Below are positions 1 to 64,000 of a stretch of DNA of 64,000 bases, piece by piece (position 1 is the first letter of the stretch; every line of letters starts with the position of its first letter). Where the stretch lies: NCBI GenBank assembly GCA_035221665.1, contig CM069163.1, positions 11,904,001-11,968,000 of the forward strand, read 5' to 3'. The notes under the pieces were generated by a model. It worked only from the letters and a program-made list of their open reading frames with translations. It had not been told where the DNA came from and did not search any database. Made by a program: the position numbers and the translations under genes. This stretch comes from Okamejei kenojei (taxonomy: Eukaryota).

Positions 1-750
1 AGTCGTTGAGGCTCGCCGCAGTGGAGTGTTTTGGCACTGGCACGATGGAGGTAGTTTTAAGGCACATGGGGACAACTGCCTGGGCAAGTGACAGGTTGAA
101 GATGTCAGTCCAGACGTCTGTCAGCTGTGCAGCACAGGTCCTGAGGACGCGCCCGGGGGTGCTGTCAGGGCCGGCAGCCTTACGTACATTGATCCTACTC
201 AGTGCCACGTGCACGTCGTAGGGGTTGAGATTGAGTTCCTCGAGGAAGGATGCATCGCTGGAAGTGGGGGTGGAGTTGGTGGCTCTGTAGTCAGTGATGA
301 CCTGGATGCCATGCCACATGCGTCGGGGGTCGGAGTTGCTGTCAAAGTGCTCCTCAATCCGCAGCTTGTATCTGTGTTTGGCGTTTTTGATGCCCCTCTT
401 CAGATTGGCCCTCGATGGACTATAGGCACGAGCATTGCCTGACCTGAAAGCCAAGTCCCGTGCTTTCAGCAGTCGCCTGACCTCGCTGTTCATCCATGGC
501 TTCTGATTCGGGTATGTGGTGATTTGTTTGAGAGTGGTGACACTGTTGATGGAGGAATTGATGAAGTCCAGAACAGAGGAAGTATAGGCGTCAATGTCAG
601 TGTGGGAGTCAAGGGTCGCCTGAGCTGCAAACGCATCCCAGTCAGTGTTACCAAAACGCTGCTGGAGTGTGGAGTCCGCTTCATCTGACCAAACCTTGAC
701 TGTCCTCACTGTGGGTTTAACGCGTCTGATGAGTGGGGAGTACTTAGGGA
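1..750 (-). mobile_element. Rex1/Babar-type LINE fragment (ORF2, region before the RT core)
   Basis: Minus strand reads [43 protein letters not shown]. Confidence 0.8.
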
Positions 751-759
751 GCAGGGACA

Positions 760-2200
760 AGTAGTCAAAGACTGAATTATTTCAGTAATGAGGAAGGATA
801 GCCTCGAACACACCTCAAACAATGCCATACATGTAGAGATTAGGAACAAAAAGGTATGAATGTTTTGCTGAGGGTGTATTACAGACCTCGCAAAAAAAGC
901 AACTGGGAGATAGAGGAAACAATATGTTGGCTGATTTCAGAGAAATGCAATATACATATGGTTATTGTAAGGGTGGATTTCCCTTTCACAAATATTAACT
1001 GGGATTGCATTAGCACAGAGGAGCTGGAATTTGTGGTGTGTCTGGTAGAGATCTTTTTGATCACAACATGTAGAAAGACCAACCAGGGAAGGAGCTTTAC
1101 TGGGCCTTATCCTGGGGAATGTAGCTGATCAAGTGGAGATCTGTCAGCAGGGGATCAATTAGGAAATAGTTACCATAACTCCATGTATTTTAAATGGTAA
1201 TGGGAAAGGAATGGGACAGACTAGTAATAAATGTCTTAAACTGGGCCAAGGCCGATATCATTAACGTAACAGAGGACCTGGTGAAGATAGATTGGGAGCT
1301 TCCACATAAGTCAGTGGGAACTATTCAAAGAGGAACTAGCATGTTCAATGCCAACATGATGCTGGAAGGGCAAAATCTAAAGGATTACACGTGTTGGGAT
1401 CTCTGGATGTCAAGGGCTGGAAAAAGAATTTGCTACTGTATGCCTGTGACCACAAGGATTGGTGCTGGGTCCCTTGGCATTGTGACATACTTGGTTGTGG
1501 ATGTAGATTAGTAGTGGATGGCATGAAGATTGGAAGATTTGTTCATTACATGGAAGGGAGACCTAGGCTGCTGAGAGTAATCAATGTATTGGTGAAATGT
1601 GCTGAAAAATTTAGTTGGTATTTCATCCAGATAAACGTGTCAATGCATTCTGGAAGTACTAATGAGGCTAGAACACACTGTAAATGGTAGGGTCTTAGGG
1701 AGTATTGAGGTGCAGATGAACCCTGGGGTAAATCCAGAGATCCTTGAAGGTAGGAAGATGAAGGTAGTATTAAGAAGGAATATGGATTACTTGTCTTTAT
1801 TAATCGGGACATTGAATACAGAAGTTGGGAGGTTATGCTTTATAAAATCTTATTCAGACCTCAGATGGATTACTACGCATTGCTCTATTCACCACACTAT
1901 GAGTAGAATGCAATATTGCTGCATATAGCGCTGAATAGATTTGTGGAGATGTTGCCTGGGATGAACAGTTTAGTAATGAGGTGGGGCTGGCGAAGCTAGG
2001 TCTCGAGGGGAGATTTAGAGCGGATATGAGGGGGGCCTTCTTTACCCAGAGTGTTAAGAACCTGGAATACGCTTAAGATTGGTTGAAGCTGGGTTACTGA
2101 CAGCATTTGAGTGTTTAGCTGAACATTTGAATTGCCTAGGCGATCAACAAAGTTTTGGACATGGGTTTAATGCGGAAAGATGGCCTGTTTCCCTGTGATA
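760..2200 (+). mobile_element. Old degenerate CR1 LINE
   Basis: Decayed EN motifs (VYYRP, DFPFTNINW) and a CR1-type 3' end (ggcctgtttccctgtg). Confidence 0.7.
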
Positions 2201-2223
2201 CAATTCTACGACTCTCCACCTAC

Positions 2224-2347
2224 CATCTCTCTCGTGCAGCTGTTCCTGCAATATTTGTATCGTTTGTTTCAGCTCAAGAACATGTGAGGAATTCAATGCT
2301 TCTTGTGGGAGCGAATGTTTATCTTTTTGCCCATGTTCCACCAGTTT
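2224..2347 (-). CDS. CDK5RAP2: Exon 20 (KLVEHGQKDKHSLPQE...LQEQLHERD)
   Basis: 124 nt, phase 0/1, ctttctttgatag acceptor, G|gtaggt donor. Confidence 0.8.
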
Positions 2348-2709
2348 CTATCAAAGAAAGATACTTGCTGTTAGTACAAAAAATAAGTTGCAGAAAATTA
2401 AACCAAATAAGTCATCAATGACATGGCAAGTTTCCAATGGACAATTTTACCTCAGTTCCAATAAAAAGAGGGATAGAAGTAGTTTTTATTGGTTGCAGTA
2501 AACAGTTGAGACACCAAGTATCAGGAAGCAATTGTGCTCCTCACCCAATGCACAGTTCCTCTGCCTTCAATGGAACAGATCACACTTAAAAGCTGCATTG
2601 AAACTTGGTACCCACCTACTGCCAGCGACCAATTACACCCATGGTATTGTTGTCTAGCAATGACTTTCAGTAACCGAACGCCCATTTTCCCTGAAACAGC
2701 TTTCTTCAG

Positions 2710-3340
2710 CAGACTAAAGGGCTAGAATACAAATCAGGGATGTAATGCTGAGGCTCTAAAAGGTGCTGGTCTGGCCGCATTTGGGGTATTCTGAGCAATT
2801 TTGGGCACTATATCTGAGGAAGGATGAGCTGGCTCTGGAGAGGGTCCAAATGAGGCTTACCAGAATGATCCCATGAATGAGAGAGTTAACATATGGGCGT
2901 TTGACAGCACTTGGCCTGTACTTGCTGGAGTTTAGAAAGATGAGGGGGGACCTCATGGAACCTTACCAAATAGTGAAAGGCTTGGATATAGTGGACGTGG
3001 AGAGGATGTTTCCACTAGTGGGAGAGTCTAGGACCAAAGGTCACAGCCTCAGAATTAAAGGACTTTCCTTTAGGAAGGAGATGAGGAGGAATTTCTTTAG
3101 TCAGTGGGTGGTGAATCTGTGGAATTCTTTGCCACAAAAAGGCTGTGGAGGCCAAGTCAATTGATATTTTTAAGGCAGAGATCGAATCTTAATTAGTAAG
3201 GGTGTCAAGTGTTAACGTGAGGCGGGAGAATGAGGTTAGGAGGGAGAGATAGATCTGCCACGATTGAATGGCAGAGTAGACTTAAGGAGCCGAACTGCTT
3301 AGTTCTGCTCCCGTCACCTATGACCTACGACCTATGATAA
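2710..3340 (+). mobile_element. CR1 LINE 3' fragment
   Basis: LGLYLLEFRKMRGDL...RRNFFSQWVVNLWNSLP followed by a short tandem tail. Confidence 0.85.
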
Positions 3341-3732
3341 AGACAGAGGCCATCACAATTCCATGCAACCCTGGAGTGCTCCCGCAATAAAATGCAGCCA
3401 TGGCTACACTGTGATTCTACTTTACCCTGAGGTTTCAGAAGTGCTCGAACTTCTTCTTGCCTTTACAAAATAAATGACACATTTTGAATGACACATAAAG
3501 GACTTTTTTTTTTGAAGTCCCAATTTTGAAACCAAAACAACCAAATTTATTAAATTGGCTTCTGACTTTAATGGAATTATTTTGATCCTGCACACAAAAT
3601 TAGATTTTTGCCACAATATGGCAAGTCACAGTATTACTGCTTATCAGCAAGATCAATACTTGTTACAACACTGAGGCACAAATATCAAACATTCCAATGT
3701 GCAAGAACTTGTAGAGTTTCAGCAATACCCAC

Positions 3733-3924
3733 ATGAATGATCTTATCTTTCTCATCCGAAGCAGCTTTTAGCTGCACCATTTGTAGTGCCAGATCTTGGT
3801 TTACCATGGGGTCGTGTTCCACCAACACTGAAGCGGGTTTCTCTTTCTCAACATTTTGACGATTTAACCCTTCAATCTCTTGACTGAGTTTAGACAAACG
3901 GCTATTAGAACACTCCGAAGCCTC
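3733..3924 (-). CDS. CDK5RAP2: Exon 19 (EASECSNSRLSKLSQEIE...DEKDKIIH)
   Basis: 192 nt, phase 0/0, tag/gtgggt; coiled coil. Confidence 0.85.
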
Positions 3925-4672
3925 CTAAAAATAAATTTATAAAATTATAAACGCTCAGTAATCAAATTCTAGGAAAACAGCAATAGGTTGCAATTTTGAA
4001 GAATATATATTGACAACACTGCAAAAGACAACAACTTGAAAGCTGTCATAATACTCACTGCAGTTATTGAATAGCACGCAAAGTCCTTTACTCAGAAAGC
4101 ATCCCAAAGCAAATGAGATTGAAACTAAAGCAACATCTCCCTATAATTTTCTGTCATAAAGTGCACCAAGTGATGTATAGTTATGCATAAATAATGTCTG
4201 TAAAATCCATCACATTCATTTACTGCAGTGTAGACAGATGTTTAGTTAATTATCCCATGCCATAAACCGCCTTCAGGTAACAAAAATGTGACAAAAATCA
4301 AATTTTCAACAATTAGGAAACATTGAAGAACCTGTATTTTCTGTAAAAAACACCTCCTTTAGTGGAAAAGTGCTGACAACATAATACCAAGAATTCCTGC
4401 TATTATGCTGGGTTCAGATGGAGTTGAGAGATTGGACTCGTTTGACATTCATTACCTTGTTATAAAACACCCGGCAGACATAATTATCCTGCTGACAACA
4501 CAGGCCAAAGAACAAAATAGTTTTACAGCAACACAAAAAGTGCCATCACAAAGTACAGTATTTATCAAACCACCAAAAAGCATTGATAATTAAAGGCATT
4601 ATATAAAAACCCTTCTAAAAGTATTCAGCAATTAAGCCTTTAATTCTATTTTACATCTTCTGAGCCACGTAC

Positions 4673-4867
4673 CCTGAGGAGCTGATCCTTGCTGTTAATT
4701 GTGTCCAAGAGTTCCTCAATCTCCTTTTCATGCTCTGAGCTCAGCTTCTTCCTCTCTGCCCAAGCGTTCTCCAGCATTTTCTCCTGTACCTTTAAGCGCT
4801 GATTCAAATGTTCAGCTAGGTCCTTGGTGCCACAGTGAGACTGGCTCAGCAGCGTGTTTGTCATCTC
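4673..4867 (-). CDS. CDK5RAP2: Exon 18 (EMTNTLLSQSHCG...SKDQLLR)
   Basis: 195 nt, phase 0/0, cag/gtacgt. Confidence 0.92.
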
Positions 4868-5639
4868 CTGAATTTGGAAACAAAAATAAGGGGATAAAGA
4901 TCAAGCCAGAACTCTATCAACTGCCCGTCTCCTTCAAATCAGAACAAATAATTAATGCAACTGTGATAGTACATTATCTTCCAAGGATTGAATAGCTGTT
5001 TGAACATTATGTTTTTGCACTGCACCAAAACACTGGAAACATCGGATTTATGCCAATTGTGGCAGCAAGTAGCACTCTTGCATCTCAAGTTCACAGGTTG
5101 TAGATGCAAGTATACATGTAGAAGCAATCCGAGTGTTAAAATCTAGGTGGTACTGAGAGCGCAGGGGGGCAGATGATGCTGAAAATGCAGGGACACCCAT
5201 ATTGCTGGCAGAAGAGGCATTAAACAAGACACTCCACTAAGTCTTTAAGGGCACACATTCACTACACTATTATTATTTCAGAGCAGGGATTTACCCCAAT
5301 GGCCTGAGAAATATTGATCTCTGAATTAACATTAGTAGAACAGAATTCGTTACATTCACAAAGTTACCAGTGAGAGGTTGCTATGGGCAGGCAGGTGGAC
5401 ATTTTCTCTAATGCAGAAAGCAGATGATGCAGAAAGCACATTTTCAGAATCACTGAGAGATCAAAGCAGGGAAAGGCCCAATTACAAAGAAATTCTAATT
5501 TAAAAAAAGATTTACTGATAAGATCTGGTTACAGCATTTTCAAAGTAAAATGTAGCAGCATGAACAGCCAAGTTATAATTAGTCATATCATTCATTTTCA
5601 TTTCATCATGCAGGACCTGCATTTTTCAACTTCACCATT

Positions 5640-7160
5640 TCAAGGATCTTCAATGGAATTGCGAAGATAAATGCATAGCTGGAGAGAAGAGGACTTCACT
5701 TTCCTGGGGCAATGGGACCCGTGCAGGTTAAATGTATTTGGGAGTACAAATACATAGCTCCTGAAAGTGGCATCCCAGGTATAAAGGTGGTAAAGGCAGC
5801 TTTTGACACGATGGCCTTCATCAGTCAGGGAAATGAATATAGAAGTTAGGACATTACACCACAGTTAGTTGTACAAGATACTGGCGAGGATGACTTTGAA
5901 TATTGAATGCAGTTTCCTGCTCCAGGAAAGATACCATAAAGCTTGAGAGTGCAGAGAACATTTACGAGGATGTGCCAGGAGTTGAGGCTTTTGATGGCCT
6001 GAGCTATAGGGAGAGGTTGAGAGGTTAGGACTTTATTCCTTCGAGCGCAGGAGGCCGAGGGGGTGATCTCATAGATGTATAAAATGACGAGGAGAATAGA
6101 TAGAGGATAAATGCAGTCTTTTTCTCCCAAGATAGGGGATCAAGAACTACAGGACATAGGCAAAGGTAATTGTTCTGTGCTGTACAAGCCTATGACTAAC
6201 TTTCTTAACACACTGTTCAAGCCCAAAGACGACTGCCTAAAAAGGCAGACCACAGGGTATCAGTGGGAGGAAAATGAAATACCTCAATGGAAAAGGATAT
6301 TACCTAAAATGAGTAAAAAAAACAGCAAAATGGAGAAGAACGAATTTCAAAGGACGAGTAATAATCTACATGGCAGGAAAGACTGTAACTGGAATAGATT
6401 GTCTTTGCTTTTAAAAAGAGGAGCAAATGTTGCAGGAAACATAAGAGGAAGTTGAAAAAAGGAAATAGGTGATAGAGGTAAAACCAAGCAGCAAACAGAA
6501 AACAGAAGCTCCAAGTATTCCTGTCATATGAACAGGATGTGGGCTGTCAGAGTAGTGGACTGATGAGAAATTGGGTAAAAAGGAAAATAATCTACTCCGA
6601 GTCAACGGCTGCGTCTGAAATGCTAAATTAGTACTTGATATCAGTTTCTTGATGATGGTATTAAAATTTGATTCATAGGTACTAAAAAAGCAAGCTGTCC
6701 GTAAAATAGATCAATCATCCGCTTCAGTTTGGATAACATTCTAGGCTGCTGAGGGGAGGAAGGAGGAAATTGTGATGAATTGCTCATAATTTTCAAAAAA
6801 TGTCTTCCGTTTGGGAAGTGGTGAATTAAGCAATGGAAAACTGCAGATGTTCAATCTTTGTTCGAAAAAGGCTTCAGGGATAAACTCAGTAACCACAGAC
6901 TGAGGTCAGCTCAACGTCCACAGTGGTGGAAGTTCCAGAAACGGTAAAACACGGACAGAATTAGTTGTCACTTGAAAAGGTTTGGATTGATTCGAGAAAG
7001 CCAACATGGATTTATTACAATTGGTCAATCATGAGGTTTTTTTCAAGTAAAAGAAGTTTAATGGGGTGGAATACAAATTTTGCAGTATGGGGGATTTCAA
7101 AAGGCATTTGAAAAGGTGCCATATAAGGTTTGAATTAATTTCAAAATGGATGCAATAAAA
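5640..7160 (+). mobile_element. Degenerate CR1 fragments
   Basis: Remnants of the ORF2 RT and C-terminus (gaaagccaacatggattta; gatttcaaaaggcatttgaaaaggtgcc). Confidence 0.6.
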
Positions 7161-7164
7161 GAGC

Positions 7165-7660
7165 AGCACAGTGGCACAGGTGGTAATGCTACTAGCCCAG
7201 AGGCAAGGTTTGATCCTCAATGTCGATATGGAGCTTGCATGCACTCCCTGTGATTGCAAAGGTTGCCTCCAGATTTGGCACTTTCCTCCCAAGTCCAGGT
7301 TTGTAGGTTAATTAATTGGCCTCTGTAAATTGCCCTCTGAGTAGAGAGTGGGTGCAGAAGTGAGAGAACATAGAACTAGTATGAATGTGTGATCGACGGT
7401 CATTGTGGACTTGTAGGTAGACACAAAACTCTGGAGTAACTCAGCGGGACAGGCAGCATCTCTGGAGAGAAGGAACGGGCGACCTTTTGGGTCGACCTGA
7501 AACATCACCCATTCCTTCCCTCCAGAGATGCTGTCTGTCCCGCTGAGTTACTCCAGCATTTTGTGTCTACCTTCGATTTTAACCAGCATCTGCAGTTCTT
7601 TCTTAGTCATCATGGACTTGGCAGGCTGAAGGACAATTCCACGCTGACATTTTTAATCGA
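7165..7660 (+). mobile_element. tRNA-derived SINE interrupted by a Penelope-type foldback insertion
   Basis: ggcacaggtggta...ggtttgatcc head and gtttgtaggttaattaattggc core; same family as 14130 and 25050. Confidence 0.65.
7414..7605. mobile_element. Penelope-terminus foldback element with 15-bp TSD
   Basis: Inverted arms ~7415-7490 and ~7497-7572; TSD gtcat(tg/ca)tggacttg at 7399-7413 and 7606-7620. Confidence 0.75.
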
Positions 7661-7882
7661 TCAAGAGAGGCTGCAGCAGCATAGAAAGAAAATTGGGTAA
7701 GAAAAAGGAAGCAGCATAATACTGAAACTGATTATCAGAATCGAAACAGTTCTATGCGTGCAGAAGAGAAGGCTGGGCAGTCAGGCCAGCTGGAATGCCC
7801 CGCAGTGGAGCCTTTACAGACTCAACTTGCACAATGTCCCTCTTCCATGCTCGTGATCAACTTTCATTTATAGATCAATTAC

Positions 7883-8062
7883 CTCCAAACTGTCAGCCTT
7901 TTCTTTAAGGGATTGCTGCAGCTGTAAAATAACAGCATCCTTTTCACGGAGTGCCTGCAGTTGACTGTCTTCCAGCTCTTGTTTCAATCTTTGCAAACTT
8001 TTGCACGTATTTACAAAATGTTGCAGCTCTATGTCTTTTTCTTTAATCGTACCATCCAGACT
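7883..8062 (-). CDS. CDK5RAP2: Exon 17 (SLDGTIKEKDIELQHFVNTCKSLQ...KADSLE)
   Basis: 180 nt, phase 0/0, aag/gtaatt. Confidence 0.92.
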
Positions 8063-8734
8063 CTTCAACACAAACAAGAAAGGAAAACAAATGGATTAAT
8101 CTGAGGGAGAAACTTTATTGGTATAATTATACCTGTCATGACAAACTAAACATGAATCCATTTAGAATATAGCACTCGTTTTCAACGCTGTCTCCAAACT
8201 CTGCAGATTTGGGAATATGAATCAAGTCAATGTGGTTATAATCAACCATTATTAGTTGGAGACAACGATGAAGGGACTGACCACAATACTGATCATCAAA
8301 ACATTAAATGTCTTACCAAGGACTTAAACCATCGCTCTTAAAAAGCAGGCCTCAAAAACTAACAAACATTCTAATCCCACTTTATTCTTAATAAAAAAAC
8401 ATTATTCTTTATAAAATAAACTTTCAAATAAATGCTACAATACTCTAAGCTGACACCCACATGTCAGATTATTTCACGTGTAACTAAATACCTTTTGGGA
8501 GTACATTATAGTTTTAAACCTGTTTTTACCATTTTTGCCTAAAGTACATGGATGCCTATAGTAGACTGTCTCAGCATTTCTTGAGCCTGTCCTTCATCCT
8601 CGAGTACTCACAGGGTTTAATCCTGCAAGTACATCCCAACATAGATCTAGTATGAACGTGTGATCGATGGTCACACGCCTGAGCGTGTCCACATCTCTGC
8701 ATCATTTACAATTTATCATTGTGTCATAAATCAT

Positions 8735-8975
8735 TACATAGCACAAACACAGTCCTGGTGGCCTTCCGGTCCACGCCAACTAAGTTGCCTAACCAAGCTA
8801 GTCCCACTTGCCTGTGCCTAGCCCATATCCATCCAAATCTTTCCTATCCACTACCCAAGTGGTTTTTAAATGTCATGGCTGTACCCACAGCCACCACTTC
8901 CTCTGGCAGCTTGTTCTATGTGCGCACCATCTTCTGTGGAAAAACTTGCCACTCAGGTCCTTTTAAATCTTTCTG
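8735..8975 (-). mobile_element. CR1 3' end fragment
   Basis: Reverse complement of a typical CR1 3' terminus. Confidence 0.6.
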
Positions 8976-9218
8976 TTGAAACCAATGTAGGCTCTCCCGA
9001 CTAACATCAGGTCGCTTTATGTACAAATGTTAAATTTCAATCATGTGAAATTTTCTATATTTGCCTAAAATAACTGCGATAAAGGTTTGTATCACAAATA
9101 ATTTGTTTTAACAAAGCAAAATTCTAGCAGAGAAAGTTGCTTCAGGCAGCTTTGAAGCTGATGCACAAAGCAGCTTATCTGTACTGACAATATTTTCAGC
9201 CTCAGTAAAAATGCTTAC

Positions 9219-9356
9219 ATTAATTGTTTCTTCATGACTGGCAAGCAGACTCTTCAGTCGATCAAAATTGTGGTCCTTTTCTCTCAAAGCTAGATGTAGC
9301 TGTTGAATCTCGTTTTCCTTTTCATCAATAGCTGCATGTTTTTGATCAATGGCTTG
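9219..9356 (-). CDS. CDK5RAP2: Exon 16 (QAIDQKHAAIDEKENEIQQLHLALREKDHNFDRLKSLLASHEETIN)
   Basis: 138 nt, phase 0/0, aag/gtaagc. Confidence 0.92.
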
Positions 9357-9709
9357 CTTTAAATGGTAAAGAGGAATTTAAAAAAAAGGTACATTACGGT
9401 GAATGTGAAAAACAAAGCAATAAATTTACACTGAAACAAAATTAAAATATTTTAGTGCAGATACTGTGATGGAGCTACAGCATACTTCCAGATAGCATCA
9501 GCACACAAGCACTTTTATGCAGGGGTGGCACAACATCACAGGATCCCAGCAGAAAAAAAAAATGTCCCCTCCTTAAATTAGCAGTGCAAAATAAATTTAT
9601 ACCAGATGCACCAGAATGAGATAGTGAGCTCTTGGTCTGGATGTCTCAGTAATACTTCACAGACATCCAATGAAATATTTGTTTTAAATGGCAAAACCAG
9701 TCTGTTTGA

Positions 9710-10120
9710 ATTTGAATTTGCCATGGAAATGGGTCCTTCAGCCCAACTCATCCATGACGACCAAGATGCCCCATCTATGTTAGTTCCATTTGCCTGTATT
9801 TAGCCCACAGTCCTCTATAAACATTTCCTATCCTTGTACCTGTCCAAAAGGTCTGTTAAATATTGTTATATACTTTCCTCTCTTCTGTACGTAGTTCCAC
9901 AGACCCACCACCCTCTGTGTGAAAAAACAGCCTCTCAGGTTTGTATTAAATCTTTCCCCCCCTCAACTTAAACCTATGCCCTTTGCTTCTTGAGGATCCT
10001 ACCCTGGGAAAAAAAGTTACTGTGGAAAATTCACCCCATCCATTCCCCACATAATTTATATATATCCCTATAAAGTTGTATACATCCCTATAAGATCATC
10101 TCAGCTTCCGGAGCACCAAG
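9710..10120 (-). mobile_element. CR1 3' end fragment
   Basis: cccaccaccctctgtgtgaaaaa and related CR1 3' motifs on the minus strand. Confidence 0.6.
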
Positions 10121-10219
10121 GAATATAGTATGGTATATTGCTGCAATATATTCTGATAAATATTATTTTTATGGTATCAATGTTGAATTTGCCGATATAG
10201 AATTCACTGCAGGGAATAC

Positions 10220-10336
10220 CTCAAGAGCCCCATCTTTCTCCCTCAGACGATCACGTAGTTTAGCAATCAAAACATCTTTTCCACCAGGACTCCGATCTCC
10301 TGCTTGTGGAACTCCTTTTAGCAGCTCTGTGTATTC
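10220..10336 (-). CDS. CDK5RAP2: Exon 15 (EYTELLKGVPQAGDRSPGGKDVLIAKLRDRLREKDGALE)
   Basis: 117 nt, phase 0/0, tag/gtattc; myomegalin-like peptide. Confidence 0.9.
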
Positions 10337-11390
10337 CTAGTGTGGGTGGAGAGAAAGGAAGAGGGGAAAAAAAGTGATCAGTACTAAGATTTTGCAACTA
10401 CAAGCAAAAAAGCTGAGCTGTACTTGCTTTTAATTATTGACCCCTGCTAGTTACTGATGCCTCTTCGCAGTGTCAATTTGTTTCCAATTTGTTTCCAAGG
10501 ATTGCATCCAAAATAGGTCTATGTTATATCACACGGGGGGGGGGCAATTCAAGTAGCAGCAGCATTGATGTGAAGGTTGAAGGATCAAATCCCCACTGAC
10601 AGACTTGAATATCAAGATGGAAACACTAACTAAAGTTTGCACAGCTTGCTTCTCTCCCAGTGATAAATTCATGCATTATGTGTAAAATGTGATGTCCACT
10701 AGCAAGACAAAACCTTGGCCACATGTCAATAAGTCAATTAAGGTATTAAACTTTTTAATAGAGATAGCAACTGATGTTTCTCTCGATGAATTACACACTG
10801 CAGCTTATTGCAATTTTCCCTAATTATGATTTGGTCATAGTTAGGTGTAATGTATAATTTGATATATGTGAAAGCAAGTGGTGAAGCAAGTAAGAATTTT
10901 AAAAGTGGCCCAAGGGTGCAAAAGAGATTCTCAATTACACACACACAATAGGGACCACAAGGCAAAAGTGTATACAAAGTTAATGGAGGCCAAATGTATA
11001 TTGACACAATTTTATTTTCTCATTCTTAAAATAACATTGCACATTCTACCCCTGTAACATTTTATTAATTGATCATTCTGATCAAAATGCTAATGGTATT
11101 ATCTAGTTGGCTGGATATCATTGATCAGATTGGCAGAAATGTTTTTTTCAGTTCTGCTCAAGTATGGACAGCTATGAATCAATTCTAACAACAAAAGGTA
11201 AAGACTCAAGTTTACAACTCAGTAATATATTCAACTGATAGCTTAAGATGTGAAGGCCATTACTGACACATTATTCACAAGCGATTCTTCAGATTGTTTT
11301 CTTTACAAAAAGTTAATTATACAACTTTCATGACATTTCCAATTTTATCCAATTAGATTATTTTTTCACAGTAGCGTTGCTGCCCCACAC

Positions 11391-11561
11391 CTGAAGTAAT
11401 TTATCTTTATAGTTTAAGCCGTCTGTTAACCGCTCAATAACCAGTTCCAGGCTTTGCAGCTTCTGTTTGTTCTCCGTTAGCAGAGACTGGCGCCGGTGCT
11501 CCATGGCATGCTCCTTCTCTGCCAACTCAGCACCCAATTTCTGAATGTGGTTTTGAATATC
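11391..11561 (-). CDS. CDK5RAP2: Exon 14 (DIQNHIQKLGAELAEKEHAMEH...KDKLLQ)
   Basis: 171 nt, phase 0/0, cag/gtgtgg. Confidence 0.93.
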
Positions 11562-12029
11562 CTGCAGATAGCGAGACAAACATTTTATTTTAATTTTTTT
11601 ATTGAGACAAAGGAAGTGTCATAACAGAAACAAAATAGGGACTCTTGCATTGTAAAACCATATGCTGTTAGCAAAAGGATGAACTTAAATAGGAAAATAG
11701 AAAATTTACATTGCTGTTAATTTAGATTCATTTGAAAATTTGAAGCTAGACTACTTAGATTGTTGAATGAGAATCTTTTCTCTCTATGCATTGAAATAAA
11801 GATAGTGTTCCAATGTAAAATGGATATCAGAAAAATGTTTTTATCATGTTTTGATGAATGAGAATAAGGAAAAAGTCTCACATTCTTCTGCCACACTTCT
11901 AAGTGAGGAATGACGACATTATGTCAGTAATCCATCATTAACTGTGTCTTTGGAAGTTATTTAAATATGAACATTATCTAAGTGCTCACAAGGAGAAAAC
12001 ATGCTCAAAGCTTTAATGCATAGTATAAA

Positions 12030-12200
12030 AAGGACACAAAACGCAGGAGTAACTCGGTGGATTAGGTAGCATCTCTGGAAGATACGGATAGGCGATGTTT
12101 TGGGTTGCAACCCTTCTTCAGTCCAATTGTAGTTGGGATGGGGTAGTGGGGTGAAAGGGGTCTTGTAAGTGATAGGTGGACACAGGTGAGGAGGGCTTTA
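12030..12200 (-). mobile_element. Penelope terminal fragment with a degenerate hammerhead core (12094-12121)
   Basis: Same family as 41655-41790; core reads CTGAAGA...AAAA (G12 lost). Confidence 0.6.
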
Positions 12201-13357
12201 TTATTGTATTCCTTTCCAGGTTAAAAATTATGAGTTTGTTCATCCTTATCTATTTATTGTCCTGGATATTGTAGAAGTGTTGAACACACATGGGCAGAAT
12301 TAATGTGACTAATTTCCTTTTAGGAAAGCCGAGCATTAAAGGAGATATTCGCGATACGAAGCAGACGTTGAGAAAAAGATTGAAATATCATGAATTTAGT
12401 GCTACCTTAAAAAAAATATTAATGCAATTTTTAAAAAAATTACAAAAAAGAATCACAGCTAGGGCTCAAAAAATAGATGAGACTGGAATCTTAAATATTT
12501 GGGGAGAGGCGATTTGGAAAATTAGGTACCACGAGTCCCTAAGCAAGAATAATCACTGGGAACATTTCCAACTTATTTTCCTTGTATCCTGGCTAATATT
12601 TTAATCATCTTTTGGAAGTCCCATCTAGGCACATATCCTGCACAAGCTGATGTGTGCAAATTGAAGACTTGTAGAATTTCTGTGTAAATTATATTCAACT
12701 TGTTTTTGTGTTTTGTCAGAGTCCACGTGCCTGTGATGCTGCTGCAAGCAAGATTTTCATTATACTTATATTCCACCATCCTTGTGCATATGACAATAAG
12801 ATCTACTTAATTTGAAATTGTCTATCACCTTTCCCTACATGACAGAAAAGCTTGCTGGATATTCCAAGTGTGTGAATGGTATGGAGGAGGTGCAATTCTC
12901 TCCTCAACATCTTTTAGTTTTTATGGCAACTTGTAAAATTTCATTTGAATTTAGATGAAACTAAAACATTACAAAGTAATATAAATTGAAATCTGAAGAT
13001 ACAGCAAAGTAGGTAGGTCCAGTAAATGTAAAAAGGTAACACAGCTCATTGCGTGAATTGAGTTTGACATGCACATTAACTCAGATAATTTGGGGAACCA
13101 TTAGAAAATATTTGAAATAATATTCACTTTTTAGGATACTTATCCAATTGGAATTATTTTTAAACCCTCAATTACAAAAATATCTGACAAAACAGCTGGC
13201 TATATTCATACAATAAGGATAGGATTTCAAAGTAATTAATTGGCACATGATACACTTGGGGACTTTGGGAAAAACCCCAGAAAATGTGGGGATTTTCATT
13301 ACATTTGTTATGGCGACAGTGAAAAATAACTTAAAATGCTACAGAATGGACACCAAC

Positions 13358-13576
13358 ATTAATGGTCTTGTCACTCTTTCTTTTCTGTAGCTGTAGTTCT
13401 TCCACCTCCTCTTCCAGTTTAACCTTTGTCTCAGTCAGATCTTTCAGCTCCTGCTCTTGACGGCTCAATGCTCTTTGCAACTTCTGGACCTCCATTGCTT
13501 TTCCATTGCAATCGGCATGGAGCTCTGCGAGCTCAGTCTCTTTCGCAGTCATGAGGCTTTGATATTCTTCTGCTCC
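13358..13576 (-). CDS. CDK5RAP2: Exon 13 (GAEEYQSLMTAKE...KSDKTIN)
   Basis: 219 nt, phase 0/0, cag/gttggt. Confidence 0.93.
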
Positions 13577-13665
13577 CTGAAGACCAAAAAGTCACAACAT
13601 GAAATTGTTCACTTAAACTAAAACATAGGATCACCTGAGCAGATTTAAATAGGTTTGCCACTTAC

Positions 13666-13758
13666 CTGAAATTTCTGCAGCTGTGCTTTATGTATTGAGT
13701 CTCTTGCTTTAGCCAGTGCATTATCACGCTCTTCAATTTCTTGGTAAAGCTCCTTGAT
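13666..13758 (-). CDS. CDK5RAP2: Exon 12 (IKELYQEIEERDNALAKARDSIHKAQLQKFQ)
   Basis: 93 nt, phase 0/0, cag/gtaagt. Confidence 0.93.
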
Positions 13759-13853
13759 CTGATTTTAAACAGTGCAAATAAAGCAAAATATTTAAAATAT
13801 TATTAGCGAACCCAGACTATAGCATAAATTATTCACAGTAGAGTGACCCAGAC

Positions 13854-13973
13854 CTCTTTATCCTTAGTCTTCAGAGCCAAAGTCAGTCCTTGAATGGTTT
13901 TATCTCGTTTCAAACTATTCTGCTTCTCTGCAGCCAGCTCGTGGACCTTTTCATTAGCCTGTCCTTGAAGAGC
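13854..13973 (-). CDS. CDK5RAP2: Exon 11 (ALQGQANEKVHELAAEKQNSLKRDKTIQGLTLALKTKDKE)
   Basis: 120 nt, phase 0/0; matches EKKNSLKRDKAIQGLTMALK. Confidence 0.95.
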
Positions 13974-14127
13974 CTAAAAAAATAATTCAAGGGAAACCAA
14001 CATTAATCTGATGAATATTGGATTATGATCTACCTTCTTTACTCTCAGAAATTAATGTTTATTTAAATTTTCAAAGTTAATTTCTGCATAATCAAAAATT
14101 CTTCTGAGATAGACGGAGAAATTCTTA

Positions 14128-14425
14128 GGGCGGCACAGGCGGGCAGATAGTAGAGCTGCTGCTTCACAGTGCCACAGGATTTGATCTGGATTTCTGGTGC
14201 CATCTGTGTGGACTTTGCACATTCCCCGTGACTGCATAGTTTTCCTCCAGTTTCCCCCCCACATTCCAAAGACAGTGTGAGCTTCTATGTTAATTGCCCT
14301 CAAAATTGCCTTTAGTGTGAATGCAAAAGTGGGATAACATAAAACTAGTGCAAGCAGGTGATCATTGGTTGGGTGGACTCTGGGGGTGAGGGGCTTGCTT
14401 CCAACCTGTATCTTTGAATCAAAAA
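14128..14425 (+). mobile_element. tRNA-derived SINE
   Basis: gggcggcacag...gtagagctgctgcttcacag head, conserved core, LINE-like 3' tail. Confidence 0.7.
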
Positions 14426-14488
14426 ACAAAAGCACGTGTAAAACCAAAACATTTTTGCATCCTTTAGAAGAAACAAATGAATTTGTAC

Positions 14489-14623
14489 CTCATTTGCAGC
14501 ATCTGCTTCCTTTAGCTTTCCTTGCAAAGTACAGTTTGCAATTTCAGAAACTTCAAGGTCAGCTTTGAACTGCCTGGCTTCCACCTCTAACTGTCCCAGC
14601 CGCCTCTGTTTCTCAACCAGGTT
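14489..14623 (-). CDS. CDK5RAP2: Exon 10 (NLVEKQRRLGQLEVEARQ...EADAANE)
   Basis: 135 nt, phase 0/0, ttgcag acceptor after a poly-T tract, gtacaa donor; coiled coil. Confidence 0.85.
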
Positions 14624-15930
14624 CTGCAAGAGTTCACAAAAAAAAAAAAATGGTGGATTTGTCAGATTGGACCACAGTAGAAATAGATCAACTCAAATGG
14701 CAAAAGTCCAGAAGTTAAATTATGTATTATCTCTCCTGCATTGTTGCTCCAAGGTTTTTTTTCTTTGTCATGTATTTGTGGGTTTTCTGTATCGTCGCTT
14801 GAGATTCTTTCAAGAATATTTCCATTGTCAAGATACAATTGGATTTCGCTCAGCTTTGAAAAATTGCACTGATATGTTACAAGTGCGCTTCTCTGGAATA
14901 ATTTATGCAAGATGCTTATGGGATTAAAGATTGTATGTATATGGTCGTGATTTATATACTGTGCTGAGCCTTTATAGAAGTCTCAATGTATTTATTAATA
15001 GACCATTAGACAGACTGCACCCAGAAAGAAAATTAAAGGGAAATTGCTAATATACAGAGCAAGGTGAAGTCAAATTAAATGTAGGAGCTGATGCAGCAAC
15101 AGATGGGAGGAGAGTGGAGAAATATTGGGAAGGGGGTTTCCATGCAGAAGCATGGAGCCAAGATAACGCATATGTTAATGAAAACCAGAAAACAAAGCAG
15201 CAGAGAGACTGTAGCAACAATATTAGGCAGAAACTAGAAAGAGCAGATTAGGAGCAGCTGTTAGTGGTCGTTGACTTGTGACATGTGGGAGTTATCTAAA
15301 GATCTGTTTATCAGAATTCAGGACCAGTGTGTTCCAGTGAGGGAAAAAATAAAAACAATGGCAAGTTTCAGGAACATTGAAGGAAGGTAGATTGTACAAA
15401 TTTAATGAAAAAGAAACAAAGCATGCAAGGTTTAGGAAGTTGAAATCAGACAGGCCCCTTAAGGAATACAAAGAAAGCAAGAAGTAATTTAAACAGGGCA
15501 TTAGGATGGCCAAAAGATCCATGAAATGTCTGCAAGTTGAGGAAAATCCAAAGGCATTTTATCTACACATTAATAAGAGGGTAGCTAGGAAGGAGATAGG
15601 ATCACTCAATAGTACTTTATTGTCATGTGTACCCACGTCCAGTGAAAGTACAGTTCAGTGACACATTTGGCACAATCATGCTAAGTGCAAGCGTGTAAGA
15701 TAGTAGACCAGTCAGTCCACAAGAGTCATCACGTTTTAGGCACCATCCTGTAATCTCTAAGCCCGCCTTAACTTGGCCATAAAACCCAATTGTAGCGGCA
15801 GCAGCACTGGGTTGTCGAGATAAGGGAGAAAATTTATGACTGGAGCCAGAGAAAATAGGCGAGGTAATAAACGAATACTTTGAAGCAGTATTCACCAAGA
15901 AGGACAGAGGTTAGCAAGATCAGTGTAGGG

Positions 15931-16744
15931 CAGGGGTCGGCAACCTATGGCCCCTGGGCCGAATTCGGCCCACATGCGTATTTTTTTTCCGTAATCGTCC
16001 GGCCCACAGACTTCTTTATCTCCAGTACCTCCCGGGATGGAGGCCGCACCGCCCAGGCGCGGTGACGCAAGGACGCGCCGAGTGCCTAGTTCTGGCTGTA
16101 CCGCATTCTACGCAAGGTTGCCGGCATGGCCGCACACCTTCTGTGTCTGGGCTTCACTGTCGGATTCAGGGTTGTCAATAGACAGTAGACAATAGGTGCA
16201 GGAGTAGGCCATTTGGCCCTTCAAGCCAGCACCGCCATTCAATGTGATCATGGCTGATCATCCCCAATCAGTACCCGATTCCTGACTTCTCCATATCCCC
16301 TGACTCCGCTATTTTTAAGAGCCCTATCTAGCTTTCTCTTGAAAGCATCCACCGCCCTCTGAGGCAGAGAATTCCACAGACTCCCCACTCTCTGTGAAAA
16401 AAAAGTGTTTCCTCGTCTCCGTTCTAAATGGCTTACTCCTTATTCTTAAACTTAAACTGTGGCCCCTGGTTCTGGACTCCCCCAACATCGGGAACACGTT
16501 TCCTGCCTCTCGCGTGTCCAATAGGCCAGGGGCGAATGAGTATTTGAGCCAACGCAATGATCCGTAGGTACGCCATGTTCGTGAGCTGGGGGCCAGTGCT
16601 CCAGGTGGCGTCCTCGAAGTGAACACACGATTTGATGTCTGCCATCCAGGGCTGGATCCATGTGTACACGTGATAGATGTGGCCTGCCATCCGCCCACAG
16701 ACATGCGTCCTGGCCCCTATGCAGAACAAGGTTCTCGACCCCTG
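15931..16744. mobile_element. Non-autonomous hAT (Charlie-like) DNA transposon
   Basis: TIRs CAGGGGTCGGCAACCT / AGGTTCTCGACCCCTG; exact 8-bp TSD GTGTAGGG at 15923-15930 and 16745-16752. Confidence 0.88.
16177..16522 (-). mobile_element. CR1 3' fragment nested inside the hAT element
   Basis: Minus strand NVFPMLGESRTRGHSL...; tail caatagacagtagacaatagg. Confidence 0.8.
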
Positions 16745-18787
16745 GTGTAGGGTATATTAATAATCCAGGGCAAGTTGAGATCAACAGGGAGCTGGAGTCA
16801 TGTCTACAGGAGAACATTAAGATGTATGTGCCCCCAGGTCATTTTAGGATCAATCCCAGGTTGAGAGGTGCAACAGAGAAGAATGCTGGGGCCTTGATGG
16901 ATATCTATGCATTTTCTCTAGCTAAGGAGAGGTCCCAGAAGAATGGAAAGTGGTAAAAGTTGTTACTTTATTTAAGAAGGGCAACAGGGAAAATCCAGGA
17001 TGTTGTAGTTTGGTATATTTTAGTGGTAGGGAAGCTATTGGAGATTATTATTCCGGGTATGATTTACTCACATTTGGAAAAGCATGGAGCCTATTCGGAA
17101 TAGACAGCATTGCTATGTTTATGGCAGGTTGAACCTTACTAACTTGACTGAATTTTTATTTTAACATGGTGACAATGATTGATGAAGGTAGGGTGGTGGA
17201 TGTTGTCTACATGGACTTTAGTAGAGCAATTGACATCCCTCGTGGCAGGCTGATTCAGAAGATCAAAAATGCACAGGATTCACAGTATCTCAGTAGATCG
17301 GACTCAAGGTTGTCTTGTTCAGAGATGATAGAGGGTAGTTATTTTGACTGGAGGTTTGTAACCAGTTCCACAGGTTCAGTGCTGGGTCCTCCATTTGTGA
17401 TATGAATGAAGGATATTTTTTTAAATGTACAAAATAATTGGTGGAGTATGCATAGTGAAAATGGTTGTCAAAGGATACAGCGGGCTATAGATCAGTTGAA
17501 AATATGGATAGAGAAATGGCAGGTGGAGTACAATTTGGGTAAATGTTCAAATGCATGAGGAAAGTGTATAGTGAATGGCAGGACTTAACAGCATTAATGT
17601 ACAGAACAGGCCGAGGTTCATAATTCTCGGAAAGTGGCAACACAAATAGAAAGAGTGGCATACAGCATGCTTACCTTCATTGATCGGGGCATTGAATTCA
17701 AGTATCAAAAAGTTATGTTGCAGGTGTATAAATATATATATTGTTTTTTAAAGGTTCCAGTTAGGCCACATTTGGAGTATTTGTGTAGTTTTGCTCACTG
17801 CATTACATGAAGGATGAGTAGGGCTTGGAGAGTGTTACCAGGTACCTGGAATTAGTGTATTTGCTATAATTTAAGTTGGAAAAACTGAATTGTTTGCTTT
17901 GGAAATTTGGAGGCCAAGGAGAGACTCGATAGAACAATATAACATTATGAGACACAAATATCATATACATAAATATTTTCTCAGGATAGAAATATCATAC
18001 TAGAAGCCATAGCTTTAAGGTGAGGGGCATTTAAAAAGATATTGGATTTTTTGTTTTAAAAATATATATAAATATAGAGCTTTGGGTACCTTGATCATGC
18101 TGTTTGGGTTGGTGGTGGAAACAGACACAATGGTATTTAGAGGCATTTAGAACACAAGGGGAATGGAGGGATATAGATCATGTGTAGGTTAGTTTAATCT
18201 GGCATCACGAGTGCACACACATGGTGTGCTGAAGGGCCTGTTTTTATGCTATACTGTTCAGCAATTTAAAAGGGCAACAATGTTGCAAAGAAAAGCCAAT
18301 GACCAGAGACCGATACTCCCACACCAAACTCGAGTATTTTCATTGTTGGCCAAGGTAAAACAAGAACTAGATCAGACATATTTACATCTATTGCTGTAGA
18401 TATTCAAACATATGATCACTCTTCTCCAGATGCTTCATTTACCCCAAAGATCCAAAAGACAGGCTGGTAGGTTAGGTGGCTCCTACAAATTACCTTAGTC
18501 TAGGTTAAATGGCAAAAAAGATAATCAAAGGGGGGTGGATGTGCATGAACAAATAAATTGCAGGGGTACAGGGAGAAAGAGGTGGAGACTAAATTGATTA
18601 TTGATCATATTTGCTTATGAAATGGGATGTTTCAGTCCATTACTGCTCACACGGTACTCCCAACCCATCCCCGCTAACTTTCCCTGCTATATCCTCCCCA
18701 TGTACCCCACATTCTACCAACCTATATCATACAACACACCAAGGTTAGTTTTAGTTCAAATACACACGTCTAACAATACTTAACTAC

Positions 18788-19843
18788 CTCGGGTTTGAAA
18801 GAAGAGTCGTGTTCTTGCGCTGCCCATACTTCTTGCTCGGACGTTGCACTATCAAAGTTATCGCTTTCCTGCAAATCTACTGCAAAGCTGTATCTCTGCA
18901 AAGGTCTCCTTGCACAAAATGCCACACGCCTTGGTATCTTGCTTTTTGAGAAAAATGCCACTGGTTTGTACTCAACATACTTAATTTCCTGAATTGCATT
19001 TGCAATGTAATGTCTCAACGAGGGAGAGTCTTCAGTCAAATCTTTGTGGTTAAGTGTGGATTTCAGCTGAAATGTTTCAGGTTTTTCAATTTTCCAATCA
19101 ATCCTGGTGGAATTTAATAATGGTGTGCTTGCAGTTTCCAGGTTGCTGGTGCAAAGGCGATTGGCCAGCTTCCCCACAGGAGTCGGACTTCTTGATACTA
19201 AATCGAAGCACAAACTCTGTGACTGGCTTCGTGAGCCTGCATTTCCTGTTAGGCCTCCCTGCGTGGCCCATCTGGGGGTGGAACACACCAAGTCACAGAA
19301 TAAATCAGCTACTTTCACCGAGTCAGAACAGAGGCACAGTCTCTTCTTGTGTCCTCTGGAGAAAGACCGCCAGCAGTTTGAGCAGCCCAAGATTTCCTTG
19401 CTGCTCGGTTGCGGCTTCCAAAATTCAGATAAAATAGATTCATCCTGGAGAAGCAAGCTGTACTGCAAAGAGGGTGGATTTTCAATTTCAGGGGAGAGAC
19501 TTACTTCCTTATTACAAGTTCCTTTGGAACTGTCATTATACCTGAAGTACAAGTGCACAATACATTGAATTAGCTGGTCTTTCTCTGCTGTCAACATCTG
19601 TAGCCTCTCGCTGGAAACAGTTTTAACACGAGCAATAACGATATCATATTTGATTACCTTCTCCAATATGAAGGCACATTTACTACACAAGAACTCTCCT
19701 TGGCCATCACGCCGAATAGTGTAACCCAATATATAGGAGAGAACAATTTGTAATCTTCTTTTGCTACAGGTGTTGAAAATCCAGCGACGTTGATTACCTT
19801 GCAGATTGTTGCAACATATTCGACAAAGGCCCTTCATATCCAT
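18788..19843 (-). CDS. CDK5RAP2: Alternative first coding exon (352 codons), homologous to the myomegalin MMG8/EB-MMG N-terminal exon; CxxC...CxxC domain and SKIP EB1-binding motif
   Basis: Intact ORF MDMKGLCRICCNNLQGNQRRWIF...RDGQGEFLCSKCAFILEK...ERLQMLTAEKDQL; SKIP at 18932-18943; phase-0 donor GAG|gtagtt at 18788/18787. Confidence 0.9.
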
Positions 19844-19989
19844 TGATGTCCAACCTTTTTAAAAGCACAAAATCTGCTCAGCAGAAGACTGATCAGCACA
19901 CTGATGTAACTGATGAACAGTTGAAAGCCCCTTTAGTTGCGTTTTACAATTCCCTGTCCTCATGAATTCCAAAAACAAAGGAAAGCTGC

Positions 19990-20700
19990 ATCAAGAGTTG
20001 CTATGGTGATCATCGGCGGTTTCCAAGGGACGAGGCAGCACAATTTTTTTCCCACAAACTTCTCAAACAAAAACCATTGTTTGGCAATATTTGAAAGTCA
20101 CCTCTTTTACTGGGTTGAACTTAAGGATTAAATCCAATTACCATCCTGTGAGAAATTCTTCCTCATTTCAATAATGATACAGACACAAGCCGACAAATAT
20201 ACAAGCAGTGGCCGTTAATCTAGTGGCATTGCAAGCTGCTGTTTTCCTACCGAAAAAGGTTTCTTCATTGAATGTAGACCACAGCCTGCAACTGAAAGTA
20301 CTGGTGCGCCCAGAACTCCCCATCACTTTGCTTTACAAAAAGCCGAAATGAGATGATAAACCATGATCACCATTTCCTGAAGAGCTTTTACCACTTCTAT
20401 GATCCAACACAGATTCCAAAATCGAACTTATTCCACTCTTCCATTAGATACACGGCTCTCTCTTTCCTCAGCACACGATTACAAAATATTTCAGGAAGTA
20501 CAAGCTAAGCAGTGTAATAGTTGCTGCTGTCTGCAGCTTGCACGGAACGTCTGACTTTTTTTTTGCCACGTGAACTTTCAAAATGACGTCTTGTGGAGCT
20601 AGGCCTCCTTCCTATTTCACCCGTCGAGTGACTGTACGCTTAATTTAGAAAAACTACCAGTTTCCTGTTTGTGACTTCCACAGTGAGCACATTCTAAAGC
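19990..20700 (-). promoter_or_regulatory. Candidate internal promoter / 5' UTR of the alternative first exon
   Basis: Repeat-free region upstream of the ATG at 19843 with locally retained CpGs; E-box CACGTG (20567-20572), CRE-like TGACGTC (20584-20590), X-box-like GTTGCTATGGTGAT (~19997-20010). Confidence 0.45.
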
Positions 20701-23383
20701 ACATGCAATAGAAAAGGCGATATGGAATACAACTAGTGTCAATATACTACCAATTTTTCAAAATCAGTTTAAATAAAGTTAAAGCCGTCTAGGAAGATAA
20801 AAAAATAGAAACTAGTAACTTTCAGCAGATTCCAAATATCTATTAATATTGCTTCCAATGTTCAACTACAGCCCACGAATCCAATTGCACAGAGGTATTC
20901 TGCCTTCCAATCCAAATTGAACAGTTTTGTCTGCTTTCTCTCTGTGGTCTTCAAGAATCAGTCATGCTCTTATATTAGAGGCAGCAGTACGATATAAAGG
21001 GTACACACAGCCTGCCAGATTGAGAAGTTTACTCTGGTCATTTCATCACAAGTACAAAGCCAACTACAGATCGCCTACCATCTTCAAACAAAGTAATTAG
21101 TCAAGCAGCTCCTTGCAGTTACAAGAGGGGCTTGCTGCTTTGCTTAACTGGAAATAGATTACACAAACCACTTGGAGGTTGTCACGTACAGATCAGGTCA
21201 GAAAAATCTTTCTGAACTATGACCAATCCAAAACACAAAGCCTTGCGTTTTAAAACAAGTTTCAATATTCCCCTATGACAGAGATTGGCCTGGCACAGTC
21301 TTGTATTAAAACAGCAAGAGTTCACTTACAACATAAAGCAAGTGGTAAAATAGTAAAAACTGACCCAACTTGCAAATATTATCTAGAGTTAAGTAGTTTT
21401 GCTGCGTAATTATAAACAGCCAAATTTAAAATACTATTCCTACAAAGAAGTGATAAAGAGGATGCACAAATCTTGAATGCAGACTTGGGAACAAAAATAT
21501 ATAAATCACATTGGGGTTTGCACCGACACCACCCAAACATTTGACCTAGCTTTTGTTTTAGTTAAGTTCCCATATGTACGGAAAATGACAGATCCTCAAA
21601 GCTAATATGGGAAATTTAACAATTATTCCTCACCAACCCAATTTCTAAAATCACTCAATGCAAATAGAAAAGGGTAGAATTAACATGATAAAAATGCTAC
21701 AATTAGTTGTAGGTCATAGGTCTATGTTTCTTAGCAAATGCCAGGAATATTAAGTGCTTTCCCATCCAGAGAGTTTACTTAATCAACTGCATTCACGTCC
21801 CAGTGTTCCACACAATACAATTTTATGGAAACATGAAAGCAGAAGGCCCATCACCTTACTGCTTCACCATTCCACAATTTAACTTTCATATCAGTGCCAT
21901 TTCCCTATATTGATCATGTCCCTCAATTCCCATAAATATGCAAAGTCTACCAAGCTATGGTTTAAATATATTCAGACAGAAAGCCACTATAATCCACTTG
22001 GAAGACAATTCCAAATATTTAACTACTGTGCTGTATTATTCTATGACTCTACCTTCTGGATAAAGGGACATCTTCACAACTCAGACATAAATGGTCAAAC
22101 TATTACTTTTAGAGAATAACCTCTTACCTATATGCCCCAACTAGAGGAAAGATCGACCTCAATGTCTACCATGTAAGGATTGTGTGCTGAAGAGCATAGA
22201 TCCAACGTGTTAAAATCCCTTCTGATGATAATCCCTTAATCCAAGGGGCCAACTGGTCTGCACTAAATAACTTCCCCTTTCTTTTCATTTTTATCATTGT
22301 CTCACTGAAGTCCTTTACTCAAAATCTACAGGTACCATATTCATTGGTTACTGCATACTTTAGCACTCGCAAATCTGTACTTTAACAAAACTCACAAATT
22401 CATATTCCTGGGCACCTCAACTTCCAGCTGACCCATTTACCCAGCTCTATTTACCCAAGTATAAGAAGCTGATTTAATGATAATCAATGAAGCAATGTGT
22501 CAATTCCATACATTTTGCATGGAGTCTTCCATAGAAAATATCCCATCACATTTTAGCTGCATCACATCTGTCAATAATCCAGCTTCCACTGAGCAACAGC
22601 CTCGAGCATTGAACAAATATCACTGGGAAAATAAACGTGTCCTCAACCCTCAGTACAAGGCAACATAGAGACTAGTTGGAACAGACTCAAATTCATTTAT
22701 CGAACCCAGAGCTTTCAAGATTCTTAAACTGAATGTTCAGCGGATCATGAAAAAAAACAGTTGATTCTGAAAAACAGATAGTCAACAAAAAACAATTCTG
22801 GAAATGCTCGGATAGGCAGCTTGTTATCACCGGCCTAGGTGTAAACTGTACACCTAGAATACATTCAGCCACATCACTGCGAGGGTGTCTGTGGTGGTTA
22901 AAGGGAAAGTGACTTCTCTCATTGACAAGTTCATGAAGGGTCCCGTTTGAGAAATGAAGTAGTAAAAAAAAAAAAATTACAGTCATTACCCAGATCACAG
23001 CATGTACACAGAGGGAAAAGGCATCAACCTTTTAAAAAGGCATAGGCACTGCATAAAAGTAATCGACTTAAAATATTGATAATTCTTCTCCACAAATACG
23101 ACCTCCCGGGATATTATTAACATTTTGTTTTTATTGAATGTCAAATCCCATGGTCAAACAATTACACGCAACTAGATTTAAAAGTGGAGCAAAACACGCA
23201 GAAGACCTAATCTGAGCAGAGACATAAGATGTGCAGAAATAACACTCGGGTGAAGACAGAAATCAAATCACAAACCTACCAAATTACTGGAAAGCATGAA
23301 TAATCTGGATGAACTCAACTTCAAATACATATTACAAAATGAATTCCATTTACATCCAATACTGAACACAAAAGGAAAATTAC

Positions 23384-23437
23384 CCGAATTTCCTTTTCAA
23401 AGCGATTTCTCTCATTTGCAAGTTCATGTCGAAGTGC
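23384..23437 (-). CDS. CDK5RAP2: CDK5RAP2 exon 9 (ALRHELANERNRFEKEIR)
   Basis: 54 nt, phase 0/0, ccttcccttctcacacag acceptor, gtaatt donor; resembles human AAQMEHQKERNSFEERIQ. Not in the ORF track. Confidence 0.88.
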
Positions 23438-25049
23438 CTGTGTGAGAAGGGAAGGTATAAATTAGAATGGCAACTAAATCAATCCACATTTAAGTCACAA
23501 ATGTTTCATCAACCTTAATTATTTAACTGTTCCTACAAAGGAAAGACAGTTTTTCTCAGTGTACTGCTGCTATGGATACTTGGCCCTCAATAATTTGATA
23601 ACACGTTTGGATAAAACTTCTGTGGTTCACGCATTTATTCACACATTTTTTTCATTTGGTAGTACAAAGTGCATACGTGCACTGTTTGGATTCCAGACTT
23701 TATTTTCCTCCACTGGCAATGGAGAAAGCAAAGGACAGAAAGGTTGGCATGGGAATGGGACAGGAAAATCGTTAGTGTGTAGTAATTGTTCTGTGCAGAC
23801 TTGAGCACAAGTGCCATAGGCTGGAGTGATAGGCAAAACCCAATTGATGACTCCCACATAGACCACAACAACATACATTAGATATGGGTGGTGGCTCTGC
23901 CAAAAGAGTACAAGCAGTAATTAAATGAGTACAAGCAGTAGCCCAAATTAAGACAGAACTATAAAGAGTCTCTGGGTACCATCCAAATTGGCGGAAGGAA
24001 TATTTTCAGAAGAGCTGAGCAGGTTCTGGTCAAGAGAGACTTATAAATATAAACAAATGACAGCAATAAGACAGGCATTTCAGACTGGGTAATGCTGCCA
24101 GAGTATGAAGAAGGAACAGTGCATCTATACATTTGAGTGTATTCAATTAGAATTGTGAAAACAGTGCATAACATAAATATACTTCAACTCCCTACAGACA
24201 ATTATAGTCATGTATAGCATTGTATAAAACAGGAAATTAGCTGTGCATGAAACAAGGATAATGAAATCATGACAGACTTTAATCTAGACAAACCATTTAC
24301 CATACTATTACGAATAATTCACGTACCGGCAACCCTTGTTTTATGATAGGGGTGGAGGTAAAGTAGGAGGTAGTTTTCTTGGTAAACCATCTTTACTACT
24401 ATATTCCGTTAAGCAAAGCCATACCTATGCATGCATCATGAAACGCGACTTGTAAAAAAAACTCAGGAACAGCAGGCCATGATCCAATGCCATCCAGAAT
24501 GCACCTTTTCCATTTTGAGTGTCATGGTCCAGAAATCTCTAAAATTTAGTGGGGATGTTATAACTTATTTTTAATATAAAAAGAGACTACAGAACATCCT
24601 GAAATAATAATTTCTTCTATCCAGCTGATAATCTCTTGTAGTGTGAATTGCTAAATATCAGGCCCCTTTTGAAGAGAGGTATCTCGAAAATCCTAAAATG
24701 CCAATAGACAAGTTTGACGTAGGAGATGCCAGCTTGGGAGAGAGCACTGACGTTGGTTCAATGATCCTGCCAATGGATTTGTGGAATTCTGCACAGAGAG
24801 AGCTTTGCTGGAACCGTTCCAGTACTGACGTTCCTTCTGTTTGTAATATGTTTCAGGAATGTTCAGGAGGGTAGAGAAATCATTGGATCCAGGACTAACG
24901 ACTCAGCTTCAGCAGGCAATAACAGAGTTACATTTCTTATGATGAATGTAACCAAAATTCTGAGTAGGTTCCAAATGACTTGACCAGTTTATCATCAACA
25001 CTAACCTTTTTTTGGGTGGCATGGATAAAAATAGAATTGGTTAGGACTA

Positions 25050-25280
25050 GGGGTAGGGTGGCACAATGCCAGAGATGGCCCTTTATAGCACCAGAGACTA
25101 AGTGTGCTGCCTGTACATTCTCCGTGACCGCGTGGGTTTTCTCCGGGTTCTCCGGTCTCCTTCCACACTGCAAAGACCTACAGGTTTGTAGGCTAATTGG
25201 CTATTGTAAATTGTCCCTACTGTGTAGAGTAGTGCTAGTGTACAGGGTGATCGCTGGTGGGCGAGGACTCTGCGGGCCAA
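25050..25280 (+). mobile_element. tRNA-derived SINE
   Basis: ttctccgtgaccgcgtgggttttctccggg...gtttgtaggctaattggc core. Confidence 0.7.
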
Positions 25281-25829
25281 AGGAGATTGCTTTGTGTGAT
25301 GGACTTGGCGGTCTTGACAATTCTCGGTATTGCAATATCAAGCTGCGGATGAGATGCTATCTTTGGCACAAAAAACTGGAAGAGTTATTGGAGATGTGCT
25401 GTATTTATCTGGCCTTCTGGCGAAGTAGAGGAATTGCTGTGCCTTCTTGACTTGAAGGGATCACGTTAGAAACAAACGTGGGCTGATCTCAACTAAGGGA
25501 GAATTGTAGAATGTACATTTTTAGGAAGGACAAAAACCTTGAAGAAATCAGTTCATTCAGTTTAGCAGCAGTTTTTGCACTATAACTTTCAAAGAACCTG
25601 AAAAAAAAAGGCAAGGATTTGTAGTCTGGGCTCATTGAAAGAATCATTTCAGAAAGAGACAAAAAAAGACTGCTAGGCAATAAAATTCTGATTGAAGTTG
25701 CTGAGTTGAAGCAAAAAAGATTTTAAAAGGAAAAAAAGTAAATGGCACACTGGAGCTCTCGTATTACAAATAATGGCATTAAACACAAAGGCTACAGAAA
25801 GCAATAAGAATAAAATAAGTGGTACTTAC

Positions 25830-25986
25830 TTCAATTTCACCAGCTCTTTTCAGAGCAGTTTCAGTAAGTTCCTGAACTTTATTGTAAGGATCCACGTTAC
25901 TGTCCTGATTCTTGGTCTTTTCATTTTGAAGCTGATTAATGAGAGCATCTTTGCTTTTGATGGTCTCACTCAACTGCTCAATTAAC
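25830..25986 (-). CDS. CDK5RAP2: CDK5RAP2 exon 8 (LIEQLSETIKSKDALINQLQNEK...GEIE)
   Basis: 157 nt, phase 2/0, tag/gtaagt. Confidence 0.92.
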
Positions 25987-26331
25987 CTAACAAATTTGAA
26001 GCACAAAAAGATCTGTTCACATAGACAGTTAACCAAGTGTTGCAGAAATTGCCAAATGCTTTAAATATTGTTCTAAAGATAAGGTTTCTTATATTGTGAA
26101 CTATGCTTTCAGTGGAACCATCACAGCATTAAAACTACACAGTACTACTGTATTATACATAATGATTGAGCACCGATAGAAAAATAGCAAAGAAGTTATT
26201 TTTTGTAAAGTAAAACGTGTATTATCTTTCTAGCAAACCCGCAGTGCATTGCCAAATTCAAAATAATGTAACACGACAAAAAGAAAATTTGTGTGTTTTC
26301 ACATTGATAAACCAAAGTACTTAGTACTGAC

Positions 26332-26495
26332 TGCTCAGTTTCCACGAGGCTCTTGCATTGTTCCGGGGATGAAGGCAATCCCATACGGTTTTGTTTAAGT
26401 GACAACATCTGCTTTTCTAGGTTCATACTCCGCATTTTCTCTTGCTCAGCAATAGTAGCCATCTTTTCCAATTCTGCCTGGGTTGTTTTAACATC
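26332..26495 (-). CDS. CDK5RAP2: CDK5RAP2 exon 7 (DVKTTQAELEKMATIAEQEK...)
   Basis: 164 nt, phase 0/2, aag/gtcagt; matches DVTAAQAELEK. Confidence 0.9.
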
Positions 26496-26817
26496 CTTAT
26501 TTCAGAGAAAAAAAAAAAGTTTTTTTCTCCCCAATAACTTCACAATATATACACATTTCCTGTCCAAAAATGCATTTGCACATGTGATTGAGACCCCGAT
26601 GTCCATTGTGGGGTTGAAAAAGCAAAATGGTTTTTAAAACCTCTTCTCCAAATTGAAAACAATGGCACTAAACTGTCAGGAATAAAATTTCCTGTTTCCC
26701 CACTGAAAGACCAAATGCCTCAAAAAGGTTGCTTAGATATTCCACAAAATAATTCAGGCAATTTGGGCCAAAGCAAGCCAGCAATTTTTTTTTTCCAGAG
26801 GAATAAAAACAGGAAAA

Positions 26818-28022
26818 GCAGGTAAAGCAGTGGATTTTGTCTATATGGATTTCAGTAAGGCCTTTGACAAGGTTCCCCATGGAAGGTTGGTTAAGAAGGT
26901 TCAATCTTTGGGTGTTAATGGCGGAGTAACAAGATGGATTCAACAGTGGCTGAATGGGAGATGTCAGAGAGTAATGGTGGATGGCTGTTTGTCAGGTAGG
27001 AAGCCGGTGACCAGTGGGGCGCCTCAGGGATCTGTGTTGGGTCCACTGTTGATTGTCATGTACATCAATGATCTGGATGATGGGGTGGAAAATTGGATAA
27101 GTAAGTATGCAGATGATACTAAGATAGGTGGTGTTGTGGATAATGAAGTAGATTTTCAAAGTCTAGAGAGATTTGGGCCATTTGGAAAAGTGGGCTGAAA
27201 GATGGCAGATGGAGTTTAATGCTGTTAAGTGTGAAGTGCTACATCTTGGCAGGCAAATCAAAATAGGACGCACATGGTAAATGGTAGGGAATTGAGGAAT
27301 GCTGTGGAACAGAGGGATCTAGGAATAACTGTGCATAGTTCCCTGAAGGTGGAATCGCATGTAGATAGGGTGGTAATGAAAGCCTTTGGTGTGCTGGCCT
27401 TTATAAATCAGAGCATTGAATATAGGAGTAGGGAAGTAATGTTAAAATTGTACAAGGCATTGGTAAGACCAATTCTGGAGTATGGTGTACAATTTTGGTC
27501 GCCTAATTATAGGAAGGATGTCAACAAAATAGAGTACAGAGGAGATTTACTAGAATGTTGCCAGGGTTCCAGCAACTATGTTACAGAGAAAGGATGAACA
27601 AGTTAGGTCTTTATTCTTTGGAGCGCAGAAGGTTAAGGGGGGACTTGATTGAGGTCTTTAAAATGATGAAAGGGATAGACAGAGTTGACATGGATAGGTT
27701 TTTCCCATTGAGGGTAGGGAAGATTCAAACAAGAGGGCATGACATGAGAATTAAGGGACAGAAGTTTAGGGGTAACGTGAGGGGGAACTTCTTTACTCAG
27801 AGGGTGGTGGCTGTGTGGAATGAGCTTCCAGCAGAAGTGGTGGAGGCAGGATCGATTTTAACATTTAAAAGTAAAGTGGATAGGTATATGGACGTGAAGG
27901 GAATGGAGGGGTATGGTCTGAGTGTAGGTAGATTGGACTAGGGGAAAACAAATGGTCGGCACGGACTGGAAGGGCCGAGAGGGCCTGTTTCCGTGCTGTA
28001 ATTGTTATATAGTTATATGGTT
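26818..28022 (+). mobile_element. Young 5'-truncated CR1 LINE with 16-bp TSD
   Basis: RT motifs YMDFSKAFDKVPH, PQGSVLGP, YADD, with frameshifts; tail ttatatggtt; TSD aataaaaacaggaaaa at 26802-26817 and 28023-28038. Confidence 0.92.
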
Positions 28023-28212
28023 AATAAAAACAGGAAAATGCACGAGGACCATCAATGGTGTCTATGGCACAACTTGCTCTATGAAAGCAGTCCAATCAAA
28101 ATGAACCCTGAAAACTTATAGCTGGACAAATTGCAACAAAGATAAGCTTTATAATCTACCTTTTTTTTTTTTAAATGAGTTTGGGGAAATCAAACAATTT
28201 GAGGAACAGCCA

Positions 28213-28283
28213 TGGTCTGATTGAATAGCAAATGACGGTTTGGCCTCATTTGGTCTGATTGAATAGCAAATGAGGGTTTGGCC
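28213..28283. repeat. Tandem duplication, period 38
   Basis: tggtctgattgaatagcaaatga(c/g)ggtttggcc occurs twice. Confidence 0.85.
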
Positions 28284-28712
28284 AACTCTTGATCCTAGTT
28301 CTCAGGAGAAACCTGAAACCAAGGTTTGAAGACAAACAGAAATGCAGGTGCTAGGATCTAGAACAAAATAGAACATTGGAAGAACTCCACAGGGCAAGCA
28401 GCATTAGTGCAAGCTGAGAAAGCCCTCGGCTGCTGCAGGGCCTCCTCAGTCACCCTAATCCACCTTGGCCCACCAACTGATGGCTGTTGCAGACAGAGCA
28501 TAGGTACTCAGCAGAATAGTAACCTCGTCTATGTTTGGTTTCACCAATGTAAAGGAGATAGCAGCATGAGCACTGGATGCAGTGGACCAGTTTGGAGGAG
28601 ATGTAGAGCAACCTCGGTCTGACCTGGAAAGGCTGGTTGGTAGCAATAGTTCAACTAAAGGACAATCATTACATCTCCTTCGGTTGCTGGGAAAAGTGCC
28701 ATGGGACGGATT

Positions 28713-28742
28713 GGGGTGGGGGGGGGGGGGGGGGGGGGGGGG
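28713..28742 (+). repeat. Poly-G tract
   Basis: Direct observation. Confidence 0.9.
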
Positions 28743-28998
28743 AAGATGGGGAGCTGTAGGAGTGGATACTATTTAGAAAAATGCCAATTACAAATTTGTC
28801 TCCAGAAAAAATAAAGTATCATAGATGATCTCGGCAAACTCGAGGGCAGAGAAGAAGTTGGTGGACAAAATAGACTCGCTTTTAATACCTTAAGCCTTAC
28901 ATTTTTTTTAAATACTGAAAAGTTAACCACATCAATAACTGATGTATTTAAAAACGCTAATCTTTCTCTGATCATATAGAAATACAGAACAGATTTAC

Positions 28999-29122
28999 CT
29001 CCTCCAAAAGATGGATCTGGTCACCCAGAAGTTGTTTCACCTGAAGCACCTCCTTCCGATTTGCATCTTTCATGCGCTGAATTAGTGCATCACTGTTGCC
29101 AGCCAAACTCTCTACAGCTTTT
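28999..29122 (-). CDS. CDK5RAP2: CDK5RAP2 exon 6 (KAVESLAGNSDALIQRMKDANRKEVLQVKQLLGDQIHLLEE)
   Basis: 124 nt, phase 2/0, cag/gtaaat. Confidence 0.95.
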
Positions 29123-31734
29123 CTGTTTAAGCAATTTTAACAGCACATGGTTAAAGACTTTAGCTACATATTTTTTTTTTAAATTCTGAGAATTTTAAAT
29201 TCTAAAAATTTATATTTTTAAGAGCTATCATTGGTCACAACATCCAGGGGCCAAATGTTAACTGAATTCCTTTACCATGTGCCCCAAACCTTGTTTACCA
29301 GTATCTAACCCAGTAAATCAACATCAGAATCGTTTAATGACTACACTTATCTGGGTCTTTTTCCTCTGCTTCATTATTTCCACAGAGTTTTTGGGCAAAT
29401 AGCATGATTTGGTTTATTATTGTCATGCGCACTGAGATCCAGTGAAAAACTGTGTTTTGTGTGCTGTTAAAGTAAATTATACCACACAAGAATACCTTAG
29501 GTGGTGCAAAACAAAAAGCAAATGCAGTATGTATGGCTTTACAGTTTATAGCAGAAGTACAGTTAAAAAAAAGGACCACAATAAGGTAGATTGTAAGATT
29601 GGGAATTAATTTGGACTGTTTAGTAGTCTGATAACAGCATGGAAGAAGCTATTCTTGAATTTGGTGGTACGTGCTTTCAAGCTTTTGAATCTTCTGTTCG
29701 ACAGAAGGAAGAATGATTGCATATGTGATCCTTGGTTGTGTTGGCTGCTTTGCTGAAACAGCATGACGTGTAGATGGATTCTTGGGCAGAGCAGCTGCCA
29801 AACTAAGCTCATGTTAGGATGCTTTCTACAGTGCATCTGTAGAAACTGGTAGAAACTGGCAAGATATGGTGCATCTGCATTGAAGGCTGCCCTCTCACTC
29901 TCTCTTCGCACCCCAGTCCCACCATGCCTCTTTACACTAGGGACTTTCCATAAATTTTATAATAACAGAAGAATACAAGCAGAGTACACCATTGTTACCA
30001 ACCTCAATTCAACAAAGACTATTTCAATGAAAGCATTTTACTGACTGAAACAGCATTTAAATCCTAGCATTGTTAACTGTATCAACTCCTTCACAGAAAT
30101 CCGTTTCTGAACACTAATGTTTGCAAGTGTGCATTAGATCATCCCCTAAATAAGCCAACAGTATGAATTACTGACTGGACACAAATGGGTCCTGACAACA
30201 TATGGAGTAGTACCCAAACCATCGGAGTGGATTTACAATAGATATAACTGCTCCTCCTGTAATAATTTTATGGGCTTAAACAAACAATAGATAAAATAGA
30301 GATATTCATAATTTCATATAACCTCAGCTCACTTATTAATTATTCTTTAACTTTTGTCTCAGAGTAATTTAAGAGGATATTTGGTTATTTTTAAGAATTC
30401 TTGAGTCAAAAGAATATGGGTTGGGCACTGACACATGGGGACTAGCTTGATTAGGCAATATATTCAGCATGGATGGGTTGAGCCGAATGGCCTGTTTGTA
30501 TGCTGTACAAGGTCTATGGCTAATTCAAATGGCAATAGTACTACAATAACTACTTTAGAGAGTGTTGACAGAGAAACTAAAATTTAACGAAGGACAGCAC
30601 AGCTATGAAAATGTAAAAAAAGTCAAATCCTTACATTTCTGAAGAACCACTAACAAGTTAATTTGATCTTCCAAGTCACAAGATAGTTTATGACCAGTGC
30701 AGTTTATTTTAAAACAGCAAAACAAGTTTCCCCATATGTACCATGCAGGAGGGACATCAATAACAGACCACCTGATCAAATTGTGCAACATGTCACAGCA
30801 TGACTAAATCAGTACAGCATGAACTCGAACTAGCCTAGCTATTAGTAGCTTTCTGCTTGACAAGATCATAAATTTCTCGATGGGAGGTAAATGGAACAGA
30901 TTAACTGTGAGCCAACTATCCAATGATCACAGCTTTTGTAACACCCATTCCCCCTCCACAGAATCACAGCAAGTTTATAGCACATTGCACTGGCGCCAGT
31001 TGCAAAAGCTTAAAAATCTAACTTTACCACCCAAACTGCTATGTATCTATTTGGTGACCCTTGATCGGACATTTACCTTGCACTAAATGTTATTCCCTTA
31101 TCACGTATCTATACACTGCAACTGGCTTGATTGTAATCATGTGCTATCTTTCTGCTGAATGGATAGCATGCATCAAAAGCTTTTCAATGTACCTCGGTAA
31201 ACGTGACAATAAACTAAACTGAAACAAGGACTGTAGCCATTTGCTTTCTCCGATTCAAACGCTTTTTGTCAAGCATTAACTCAAATACGAAAGCTTTCTG
31301 TCAAGTCTTAAAATGTTGCTTTGACCAAGTTAACAAATAGCTCAAACTACATAAATACTACTGAGAGCACAAACCACAACTAATCTCAGCACTGCTGAGC
31401 CACAAGGGGAATTTTGCTGAAGAATTTGGCAGCGGATTTGGCTACATGATGCACGCTGAAGCAGGAAGTGACTGTTGCACTTACCAGAAGATACAAAAAC
31501 AAAAACAGCTCTCCATCAATGATACATCACAGCATTGGTCCAACGTGCGACCAAATTCGAGAACATTTCAGAAATAAAAGTAGTCAGAAAAATTGTTTCA
31601 GGTTCTATCATAAGAAAATCAATGACATTTGGCAAATCAAAAATAAATGAAATATGCACATGCCTAAGACTTTGCCACGGGCCTTTCAAAATCTGTTTCA
31701 ACTGTTTGACAAAAACAAAATCACCAGCACTTAC

Positions 31735-31811
31735 GAAGCTTTGACAAGCAGCTCCTGTTTCTCCTTTAATTCATACTTTAAACTCTCCAGTTCTACTTTG
31801 AGTTCAATGTT
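31735..31811 (-). CDS. CDK5RAP2: CDK5RAP2 exon 5 (NIELKVELESLKYELKEKQELLVKA)
   Basis: 77 nt, phase 0/2, tag/gtaagt. Confidence 0.95.
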
Positions 31812-33326
31812 CTACAAAAACAAAGTTCACCAAATAAAATTAATGCAACAGAAATGAAACTGTAAACAGTCACAAATTGTTATATTTAATTTAAAAACAG
31901 CTTTCCTGCTAATAACACGGACTATAACCAATTCAAAATGTCTGACTTTAGGCATTGTGACAAGTTGATTACAGTTAACCATGAAATGCAAACGCATGCA
32001 AGACCTTTTCTCTGGAATACTAGCTGATTGGCACCCTGGCTCACAGAATCAGCCATTTAGATTTTTTTAATTAAGACAATAAAAACCAGTAATCAATAGA
32101 ATACAGCAAATGAATACTGTGGGAACATTTAAAAAAAAAATCATTCCTCAGAACATCCATCTAATTAAAAGAAATACACAACTGCCTGCCTTTACAAATA
32201 AACTTGCCACAGATTCTACTTAACCTGCTGCTTTTTTTCTAGTATTGCCTTTACATCAGATTTCTAGCATTACCAAAAAGGTGCGTTGCATTTAGAATGT
32301 GCCCTCTAATCCTAGACTCCAAAATTTGAAGTTGTGTGAAGTGGATTAGATTAAAGGACTGTGGGGAAAGAGTGCCACAGGTATCCAGGGGCACATTCCG
32401 AGGCGAGACAAGGATTGCAGTGGGGTGCTGTCAAGCTAAACAGTGGAATCAGGGTTAGCTTCATTAAAAAAAAAGTTGGTGATACATTTTTTTTCCCCCC
32501 GGTTTTAAAGTAATGCCACATATTGTGCCAAAGTAATGCCAAAACTCTTGTATAAAGACAGCCCATTAGCAGGTGCACTATCATAAATTTGTTAAACAGT
32601 CCCAATATTTTGGCCAAGCAAACAATGTTGATCAAGGTGAAAACCGCGTAATTTCCTTCATCTTCTAGAAGGGAGACCAACGGCTTTTGTGATCTTCTCA
32701 AAGAACACTGGTACTGTATCCTGAGGATTTTCTAGACTAAAGTCAGGCACTGGAAAGAGTGGTATGTTTGAACGACAACAAACCCCAATGTCCAGTCACA
32801 GTGGTCTGCTTTCAAGGTTGCGAAGCATTGCAATGTTAGCCTCATTATTGATACGGTGATTTATTTGAAATCAAGCTCACAACTATTGTGGTGGCATTGG
32901 CACATTACCTTTGATTAATAGTTCAGACTTAGTCCAGTATCCGATACATTATTGCTGCACTCATCAATGCAACTAGAGACAGACACCCCTAACTAGCATC
33001 TTATAAATGGTGACATGGCCAATTCAAATGACGAGTCATCCACCTCAAGTATATCCGGAGTTTGAACTACTGCAGCTGGGCAATCGCAATGCCCATAACC
33101 CCAAGTTAATTTTGCTTCTTTCCTTACAGATAAATCTTAGTGCACGATACCATTTGTTGTGTTATTTCATTTTTTTAGCATCACTAATCTTTTTAAACAA
33201 ACAGTTTACTGAAGCTATTTATTTGAATAGAGTGTTAGTGGAAAAGGGGGAACGTCAAATCTCCTTTACCAGCAAGCTTACATGATTTGCATTTCAAGGT
33301 TTCATCAGTAATTTAAAATCTCTTAC

Positions 33327-33437
33327 CATCTTAAATATATCCTCACTACCATCATCAAATTTCTGCTGCATCCGCTCCTCAAGGAAGTAGATGCGAAGTT
33401 TGAGATTGAAATTCTCCTTCTTGAGATCAGTGATTTG
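33327..33437 (-). CDS. CDK5RAP2: CDK5RAP2 exon 4, CM1/gamma-TuNA core (QITDLKKENFNLKLRIYFLEERMQQKFDDGSEDIFKM)
   Basis: 111 nt, phase 0/0, cag/gtaaga; canonical centrosomin motif 1. Confidence 0.97.
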
Positions 33438-34329
33438 CTGAAAGATAAAAATAATTACGAGACATGTCCGCAGGTATAGTACATCCTCCAATCCATCCCA
33501 AAACAAGCTCTGACATCCTTCTGCATGATGCACTGTCTAGTCACCACTGAGTTATGGCTGACAAACCCGTAGCCCCGGATACGTCATCTCGGAGGTTAGT
33601 TCAGGAAAGTGGTGCCATGGTGAAAGATCAGACATTATCTTAAGATTCTTACAGCCTGGAAACAGGCCCTTTGGCCAAACATACCCATGTTAACACATGC
33701 CCCATCCACACGAGCCCCACTTGCCCATACGTCGCCCATAACCCTCTAAACCTATCCTATCCGTGCACTTCTCCAAATGTATCTTAAATGTCATGATAGT
33801 ATCTGCCTCAACTATCTCCTCTGGCAGCTTGTTCCATATACCAACCACCTTGTGTAAAAATTGTGTTCATGCCTGTACTCGGATGCGTTCTCTGTCCACA
33901 TTATATGACAGTCTACCTTTAGATTCTTTCTTTCCAAATTATATTGTATATCTTTATTATCATTCTGAGTATTTGCATACCCAGAGGAAAACGAAAAAGC
34001 GTTTCTCAACCAATATCCATTCAGTGTGGTAAAAAATAAATGGAAATAGAGAATAAAAGTACATATATCACGAGTTCCTTTCCATGCAATAGTTGACGGC
34101 CAAGAACCAATTATTGTGCAACTACCACTTGTAGCTTTCAAGCCCAAAAATGATCCAAATTCAGATTTTGTCTTCAATCCACGTTAAGACACTACCCCCA
34201 ATTCTGCACGCTCTTATTTTGTGCGTCAAACGTTTTAAAATGACCATCTACAGGCTCCCCTCCTAATCAGGAGCAATGTGTGGGTCTCCAATCAGATGAC
34301 CTAGCTAAGTGGCCAAGCTATTAGATTAT

Positions 34330-35800
34330 AACATAGAACAGTACAGCACAAGCTCAGACCCTTCAACCCACAACGTCTACATCGAACATGCTGCCATTAT
34401 CTACCAACGTGCAATCCATATCCTTCCATTCCCTGCATATCAATACCCCTATACAAAAGCCTCTTAAATGCCATGATCGCATCTGCCTCCACCACCACTG
34501 GCAGTGCGTTCAAGACACTCACCACCCTATCTAAAAAGATATCCTTTAATAAAAAAGTTTATCTTTTAAAACTTTGGCCTTCGCACCTTCAAGCTATGAT
34601 CTCTAATATTTGATTTTTCCATCCTGGTAAAAAGGATGGAAAAATTGTATATACTTCCCTCAGGTCTCCCCGAAACCTCCAGTAATCCAGCAAAAAACTG
34701 TCTAAGTCTGCCCAACCTCACCATGTAGCTAATATCCCCTAATCCAGGCAACATTCTGGTAAACCTCTGCATCCTTTCCAAAGCCTCTTCATCTTTCGCC
34801 ACCTCTAACAGGATCCCAATTCTAGACACATCTTCCCATCACCACCCCTTTCTGCAGAGAACGTTCCCTCTGCAACACCCTGGTTAACACATCCCTTCCA
34901 ACCCAAACCACCTCTCCCCAGATATCTTCCTCTGCAACCGCAGGAGATGCAACACCTGTCTCTGTACCTCCTCCCTCAACTTTGTCCAGTCACCCAACAG
35001 TCATTTCACGTTTGGCAGAGGTTCACTTGCACTTCCTCCAACCTCATCTACTGTATCCTTTGTTCAAAATGTGGACTCTTATACATCGGCGAGAACAAAC
35101 GTAGACTGAGCGATCATTTAGCTGATCCCCATCGCTTAGTCTGCCTCGACCTACCCGATCTCCTGGTTGCTCAACACTCTCCTTCCCATTCCCACATTTG
35201 CCATTCTGTCCTAGGTCTCCTCCATCGTCAGAGTGAGGCTAAACAGAAATTGGAGGAACAGCATTCAAATTTTGCTGGGCAGTTTATAACCCAGTGGTAT
35301 GAATATTGAATTCTATAACCTTATCTAACTTCAAGCATTCCCTGCATTCCCTCTCATCCCTCCCCCACCCAAGTCACACCAGCTTTGTTTTCTCACCCAA
35401 CTGCTAACAATGGCCCGTTTCCTTTACTTTTCTGCATCTTTCATTCATTGTTTTATATTTATCTACATCATCTATATCTCTCATTTCACTTCCCTGTGAC
35501 TTTCAGTCTGAAGAAGGTCTCAACCTGAAATGTCACCCATTCCTTCTCTCCAGAGATGCTGCCTGTCCTGCTGAGTTGCCACAGCTGTTTGTGTCTATCT
35601 TCTACATCTTTCCCGTAATACTCCAAATGTGGCCTAAATAAAGTCCTATAAAGTTGCATCATGACTTCCTGATATTTACACTCAATGCCTGGATGCATGA
35701 AGGTAAGCTTACCAAATGCCTTCTTTACCACTCTATCTACAGTGTTGGCACATTCAGGGCAATATGGACTTGGATCCCAAGATTCCTCGGTACACCCAAT
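34330..35800 (-). mobile_element. CR1 fragment split by a Penelope insertion
   Basis: Minus-strand ORF2 C-terminal remnants (MQLYRTLFRPHLEY; LERMQRFTRMLPGL) on either side of 34798-35604. Confidence 0.75.
34798..35604 (+). mobile_element. Penelope-like retroelement 3' part: GIY-YIG endonuclease plus terminal repeat with hammerhead core
   Basis: FTCTSSNLIYCILCSKCGLLYIGE GIY-YIG signature; CTGAAGA-AGGT ctca ACCT-GAAA-TGTC at 35508-35534; flanking repeat catctttc. Confidence 0.88.
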
Positions 35801-38800
35801 CACTCCGTACAGATTATGATGAGTGTAGATCGCCATGGTAGTAAAGTCTCTCTAATCCCATTCCAAAGTTTCATCTTTCTAATAGCATCCCAACTTGTAA
35901 AGAATTGATGCTTTCAAAGCATGATCAGTACTCAACTTTGGCCATGTCCTGTAATGTTTTCCTACCCACTACCTCCCCAATGAAAACAAGTTTTTATGCT
36001 CATCAATAGGAAACGTTAATCTCCATTTCATAAACTCCACCATTCTCTATAGCCTCTTTCATACTTCATCAGCACAATACTCCATCTTACACATTTAAAT
36101 TATATTTAAAAACCTCAATACCATTCTGTATATTAAACTATTATAAGTTCTGCCAGACTTCAATTTTAGAAATAAACATGAGTTTTGTGAAAATGACCTC
36201 AAAGCCCCGAGAAAAAAAACAGCAAGAGCATAAATCGTACTTGATTATGGAACTGAGCCACAGCTGCTCCTGATAACAATGACTTTACAGAATGCTTGTC
36301 GACAGTGTTCAAATGCCCTCTTCTCCAATTGTTACCAGTAACTAGGTCATTCTCATTCAATTCAGAAGAGTGAAAAAGGGATCTTCAATGACAATGGAAA
36401 CATTTTAAATTATACTAAAATGCAATTTGTAACTAATTTCCCCTCAAATAAATAAAATTCTAATGAGCACTAACATGCAAATACTATACAAGTATGTCAA
36501 TTCAGAAAAAAAAATTGAAAAATTTGTGAGTCGGGAAAAACCATTTCCCCAATGCAAAACTTCTAGGTGCGTTCAAGGTCAGGAATTTCAATAAAGCACA
36601 ATCCCTTTAAAAGTATTTTTTCTATATCCTTAATTCATTAAATTAAAAATCATGTTCTCTTTCAAGGAGGCACCTGCAAAGGAAAAAAAGAGTTCAAGGG
36701 GTCTCAATAGGGTGGAAACATCCTTGTGAGATTAGAGTTGGGGGTCATTATTGAGAGAAGCGCCCCCCCCCCCCCCCCCTTCAATGTACAATTTTCTGAG
36801 GATCATATCTTTGGAAGTCTTCCCCAAAAGATGCAGGAAGGGGAAACAGAGGAAGAGTTTCAATTTGCAAAAGAATTACATGGAATATGGTGTACACTAG
36901 CCATGATTTTATTCATAGGTGCAGGAGACTTGAGGAGTGCAGTGATCTAGTCTTGCTCCTAATGTGTAGTAGGTGTGTGTGCACCATAGACACCCAAAAC
37001 AGCTTTTTTCTTCATTTGATATAAATGCCTAAAGTAAAAATCTTTATTTTGCAACATAATAACATATTTAATGATGTGCCTCACTGAGAATGTCATTTTA
37101 GCAGTGCTTTAGCAATGTTGAGCTGTTTCAGCAGTATTACTATTTTGCTCCTACCGAGATCATTATTGTTCGTTCATAGGACCAGAATTAGGCCATTCGA
37201 CCCATCAAGCATATTCCATCATTCACTCATGGCTGATCTATCTTTTCCCCTCAACCCCGTTCTCTTTCCTTTTACCCTTAACATCCTTACTAATCAAGCT
37301 CTAATAGATCCACATAACTAAACTTTCTTGCTCGAACCTAATTTCATCAAACCTCACCTCATTTTCTAATTTGTCTAGATCTTACAGGTTTCTAACTACA
37401 GGTAGTAAGGACTGAACACAATATCCTCGTGCATGGATTGCAAGAATAATGCTGGACGGCAATGCCTGGACATTGTTAGCCATATTCTCAATGTTTCCAA
37501 TTGTCCAAAGGGCATGGTCAAAAAGACCATGATGCTTGTCTAGATTATTCCATGGAAGGAAAAAGAAAAAATGCCACAAGATAAATGAGACGGAGCACTG
37601 CTACCTGTGCTTTTGTTGTTGGATCATTTCAACAGCAAATGGTTAGCTTTTTGAATGGCCCATACAAATCTTCATGTTCAAAGTGGTAGATTAAGAGGCT
37701 TAAGTTATAGTCAACCTCAGCATCAAGAAAAGCAAGGCCATGCTTGGCTGCCTTGAACAATATTCTCATCCTGAAGTGAAGAAGCATCATTGTCTAGAGC
37801 AGCCAACTCTCATCCACATGAAACATTTGTTTAAGAGTAGCCACCTTCCTCAATTATTTATTTCAGCTGGAGGGCGAGCAGGAACTCAGTGGGAAAAGCC
37901 TGCTTTGGTGCTGTATGGTTTTATGGCTATGAATGATTCCACCACCTTTTAAAGAATTGCAAAGACTCAGAGCCTTGCTTTATAGAGAAAATGTATAAGT
38001 AGATGAGAACCTGCATTACTGCAGCACAGTGGAAAAACAAGCACAGCCTACTCACTGTTGTAAAATTGATTATAAACCTGTTTTGTGTCCCTGTTTCTCT
38101 GCCTGGATTAAAGCAAGCACACTTTTTAGACTTGAACAAAGTTGCCAAATATGTTGTAGTCAGGGAATACTTTTGCCCCCAGTGGACTGGGCCATTCAAT
38201 GCCGGATCATTATTCATTAGTAGCCACCTCCAAGAAACTTGAAAGTACTTTTCAGTTACTTCAGTGGCGTAACAGCATAAAAAAATAAACTTTAATTTAA
38301 AAAAAAAAAAATGCAGAAATACACAGCCATGATTTTTTTTTTGAGAAGTGAGGCATGCAGATTTTACTAGTAAATCACAAATGGGTTATTTAATGAGGCA
38401 ATGAATGAGGGTCTGACAAGCTTCATAACCTTGCTTCTTGGGAGAACTGGCCTGGACAAAAGCCAAATCTAAGCTTGACTGCAATTGTTTAAATGTAATA
38501 AAATGCACAATTAAAGAACAGAAATTTGGGTTTAAAATACCACAGGTTTAATAGTGTTATGGGAGGTTAACATGAGCACCATTTAAAGTTTTTGTTACAC
38601 ATTGCCTTTCCATGCTCCAAGCACTATCAGGCAAGGTGGCAGAGAATTCCACAGGAGAACCTTCGGTATAAAAAACATACAAGTAAAATGACGCACATTT
38701 CAACCTCCCACAACACCATTAAACCTGTATTATTTTAAAGTCAAATTTCTGTTCTTTAATCTCTTTTTTTTTTAAATTACATTTAACATTACAAACATTG

Positions 38801-39032
38801 TAATAACACAGTTATGATCACTATGCTCATAATGGCACTCACTGCAAATGATCATCAGGCTACGCTCATTTACCAATACAATGTCCAGTATGGCTCTTCT
38901 CTGTTTGGACAATCTCTATACTGTGTCAAGACATCCTCTCAAAGCACAATACAATCTGCACCATCCAAGCCTCTGGCACCAAGGACGTCAATTTTGTGAA
39001 AGTTAAAATTACCCATTGAAACAAGGTCAGGT

Positions 39033-39033
<1 letters not shown>

Positions 39034-39063
<30 letters not shown>
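39034..39063 (+). repeat. Poly-G tract
   Basis: Direct observation. Confidence 0.9.
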
Positions 39064-39064
<1 letters not shown>

Positions 39065-40263
39065 GAAAGGGGGGTTGATTGATTACCCATGTAATCAATC
39101 CCATGCTACCTGCTCCATGGTCGGTGACAAAAACGGTCTCCCCCACTTGATTTGCCAGGTGAGGAGGGGGCTGTGGAACCCCAGCCGGGCCAAAAACAAG
39201 ACCTGTCAAAGGGCAGATGAGCTTCTAGCGAGCCATCGGCCATCTACACTTCAGTAGAGGTTGTAATCACTGTCGTACATAGCATTGTAAGGGATGATCG
39301 TAAAGCACACACACCAAAATCCTATACTTTCAGCGGCGGAAGTCCGCAGGAACTGGAGGACATAGATGTGTGGTGCGTCTGTCACCAGTCCCGTTGGAAA
39401 CCAGCACAACTGCGTCGCTGGGATTGCCAATTTTGTGTGTGTGTCTGTGTGTGTGTGTGTGCGTGTATATATTTCTCCAGTGGGCTGTCTGGAGGCCTCT
39501 AGTATAACCCCATCATAATGATTGCACACTTTTTTCTGAGCTTTAGCCATATTTCCGCACTGAATGAGCCCTCTGGAATGTCTTCTCCAACTGCATCTGC
39601 AATATTCTCTGTGCAACTCTCCCATTTATTTCATATCCTTCACTATCACAATAGAAACATATAAACCTTGGAACATGGAACCGCCAGTCCTGCCCTTCTC
39701 TTGACCAAATCTCTAAATAGCCACCACACTGTAGTTCTAATTACTATAGGTTAACATCAGGAATAGTTACATCAGTAGTAACTCATCCAAGACAAGAATC
39801 CAGCAGATACTTGATTTAAGATATTGTTGATTTGATTCATGGCTTAGCCTACTGGCAGCCCCTTGGGAATTTCAGTGGAATAGATCAGATTCCAATTGTA
39901 CACTGTTCCACTTTTTTCCTACCCCACCCCACTGGGTACACTCTTTGCTCTATGTCCAGTGAGAGACAAGTAGTTTGCTCCACTAAATTCATACTAAGAC
40001 CCAAACTATCACCTTCCTTTCTGGACAAAGGCTCCAATATTCACCTTGCACACTTATTTAGACTGCTACAACTTTCATAGGATGCCAAGTGCTCTCACAC
40101 ATTCAAAAATTAATTACAATAAAATGATTAAAAGTAAAAGAGAAATACGATAACCAAACAGAACAATGCACAAACTCCCAAAAAATGGAAATGTGCAACG
40201 TAAAAACTATTCACTCCAAATATTACTGAAATACTATAAGCATGCAAACTGTTTCCAACTTAC

Positions 40264-40328
40264 TGTTTCATATTCTTTCATGGTCCGAGCATGAATTGGA
40301 GACAATTTCCCAGTGATGTTGGGGAACA
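40264..40328 (-). CDS. CDK5RAP2: CDK5RAP2 exon 3 (FPNITGKLSPIHARTMKEYET), start of CM1
   Basis: tttccag acceptor, gtaagt donor; matches SPTRARNMKDFEN of CDK5RAP2. Confidence 0.9.
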
Positions 40329-40899
40329 CTGGAAATAGAGACAAAAAGTTAGTGCAAGTTTCCAAGTAAGGCTTTCTTAATGAAGTAAAATGATAGGGAG
40401 TGCATTTGGCCCATCCCCATCAACCTCCCACAATGTCCAAACAAACATCCAAATAGCATCTTAGCAGAATCAAATACACAGGACAAGATGTTAAGAAGTC
40501 CCTTGTGCCAGTAGGTGGGAGCTATATAGCTTGGATTTTAATCACCATTAGAGCAACTTGGATTTTAGACCCATTAGAGCAACTTTAAATCAAAATAAAG
40601 AAAATAAACACAATGCCAAAAGTCTAGAATGATGCTGAAAACATTCAGCACTTCAGGTTGGTCAATTTTCAAAAGCGGGAGGAAAAAAGTTAGAAACCAA
40701 ACATGTTTTAAGATGTGGAGTAGTGGCCGTAATAGAGAGAACAAAGGGAATGCCTGTGATTGGGAGGTATCCAAGATAAACCAAATAAACAGAAGTGAAG
40801 TTGTCAGCCAAAGAATAGGATGCATTGTAAACAGCTGATCTACTTGGAGGAGAGGCAAAAAGGAAAAATAAAGGAGACAAGAATGAAATAAAATACTGG

Positions 40900-42100
40900 A
40901 ACCTCGAGGTAAAAAACACTATAGATGTTGGCAATCTGAAAAAAAAACAAAATGCTCCAAATACTCATGTCAGGCAGCAGCAAGGTGACATTACAGATTA
41001 TATGACCTTTACTCATAGCTGAAGTCAGTTTTGAAACAAATTGGGGAGGCCTGATTTTCTGATAATGTTGAATTCAACCTTGAGTCCGTGGGCTATAAGC
41101 ATACACAAGGAGCAGATCCAGGGCTTACATTGAAACAGCACACAAGAACAAAGAGGAATGTAAAAATGTGAAAAGCAGGCAATTGAAAACTCAGAACCAT
41201 CCTTGCAGAATAAATAAATGTGCCCTGCAGGGTTGTCATCGTATCCATTAGCTTCTCCAGTGTGGAGCAGTGCGTGAACACTGAATGTGGTACTTTAAAT
41301 GAAAAGTACAAGTAATTTGCTTCTTCATCTGGGAATAGTGCTTGTATTGCTGGAAGTCAAACAGGAAGATTAAAGGCAGTTGCTCAATCTCCCGTGATTG
41401 TATGGGAAGATGGCTCGAGAATGGACACACTGACAGTGGCAATTACAGAGGATGATCACTTGAATATGAAGGGGTGATGGGTCCGAGGCAAGAACATGTA
41501 GAATCTCTAATTTGCTCCAGGTAGGGAAGTATAGGAAATACAAAGGATGTAGGTGAAATCCCTATCAACTATAGCAGAAGGGAATGTATTGTTAAACAGG
41601 AAGATATCTCAGAAGCATTGACAGGAAAGGCATTATTACCAGAACTAACAGAATGTGCAGGAAAGAACTGCAGATGCTGGTTTAAATCGAAGATAGACAC
41701 AAAATGCTGGAGTAACTCAGCGGGACAGGCAGCATCTCTGAAGCGAAGGAATGGATGACGTTTCGGGTCGAAACCCTTCTTCAGACTGATCTCCACAGGA
41801 ATCCTTATAAGAGGTAATGTGGCAGGTGGTGTAATCAAGATAGCAATGGGAGTTTGTGGACTGGTAATGGATGTTGGACCCCAACCTATCCCCAAGATCG
41901 AGATCTGAAAGGGAAGAGTCAGAGTTTGATGAGGTGACAGTGAGAGTTGGACATTGACACAAGAAACTGCAGATGCTGGCACTATGAGCAAAACAAAGCG
42001 CTGGGGTAACTCAGCGGGCCAGGCAACAGCTGCAGAGGGAATGGACAGGTGTCGGAACTCAGATTGAGAGTTGGATGGAACTTGATAGAAAGTGAGGAAC
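40900..42100 (-). mobile_element. Degenerate Penelope-like element(s) with a younger terminal fragment at 41655-41790
   Basis: RT thumb-like peptide IHYQSTNSHCYLDYTTCH; repeated ctgcagatgctgg/aactcagcggg termini. Confidence 0.7.
41757..41784 (-). ncRNA. Minimal type I hammerhead-ribozyme core (Penelope-associated)
   Basis: CUGAAGA-A-GGG UUUCGA CCC-GAAA-CGUC; palindromic ACGU stem III; GUC cleavage triplet. Confidence 0.65.
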
Positions 42101-43097
42101 CTACTGAAATAAGTGGACCATTTAGGTTTTTATACTTGTACAACAGTACAAGCCAAAATATGAATGCAAATGTATTTCAGTGCAATATCAGCGCTTGATG
42201 TGAAAGCTAATAAAAAGTAATTGTGTCTGATGAAACATTCATTATTTTTCTTTCCACAAATGCTGCCGGACCCATTGCATGCTTCTAACATTTTCTGATG
42301 TGACATCTGAGATGTTTCAATTTGCAACCTATTCAATTGCCACGGTGATGGCAGGACCAAACAACATATTTCACTCATAATATTTCTATTTTGTTAGTGA
42401 GATTATAAAAGCATCATTACAGATTTTGTATTATTAAACCTCATAACGAAGTTAAGCAGTTAGAATTTTCTAAAATCCTAAAAGGCACAGAGAAAAAAAA
42501 CTTCCATGAGTTTAAAGAGATCTCCTAAATAACACTCACTCCTGCACACACAATAATAGATTTGTGAAAAAAAAACCCATGGATGGTAACCAATGGATTG
42601 CCATTTGGCAAGTCACACCGTTTTAAATGGCAAATGGGATTACGTTGTACGGTTAGGAATGCTATTTGGAATGTGGATGGAGGAACTGGTAATTATCCCA
42701 CAGGCATCTAAAGGCTGCTTCATCGTGAACTGCAGGGCAGTATGCAACCAGTGGATAAGAGTTTTTGCCAATGCTAAACTGGGAAATACTGCGCAAATCT
42801 ACTGCATTGGAGTTGCATAGCAAACCATTGTTCTGGAACATGGTGGTAGTCCAACAAGCAGGTAGAAATAATGCAGCTTCAGAAGAAATCAACAGGTCTT
42901 TATTGTTGTTACGTGTAGCGAGAGGAAGCAAGGAGAGGGAGGCAGGCATATTAGAGTTGAAACTACTACCTATTCAAAATATTCTACGAAAGGTTACGGA
43001 CTACATTAATTGATCTAGGTAGTGGGACTGGTTAGCAGTACATGACTACAGTACAGAAAATGGAAGCCGATGCATTTAAATGAAACAATCTACTTAC

Positions 43098-43168
43098 CAA
43101 GAGGATTTTCTCTGACATTGTCAGGGTCTTCAGCCACGGTAATATCTGGCAACTTGAAAACATTGGAA
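43098..43168 (-). CDS. CDK5RAP2: CDK5RAP2 exon 2 (SNVFKLPDITVAEDPDNVRENPL)
   Basis: Pyrimidine tract ttttttctag acceptor; donor G|gtaagt; ends in phase 1, matching exon 3. Confidence 0.7.
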
Positions 43169-45510
43169 CTAGAAAAAACAACAGAAGGCAAGTTAACACG
43201 ACAAATGCATAGACAAATAAAAACAAGACCGATCATAGAATTTTGTTCGTTACAAGGGAAATGAAAGAAACAAATAAAAAAATGCAATGTATGGTAAACA
43301 TTTTGAGGTGTACTACCTAGCAAGGTGAAAGATACAGATTCAATTATAATCAATAGACAAGAAATTGGATAGGTACTTGAGGAAATGATAAAGCATTGCA
43401 AAGACTTGGAAAAGTGCAAGCATGCAATAAATCTGATGCCCTTCAGAAGAACTGGCACAGTGTCAGTTGGTTAAATCAATATAGCAACTTTAATAAAACA
43501 TTCCAAATAAAAAGCCCAGAAAAATATGGACACGGTAGGGAAATGGTTAAAAGCATATTGATCTTTAAGTCATCCTTCTATTTGCTGCATCAATAGCCTA
43601 AACTTCTTTCTTAAACATGGCGTTGGCATTTGTGGTAAGGCTGATAGTAATCCTGGCTCTTCAATTGGCCTTTGAACCATATCCTCCTAGGCAATTTTAT
43701 TAAGGTCAAGGGAAGAGTCAAACACATTCTGATGAACAGTCTTCAATCTAAAACATTTAACCCATTTTTCTTCACACAGATCTGCTTTGAACATCTGAAA
43801 CAAGGACGGCAGTATTCTTCCCCTGAAGGACACCTGAAAATCAGTAATTCAATAATCTGACAGATTCATGTTTACTGTTTCAAACTTTTATAATGTTAAA
43901 ATTAAATAAAGGATTCCCCAGAGGGATTTGACCTTCAGGTTGATCTTGCATTTCAGGTTGATCTAGCTCTTCCCATCTTCCATCTCAACTCTTGGCAATA
44001 CAAAGCAAACAAATACAACTCCTCAGTATCAGAACATGTCACTGCACATACACAATCCTCAAGCAAACTCCAGCTACTCACTAACCCACATAAGAGAGAA
44101 TTCTGCAGCACAGAAACAGGCCTTTTGATCCAACTTAATAATTCACAAATCTTGCAATCCTTCTTAAAGTGTAGTGTGTACCAGGCGATTTAAAATGTTC
44201 AAAAATATTTTAAAATAATTGTCTGTTTTGTCTTTCATCCCTATTTAAAGGAGTAGCATTACCAATAGATATTTCCTGATGACAGTGAAAAATGTCTTCA
44301 AATACCTATTAATGGTCCCTGCCAGAACAGGTGTTTGCCTAGGCTCAATTCACAGAAACTAACAAAGCCTCAAGAACAAGGCTTTAAGCCCTAATTAGCA
44401 ATAGACATAATGTAGGCTGACACTTCAATGTAAGCCAGTACTGCAACGTCATATGATATGTTCTACTGGGATACAGTCTGCCCTTTCAGACAGATATTAA
44501 AGGTCATATTACATTATATCAATAGCAGTGAACTCCTGCCTTTAATCCCCCAATCTACATGGCAGATGGTTATCTAGTCACTGAATGATAATTTGTTATC
44601 CCCAAATGGGACAATCAACGTGAAGTCCCATTAATGCACTGTACAGAAAGACATGGCTTTTAATTGCTTGTAGATATTGCTTGGTCATAGAAGATACTCG
44701 AGTGTCCTGAACATTTGATGATTGCGAGCCAGATGCCATGCCCAGGAGAGCAGCCTACAGATCACAGTAATGAACCCTCAAGCCAAAGGCTGATTTCTTC
44801 AGCATCAATGAGAATTACTGTCTTCCAGGAGACACAATATATTGCGATTGTCAATATATATCAACAAACAATCTTGACATGAAAGAGTTTGGTTGAAAGA
44901 TAAATTGCTGGACATAGACAGGTCATGTAGCATATATACAAAGAGATTAACAGAATTAAATGTTGTCAATAATCTTTCTCAAAGCTGCCAAGCCGGCAAT
45001 TTCCAGCATTTTTGATTTTTAATTTCAGATATCCAGGATTCTGCCCCCCCCCCATCCCACTCCCATTCTCGTTGATGTATCCAATTCTGACTGAGTGAAC
45101 AAAAATGATTTTCTTCAACTTCCAATACATCCATGACCAAGGAGGACAAAAATAGCAAATTCACCTTCAAGTGACACACCAAGCATACATCAGCATTCCT
45201 TTACCACTGGGTCAACATCCTGGCATTTTGTAATACTAGTTGTGGAGCTCCATTACTACAGGGACTGTTGATGTTCATAAAAATTGCCTGAAGAACATTA
45301 TCTCTGGCAAAAATACAATCAATACCATAGGTATAACAACAAAATTATATTCAATGCTTGTGATATGACTAATTGTTGTTTAGTGCTCCATCCCACTATA
45401 AATGTCACAGTAAAAACATTTTTCCAACAAAATTCAAAATGTATTTTTAAATAATGTCTATTGGCTATTTCATGCATTGAAAGCAGCATGGTGCAATGAA
45501 TAATCAAATA

Positions 45511-46360
45511 TAATAACCATATAACCATATAACAATTACAGCACGGAAACAGGCCCTCTCGGCCCTTCCAGTCCGTGCCGACCATTTGTTTTCCCCTAGT
45601 CCCATCTACCTGCACTCAGACCATACCCCTCCACGTCCATATACCTATCCACTTTACTCTTAAATGTTAAAATCGATCCTGCCTCCACCACTTCTGCTGG
45701 AAGCTCATTCCACACAGCCACCACCCTCTGAGTAAAGAAGTTCCCCCTCACATTACCCCTAAACTTCTGTCCCTTAATTCTCATGTCATGCCCTCTTGTT
45801 TGAATCTTCCCTACCCTCAATGGGAAAAACGTATCCACATTAACTCTGTCTATCCCTTTCATCATTTTAAAGACCTCAATCAAGTCCCCCCCTTAACCTG
45901 CTGCGCTCCAAAGAATAAAGACCCAACTTGTTCAACCTTTCCCTGTAACATAGTTGCTGGAACCCTAGCAACATTCTAGTAAATCTCCTCTGTACTCTGT
46001 CTGAAGAAGGGTCTCGACCCGAAACGTCGCCTATCTCCTTCGCTCCTTAGATGCTGCTGCACCCGCTGAGTTTCTCCAGCTTTTTGTGTACCCTCCTCTG
46101 TACTCTCTCTATTTTGTTGACATCCTTCCTATAACTAGGCGACCAAAATTGTACACCATACTCCAGAATTGGTCTTACCAATGCCTTGTACAATTTTAAC
46201 ATTACTTCCCTACTCCTATATTCAATGCTCTGATTTATAAAGGCCAGCACACCAAAGGCTTTCTTTACCATCCTATCTACATGCGATTCCTCCTTCAGGG
46301 AACTATGCACAGTTATTCCTAGATCCCTCTGTTCCACAGCATCCTCAATTCCCTACCATC
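45511..46360 (-). mobile_element. Young CR1 copy nearly identical to the 3' part of 26818-28022, opposite orientation
   Basis: Near-identical peptides (EQRDLGITVHSSLK...; IEVFKMMKGIDRV...GNFFTQRVVAVWNELP) and the same tail. Confidence 0.92.
45999..46092 (+). mobile_element. Penelope terminal mini-element with intact hammerhead core (46001-46028), inserted into the CR1
   Basis: 14-bp TSD ctcctctgtactct (45985-45998 and 46093-46106); CTGAAGA-A-GGGTCTCGACCC-GAAA-CGTC. Confidence 0.8.
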
Positions 46361-46664
46361 TTTCAAAATCAGTAATACCATCTTTCCCTACTAATCTTTC
46401 AAAAAAAATCAGTAATCTATACCTGGACACAAAGTGCTGGAGGAACCCAGTAGGCCGGGCAGCATCTGTGTTTTGCGCAAGATTCCAGCATCTGCAGTTT
46501 ATTGCCTCCAGGTAATCTATCTTCATTGTCAGTTACAGATTATTGTATAATTTGTTTCTGACAGTTACAATAATATTGCAATCTGATTTCTCAAAATAAA
46601 AGAATGATAATAAAGTTTGGCGATAACATATTTTGAATGTTAAATCACCACATATTTTACCAAA

Positions 46665-46907
46665 TATTTAAGAAGGAACTGCAGATGCTGGAAAATCGAA
46701 GGTAGACAAAAATGCTGGAGAAACTCAGCGGGTGAGGCAGCGTTGATGGAGCGAAGGAAATAGGTGACATTTCGGGTCAAGACCCTTCTTCAGAAGAAGG
46801 ATCTCGACCCATCTGAAGAAGGGTCTCGACCCAAAACAACTCCCATTTCCTTCGCTCCATAGATGCTGCCTCACCCGCTGAGTTTCTCCAGCATTTTTGT
46901 CTACCTT
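46665..46907. mobile_element. Penelope foldback element with 16-bp TSD and hammerhead cores in both orientations
   Basis: TSD cacatattttaccaaa (46649-46664 and 46908-46923); inverted arms ~46698-46793 and ~46813-46908. Confidence 0.85.
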
Positions 46908-46946
46908 CACATATTTTACCAAAGTAGTGACATTGGTTACAAACAT

Positions 46947-47090
46947 GTGTTAAAGAAGGAACTGCAGATGCTGGAAAATCGAGCGTACACAAAATGCTGG
47001 AGAAACTCAGCGGGTGCAGCAGTATCTATGGAGCGAAGGAGATAGGCAATGTTTCGGGCCGAAACCCTTCTTCCGACGTTTACAACATAT
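46947..47090 (-). mobile_element. Penelope terminal mini-element with 10-bp TSD
   Basis: TSD ttacaaacat (46937-46946 and 47091-47100); degenerate core. Confidence 0.75.
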
Positions 47091-47225
47091 TTACAAACAT
47101 CCTGTTTTAAGGAGAAGGAAAGTTGCGGATCGAACAAGAGCCACAAATTAGGCAGGAAAAGACACAAAATACTGGAGTTACTCAGTGGGTTGTGCAGCAT
47201 CCGAGATCAGTAGAACATGGACAGG

Positions 47226-48274
47226 TAGGTATGTTACAAAACTTACCTTCAGCGGCGCTGTAGTTCTGCCACTGGCCGTGTGCGCGACTTTGGCGCCTTT
47301 GAGGGTGTGGGGGTGGGGGGGGGAGCGGGGTTAAAATGCGTTGTTTCTCCTACATGTCCTAAATATTTTTTACTCGGAGTGCAAGCTTTTGCTGAAGAAT
47401 TGTTCTGACTGCCATTCTGTGGATTTTTTTATTTTTTATAAATCGCCTGACAAGTTCAGCGCTGGAGTAATTTAAAAATCAGTTTCTAAAGCCGTCAACG
47501 AGGATGGATGCCACGTACGGGACAGGTAAAGGAAAGCCAATTATTTTATTATAAAAGTGCTTTTTAAGATGCCTTTAATCCACATTTTACGTTGCAAAAC
47601 GGCGATTTACTCCCCCATATGAACCAGCAGTATTTTTCCTGCCGATATGGGGTTTAAATTTACCGCAACGTTCCAATTGATCGCGTTCCACAAAAACCCA
47701 CTCGCAAGCTGATTTAAATGACCATTAATTTACGGGAATTAAACATTAGATTCCTTCCATTTGGCCTTTCAATGCATGACAATGAGATTTAAAACATGTT
47801 CTATTGTGAATTCTTGTGTGAATGTTATTTGAACACTTAGGTTATTTAAAAATGTTATTTTTTTCTTAAGAAATAGATAGATAGATGTTTAGATCTAGTA
47901 ATTGAATTTTGTAATTAGCTACAATTGGGTAACTAACTAATAATATGCTTTAATTTCACGTCATCCAAGCAAGATTCTTTCATATTTGTTTGAGAATGCT
48001 TCAATCCATAATAACTGAAAATGTCTTTCAGTTCTCTTAATTTTTAAGAGAGTTATGGGCTTTGGACTGTCCTTCACAGCTTTTGTGTTAAGTCAATGGA
48101 AAAGCAATAGGGAACAAGATGCTAATTTCCGAGTATGAAAATGGCCTAACTTTTTTAACACTGAAGATATAAAAGTGAATTAGGTGTCAAATTAAACTCC
48201 TTTTTATGCTTTATCTGATGGGATAAAATGCAGACTTGAATTTTTTTTAATCTCAACATTTTGTAACATTGATA
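47226..48274. mobile_element. Non-autonomous DNA transposon (hAT-like TIRs) inserted into a Penelope terminus
   Basis: TIRs TAGGTATGTTACAAAA / TTTTGTAACATTGATA; TSD ggacagg (47219-47225 and 48275-48281); the host Penelope terminus resumes after it. Confidence 0.75.
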
Positions 48275-48429
48275 GGACAGGTGACGCTTCGGGACCAGAC
48301 TCTTCATAAATTAAGCAGCAGTTTGAATTATCACATAAGGGAGGGATTTAGAAGGTGAGAAGACCGGTTTGGAGGGGGGTTGGCGTTCAGAGGGAACGAT
48401 TAAGACAAAGGAACAATTATCACCGAGCA

Positions 48430-49100
48430 AGGGCTCGGGGATACAACCTAACGGCGGGGTCAGTTGTTCCTTATAATCGGATGCCCAGATCATAAACTTG
48501 ACACAGTGACCGCACAGACTGTTAACTGGGCGACTCCGCTTATAGAAAAATCATAACGGCAGCACACATGCCTGGCAGGCTGCGGCTCAGTTGTACAGGA
48601 CGGGGAGTGGAGAGAGGGAGAAGGGGGGGAAAGAAAGGGAGGAGGGTGAGGAGGTCCGGTCCTGGACCCTCCTGATCGACCTGGCTCACAGCAGCGGCCG
48701 AGTCGGACAGAACATGCCGGTCCAACACCTCCCTCACCGTTGGCAGAGGGGGGTCCCGTTTCGCCCGACCCCACCCGGGACCCCCGCCCGGGCCCACCTC
48801 GCCGTTTTAAATCCAAGGGCAGCGTTGGGTCCCTCCGCTCCGCCACCGAGTCCATGGGGCGGCGGCTACAGCTACAGATGATCCCCTCCTTCCCCTCGGG
48901 CCCTTCCCTTTCTTCCTCTCCGCTGGGTTTTTTGTTTTCCACTTCAGCCACACCATACCATCCCCACTGCGGCGGCGCCACCGCCCGTCCGCCCTCACCG
49001 ACGCTTTCAAACTGCCGCCGCCGCCCCCGCCATGTTTAAAAACCCACACCCTGCGGCACCATGGGTAACGGCCAACTGACTCCCCCGTGCCGCATGAGAC
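48430..49100 (-). promoter_or_regulatory. CpG-island promoter / 5' UTR of CDK5RAP2
   Basis: Abrupt GC/CpG enrichment around exon 1; GC boxes (ccgccc); X-box-like GTTACCCATGGTGCC near 49055-49069 on the minus strand. Confidence 0.8.
48798..48855 (-). CDS. CDK5RAP2: CDK5RAP2 coding exon 1 (MDSVAERRDPTLPLDLK...)
   Basis: ATG in good Kozak context (gccccATGG) in a CpG island; donor G|gtgggc; resembles the CDK5RAP2 N-terminus. 58 nt gives phase 1, which conflicts with exon 2 (see findings). Confidence 0.7.
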
Positions 49101-49815
49101 ATGGGGAAAAGGGAATGGGGAAAGGGAATGGGGAAGTGAGAGATGGGGGAAAGAGAATGGGGAAAGAGAATGGGGACAAGGAATCGCGATGGGAAAGGAG
49201 ATGAATGGGGAAAGAGAATGGGGAAGGAGAATGGGGAAAGAGAAAGGGGGAAAGAGAATGAGGGGAAAGAAGAATGGGAAAGAGAATGGGGAAAGAGAAT
49301 GGGGAAAGGGAATGGGGAAGGAGAATGGGGAAAGAGAATGGGGAAAGAAGAATGAGGAAGGAGAATGGGGAGAGAATGGGGAAAGAATGGGGAAAGAGAA
49401 TGGGGAAGGAGAATGGTGAAGAGAGAGATGGGGAAAGGAATGGGAAAGAGAATGGGGAAAGGGAATGGGGAAAGAGAAAATGGGAAGGAGAATGGGGAAT
49501 GGAGAGATGGGGAAAGGGAAAGGGGAAAGAGAATGGGGAAGTGAGAGATTGGGGAAAGGGAATGGGGAAAGAGAATCGGGGAAGAGAGAATGGGGAAAGA
49601 GAATGGAAGGGAGAATGGGGAAATAGAATGGGGAAAGAAGAAAGGAGAAGGAGAATGGAAGGAGAATGAGGGGAAAGAGAATGGGAAAGAGAAGGGGAAG
49701 TGAGAATGGGGAAGTGAGAGATGGGGAACAGGGATTTGGGAAGAGGAGAATGGGAAAGAGAATGGGGAAAGAATGGGGAAGGAGAATGGTGAAAGGAAAA
49801 TGGGGAAACGAGAAA
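49101..49815 (+). repeat. Purine-rich minisatellite, ~13-nt unit GAATGGGGAAAGA
   Basis: Tandem near-perfect units directly visible. Confidence 0.95.
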
Positions 49816-49909
49816 TGGACGTGCGCACTAGTTGGCACACGCTCGGTGCCCGCGCCATGAGACGGCGCCATTGTCATGTCGGCCTGGTTTCCCCCCTCTC
49901 CAGTTCCGC

Positions 49910-52900
49910 TCGTCCATTGTCGCTTCTCCATTGGCCCAATCCATGTGTGGTCGCCTCGTCCAGTACTCCTTCTCCATCGTCCTTCAGCCATGTGGCCCTC
50001 GCCATGTTCACTCTGTCCAGTCTCCTTCTCCATGTTGCCCCTCCATTTTCCCCCTCCTTGCCACATGCTCATGGCACATTACTCCATTTTCCCCCTCCTT
50101 GGGGCCTTCTCTCAGTGTTCCCCTGTACATGCGCCCCGTGCGCCAGTTGGTCCCTCCCATTTTCCCTCTCCAGGTTGCCCGCTCCATGTTTCCATGTCTC
50201 CCTTGGCCCGCGCCATTGGCCTCTCCAGTTTCCTTCTCCATTTTCCTTCTCCATGTTTCCCCTTTCCATTTGCCTTCTCCAGTCCCTCTCCATTGTGCCC
50301 GCTCCATGTTTGCCGTCGCCATGTTGCCCTCGCCATTTGTCCCTAGCCATTTACCCTTCTCCTTATTCCGCCTCCATGGTCCTCGTCTCTCAGGTTCCCC
50401 TTTCCATGGTCCCTCTCCATTCCTCGTCCATGTTCCCTCTCCATGTTCCCCGGTGTCCCATTTTCCCTCTCCATGTTGGCCTGCTCATTTTTCCCTCTCC
50501 ATTTTCCCGCTCCATTTTGCCCTCTCCTTGTCTCACTTCTCGCATTTTCTCCTCTGCCCATTTTCCTGCTCCATTTTCCCTCTCCATTTTCCCTCCATGT
50601 GTCCCTCTTCCCATTGTCCTTTCTCTCTTTTCCTCTCTGCCATTGCCTTCTCCAATTTCCTCTCTCTCATTTTCCCTTTCCTTTGTTCCTCTCCATTTCC
50701 TATCTCTCAGTTTGTCCACCGTTCCATTTTTGCCCTCTCCATGGTTCCCTGCTCCAGTTTGTTTCCCATCCATTTTCCATTCGCCATTTTCCTCTTCTCC
50801 CATTTTCCCTCTTCCAGTTTTCCTTCTACCGATTTTCGCCCCTCCATTTCCCCCTCCATTGCCCTCTCTCCATTTCACTTCGCCATGTTCCCCACTCCAT
50901 GTTCACTTATCGCTCATTGCCCTCTCCAGTGTCGCCTTTCGCTCAGTTGCCCTCTCCATTTCCCTCTCCATTTTCCCGCTCCCAGGTTTTTTCTCTTGCG
51001 TCCCTTTTCCCTCTCCATTTTTCCTCCTCCATTTTCCCTCTCCATTGTCCTTCTCCATTTTCCTTCTCGCATTGTCCCTCTCCATTTCCGTTCGCTCATT
51101 TTCCCTCTCACTTTGCGCCCTTTCTCTCATTTTTCCCTCTCCATTCTCCTTCGCCATTGTCCCTCTCCCCATTTTTCCTTCTCCATTTGCCCTTCCCCAT
51201 TGGCCTTTTTTTCTCTCATTGGCCTGGCCTCATGTCCCTCTCCATTGTGCCCTGTTGTCTCGCATTTTCCCTCGCCATTGTCCTTTCTCTGCAAACTGTC
51301 CCTTCCGATTTTCCCTGCTCCATTTTCCTTCTCTCATTTTCCCTCCTCCATTTCCTTTTCTCTCGTCACGTGTCCCTCCTCCATTTCACTTCTCCTCATG
51401 TTTGTCCCCTCGCCATTATTTCCTTTCTCGCATTGTCCATCTCCGATATTCCGCTGTTTTCTCATTGTTCCCATGTGCCCGGTCGCGCATTGTCAATCCC
51501 ATTTTCCGTTCTCTCAGTCTCCATCTCGCAATTTTCCTTTCTCCATTGTGCCCTTTCCGATTTTCACTTCTCTCAGTTTCCAGTCTCCATTTTCCTTTCT
51601 CTCCTCTTTCCATCTCCATTTTCCTTCCTCTCATTTCCAGTCTCCATTTGCCTTTCGCACCTCATTTGCCCATGTTCAACACATTGATCCTTGCTCGTCA
51701 TTTCCCCTTGCCTACTTTTCCTTTCGTCTTCATGTCCCCTCGCCATGTGTCCCTTTCTCCTCAAATTTGTCCCCTCTCCATTTCCTTCCCATCATTTGCC
51801 GCTGCTCTCATTTTCTTTCGCTCATTTGCCCCTCTCCCCAGTTTCCTTTCTCTCAGTTTCCATTGTCCTTTCTCTCATTTCTCACCTCTCCATGTTCCTT
51901 CTCTCATTTTCCGCTCTCCATAGCCGTGCTCTTTCTCCCTCCGCCCATTTTTCCGTTCCCTCATTCTCGCGCTCTCCATTTTCCTGTCTCTCATAGCCCT
52001 CTCCATTTTCCTTTCTCTCATTCTCCCTCTCCATTTTCCTTTCTCCGTCAGTTTCACTCTCCATTGTCCCTGTTCTCTCCATTTTCCACTCTCCATTTTG
52101 CCTTACTCTCATTTTCCCTCCCCATTGCCTTTGCTCTCATTTTCCATTGTCCTTTCTGCCTCATTTGAACCCTCCCCACTTGTGCCTTGTCTCTGTCTCC
52201 CTCTCCATTTCCTTTCTCTCAATTTTCCCCTCTCCATTTTCCGTTCGTCCAGTTATCCCTTTCCCGATTTTCCTTTCTCTTGTTTCCCTCCATTTTCCTT
52301 TCTCTCCTTCTCCCTCTCCATTTTGCCTTTCTCTCATTTTCCCTCCCCCATTTTCCTTTCTCTCATGCTCCTTTTTCCGTTCCGCTCATTCTCCCTCTCC
52401 ACTTTCATGTCGCTCTTGTGCTCCCTCCATTACTTTCTCTCTCTTGGCTCCCTCTCCATTTGCCTTTCTCTCCTTCTCCGCTCTCCCTTGGTCCTTGTCG
52501 CGTCAATGTTCCCCTCTGCCAGTTTGCCGGTTCGCTCATTGTCCCTCTCCATTTGTCCGTTCTCTCATTCTCCCCCTCCAGTTTCGCTTTCTCTCATTCT
52601 CCCTCTCCATTCTCCTTTCTCTCTCCTTCTCCCTCGCCATTTGCCTTTCGCTCCATTCTCCCTCTCCATTTCCTTTCTTCTTATTTTCCCTCTCCATTTT
52701 CCTTTTCGCTCAGGTGTTCCTCCCGCCATGGGTACGTCCGCTCATCGCCCTCCCCAGTTTCCTTTCTCTCATTTCTCCCTCTCCATTTCCCTTACTTTCT
52801 CCCTCTGCCATTTTAGCTTTCTCTCATCTCCCTCTCCATTTTACTTTCCTCTCATGCTCCTTCTCCATTTCATTGCTCTCATTTTCCCTCTCCATTTTCC

Positions 52901-55900
52901 TGTTCTCTCCCGTCTCCCCATTTGACATTTGCCAGTGCGCCCGCTCCAGTGTACTTTCGCTCATTCTCCCTCACTCCATTTTCCGTTCCCTCATCTCCCT
53001 CTCATTTTCCTTTCCTCATGTTTCCCTCCCCTTTTGCCAGTGTCCTTGCTCGCCTCTCCATTGTTACTTTCTCCTGCAGTTCTCCTCTCTCCATTGTACG
53101 ATTCTCGCAGTTCTCCCTCTCCATTATCCCGTTCTGCTGCGCTCCCTCTCCATCGTACTTCCCTCATTCTGTCCCTCGCCAGTTTTCCTTCTCTGTGCAC
53201 CCCTCTCCATGTTACACTTTCTTGCATGTCTCCCTCTGCATTTTCCTGCTCTTCTCTCCCGCTCCACTTTATCACCTCATTCTCCCTCTCCATATTCCTT
53301 TCTCTCCCTCTGTCCATTTTTCAGCTTTCGCTCAGTTCCCACCGCTCCATGTTCCTTTCTCTCATCTTCCCTCTTTCCCCTTCTCGCATCTCCTCCCATT
53401 TTCCTTTCTATCCCACTCCCCCCCTCCAGTGGTCCGAGTCTCTCTCCGTCTCCCAGTTTCCCTTTCGTCTCTCATTCTCTCTCTTCCCATGTTCCTTTGC
53501 GCTCTCAGTGTCTCCCTCTCCATTGTCCCGTTCTCTCAATCGCCCTCGCCAGTTTACGTTTCTCGCATTCTCCCTCTCCATTTCCTTTCCCCATTCTCCC
53601 TCTCTATTTCCGTTCTCTCATTGTCCCTCTCCATTGTCCTTCTCTCATTCTCCCTATCCATGGGTAGACTTTCTCTGCATGCTACCCTCGACCGGTTCCT
53701 TTCTCTCATTCCTCCCCTCCAGTTTCCCTTCTCTCTTTCTCCCTCTCCATTTTCCTGTTCTGCTCAGTGGCTCCTCTGCCATAGTCCTTCTCTCATTTCC
53801 CGGCTCCATTCTCCTTTCTCTCAGTTTTCCCTCCCCATGGCCGAGGCGCCAGGGGTGCCGGTCGCTGCAATGTGTGCCAATTGGCCTTGCGCTCATTTCC
53901 CTTCTCCATTGTCCTTTCGCTTTCTCCCTCTCCATTTTCCCTGAGGCTCGTCATTGTTCCCCTCCCCAAGTGTCCTGGCGTGCTCCAGTTTTCCCTCGCC
54001 CAAGATTACTTTCTCTCAGTCTCCCCCTCATTTTACGTTCTCCTGTCTCCCTCTCCATTTTCCTTTCTCTCCATCTCCATTTTCCTTTCGCTCAGTCGCC
54101 CTCTCCACTTTCCTTTCCTGTCTCCTTCCATTTTAGCTTTCTACGCATTCTCCCTCGCCCATTTCCTTTCTCGCCTTCTCCCTCTCCAGTTTTCCTTTTC
54201 TCTTCATTTATCCCGCGCCAATTTACTTTCTCAGTGCTCCCCATCCCATTGTGCCTTGTCATTCTTGCTCCCTCCTCCATGGTTACTTTCTCTCATTCTC
54301 CCTCCCAGTGTGTGTAACTCCTCAGTTACCCTCTCCTATTTGTCCTTTCTCGTCCCTCTCCATTTCCTTTCTCTTCTCATTCTCCCTGCGTCATTGCCCT
54401 GTGCTCGCCTGTCCCTCCCCTGCCCCCTTTTTCTCATTCTCCTCTCTCCCATTTGGTCCCGTTCTGCTCATTCTCCCTCCAGTTTCCTTCTCTCATTCTC
54501 CCAGCTCCATTTTTCCCTTTCTCTCGAGTCTCCTCTCTGCCATGTACCTTTCTCTGCATGCGACCTCGCCAATTTCCTTTCTCTCCCACTCCATTGTCCT
54601 TATCTGCATTCGCCCCTCTCCATTTTACTCTCTCTCATTCGTCTCCTCCATTTTCTACTCTTCTCTCAGTCTCCCTCGCATTCTTCTGTGTTCGTCTCAT
54701 TCGTCCCGCGTCCAGGTGGTACTTTCTCGCCTCTCCCCTCGCCATTTTACCTTTCTCTCCCTGCTCCAAATTCCATGTCTCTCATTCTCCATTGTTCATT
54801 TGCCTCTCTTCTTCCCTTCCATTGCCCCTTTGCTCTCATTCTCTCCTCTCCATTTTCCTTTCTCTCCGCTCTCCATTGTCCTGGTCTCTCATGCTCCCTC
54901 TCCAGTTGTCCTTTCCTCTTTGTCTCCCTCTTCCATTTTCACTTTCTCTCATGTCGTCCCTCTCCAATTGTCCTTTCCTCACCCTCTCCAGTTTTCATTT
55001 CTCTCAGTTGTCCCCTCGTCCATTTTTCCTTTCTCCTTTCTCCCTCACCATTGTTACTTGTCCTCATTCTCCTTCTCCATGTCCTGGTGGCTCATTGCCC
55101 TCGTCCATTTCATTTCTCTCCCTCCATTTTCCTTCTCTCATTCTCCACTCTCCATTTTCGCTGTCCCTCAGTCTCCCCTCCATTTCCTTTCGCTCATGCT
55201 CCCTTCTCCATTTTCCTTTCTCCATTCGCCGCTCCTCCATTTTCCGGTGTCTCTCATTCTCCCCTCTCCAGTTGTCCTTTCTCACAGTCGTCCCTTTCCA
55301 TTTGCCTTCGCTCAGTCAGCCCGCTCCCAGTTGCCTTTCGCTCGTCAATGCTCCCTCTCCAATTTGCCCTTTCATCGCATTCTCCCTCCATTGTCCATTC
55401 TCATCATTCTCCCCCATTTTCGCTTTCTCTCATGTCCTCCCTCGTCCATTTCCGTATCGACATCTCCCTCTCCGAATTCCTTCATCTCATTCTCCCGCTC
55501 CATTTTCCTCTTTCTCTCATTCTCGCCTCGCCAGGTTCCTCTGTCTCTCATGCTCCTCTCCCCATTTTCCCTTTTCGTCTCCTCCCATCTCTGTACCGTT
55601 TCTCTCCAGTAATCCCTCTCCATTTACGTTCTCTTCATTTCTCCTCGCTCCATGTCCTTGCTCGCATTCTCCCTCCCATTTTCCTTTCTCTCTCTCTCCA
55701 TTTTTCCTTTCGCTCATTCTCCCTCCGTCCATTTTCCGTGCTCTCAGTGCGCCCTGCTCCATGTGGCTGTCTCAGTGTCTCCCTCCATTTTCCGTTCTCT
55801 CATTTTCCCCGTCCCCCTCACATTTTCCTTCTCTCATTTTCCCGCGCCCGTCCGTTTCCTTTCGGCTCATTCTCCCTCTCCATTGTCCTGTTCTCTCCCG

Positions 55901-58900
55901 CCAAATGTTGTTCATTTCTCTCATGCTCCCGCTCCAATTTTCCCTTGCGCGCATTTGCCCCCTCCATTTTCGCTTTCTCTCTTTTTTTGTCCGTCTCCAT
56001 TTTACTTTCTCTAAATTTCCCACCCTCCATTTTCCTATTTTCTCAGTCTCCCTCTCCATGATTCCTGTGCTCTCATTCATCCCTCTCCATTTTCCTTTCT
56101 CTTGCCCCCGTCTCATGTTAATTCTCTCTCATTCTCCCTCCCATTTCCATTCGCTCATTGTTCCCTCCCCATTTGGCCTTTTCTCTGCATTTTCCCTCCC
56201 TCATTTTGCCTTTCGCTCATGTGTCCTCTCCACTTTCCTTTCTCTTCTCTCATTCATTGACTACCTCATTCTCCCTCTCCATTTCCCTTTCTCGTCCTAT
56301 CTCCCTCTCCATTTCCTTTCCTCCTCATTCCTCCCTATCCATTTTCCTTTCTCTCATTTCCTCTCCATTCTCCTTGCGTCTCCTTCGCCCTCTCTCCAAG
56401 GTGTCCGTTTCTCTCATTCTGCCGCTCTCCACTTGTCCGGTCGCTGTATTGGTTCCCTCTCCAGTTTTCCTTTCGCTCGATTTTGGCCGCCCTCGCATTT
56501 TACTTTCTCTCATTCTCCCTCCCCATTTTCCGTTCTCTCATTCTCCCTCGCCATGTGCCCTTTCTTTCTCCCGGCTTCCATTTACCTTTCGCTGCATTCT
56601 CCCTCTCCATTTTACTTGTCTCGTCCAGCTCCTTCTCCATTTTCCGTTTCGCTCTTTTTGCCCTGCCTCCATTATGCGCCTTTCATCTCCTATTCTCTCC
56701 ATTTGAGCTTCTCCATTCTCCCTCTCCATTTTACCATTCTCATCAATTTTCCCTCTCCATTTGCCTTCCCCTCATTTCTCCCTCCAGTTGCCCGTTCCTC
56801 TCAGTTTGCCCTCTCCATGTTTCCTTGTCGCTCCCTCTCCATTTTACGTGCTCTCATTCTCCACTCGCCATTGAGCCTTGCTCGGCCGCCCGCTCCACTG
56901 TGACCGCCTCAGGCTGCCCTCGCCAAAGGCCTTTCTCTGCCCTCTTCCATTTCCGTTTCTCTCATTCCCGCCGTCGCCATGTTGTCCGGTTCGCTCATCT
57001 TTCCCTCTATTCCCGCTTTCTCTCAGTCATACCCTCTCACATTTTTCCCCTTTCTATCCACACTCCCCCCCTCCCTTTCCGTGTCTCCTCCCTCTCCAGG
57101 TTTCCGTTGCGCTCCATTCTCTCTCTGCCATTTTTCCTTCTCGCATTCTCCCCTCCATTTTCGCTTTTCTCTCAGTCTCGCCTCTCATTTTAACTGTCTC
57201 TGCATTCTTCCCTCTCCATGTTTCACTTTCTCTCCATTCTCCCTCTCTATGTTTTCCTGTCTCGTTCAAGTCGTCCCGCTCCATTTTCCTTTTCTCTCAT
57301 CGTCCACTCTCCGATTGTACTTTCTCTCATGTTCCCTCTCCCACTTTCCTTTCTCGCATTGTTCCCTCTCGCAGTTTCCTTTGGCGCTCATTTTCCCTCT
57401 CCAGTCTCCTTTCTCGCATGTCCCTCCCATTTTTCCTGTCGCAATGTTCCTTCTCTCAATTGCCATGTTTCTCTTCTTCTCATTTCACCCCTCCATGGTG
57501 CCTTCTCTTTCTCCCTCCTCCATTTTCCGTTCTCTCATTTTCCCTCCCCGATTTTCAGTCTCTCATTTCGCCTCGCCAATTTACTTTCCTCATGTCTCCC
57601 CCTCCATTTAGCTTTCTCCCTCGCCCTCTCATTTTCCTTTCTCTCCCTGCGCCATGTGCCTTCGCTCATTGCTCCCTCTCCACTTTCCTTGCTCTGTTGC
57701 TCCTTCCCATTTTACTTTCTCTCAGTCTCCCTCTCCATTTTCCTGTGCGCTGCCGGAGCCCCTCGCCCATGGCCATTTCGTCTCATGTTTCCCTCTCCCA
57801 TTTTAACTTTCTCAACTCTCCACATCCATTTTCCGTTCTCTGTCTCCCTGCTCCAGTTTACTTTCTCTCATGTCTCCCTCTCCATTTTTCCCTTCGATAC
57901 ACTTCTCTCCTTCTCCCCCGCTCCATTTTCCTGTTCCCCCTTTTTCTTCACCCCTTTTCAGCTCTATTTGTTTTGATTCCAGCAAAATTCCGACGGTCGG
58001 CTCTCCCGAACGCCTCTCTCTGTGTCTTCTCCATCCCTACTCCATTTCCTTTCTCGCAGTGTCTCCCTCCCAGTGTTCCGGGCCTCTCATTGCTCCCTTC
58101 GCACATGTCCGGTCTCTCAGGCTCCCGTCGCCCATTTTCCTGATCTCTCATTCTCCCTCTTCATTTGCCTTTCTCGCCCACTCCAGGGTCCTTGTATCTC
58201 AGTCGCCCTCGTCCATTTTACGGTCTCTCATTCTTCCGCCTCCATTGTCCTTGTGCTCTCATGCTCCCGCCATGCTAACTTTGCTCTCAGTCTCCCTCCA
58301 GTGTCGCTTTCGCTCATTCTTCCCACGCCACTGTACTTCTCCCACTCTCCCTCCTCCACGTTCCTGCTCTCCGTGCTCCAAAATTCCTTTCTCTCATGTG
58401 TCGCCCATTTTCCTTTCTCTCTTCTCCCTCCATGGCCCCATGGTCTCGCAGTGCGCCACGCTGCCAGTTTTCCTGTCTCTCGCACTCCCCCCCTCCAGTT
58501 TTCCATTTGCTCTCCCTCGCCATGTTTCCTTTCTCGCATTCTCCCTCGTCCTGTTTCCTTTCGCTGTCCGCCTCTTCTCATTGCACTGTCTCTCAGTCTC
58601 CCTCTCAAGTGTTCCGTTTCTGCACCCTCTCCAGTTTTCCGTTCTCTCAGTGGTCCCCTCTCCATTTTCCGTTCTCGGTTCATCGCCTCTGCCAGTTTTA
58701 CTTCTCTCATGCTCCTGCTCCATTTTCCTTTGTCTCAGTGGTTCCCTCTCCATGTTTCATTCGCTCCCTCCAGGTTGCCATGTTTCTCTCAGTCGCCCTC
58801 CGCCATGTTCCGCTCCCCTCAGACTCCCTCCATTTTGCCTTTCGCGTCAGGCGCCCTCCCAGTTTCAGTTCTCCTGCATTCATCCCTCTACATTTCCTTT

Positions 58901-61900
58901 CTCTTTGTTTCCCTCACCATTTGCCTTTCTCTCATTGTTCTACTGTCCAGTTACCTTCTCTCATTCCCCTCTCCATTGTTCCTTTCCGTCTCTCCCGCTC
59001 CCATTTTTCCTTTTCAACATTCTCCCTTTCCATTTGCCTTTCTCGCATTCTCCCTCTCCATTGTTCCTTTCTCTGAGTATCCCTCCTCCATTGTCCTGTC
59101 TCTCATTCTCCCTCCATTTCCTTCTCTCATTCTCCGCTCCATTTCCTTTGCTCCATTCGTCCCTCTCAAGTTTTCCCTTCTCTCATTCGCCCCCTCGCAA
59201 GTGGCCTGTTCTCTCATTCTCCCTCTTGCCATTTTCCTTGTCTGCTCATTCTCCCTCCCCAGTTTTCCCTTCTCGCATCTCCCTCCCCTTTTCCTTTCGC
59301 TCTGCTCCCTCTCTTTAACCTTTCGCTCATTCGCCCTCTCCAATTTGACTTTCTCGCATTCTCCCTCGCCATTTCCGTTCTCTCATGTCGCCCCTCTCCA
59401 TTTTCCTTTCTCTCTATCGCCAGTTTTCCTTTCTCTCAGTTCTCCCTCTCCATTTCCTTTCTCTCATCTCCCCTTCTCCATTGTTCTCTCATTCTCCCAC
59501 TCCAATGGCCTTTCTCTTCATTTTCTCCGCTCCAATTTCCCCTTTGCTCTCATTTTCCCCCTCCATTTTCCTTTCTTCTCTCATTCTCCCTCTCCATGTT
59601 CCTTTTTCGCTCTCCTCCCATGTTTGTCCTTTTCTTCTCATTCCTCCCTCTCCAGGTTACCGTTTCTCGTGCATTTTTTCCCCCTCCATTTTCCTGTCTC
59701 GCTTTGGCCCCTCTCCATTTTACTTTTTTCGTGTCTCTAAATGTCCCCCCTCCAGTAGCCGTTTACTCATTCGCCCTCCCATTTCCTTCTCGGCAATCCT
59801 CCGCGTTCCACGTGGCCATTTCGCTGCCCCCGTACCATGTGAATTTCTCTCATTCATCCCCTCTCCATTATTCCTTTCTCTCATTTTCCCTCTCCATTTT
59901 CCTTTCTCTCATTTTCCCTCCCCCATTTTCCCTTTCGTCTCATATCCCTCTCCATGTTGACTTCTCTCATTTTCCCTCTCCAATTTGACATTCTATCATA
60001 TCTCCCCCTCCAGTTATGAGTCGCCTTCTCCCTCTGCCAGTATTCCTTTCGTCACCCGCTCCAGTATTCCTTTCTCTGCAATTTACCCCCCTCTCCTCTA
60101 CTTTCTCGTCATTTTCCCTCGCCAATTACTTCTCTCTCATTCGCCCCCTCCATGTTAACTTTCTCCTTCTTCCATCTCCATTTTTCCTTCTGCTCCCTCT
60201 CCATGGTCCTTGCTCTCATTCTCCCTCTCCACTTGTGCCCGTATGTTGTCTACTTCTCCTTGCCAAGTTACTTTCTCATCATTCTCCCTCTCCATCTTTC
60301 CGGTCTCTCCGGCTCCCTCTCCATTTTTCCGTTCTCTCATTCTCCCTATCTTTTTCCATTTCTCTCATTTTCTCCTCTCCATTGGCACTTCTCCTCATGG
60401 GCCCGTCTCCCTTTTTCCTTCTCTCATTCTCCCACTCCATTTTCCTTTCTCTCATTTCTCCCTTCTCCATTCTCCTTTCTCTCCTTCTCCCTCTCCTTCG
60501 GGCCCTTTCGCTCATTAGCCCGCTCCGATGGGCGCTGTCGCTTATTTCCCTGCTCCATTGTCCTTGTCTCTCATTTTCCCCCCCATGTTACGTTCTCTCA
60601 TTCGCCCTCCCCATGGTCCTTTCTCTTCAGTCTCCCTCTCCAGTTGTCCCTGTCTCCTGGTCCCGCGCCAGGTGGACTTGTCTCTCATTCTCCCTCTCCA
60701 GTGTACTTTCTCTCATTCGTCCACTCTCATTTTCCGTTTCTCTCATTTGCCACTGCTCCATGTTTCCTGTGCTCTCCCCTCTCCATTTTACGTTCTCTCA
60801 GTCTCCCTCTCCATTTTACTTTCTCTCATTCGACACCTCTCCCATTTTCCTTTCACCTCATTCTCTCCTCTCTGTTCCTTTCTCTCATTTTTCTCCTCTC
60901 CATTGTCCTTTCGCGCCCCTCGCAATTTACTTTCTCGCAATTCTCCCCTCTCCTTTTACTTTGCTCCATTCTCCCCTCGGCCATTATCCTTTCTGCTCTC
61001 TCCCACTCCAATGCGTTACTTCCTCAATTCACCCTCTCACATTTTTCCTTTCTCTTCACCCCCCTCTCCATTTTCCCGTTCTTCTCAGTTCTTCCCTCCA
61101 TGCCCCTTTCTCTGTCATGCCCCTCTCCATTTTCCTTCTCTTCACTGCCCCTCCCTCCATGTTTCCCCTTTCTCTCCCTCTCCATTTTCCTTTCTCTCAT
61201 TCTCTCTCGCCATTTTCCGTTCCGCTCAGTCTCACTTCCATTGTCCGGTCTCTGCATGTCTCCCTCTCCGATTTTACGTTTCTCCATTCTCCCTCCCATG
61301 TTTCCTTTGCGTCCCATGCTCCCTCTCGCAGTTCCTTCTCTCATTCTGCCCTCTCCATTTTCTTGCTCTCATTTCGCCCTCGCCAGGGTACGTTCTCGCA
61401 GGCGACCTTCGCCATTGGCCTTTCTCTCATTTCTCCCTTCTCCATTTTCACGGCTCTCAGGTCGCCCGCGCCATGTGCCTTTCTCTCCAGTTTCCCTCTC
61501 CAATGTTACTGTTCTCCTGCCTTTCCTTCTCCCCATTCTTCCCTTTCTCTCATTTGCCCTCCCCATGGTTCCGTTCTCATTTTTCCTTTCTCGCATTGGC
61601 CATTTTTCCTTGCTCTCAGTTTTCCCCCTCGACATGTTTCCGTTCTCTTTCTCCCTTCGTCCAGTTTCCTTTCTCTCATTTTCCCACTCTCCACGTTCCT
61701 TTTCTATCATTCTCCCTTGTGCCATTTTCCTTTCTCTTATTCCCTCCATGTTCCTTTCCTCGTTCTCCCATCTCATTGTTGCCCTTCTCTGCTCAGTTTC
61801 CCCTCCCCCCATGTTCCTTGCGTCTCTCATTTTCCCTCCCCACTGTTCCGTTCGCGTCATGCTCCCCTCCAAGTTTCAGCTTGTAGGTTGGGGGGGGGGG

Positions 61901-64000
61901 GACCACGTCTCTCATTCTCCCCCTCCCTTGTACTGTCCTCCTTGCGCCCTCGTCCATTTTCCTTTCTCTCCCGCTCCATTTTCCTTTGCCCTCATTCTCC
62001 CTCTCCACTGGCCGTAGCTTGCCTCCCGCCATGTCTACTGGTCCGCAGGCTGCCCTCTCCATTTCCTTGCTCGCCTTCGCCCCGCGTCCAGTGTCCTGTT
62101 CGCGCCAGGCTCACTAGTGCCAGTGGGCCCCTTGCCTCATGTTTTCCCTCTCCATGGTCCTGTCTCGCAGGCTGCCCCCGTCCAGTTTCCTTTCTCTCGC
62201 TGTCTCCCTCTCCATTTGTCCTTGGCGCTCATTCTCCCTCTCCATTTCCAGTCTCTCAAGTTGTTCCCTCCCCCTCCATGTCCTTGCTTCTTCCTTCTCC
62301 CTCTCGCATTTTCCTTTCTCGTCATTTTCCCTCTCCATTCGCCTTTCTCGTCATTATTCCCTTCGTCCATTTTCATTTCTCCCATGCTCCCCCGTCCATT
62401 TGCCTGTGCTCTCCGTCGCCCTCTCCATTTGTCCCTTTCTCTCATTATCCCTCTCCATTTTCCTGGCTCCTTATTTTCCCTCTCCTTTGTGACTGGCGCT
62501 CAGTCGCTTCGCCACATTGATACGTGCTCATTCTCCCCCTCACATTCTCCATTTGCTCTCCCCCACTCCCCCACGCCCCCACGCCCAGACTTATCCGGAG
62601 ACTGACCCAACTCTTCCAACGCTGCCAGCCCCTCCCAACCAACCTGCTCCACTGCAGCACCAACTCCCCCTCCGAAACCCGAACCAGCCAACTCACCCAC
62701 GCCCAGCACCCCCAAACTACGCCACACGGGCCACATCCAACTCACTCTTACAATTATCTCAGCTCTACCATCCGTCGCAAAAACACGTGAAAGTCTCTCA
62801 CGATGCCCTGCCATGGTTGCAGGTGATACGTATGAGCGCACGCTCATTGCGGCCGGTGTAGCGCCCTCTCCCATTGTGCAATGTCTCCCAGGGCTCCACT
62901 GCACCAAGGTGTGACTGGTCGCTCACGCGCCCGTCCTGTGAGCAGGGCGGCGTCTTTCTTGCCCGCTCCAACTAGCCGTTCTTCGCATTCTCGCCCTCGT
63001 CCTTGGTCCGTTGTTCGCATCCGCCCATTGGCCTTGCACTCCTTCGCCCGCGCCAGTTTTCCTTTTCGCTCATTCTCCCGTCGCCATTGCCCTTCTCTCC
63101 CTCTCCATTTTCCCTTCTCTCAATGGCTCGCCTCTGCCATCTGCCTGGCTAGTGTCATTGCGGCCCGCTGCCATTGGCCTGTCTCTCATTCTCCCTCGCC
63201 AGTTTAGCGTGCTCTCATTCTCCCTGTCTCCAGTTTGCCGGTCGCTCATGCTCACTCTCCAGTGTTTACGTTTGCTCCCATTCCCTCGTGCTCCATTTTC
63301 CTTGGTCTCGCCCTCCCTAGTTGCCACTGCTCGCATTCGTCCCTCTCCACTTTCCTTGTCTCTTATCATTCCATTTGATCTTTTTCTCATCCCCCTCGTC
63401 TCATGTGGCCGGTGTGCGCTCCCGCCCCGCCCCATGGCCGTTTCTCTCAGGCATCCCTATGGTCATTTCCTTTCGCTTCAGTGGTCCCATCACCTGTTTC
63501 CCTGTGCTCTCATTTTCCCTCGCCATTTTACGTGCTCTCATGCTCCCCCCTCCCATTTCCTTTCGCTCATTCTCCATCTCCATTCGCCTTTCTCGCCTTC
63601 TCCCCGCCTCCAGTTGTCCCGTTCTCTCAGTGGCCCGCTCCCTGGTGACGGTGCTCTCAGTCGTCCCTCTACATTGTACGTCTCTCATTCGTCCCCCGTC
63701 CATTTGCCTTTCTCTTTCCTCCCGTCCCATTTTTGACTTCTCGCATTCGTCCCTGCTCATTTTACGTTCGCTCACCTCTCCCGCCAGTTTCCCTTTCTCT
63801 CATTCTCCCTCACCCATCTTCCTTTCTCTCATTCCTCCCTCTCCATAGTCCGGTGTCTCATCCTCTCATTTTCCTTCACATCATTCTCCCTCCTCCCATG
63901 TTTCCTTTCCGGCATTCTCCCGCTCCAGTGAGCCTTTCGATCCGCTCTTCCATTGTGCCTTTCGAGCATCCTCCCTCTCCATTTTGCCTCTGTCTCTCAT
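49910..64000 (+). repeat. Long degenerate pyrimidine-rich satellite (CTCTCATTTTCCCTCTCCATTTTCCTTT-like), opposite polarity to 49101-49815
   Basis: CATT anchors about every 13-15 nt across 14 kb; strong C/T strand skew. Confidence 0.92.

Follow-up and report, generated by a model that had tools for sequence, protein, structure and literature searches.

The window analysed here, a 64,000-nucleotide stretch of the genome of the skate Okamejei kenojei, carries the gene CDK5RAP2 on its minus strand, and the gene runs on for about 71 kb beyond the window start. Exons were placed with CDK5RAP2 models of Rhinoraja longicauda as guides. Coding exon 1 of the CM1-containing isoform lies at 48798..48855, and exons 2-8 span 25830..43168 (exon 2, 43168-43098; exon 3, 40328-40264; exon 4, 33437-33327, the core of CM1 (PF07989); exon 5, 31811-31735; exon 6, 29122-28999; exon 7, 26495-26332; exon 8, 25986-25830). 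Exon 9 (23384..23437) is the last exon specific to this isoform, whereas exon 10 (14489..14623), behind a polypyrimidine-CAG acceptor, is common to both starts of the gene, as are the coiled-coil exons from exon 11 onward, whose part within the window occupies 2216..13973; all of these features are on the minus strand. Along the CM1 path, exons 2-12 are bounded by AG and GT, contain no stops, and show 92% identity to the Rhinoraja CDK5RAP2 model X5. Coding exon 1 measures 58 nt to its donor, 5 nt over the 53 implied by the Rhinoraja model, and is out of phase with exon 2; because it abuts a noisy satellite, the extra 5 nt are probably an assembly error.

This satellite, a pyrimidine-rich degenerate tandem array at 49096-62490 directly upstream of exon 1, has periods of 13 and 27-30 with approximately 63-77% matches, and many spurious long ORFs arise in it. 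Retroelement-like fragments were also observed in the introns (26737-27941, 34809-35851, and 45500-46400), which we take to be remnants of LINE reverse transcriptase or of related retroelements.

Since nine coding exons could be placed upstream, an ORF at 18788..19843 (minus strand) falls within intron 9. The initial annotation had described it as an intact 352-codon ORF in the orientation of the gene, ending at a phase-0 donor that joins exon 10 in frame, and both statements were borne out: the translation comprises 352 residues with no stops, a GTAGTT donor in phase 0 (GT at 18787) directly follows 18788, and the ORF joined at 14623 to exon 10 and three further exons reads through 541 codons without a stop. 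For the composition of the flanking intron, the probability of 352 open codons arising by chance is about 5.5e-10 per start. The motifs quoted initially are all present in the translation, namely CRIC (residues 7-10), GNQRRWIF (16-23), CSKC (53-56), and the SxIP motif SKIP (301-304, 18932..18943, minus strand), which aligns with the SxLP of myomegalin and has the basic Ser/Pro context of the SxI/LP motif of EB-MMG/SMYLE-type isoforms. As in these isoforms, the unique N-terminus is encoded by one exon. Residues 124-316 (18896..19474, minus strand) gave a weak match to SMYLE_N (PF18615) with 20.7 bits and an E value of 4e-4, below the Pfam cut-off of 25 bits. Identity of the exon amounts to 95% with the Rhinoraja model P0136 and 47% with chimaera.

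Transcription was assessed by comparing four runs (X1, X2, X5, and X9) over 13300-26600; no RNA label is on record for them, and their RNA status was taken from contigs spliced at GT-AG introns. In all four, contigs skip GT-AG introns, including the one between exon 9 and exon 10 (joint 23384-14623). An 1802-letter contig of X5 (organism A) covers 18788-20560 with 29 unplaced letters at its donor end, and a 1708-letter contig of X9 (organism C) covers 18788-20470, likewise with 29 letters left over. Specific to these two runs is a break of the exon-10 contig at 14624, together with an exon-9 contig that extends 29 letters into exon 10, a geometry from which we infer two upstream exons entering exon 10. 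X1 and X2 show no such break and cover the alternative exon in short pieces only, and the 18788-14623 joint is absent among the 15 joints listed of 95. Depths of contigs for the alternative exon and the CM1 path (33 and 34.9 in X5, 13.4 and 28.1 in X9, about 3.5 and 64 in X1, about 3 and 109 in X2) cannot rank the isoforms and hint at a variable use of the alternative exon.

Upstream of the ORF, a transcribed 5′ leader (19844..20560, minus strand) is continuous with it in the contigs, contains 12 upstream ATGs, and is unbranched over about 630-720 nt, as judged from the X5 and X9 contigs ending at 20560 and 20470, although contigs cannot reveal a transcription start site. The 8 leader indels listed for the X9 contig add up to its full 14 gap letters, with none inside the ORF. 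Among the X9 differences listed, with 93 further rows beyond the listing, the 15 that could be classed in the ORF comprise 9 synonymous and 6 non-synonymous changes. Candidate regulatory motifs were noted at 19990-20600, near the longest contig end and in the leader: just upstream of that end are what we take to be a CRE-like half-site (~20590) and an E-box-like element (~20570), while a half-site within the leader (~20005) presumably resembles an RFX X-box; a pattern search detected no X-box at the paralogs. The ORF is very probably a real first exon, and the initial view of a CM1-less alternative first exon of CDK5RAP2 gains support from the contigs, the Rhinoraja models, and the trees described below. 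CM1 itself is encoded in the upstream exons, and Rhinoraja models carry either start.

The assignment of the locus to CDK5RAP2 rather than PDE4DIP, as proposed initially, holds in several comparisons. The exon type is found in three copies in the skate genome, in the window (contig C33), on C10 (40% identity over residues 3-194), and on C4 (36%), and CM1 in two places, the window and C10, in the latter approximately 82 kb upstream of the exon. The C10 locus agrees with the myomegalin of Pristis exon by exon and, by this sequence correspondence, is a separate PDE4DIP/myomegalin-type gene with CM1. Against human CDK5RAP2, the CM1 isoform of Rhinoraja scores 677 bits and caecilian myomegalin 316. 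In a coiled-coil tree of 26 rows, from which two short cyclostome rows were left out, the window locus falls within a CDK5RAP2 group of 8 rows with support of 98/95; the trees contain no tetrapod CDK5RAP2, and human CDK5RAP2 enters the comparison through its bit scores only. In an exon tree of 39 rows, support is 100/99 for CDK5RAP2 (12 rows), 100/99 for myomegalin, and 93/92 for a third group; within CDK5RAP2, the exons of cartilaginous fishes form a sister set to those of ray-finned fishes. AU tests on 31 rows, 8 of the exon-tree rows having been dropped, rejected a grouping with the myomegalin exons at p values of 1.7e-5 for the window and 1.3e-4 for the shark-ray set. The locus thus has CM1, the best match, and the tree placement of a CDK5RAP2 ortholog, and neither trees nor AU tests group it with myomegalin orthologs. 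As to gene order, PSMD5 lies 6.7 Mb from the locus on C33, and PSMD5, a BRINP, and a NOTCH gene are found 6.7-17 Mb off; BRINP and NOTCH genes occur on C10 as well, one of each. The human neighbours of CDK5RAP2 are, as we assume, MEGF9, FBXW2, PSMD5, and BRINP1, of which MEGF9 was not identified by a laminin-EGF search.

Models in which the exon heads CDK5RAP2 were recovered from sharks, rays, skate, and chimaera in 15 clusters among 90 matches, a count made without P0194 (named myomegalin) and the hagfish cluster P0216. All 70 ray-finned matches combine the exon with CDK5RAP2, in N-terminal position in 65 and behind CM1 in 5. The initial annotation had spoken of an exon surviving in this species as a little-studied isoform: an ancestral exon has indeed been kept, although this understates its distribution, as models extend across cartilaginous and ray-finned fishes, and while no paper on the isoform was found, it is already present in automated RefSeq models. 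Many of the database entries are named CDK5RAP2 isoforms in RefSeq and others "myomegalin-like". Annotation is inconsistent in general, with exon-bearing CDK5RAP2 models named myomegalin-like, split off, or fused behind CM1. The isoform type, moreover, is already known in the paralog. Our literature search returned no paper on the exon in CDK5RAP2; Bouguenina 2017, Wang 2014, and Fong 2009, or their supplements, may treat the cysteines or the fish homologs.

In hagfish, one cluster of nine models comprises two of CM1 type and seven of exon type with a homologous joining point, and the residue at which the two starts meet is homologous among hagfish, caecilian myomegalin, and the CDK5RAP2 genes of skate and chimaera. 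Placement of the long cyclostome gene differs between the trees: the coiled coil puts it with CDK5RAP2 (95/95), the exon with myomegalin (91/87). Because of the exon tree, the AU tests, and the presence in hagfish of both starts at the homologous point, the two-start design, on phylogenetic grounds, arose before the two gnathostome paralogs separated, and the exon is very probably ancestral in origin. This agrees with the original proposal that it is homologous to the EB-MMG exon of myomegalin and older than the CDK5RAP2/PDE4DIP split. Residues 1-105, its conserved part, share 63% identity with chimaera and 46-50% with ray-finned fishes, and the exon has diverged faster than that of myomegalin (skate-catshark 61% versus 80%; skate-gar 31% versus 55%). 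No tetrapod or lobe-finned CDK5RAP2 with the exon was recognized among candidate sets of 92 (27 looked up, 24 named), 90/813, and 70/84, an absence that weighs little since the 90/813 search missed ray-finned models that the 70/84 search recovered. The same sets yielded no recognized invertebrate match, and ZAD-like invertebrate clusters in the ESM Atlas (0.87-0.91) are leads only.

Comparison with the human protein points to a loss. Human CDK5RAP2 (CEP215) is the ortholog, and CM1, the coiled coil, the internal SxLP, and the C-terminal region align with the skate gene; exon 11 maps to human residues 295-332, whereas skate residues ~300-340 have no counterpart and exon 10 gives no match to human CDK5RAP2 at E<=10. 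The human CDK5RAP2 sequences in the PDB (1893 and 1663 aa) lack both the exon-encoded N-terminus and skate exon 10, and a search of PDB sequences with the exon alignment gave no matches. On the strength of this alignment, human CDK5RAP2 likely lost the exon together with exon 10, and since the acceptor exon is also missing, this is consistent with a single deletion. In PMC3575658, the two N-termini of myomegalin are attributed to alternative promoters in all vertebrates, and CDK5RAP2 isoforms are described as resembling the CM1 form only and binding EB1 via their own SxLP. A loss in tetrapods more widely would rest on the human protein sequences, this one paper's statement, and searches of low sensitivity.

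The N-terminus of the exon is predicted to adopt the ZAD (zf-AD) fold at 19535..19831 (minus strand), comprising residues ~5-87 with a helix to 103 and cysteines 7, 10, 53, and 56. The cysteines are invariant where aligned (C7 and C10 in 57/57 rows, C53 and C56 in 58/58), and a structure model built from 58 sequences has a mean pLDDT of 87. The top 11 Foldseek rows are ZAD structures with E values of 4e-3 to 0.19, none at E<=0.001, and the top five VIA rows are likewise ZADs (Z 6.9-8.2, rmsd 2.2-3.2, 76-81 residues), compared with Z ~6 for unrelated helices. Of the 58 family members, 53 have a zf-AD match at E<=0.01, although the skate exon itself, at 20.3-22.7 bits, stays below the 28-bit cut-off of PF07776; many database entries already come with precomputed Pfam zf-AD matches. 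When two copies were modelled together with zinc, the score was 0.73 versus 0.22 for the best control, with at least 91% contact agreement and pLDDT of at least 82. The mark used for dimers was reached by 21/30 solved pairs and 0/23 single chains from microbes and by 17/29 and 0/30, respectively, from eukaryotes. ZAD domains are known to dimerise, and the dimer model may have passed because it resembles solved ones. With this in mind, we predict a zinc-binding ZAD homodimer at the N-terminus. It resembles the ZADs of Grauzone (1pzw), M1BP (7po9), Pita (7pok), CG2712 (6fp5), and ZNF276 (7ppp) in its CxxC...CxxC spacing and predicted fold, and the antiparallel helical dimer of the solved structures is also predicted for the skate exon. 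In contrast to them, the skate domain sits on a cytoskeletal scaffold, with 12-20% identity and a score below the Pfam cut-off; nor is it of the ZAD-C2H2 transcription factor type, as no C2H2 array is present and an SxIP motif and a coiled coil follow the ZAD.

Less of the initial proposal remains with regard to EB1. It had been called an EB1-binding isoform switch, but both skate isoforms carry an EB1-type motif because an SRIP is encoded in a downstream exon common to both (G000:C33 ~11,882,000), and the alternative exon adds a second one. This SRIP aligns with the SRLP of human CDK5RAP2 near residue 937, and an internal SxIP-type motif occurs in 67 of 70 ray-finned models and in lamprey. 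Six of six sampled myomegalins have no motif of this context at the aligned place, and one caecilian myomegalin has a different downstream SKLP. Judged by sequence, the switch is between CM1 on the one hand and the predicted ZAD plus a second SxIP on the other. The SxIP-type motif within the exon is likewise present in 67/70 ray-finned models. In 21 of the 70, it reads SHIP; the His occupying the x position may change the affinity for EB.

Among known systems, the closest is the EB-MMG/MMG8/SMYLE isoform of myomegalin, which likewise has one large first exon and no CM1 (PMC3575658, PMC5626540, and PMC13678657). Further similarities are the Cys-pair N-terminus, an SxI/LP motif near residue 300, and a phase-0 join to a homologous exon. 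The skate exon differs in belonging to CDK5RAP2, in its identity of only ~31-40% to the myomegalin exons, and in its faster evolution, and its product keeps the internal second SxIP missing from most sampled myomegalins. In PMC5626540, residues 1-389 of myomegalin are linked to Golgi localization, AKAP450 binding, EB3 binding via SxLP, and rescue of CAMSAP2 tethering; PMC13678657 (a review), PMC10318397, and PMC11794602 give further background on the mechanism. EB1 binding and AKAP9/Golgi targeting of the skate isoform are inferred by analogy with myomegalin as presented in PMC3575658 and PMC5626540. Given a real first exon of ancestral origin, a myomegalin-like function seems a good bet on this analogy.

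The whole reading, in which the ORF is an alternative first exon whose product would be a CM1-less, ZAD-dimerising, AKAP9/EB1-linked microtubule tether at the Golgi, is given a probability of about 0.75, a figure at the upper end of our estimate. An internal promoter near 20.5 kb would drive the exon, and the resulting isoform would not activate gamma-TuRC through CM1 while keeping the coiled coil, the internal SxIP, and the C-terminus; like its equivalent in myomegalin, it would tether microtubules at the Golgi via AKAP9 and EB1. The ancestral vertebrate gene likely carried both starts. After duplication, myomegalin would have kept both, mostly without the internal SxIP, and CDK5RAP2 of fishes both together with the internal SxIP, whereas the human gene likely lost the exon and exon 10.

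Several other explanations compete with this reading. The alternative start may be real with a drifted function, the product being a ZAD dimer that cannot nucleate and competes with the CM1 form, or a poorly translated protein, with no AKAP9/Golgi anchoring. The faster divergence relative to the myomegalin exon, the SMYLE_N score under the cut-off, a partly degenerate second cysteine cluster, the 12 upstream ATGs, which could limit translation, the SHIP variant in 21/70 ray-finned models, and the apparent dispensability of the exon in humans all speak for such drift; yet the conservation of residues 1-105 to chimaera and ray-finned fishes, the four cysteines invariant where aligned, and the SxIP-type motif in 67/70 ray-finned models make it unlikely. 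An identity of the locus as PDE4DIP, or a copying of the exon from PDE4DIP in the shark lineage, finds some encouragement in several shark and ray models of the exon type named "myomegalin" or "myomegalin-like". It is contradicted by the trees, the AU tests, the match to human CDK5RAP2, and the separate C10 locus, and must be regarded as extremely improbable, the trees and AU tests refuting it as far as the tree models can be relied on.

Two further alternatives concern the structure of the transcript. One is that the ORF forms a single-exon gene of its own inside the intron. Gar, paddlefish, and mormyrid models (P0014, P0022, and P0073) are annotated in this manner, and in skate, the frame indeed stays open for 5 codons beyond the donor, so that read-through would end at a stop at 18770. 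Against this, the X5 and X9 contigs end at 18788 with 29 letters unlike the genome, spliced models exist in 15 chondrichthyan clusters, and both paralogs of the skate genome have the phase-0 donor at the same position, which leaves a nested gene very improbable. We consider it similarly far-fetched that the exon is an internal cassette giving a CM1-plus-ZAD fusion protein, as suggested by the 5/70 ray-finned models with the exon behind CM1: contigs run unbranched for 630-720 nt upstream of the ATG, exon 9 is joined to exon 10 in 4/4 runs, splicing at the nearest upstream AG would put the ORF out of frame with the phase-0 exon 9, and Rhinoraja and chimaera models have either start, singly.

With the alternative first exon as the preferred reading, the two-promoter CM1/EB-type design would no longer be that of myomegalin alone, in contrast to the account in PMC3575658. 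For fish models of the microcephaly gene CDK5RAP2, both starts would have to be targeted, as a knockout of a CM1 exon would spare the exon isoform. The predicted ZAD also offers a testable structure for the N-terminus of myomegalin, which is described without a predicted domain in PMC3575658; no literature on a ZAD in myomegalin was found. A more tentative and, on balance, doubtful extension is that the centrosomin ancestor of vertebrates captured a ZAD as a second start, which would serve as the AKAP9/Golgi-docking module of myomegalin and of CDK5RAP2 in fishes, that the paralogs can heterodimerise via this ZAD, and that mammalian CDK5RAP2, made CM1-only by the loss of the exon and exon 10, borrows the module from myomegalin in trans. 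If this were true, human and fish CDK5RAP2 mutants need not compare.

A third paralog, si:ch73-95l15.5-like, was observed at G000:C4:186237-196046. It starts with the same exon type, followed by a short, related coiled coil, and differs from the window locus in being a separate gene with a short C-terminus and no CM1, which was not found at this place in the skate genome. A search under the name ch73-95l15.5 found no paper. Relatives of approximately 680-910 aa occur in chimaera, sharks, rays, coelacanth, lungfish, caecilian, frog, gecko, and teleosts, and short cyclostome forms exist too. In the motif of the skate C4 paralog, Cys replaces Ser.
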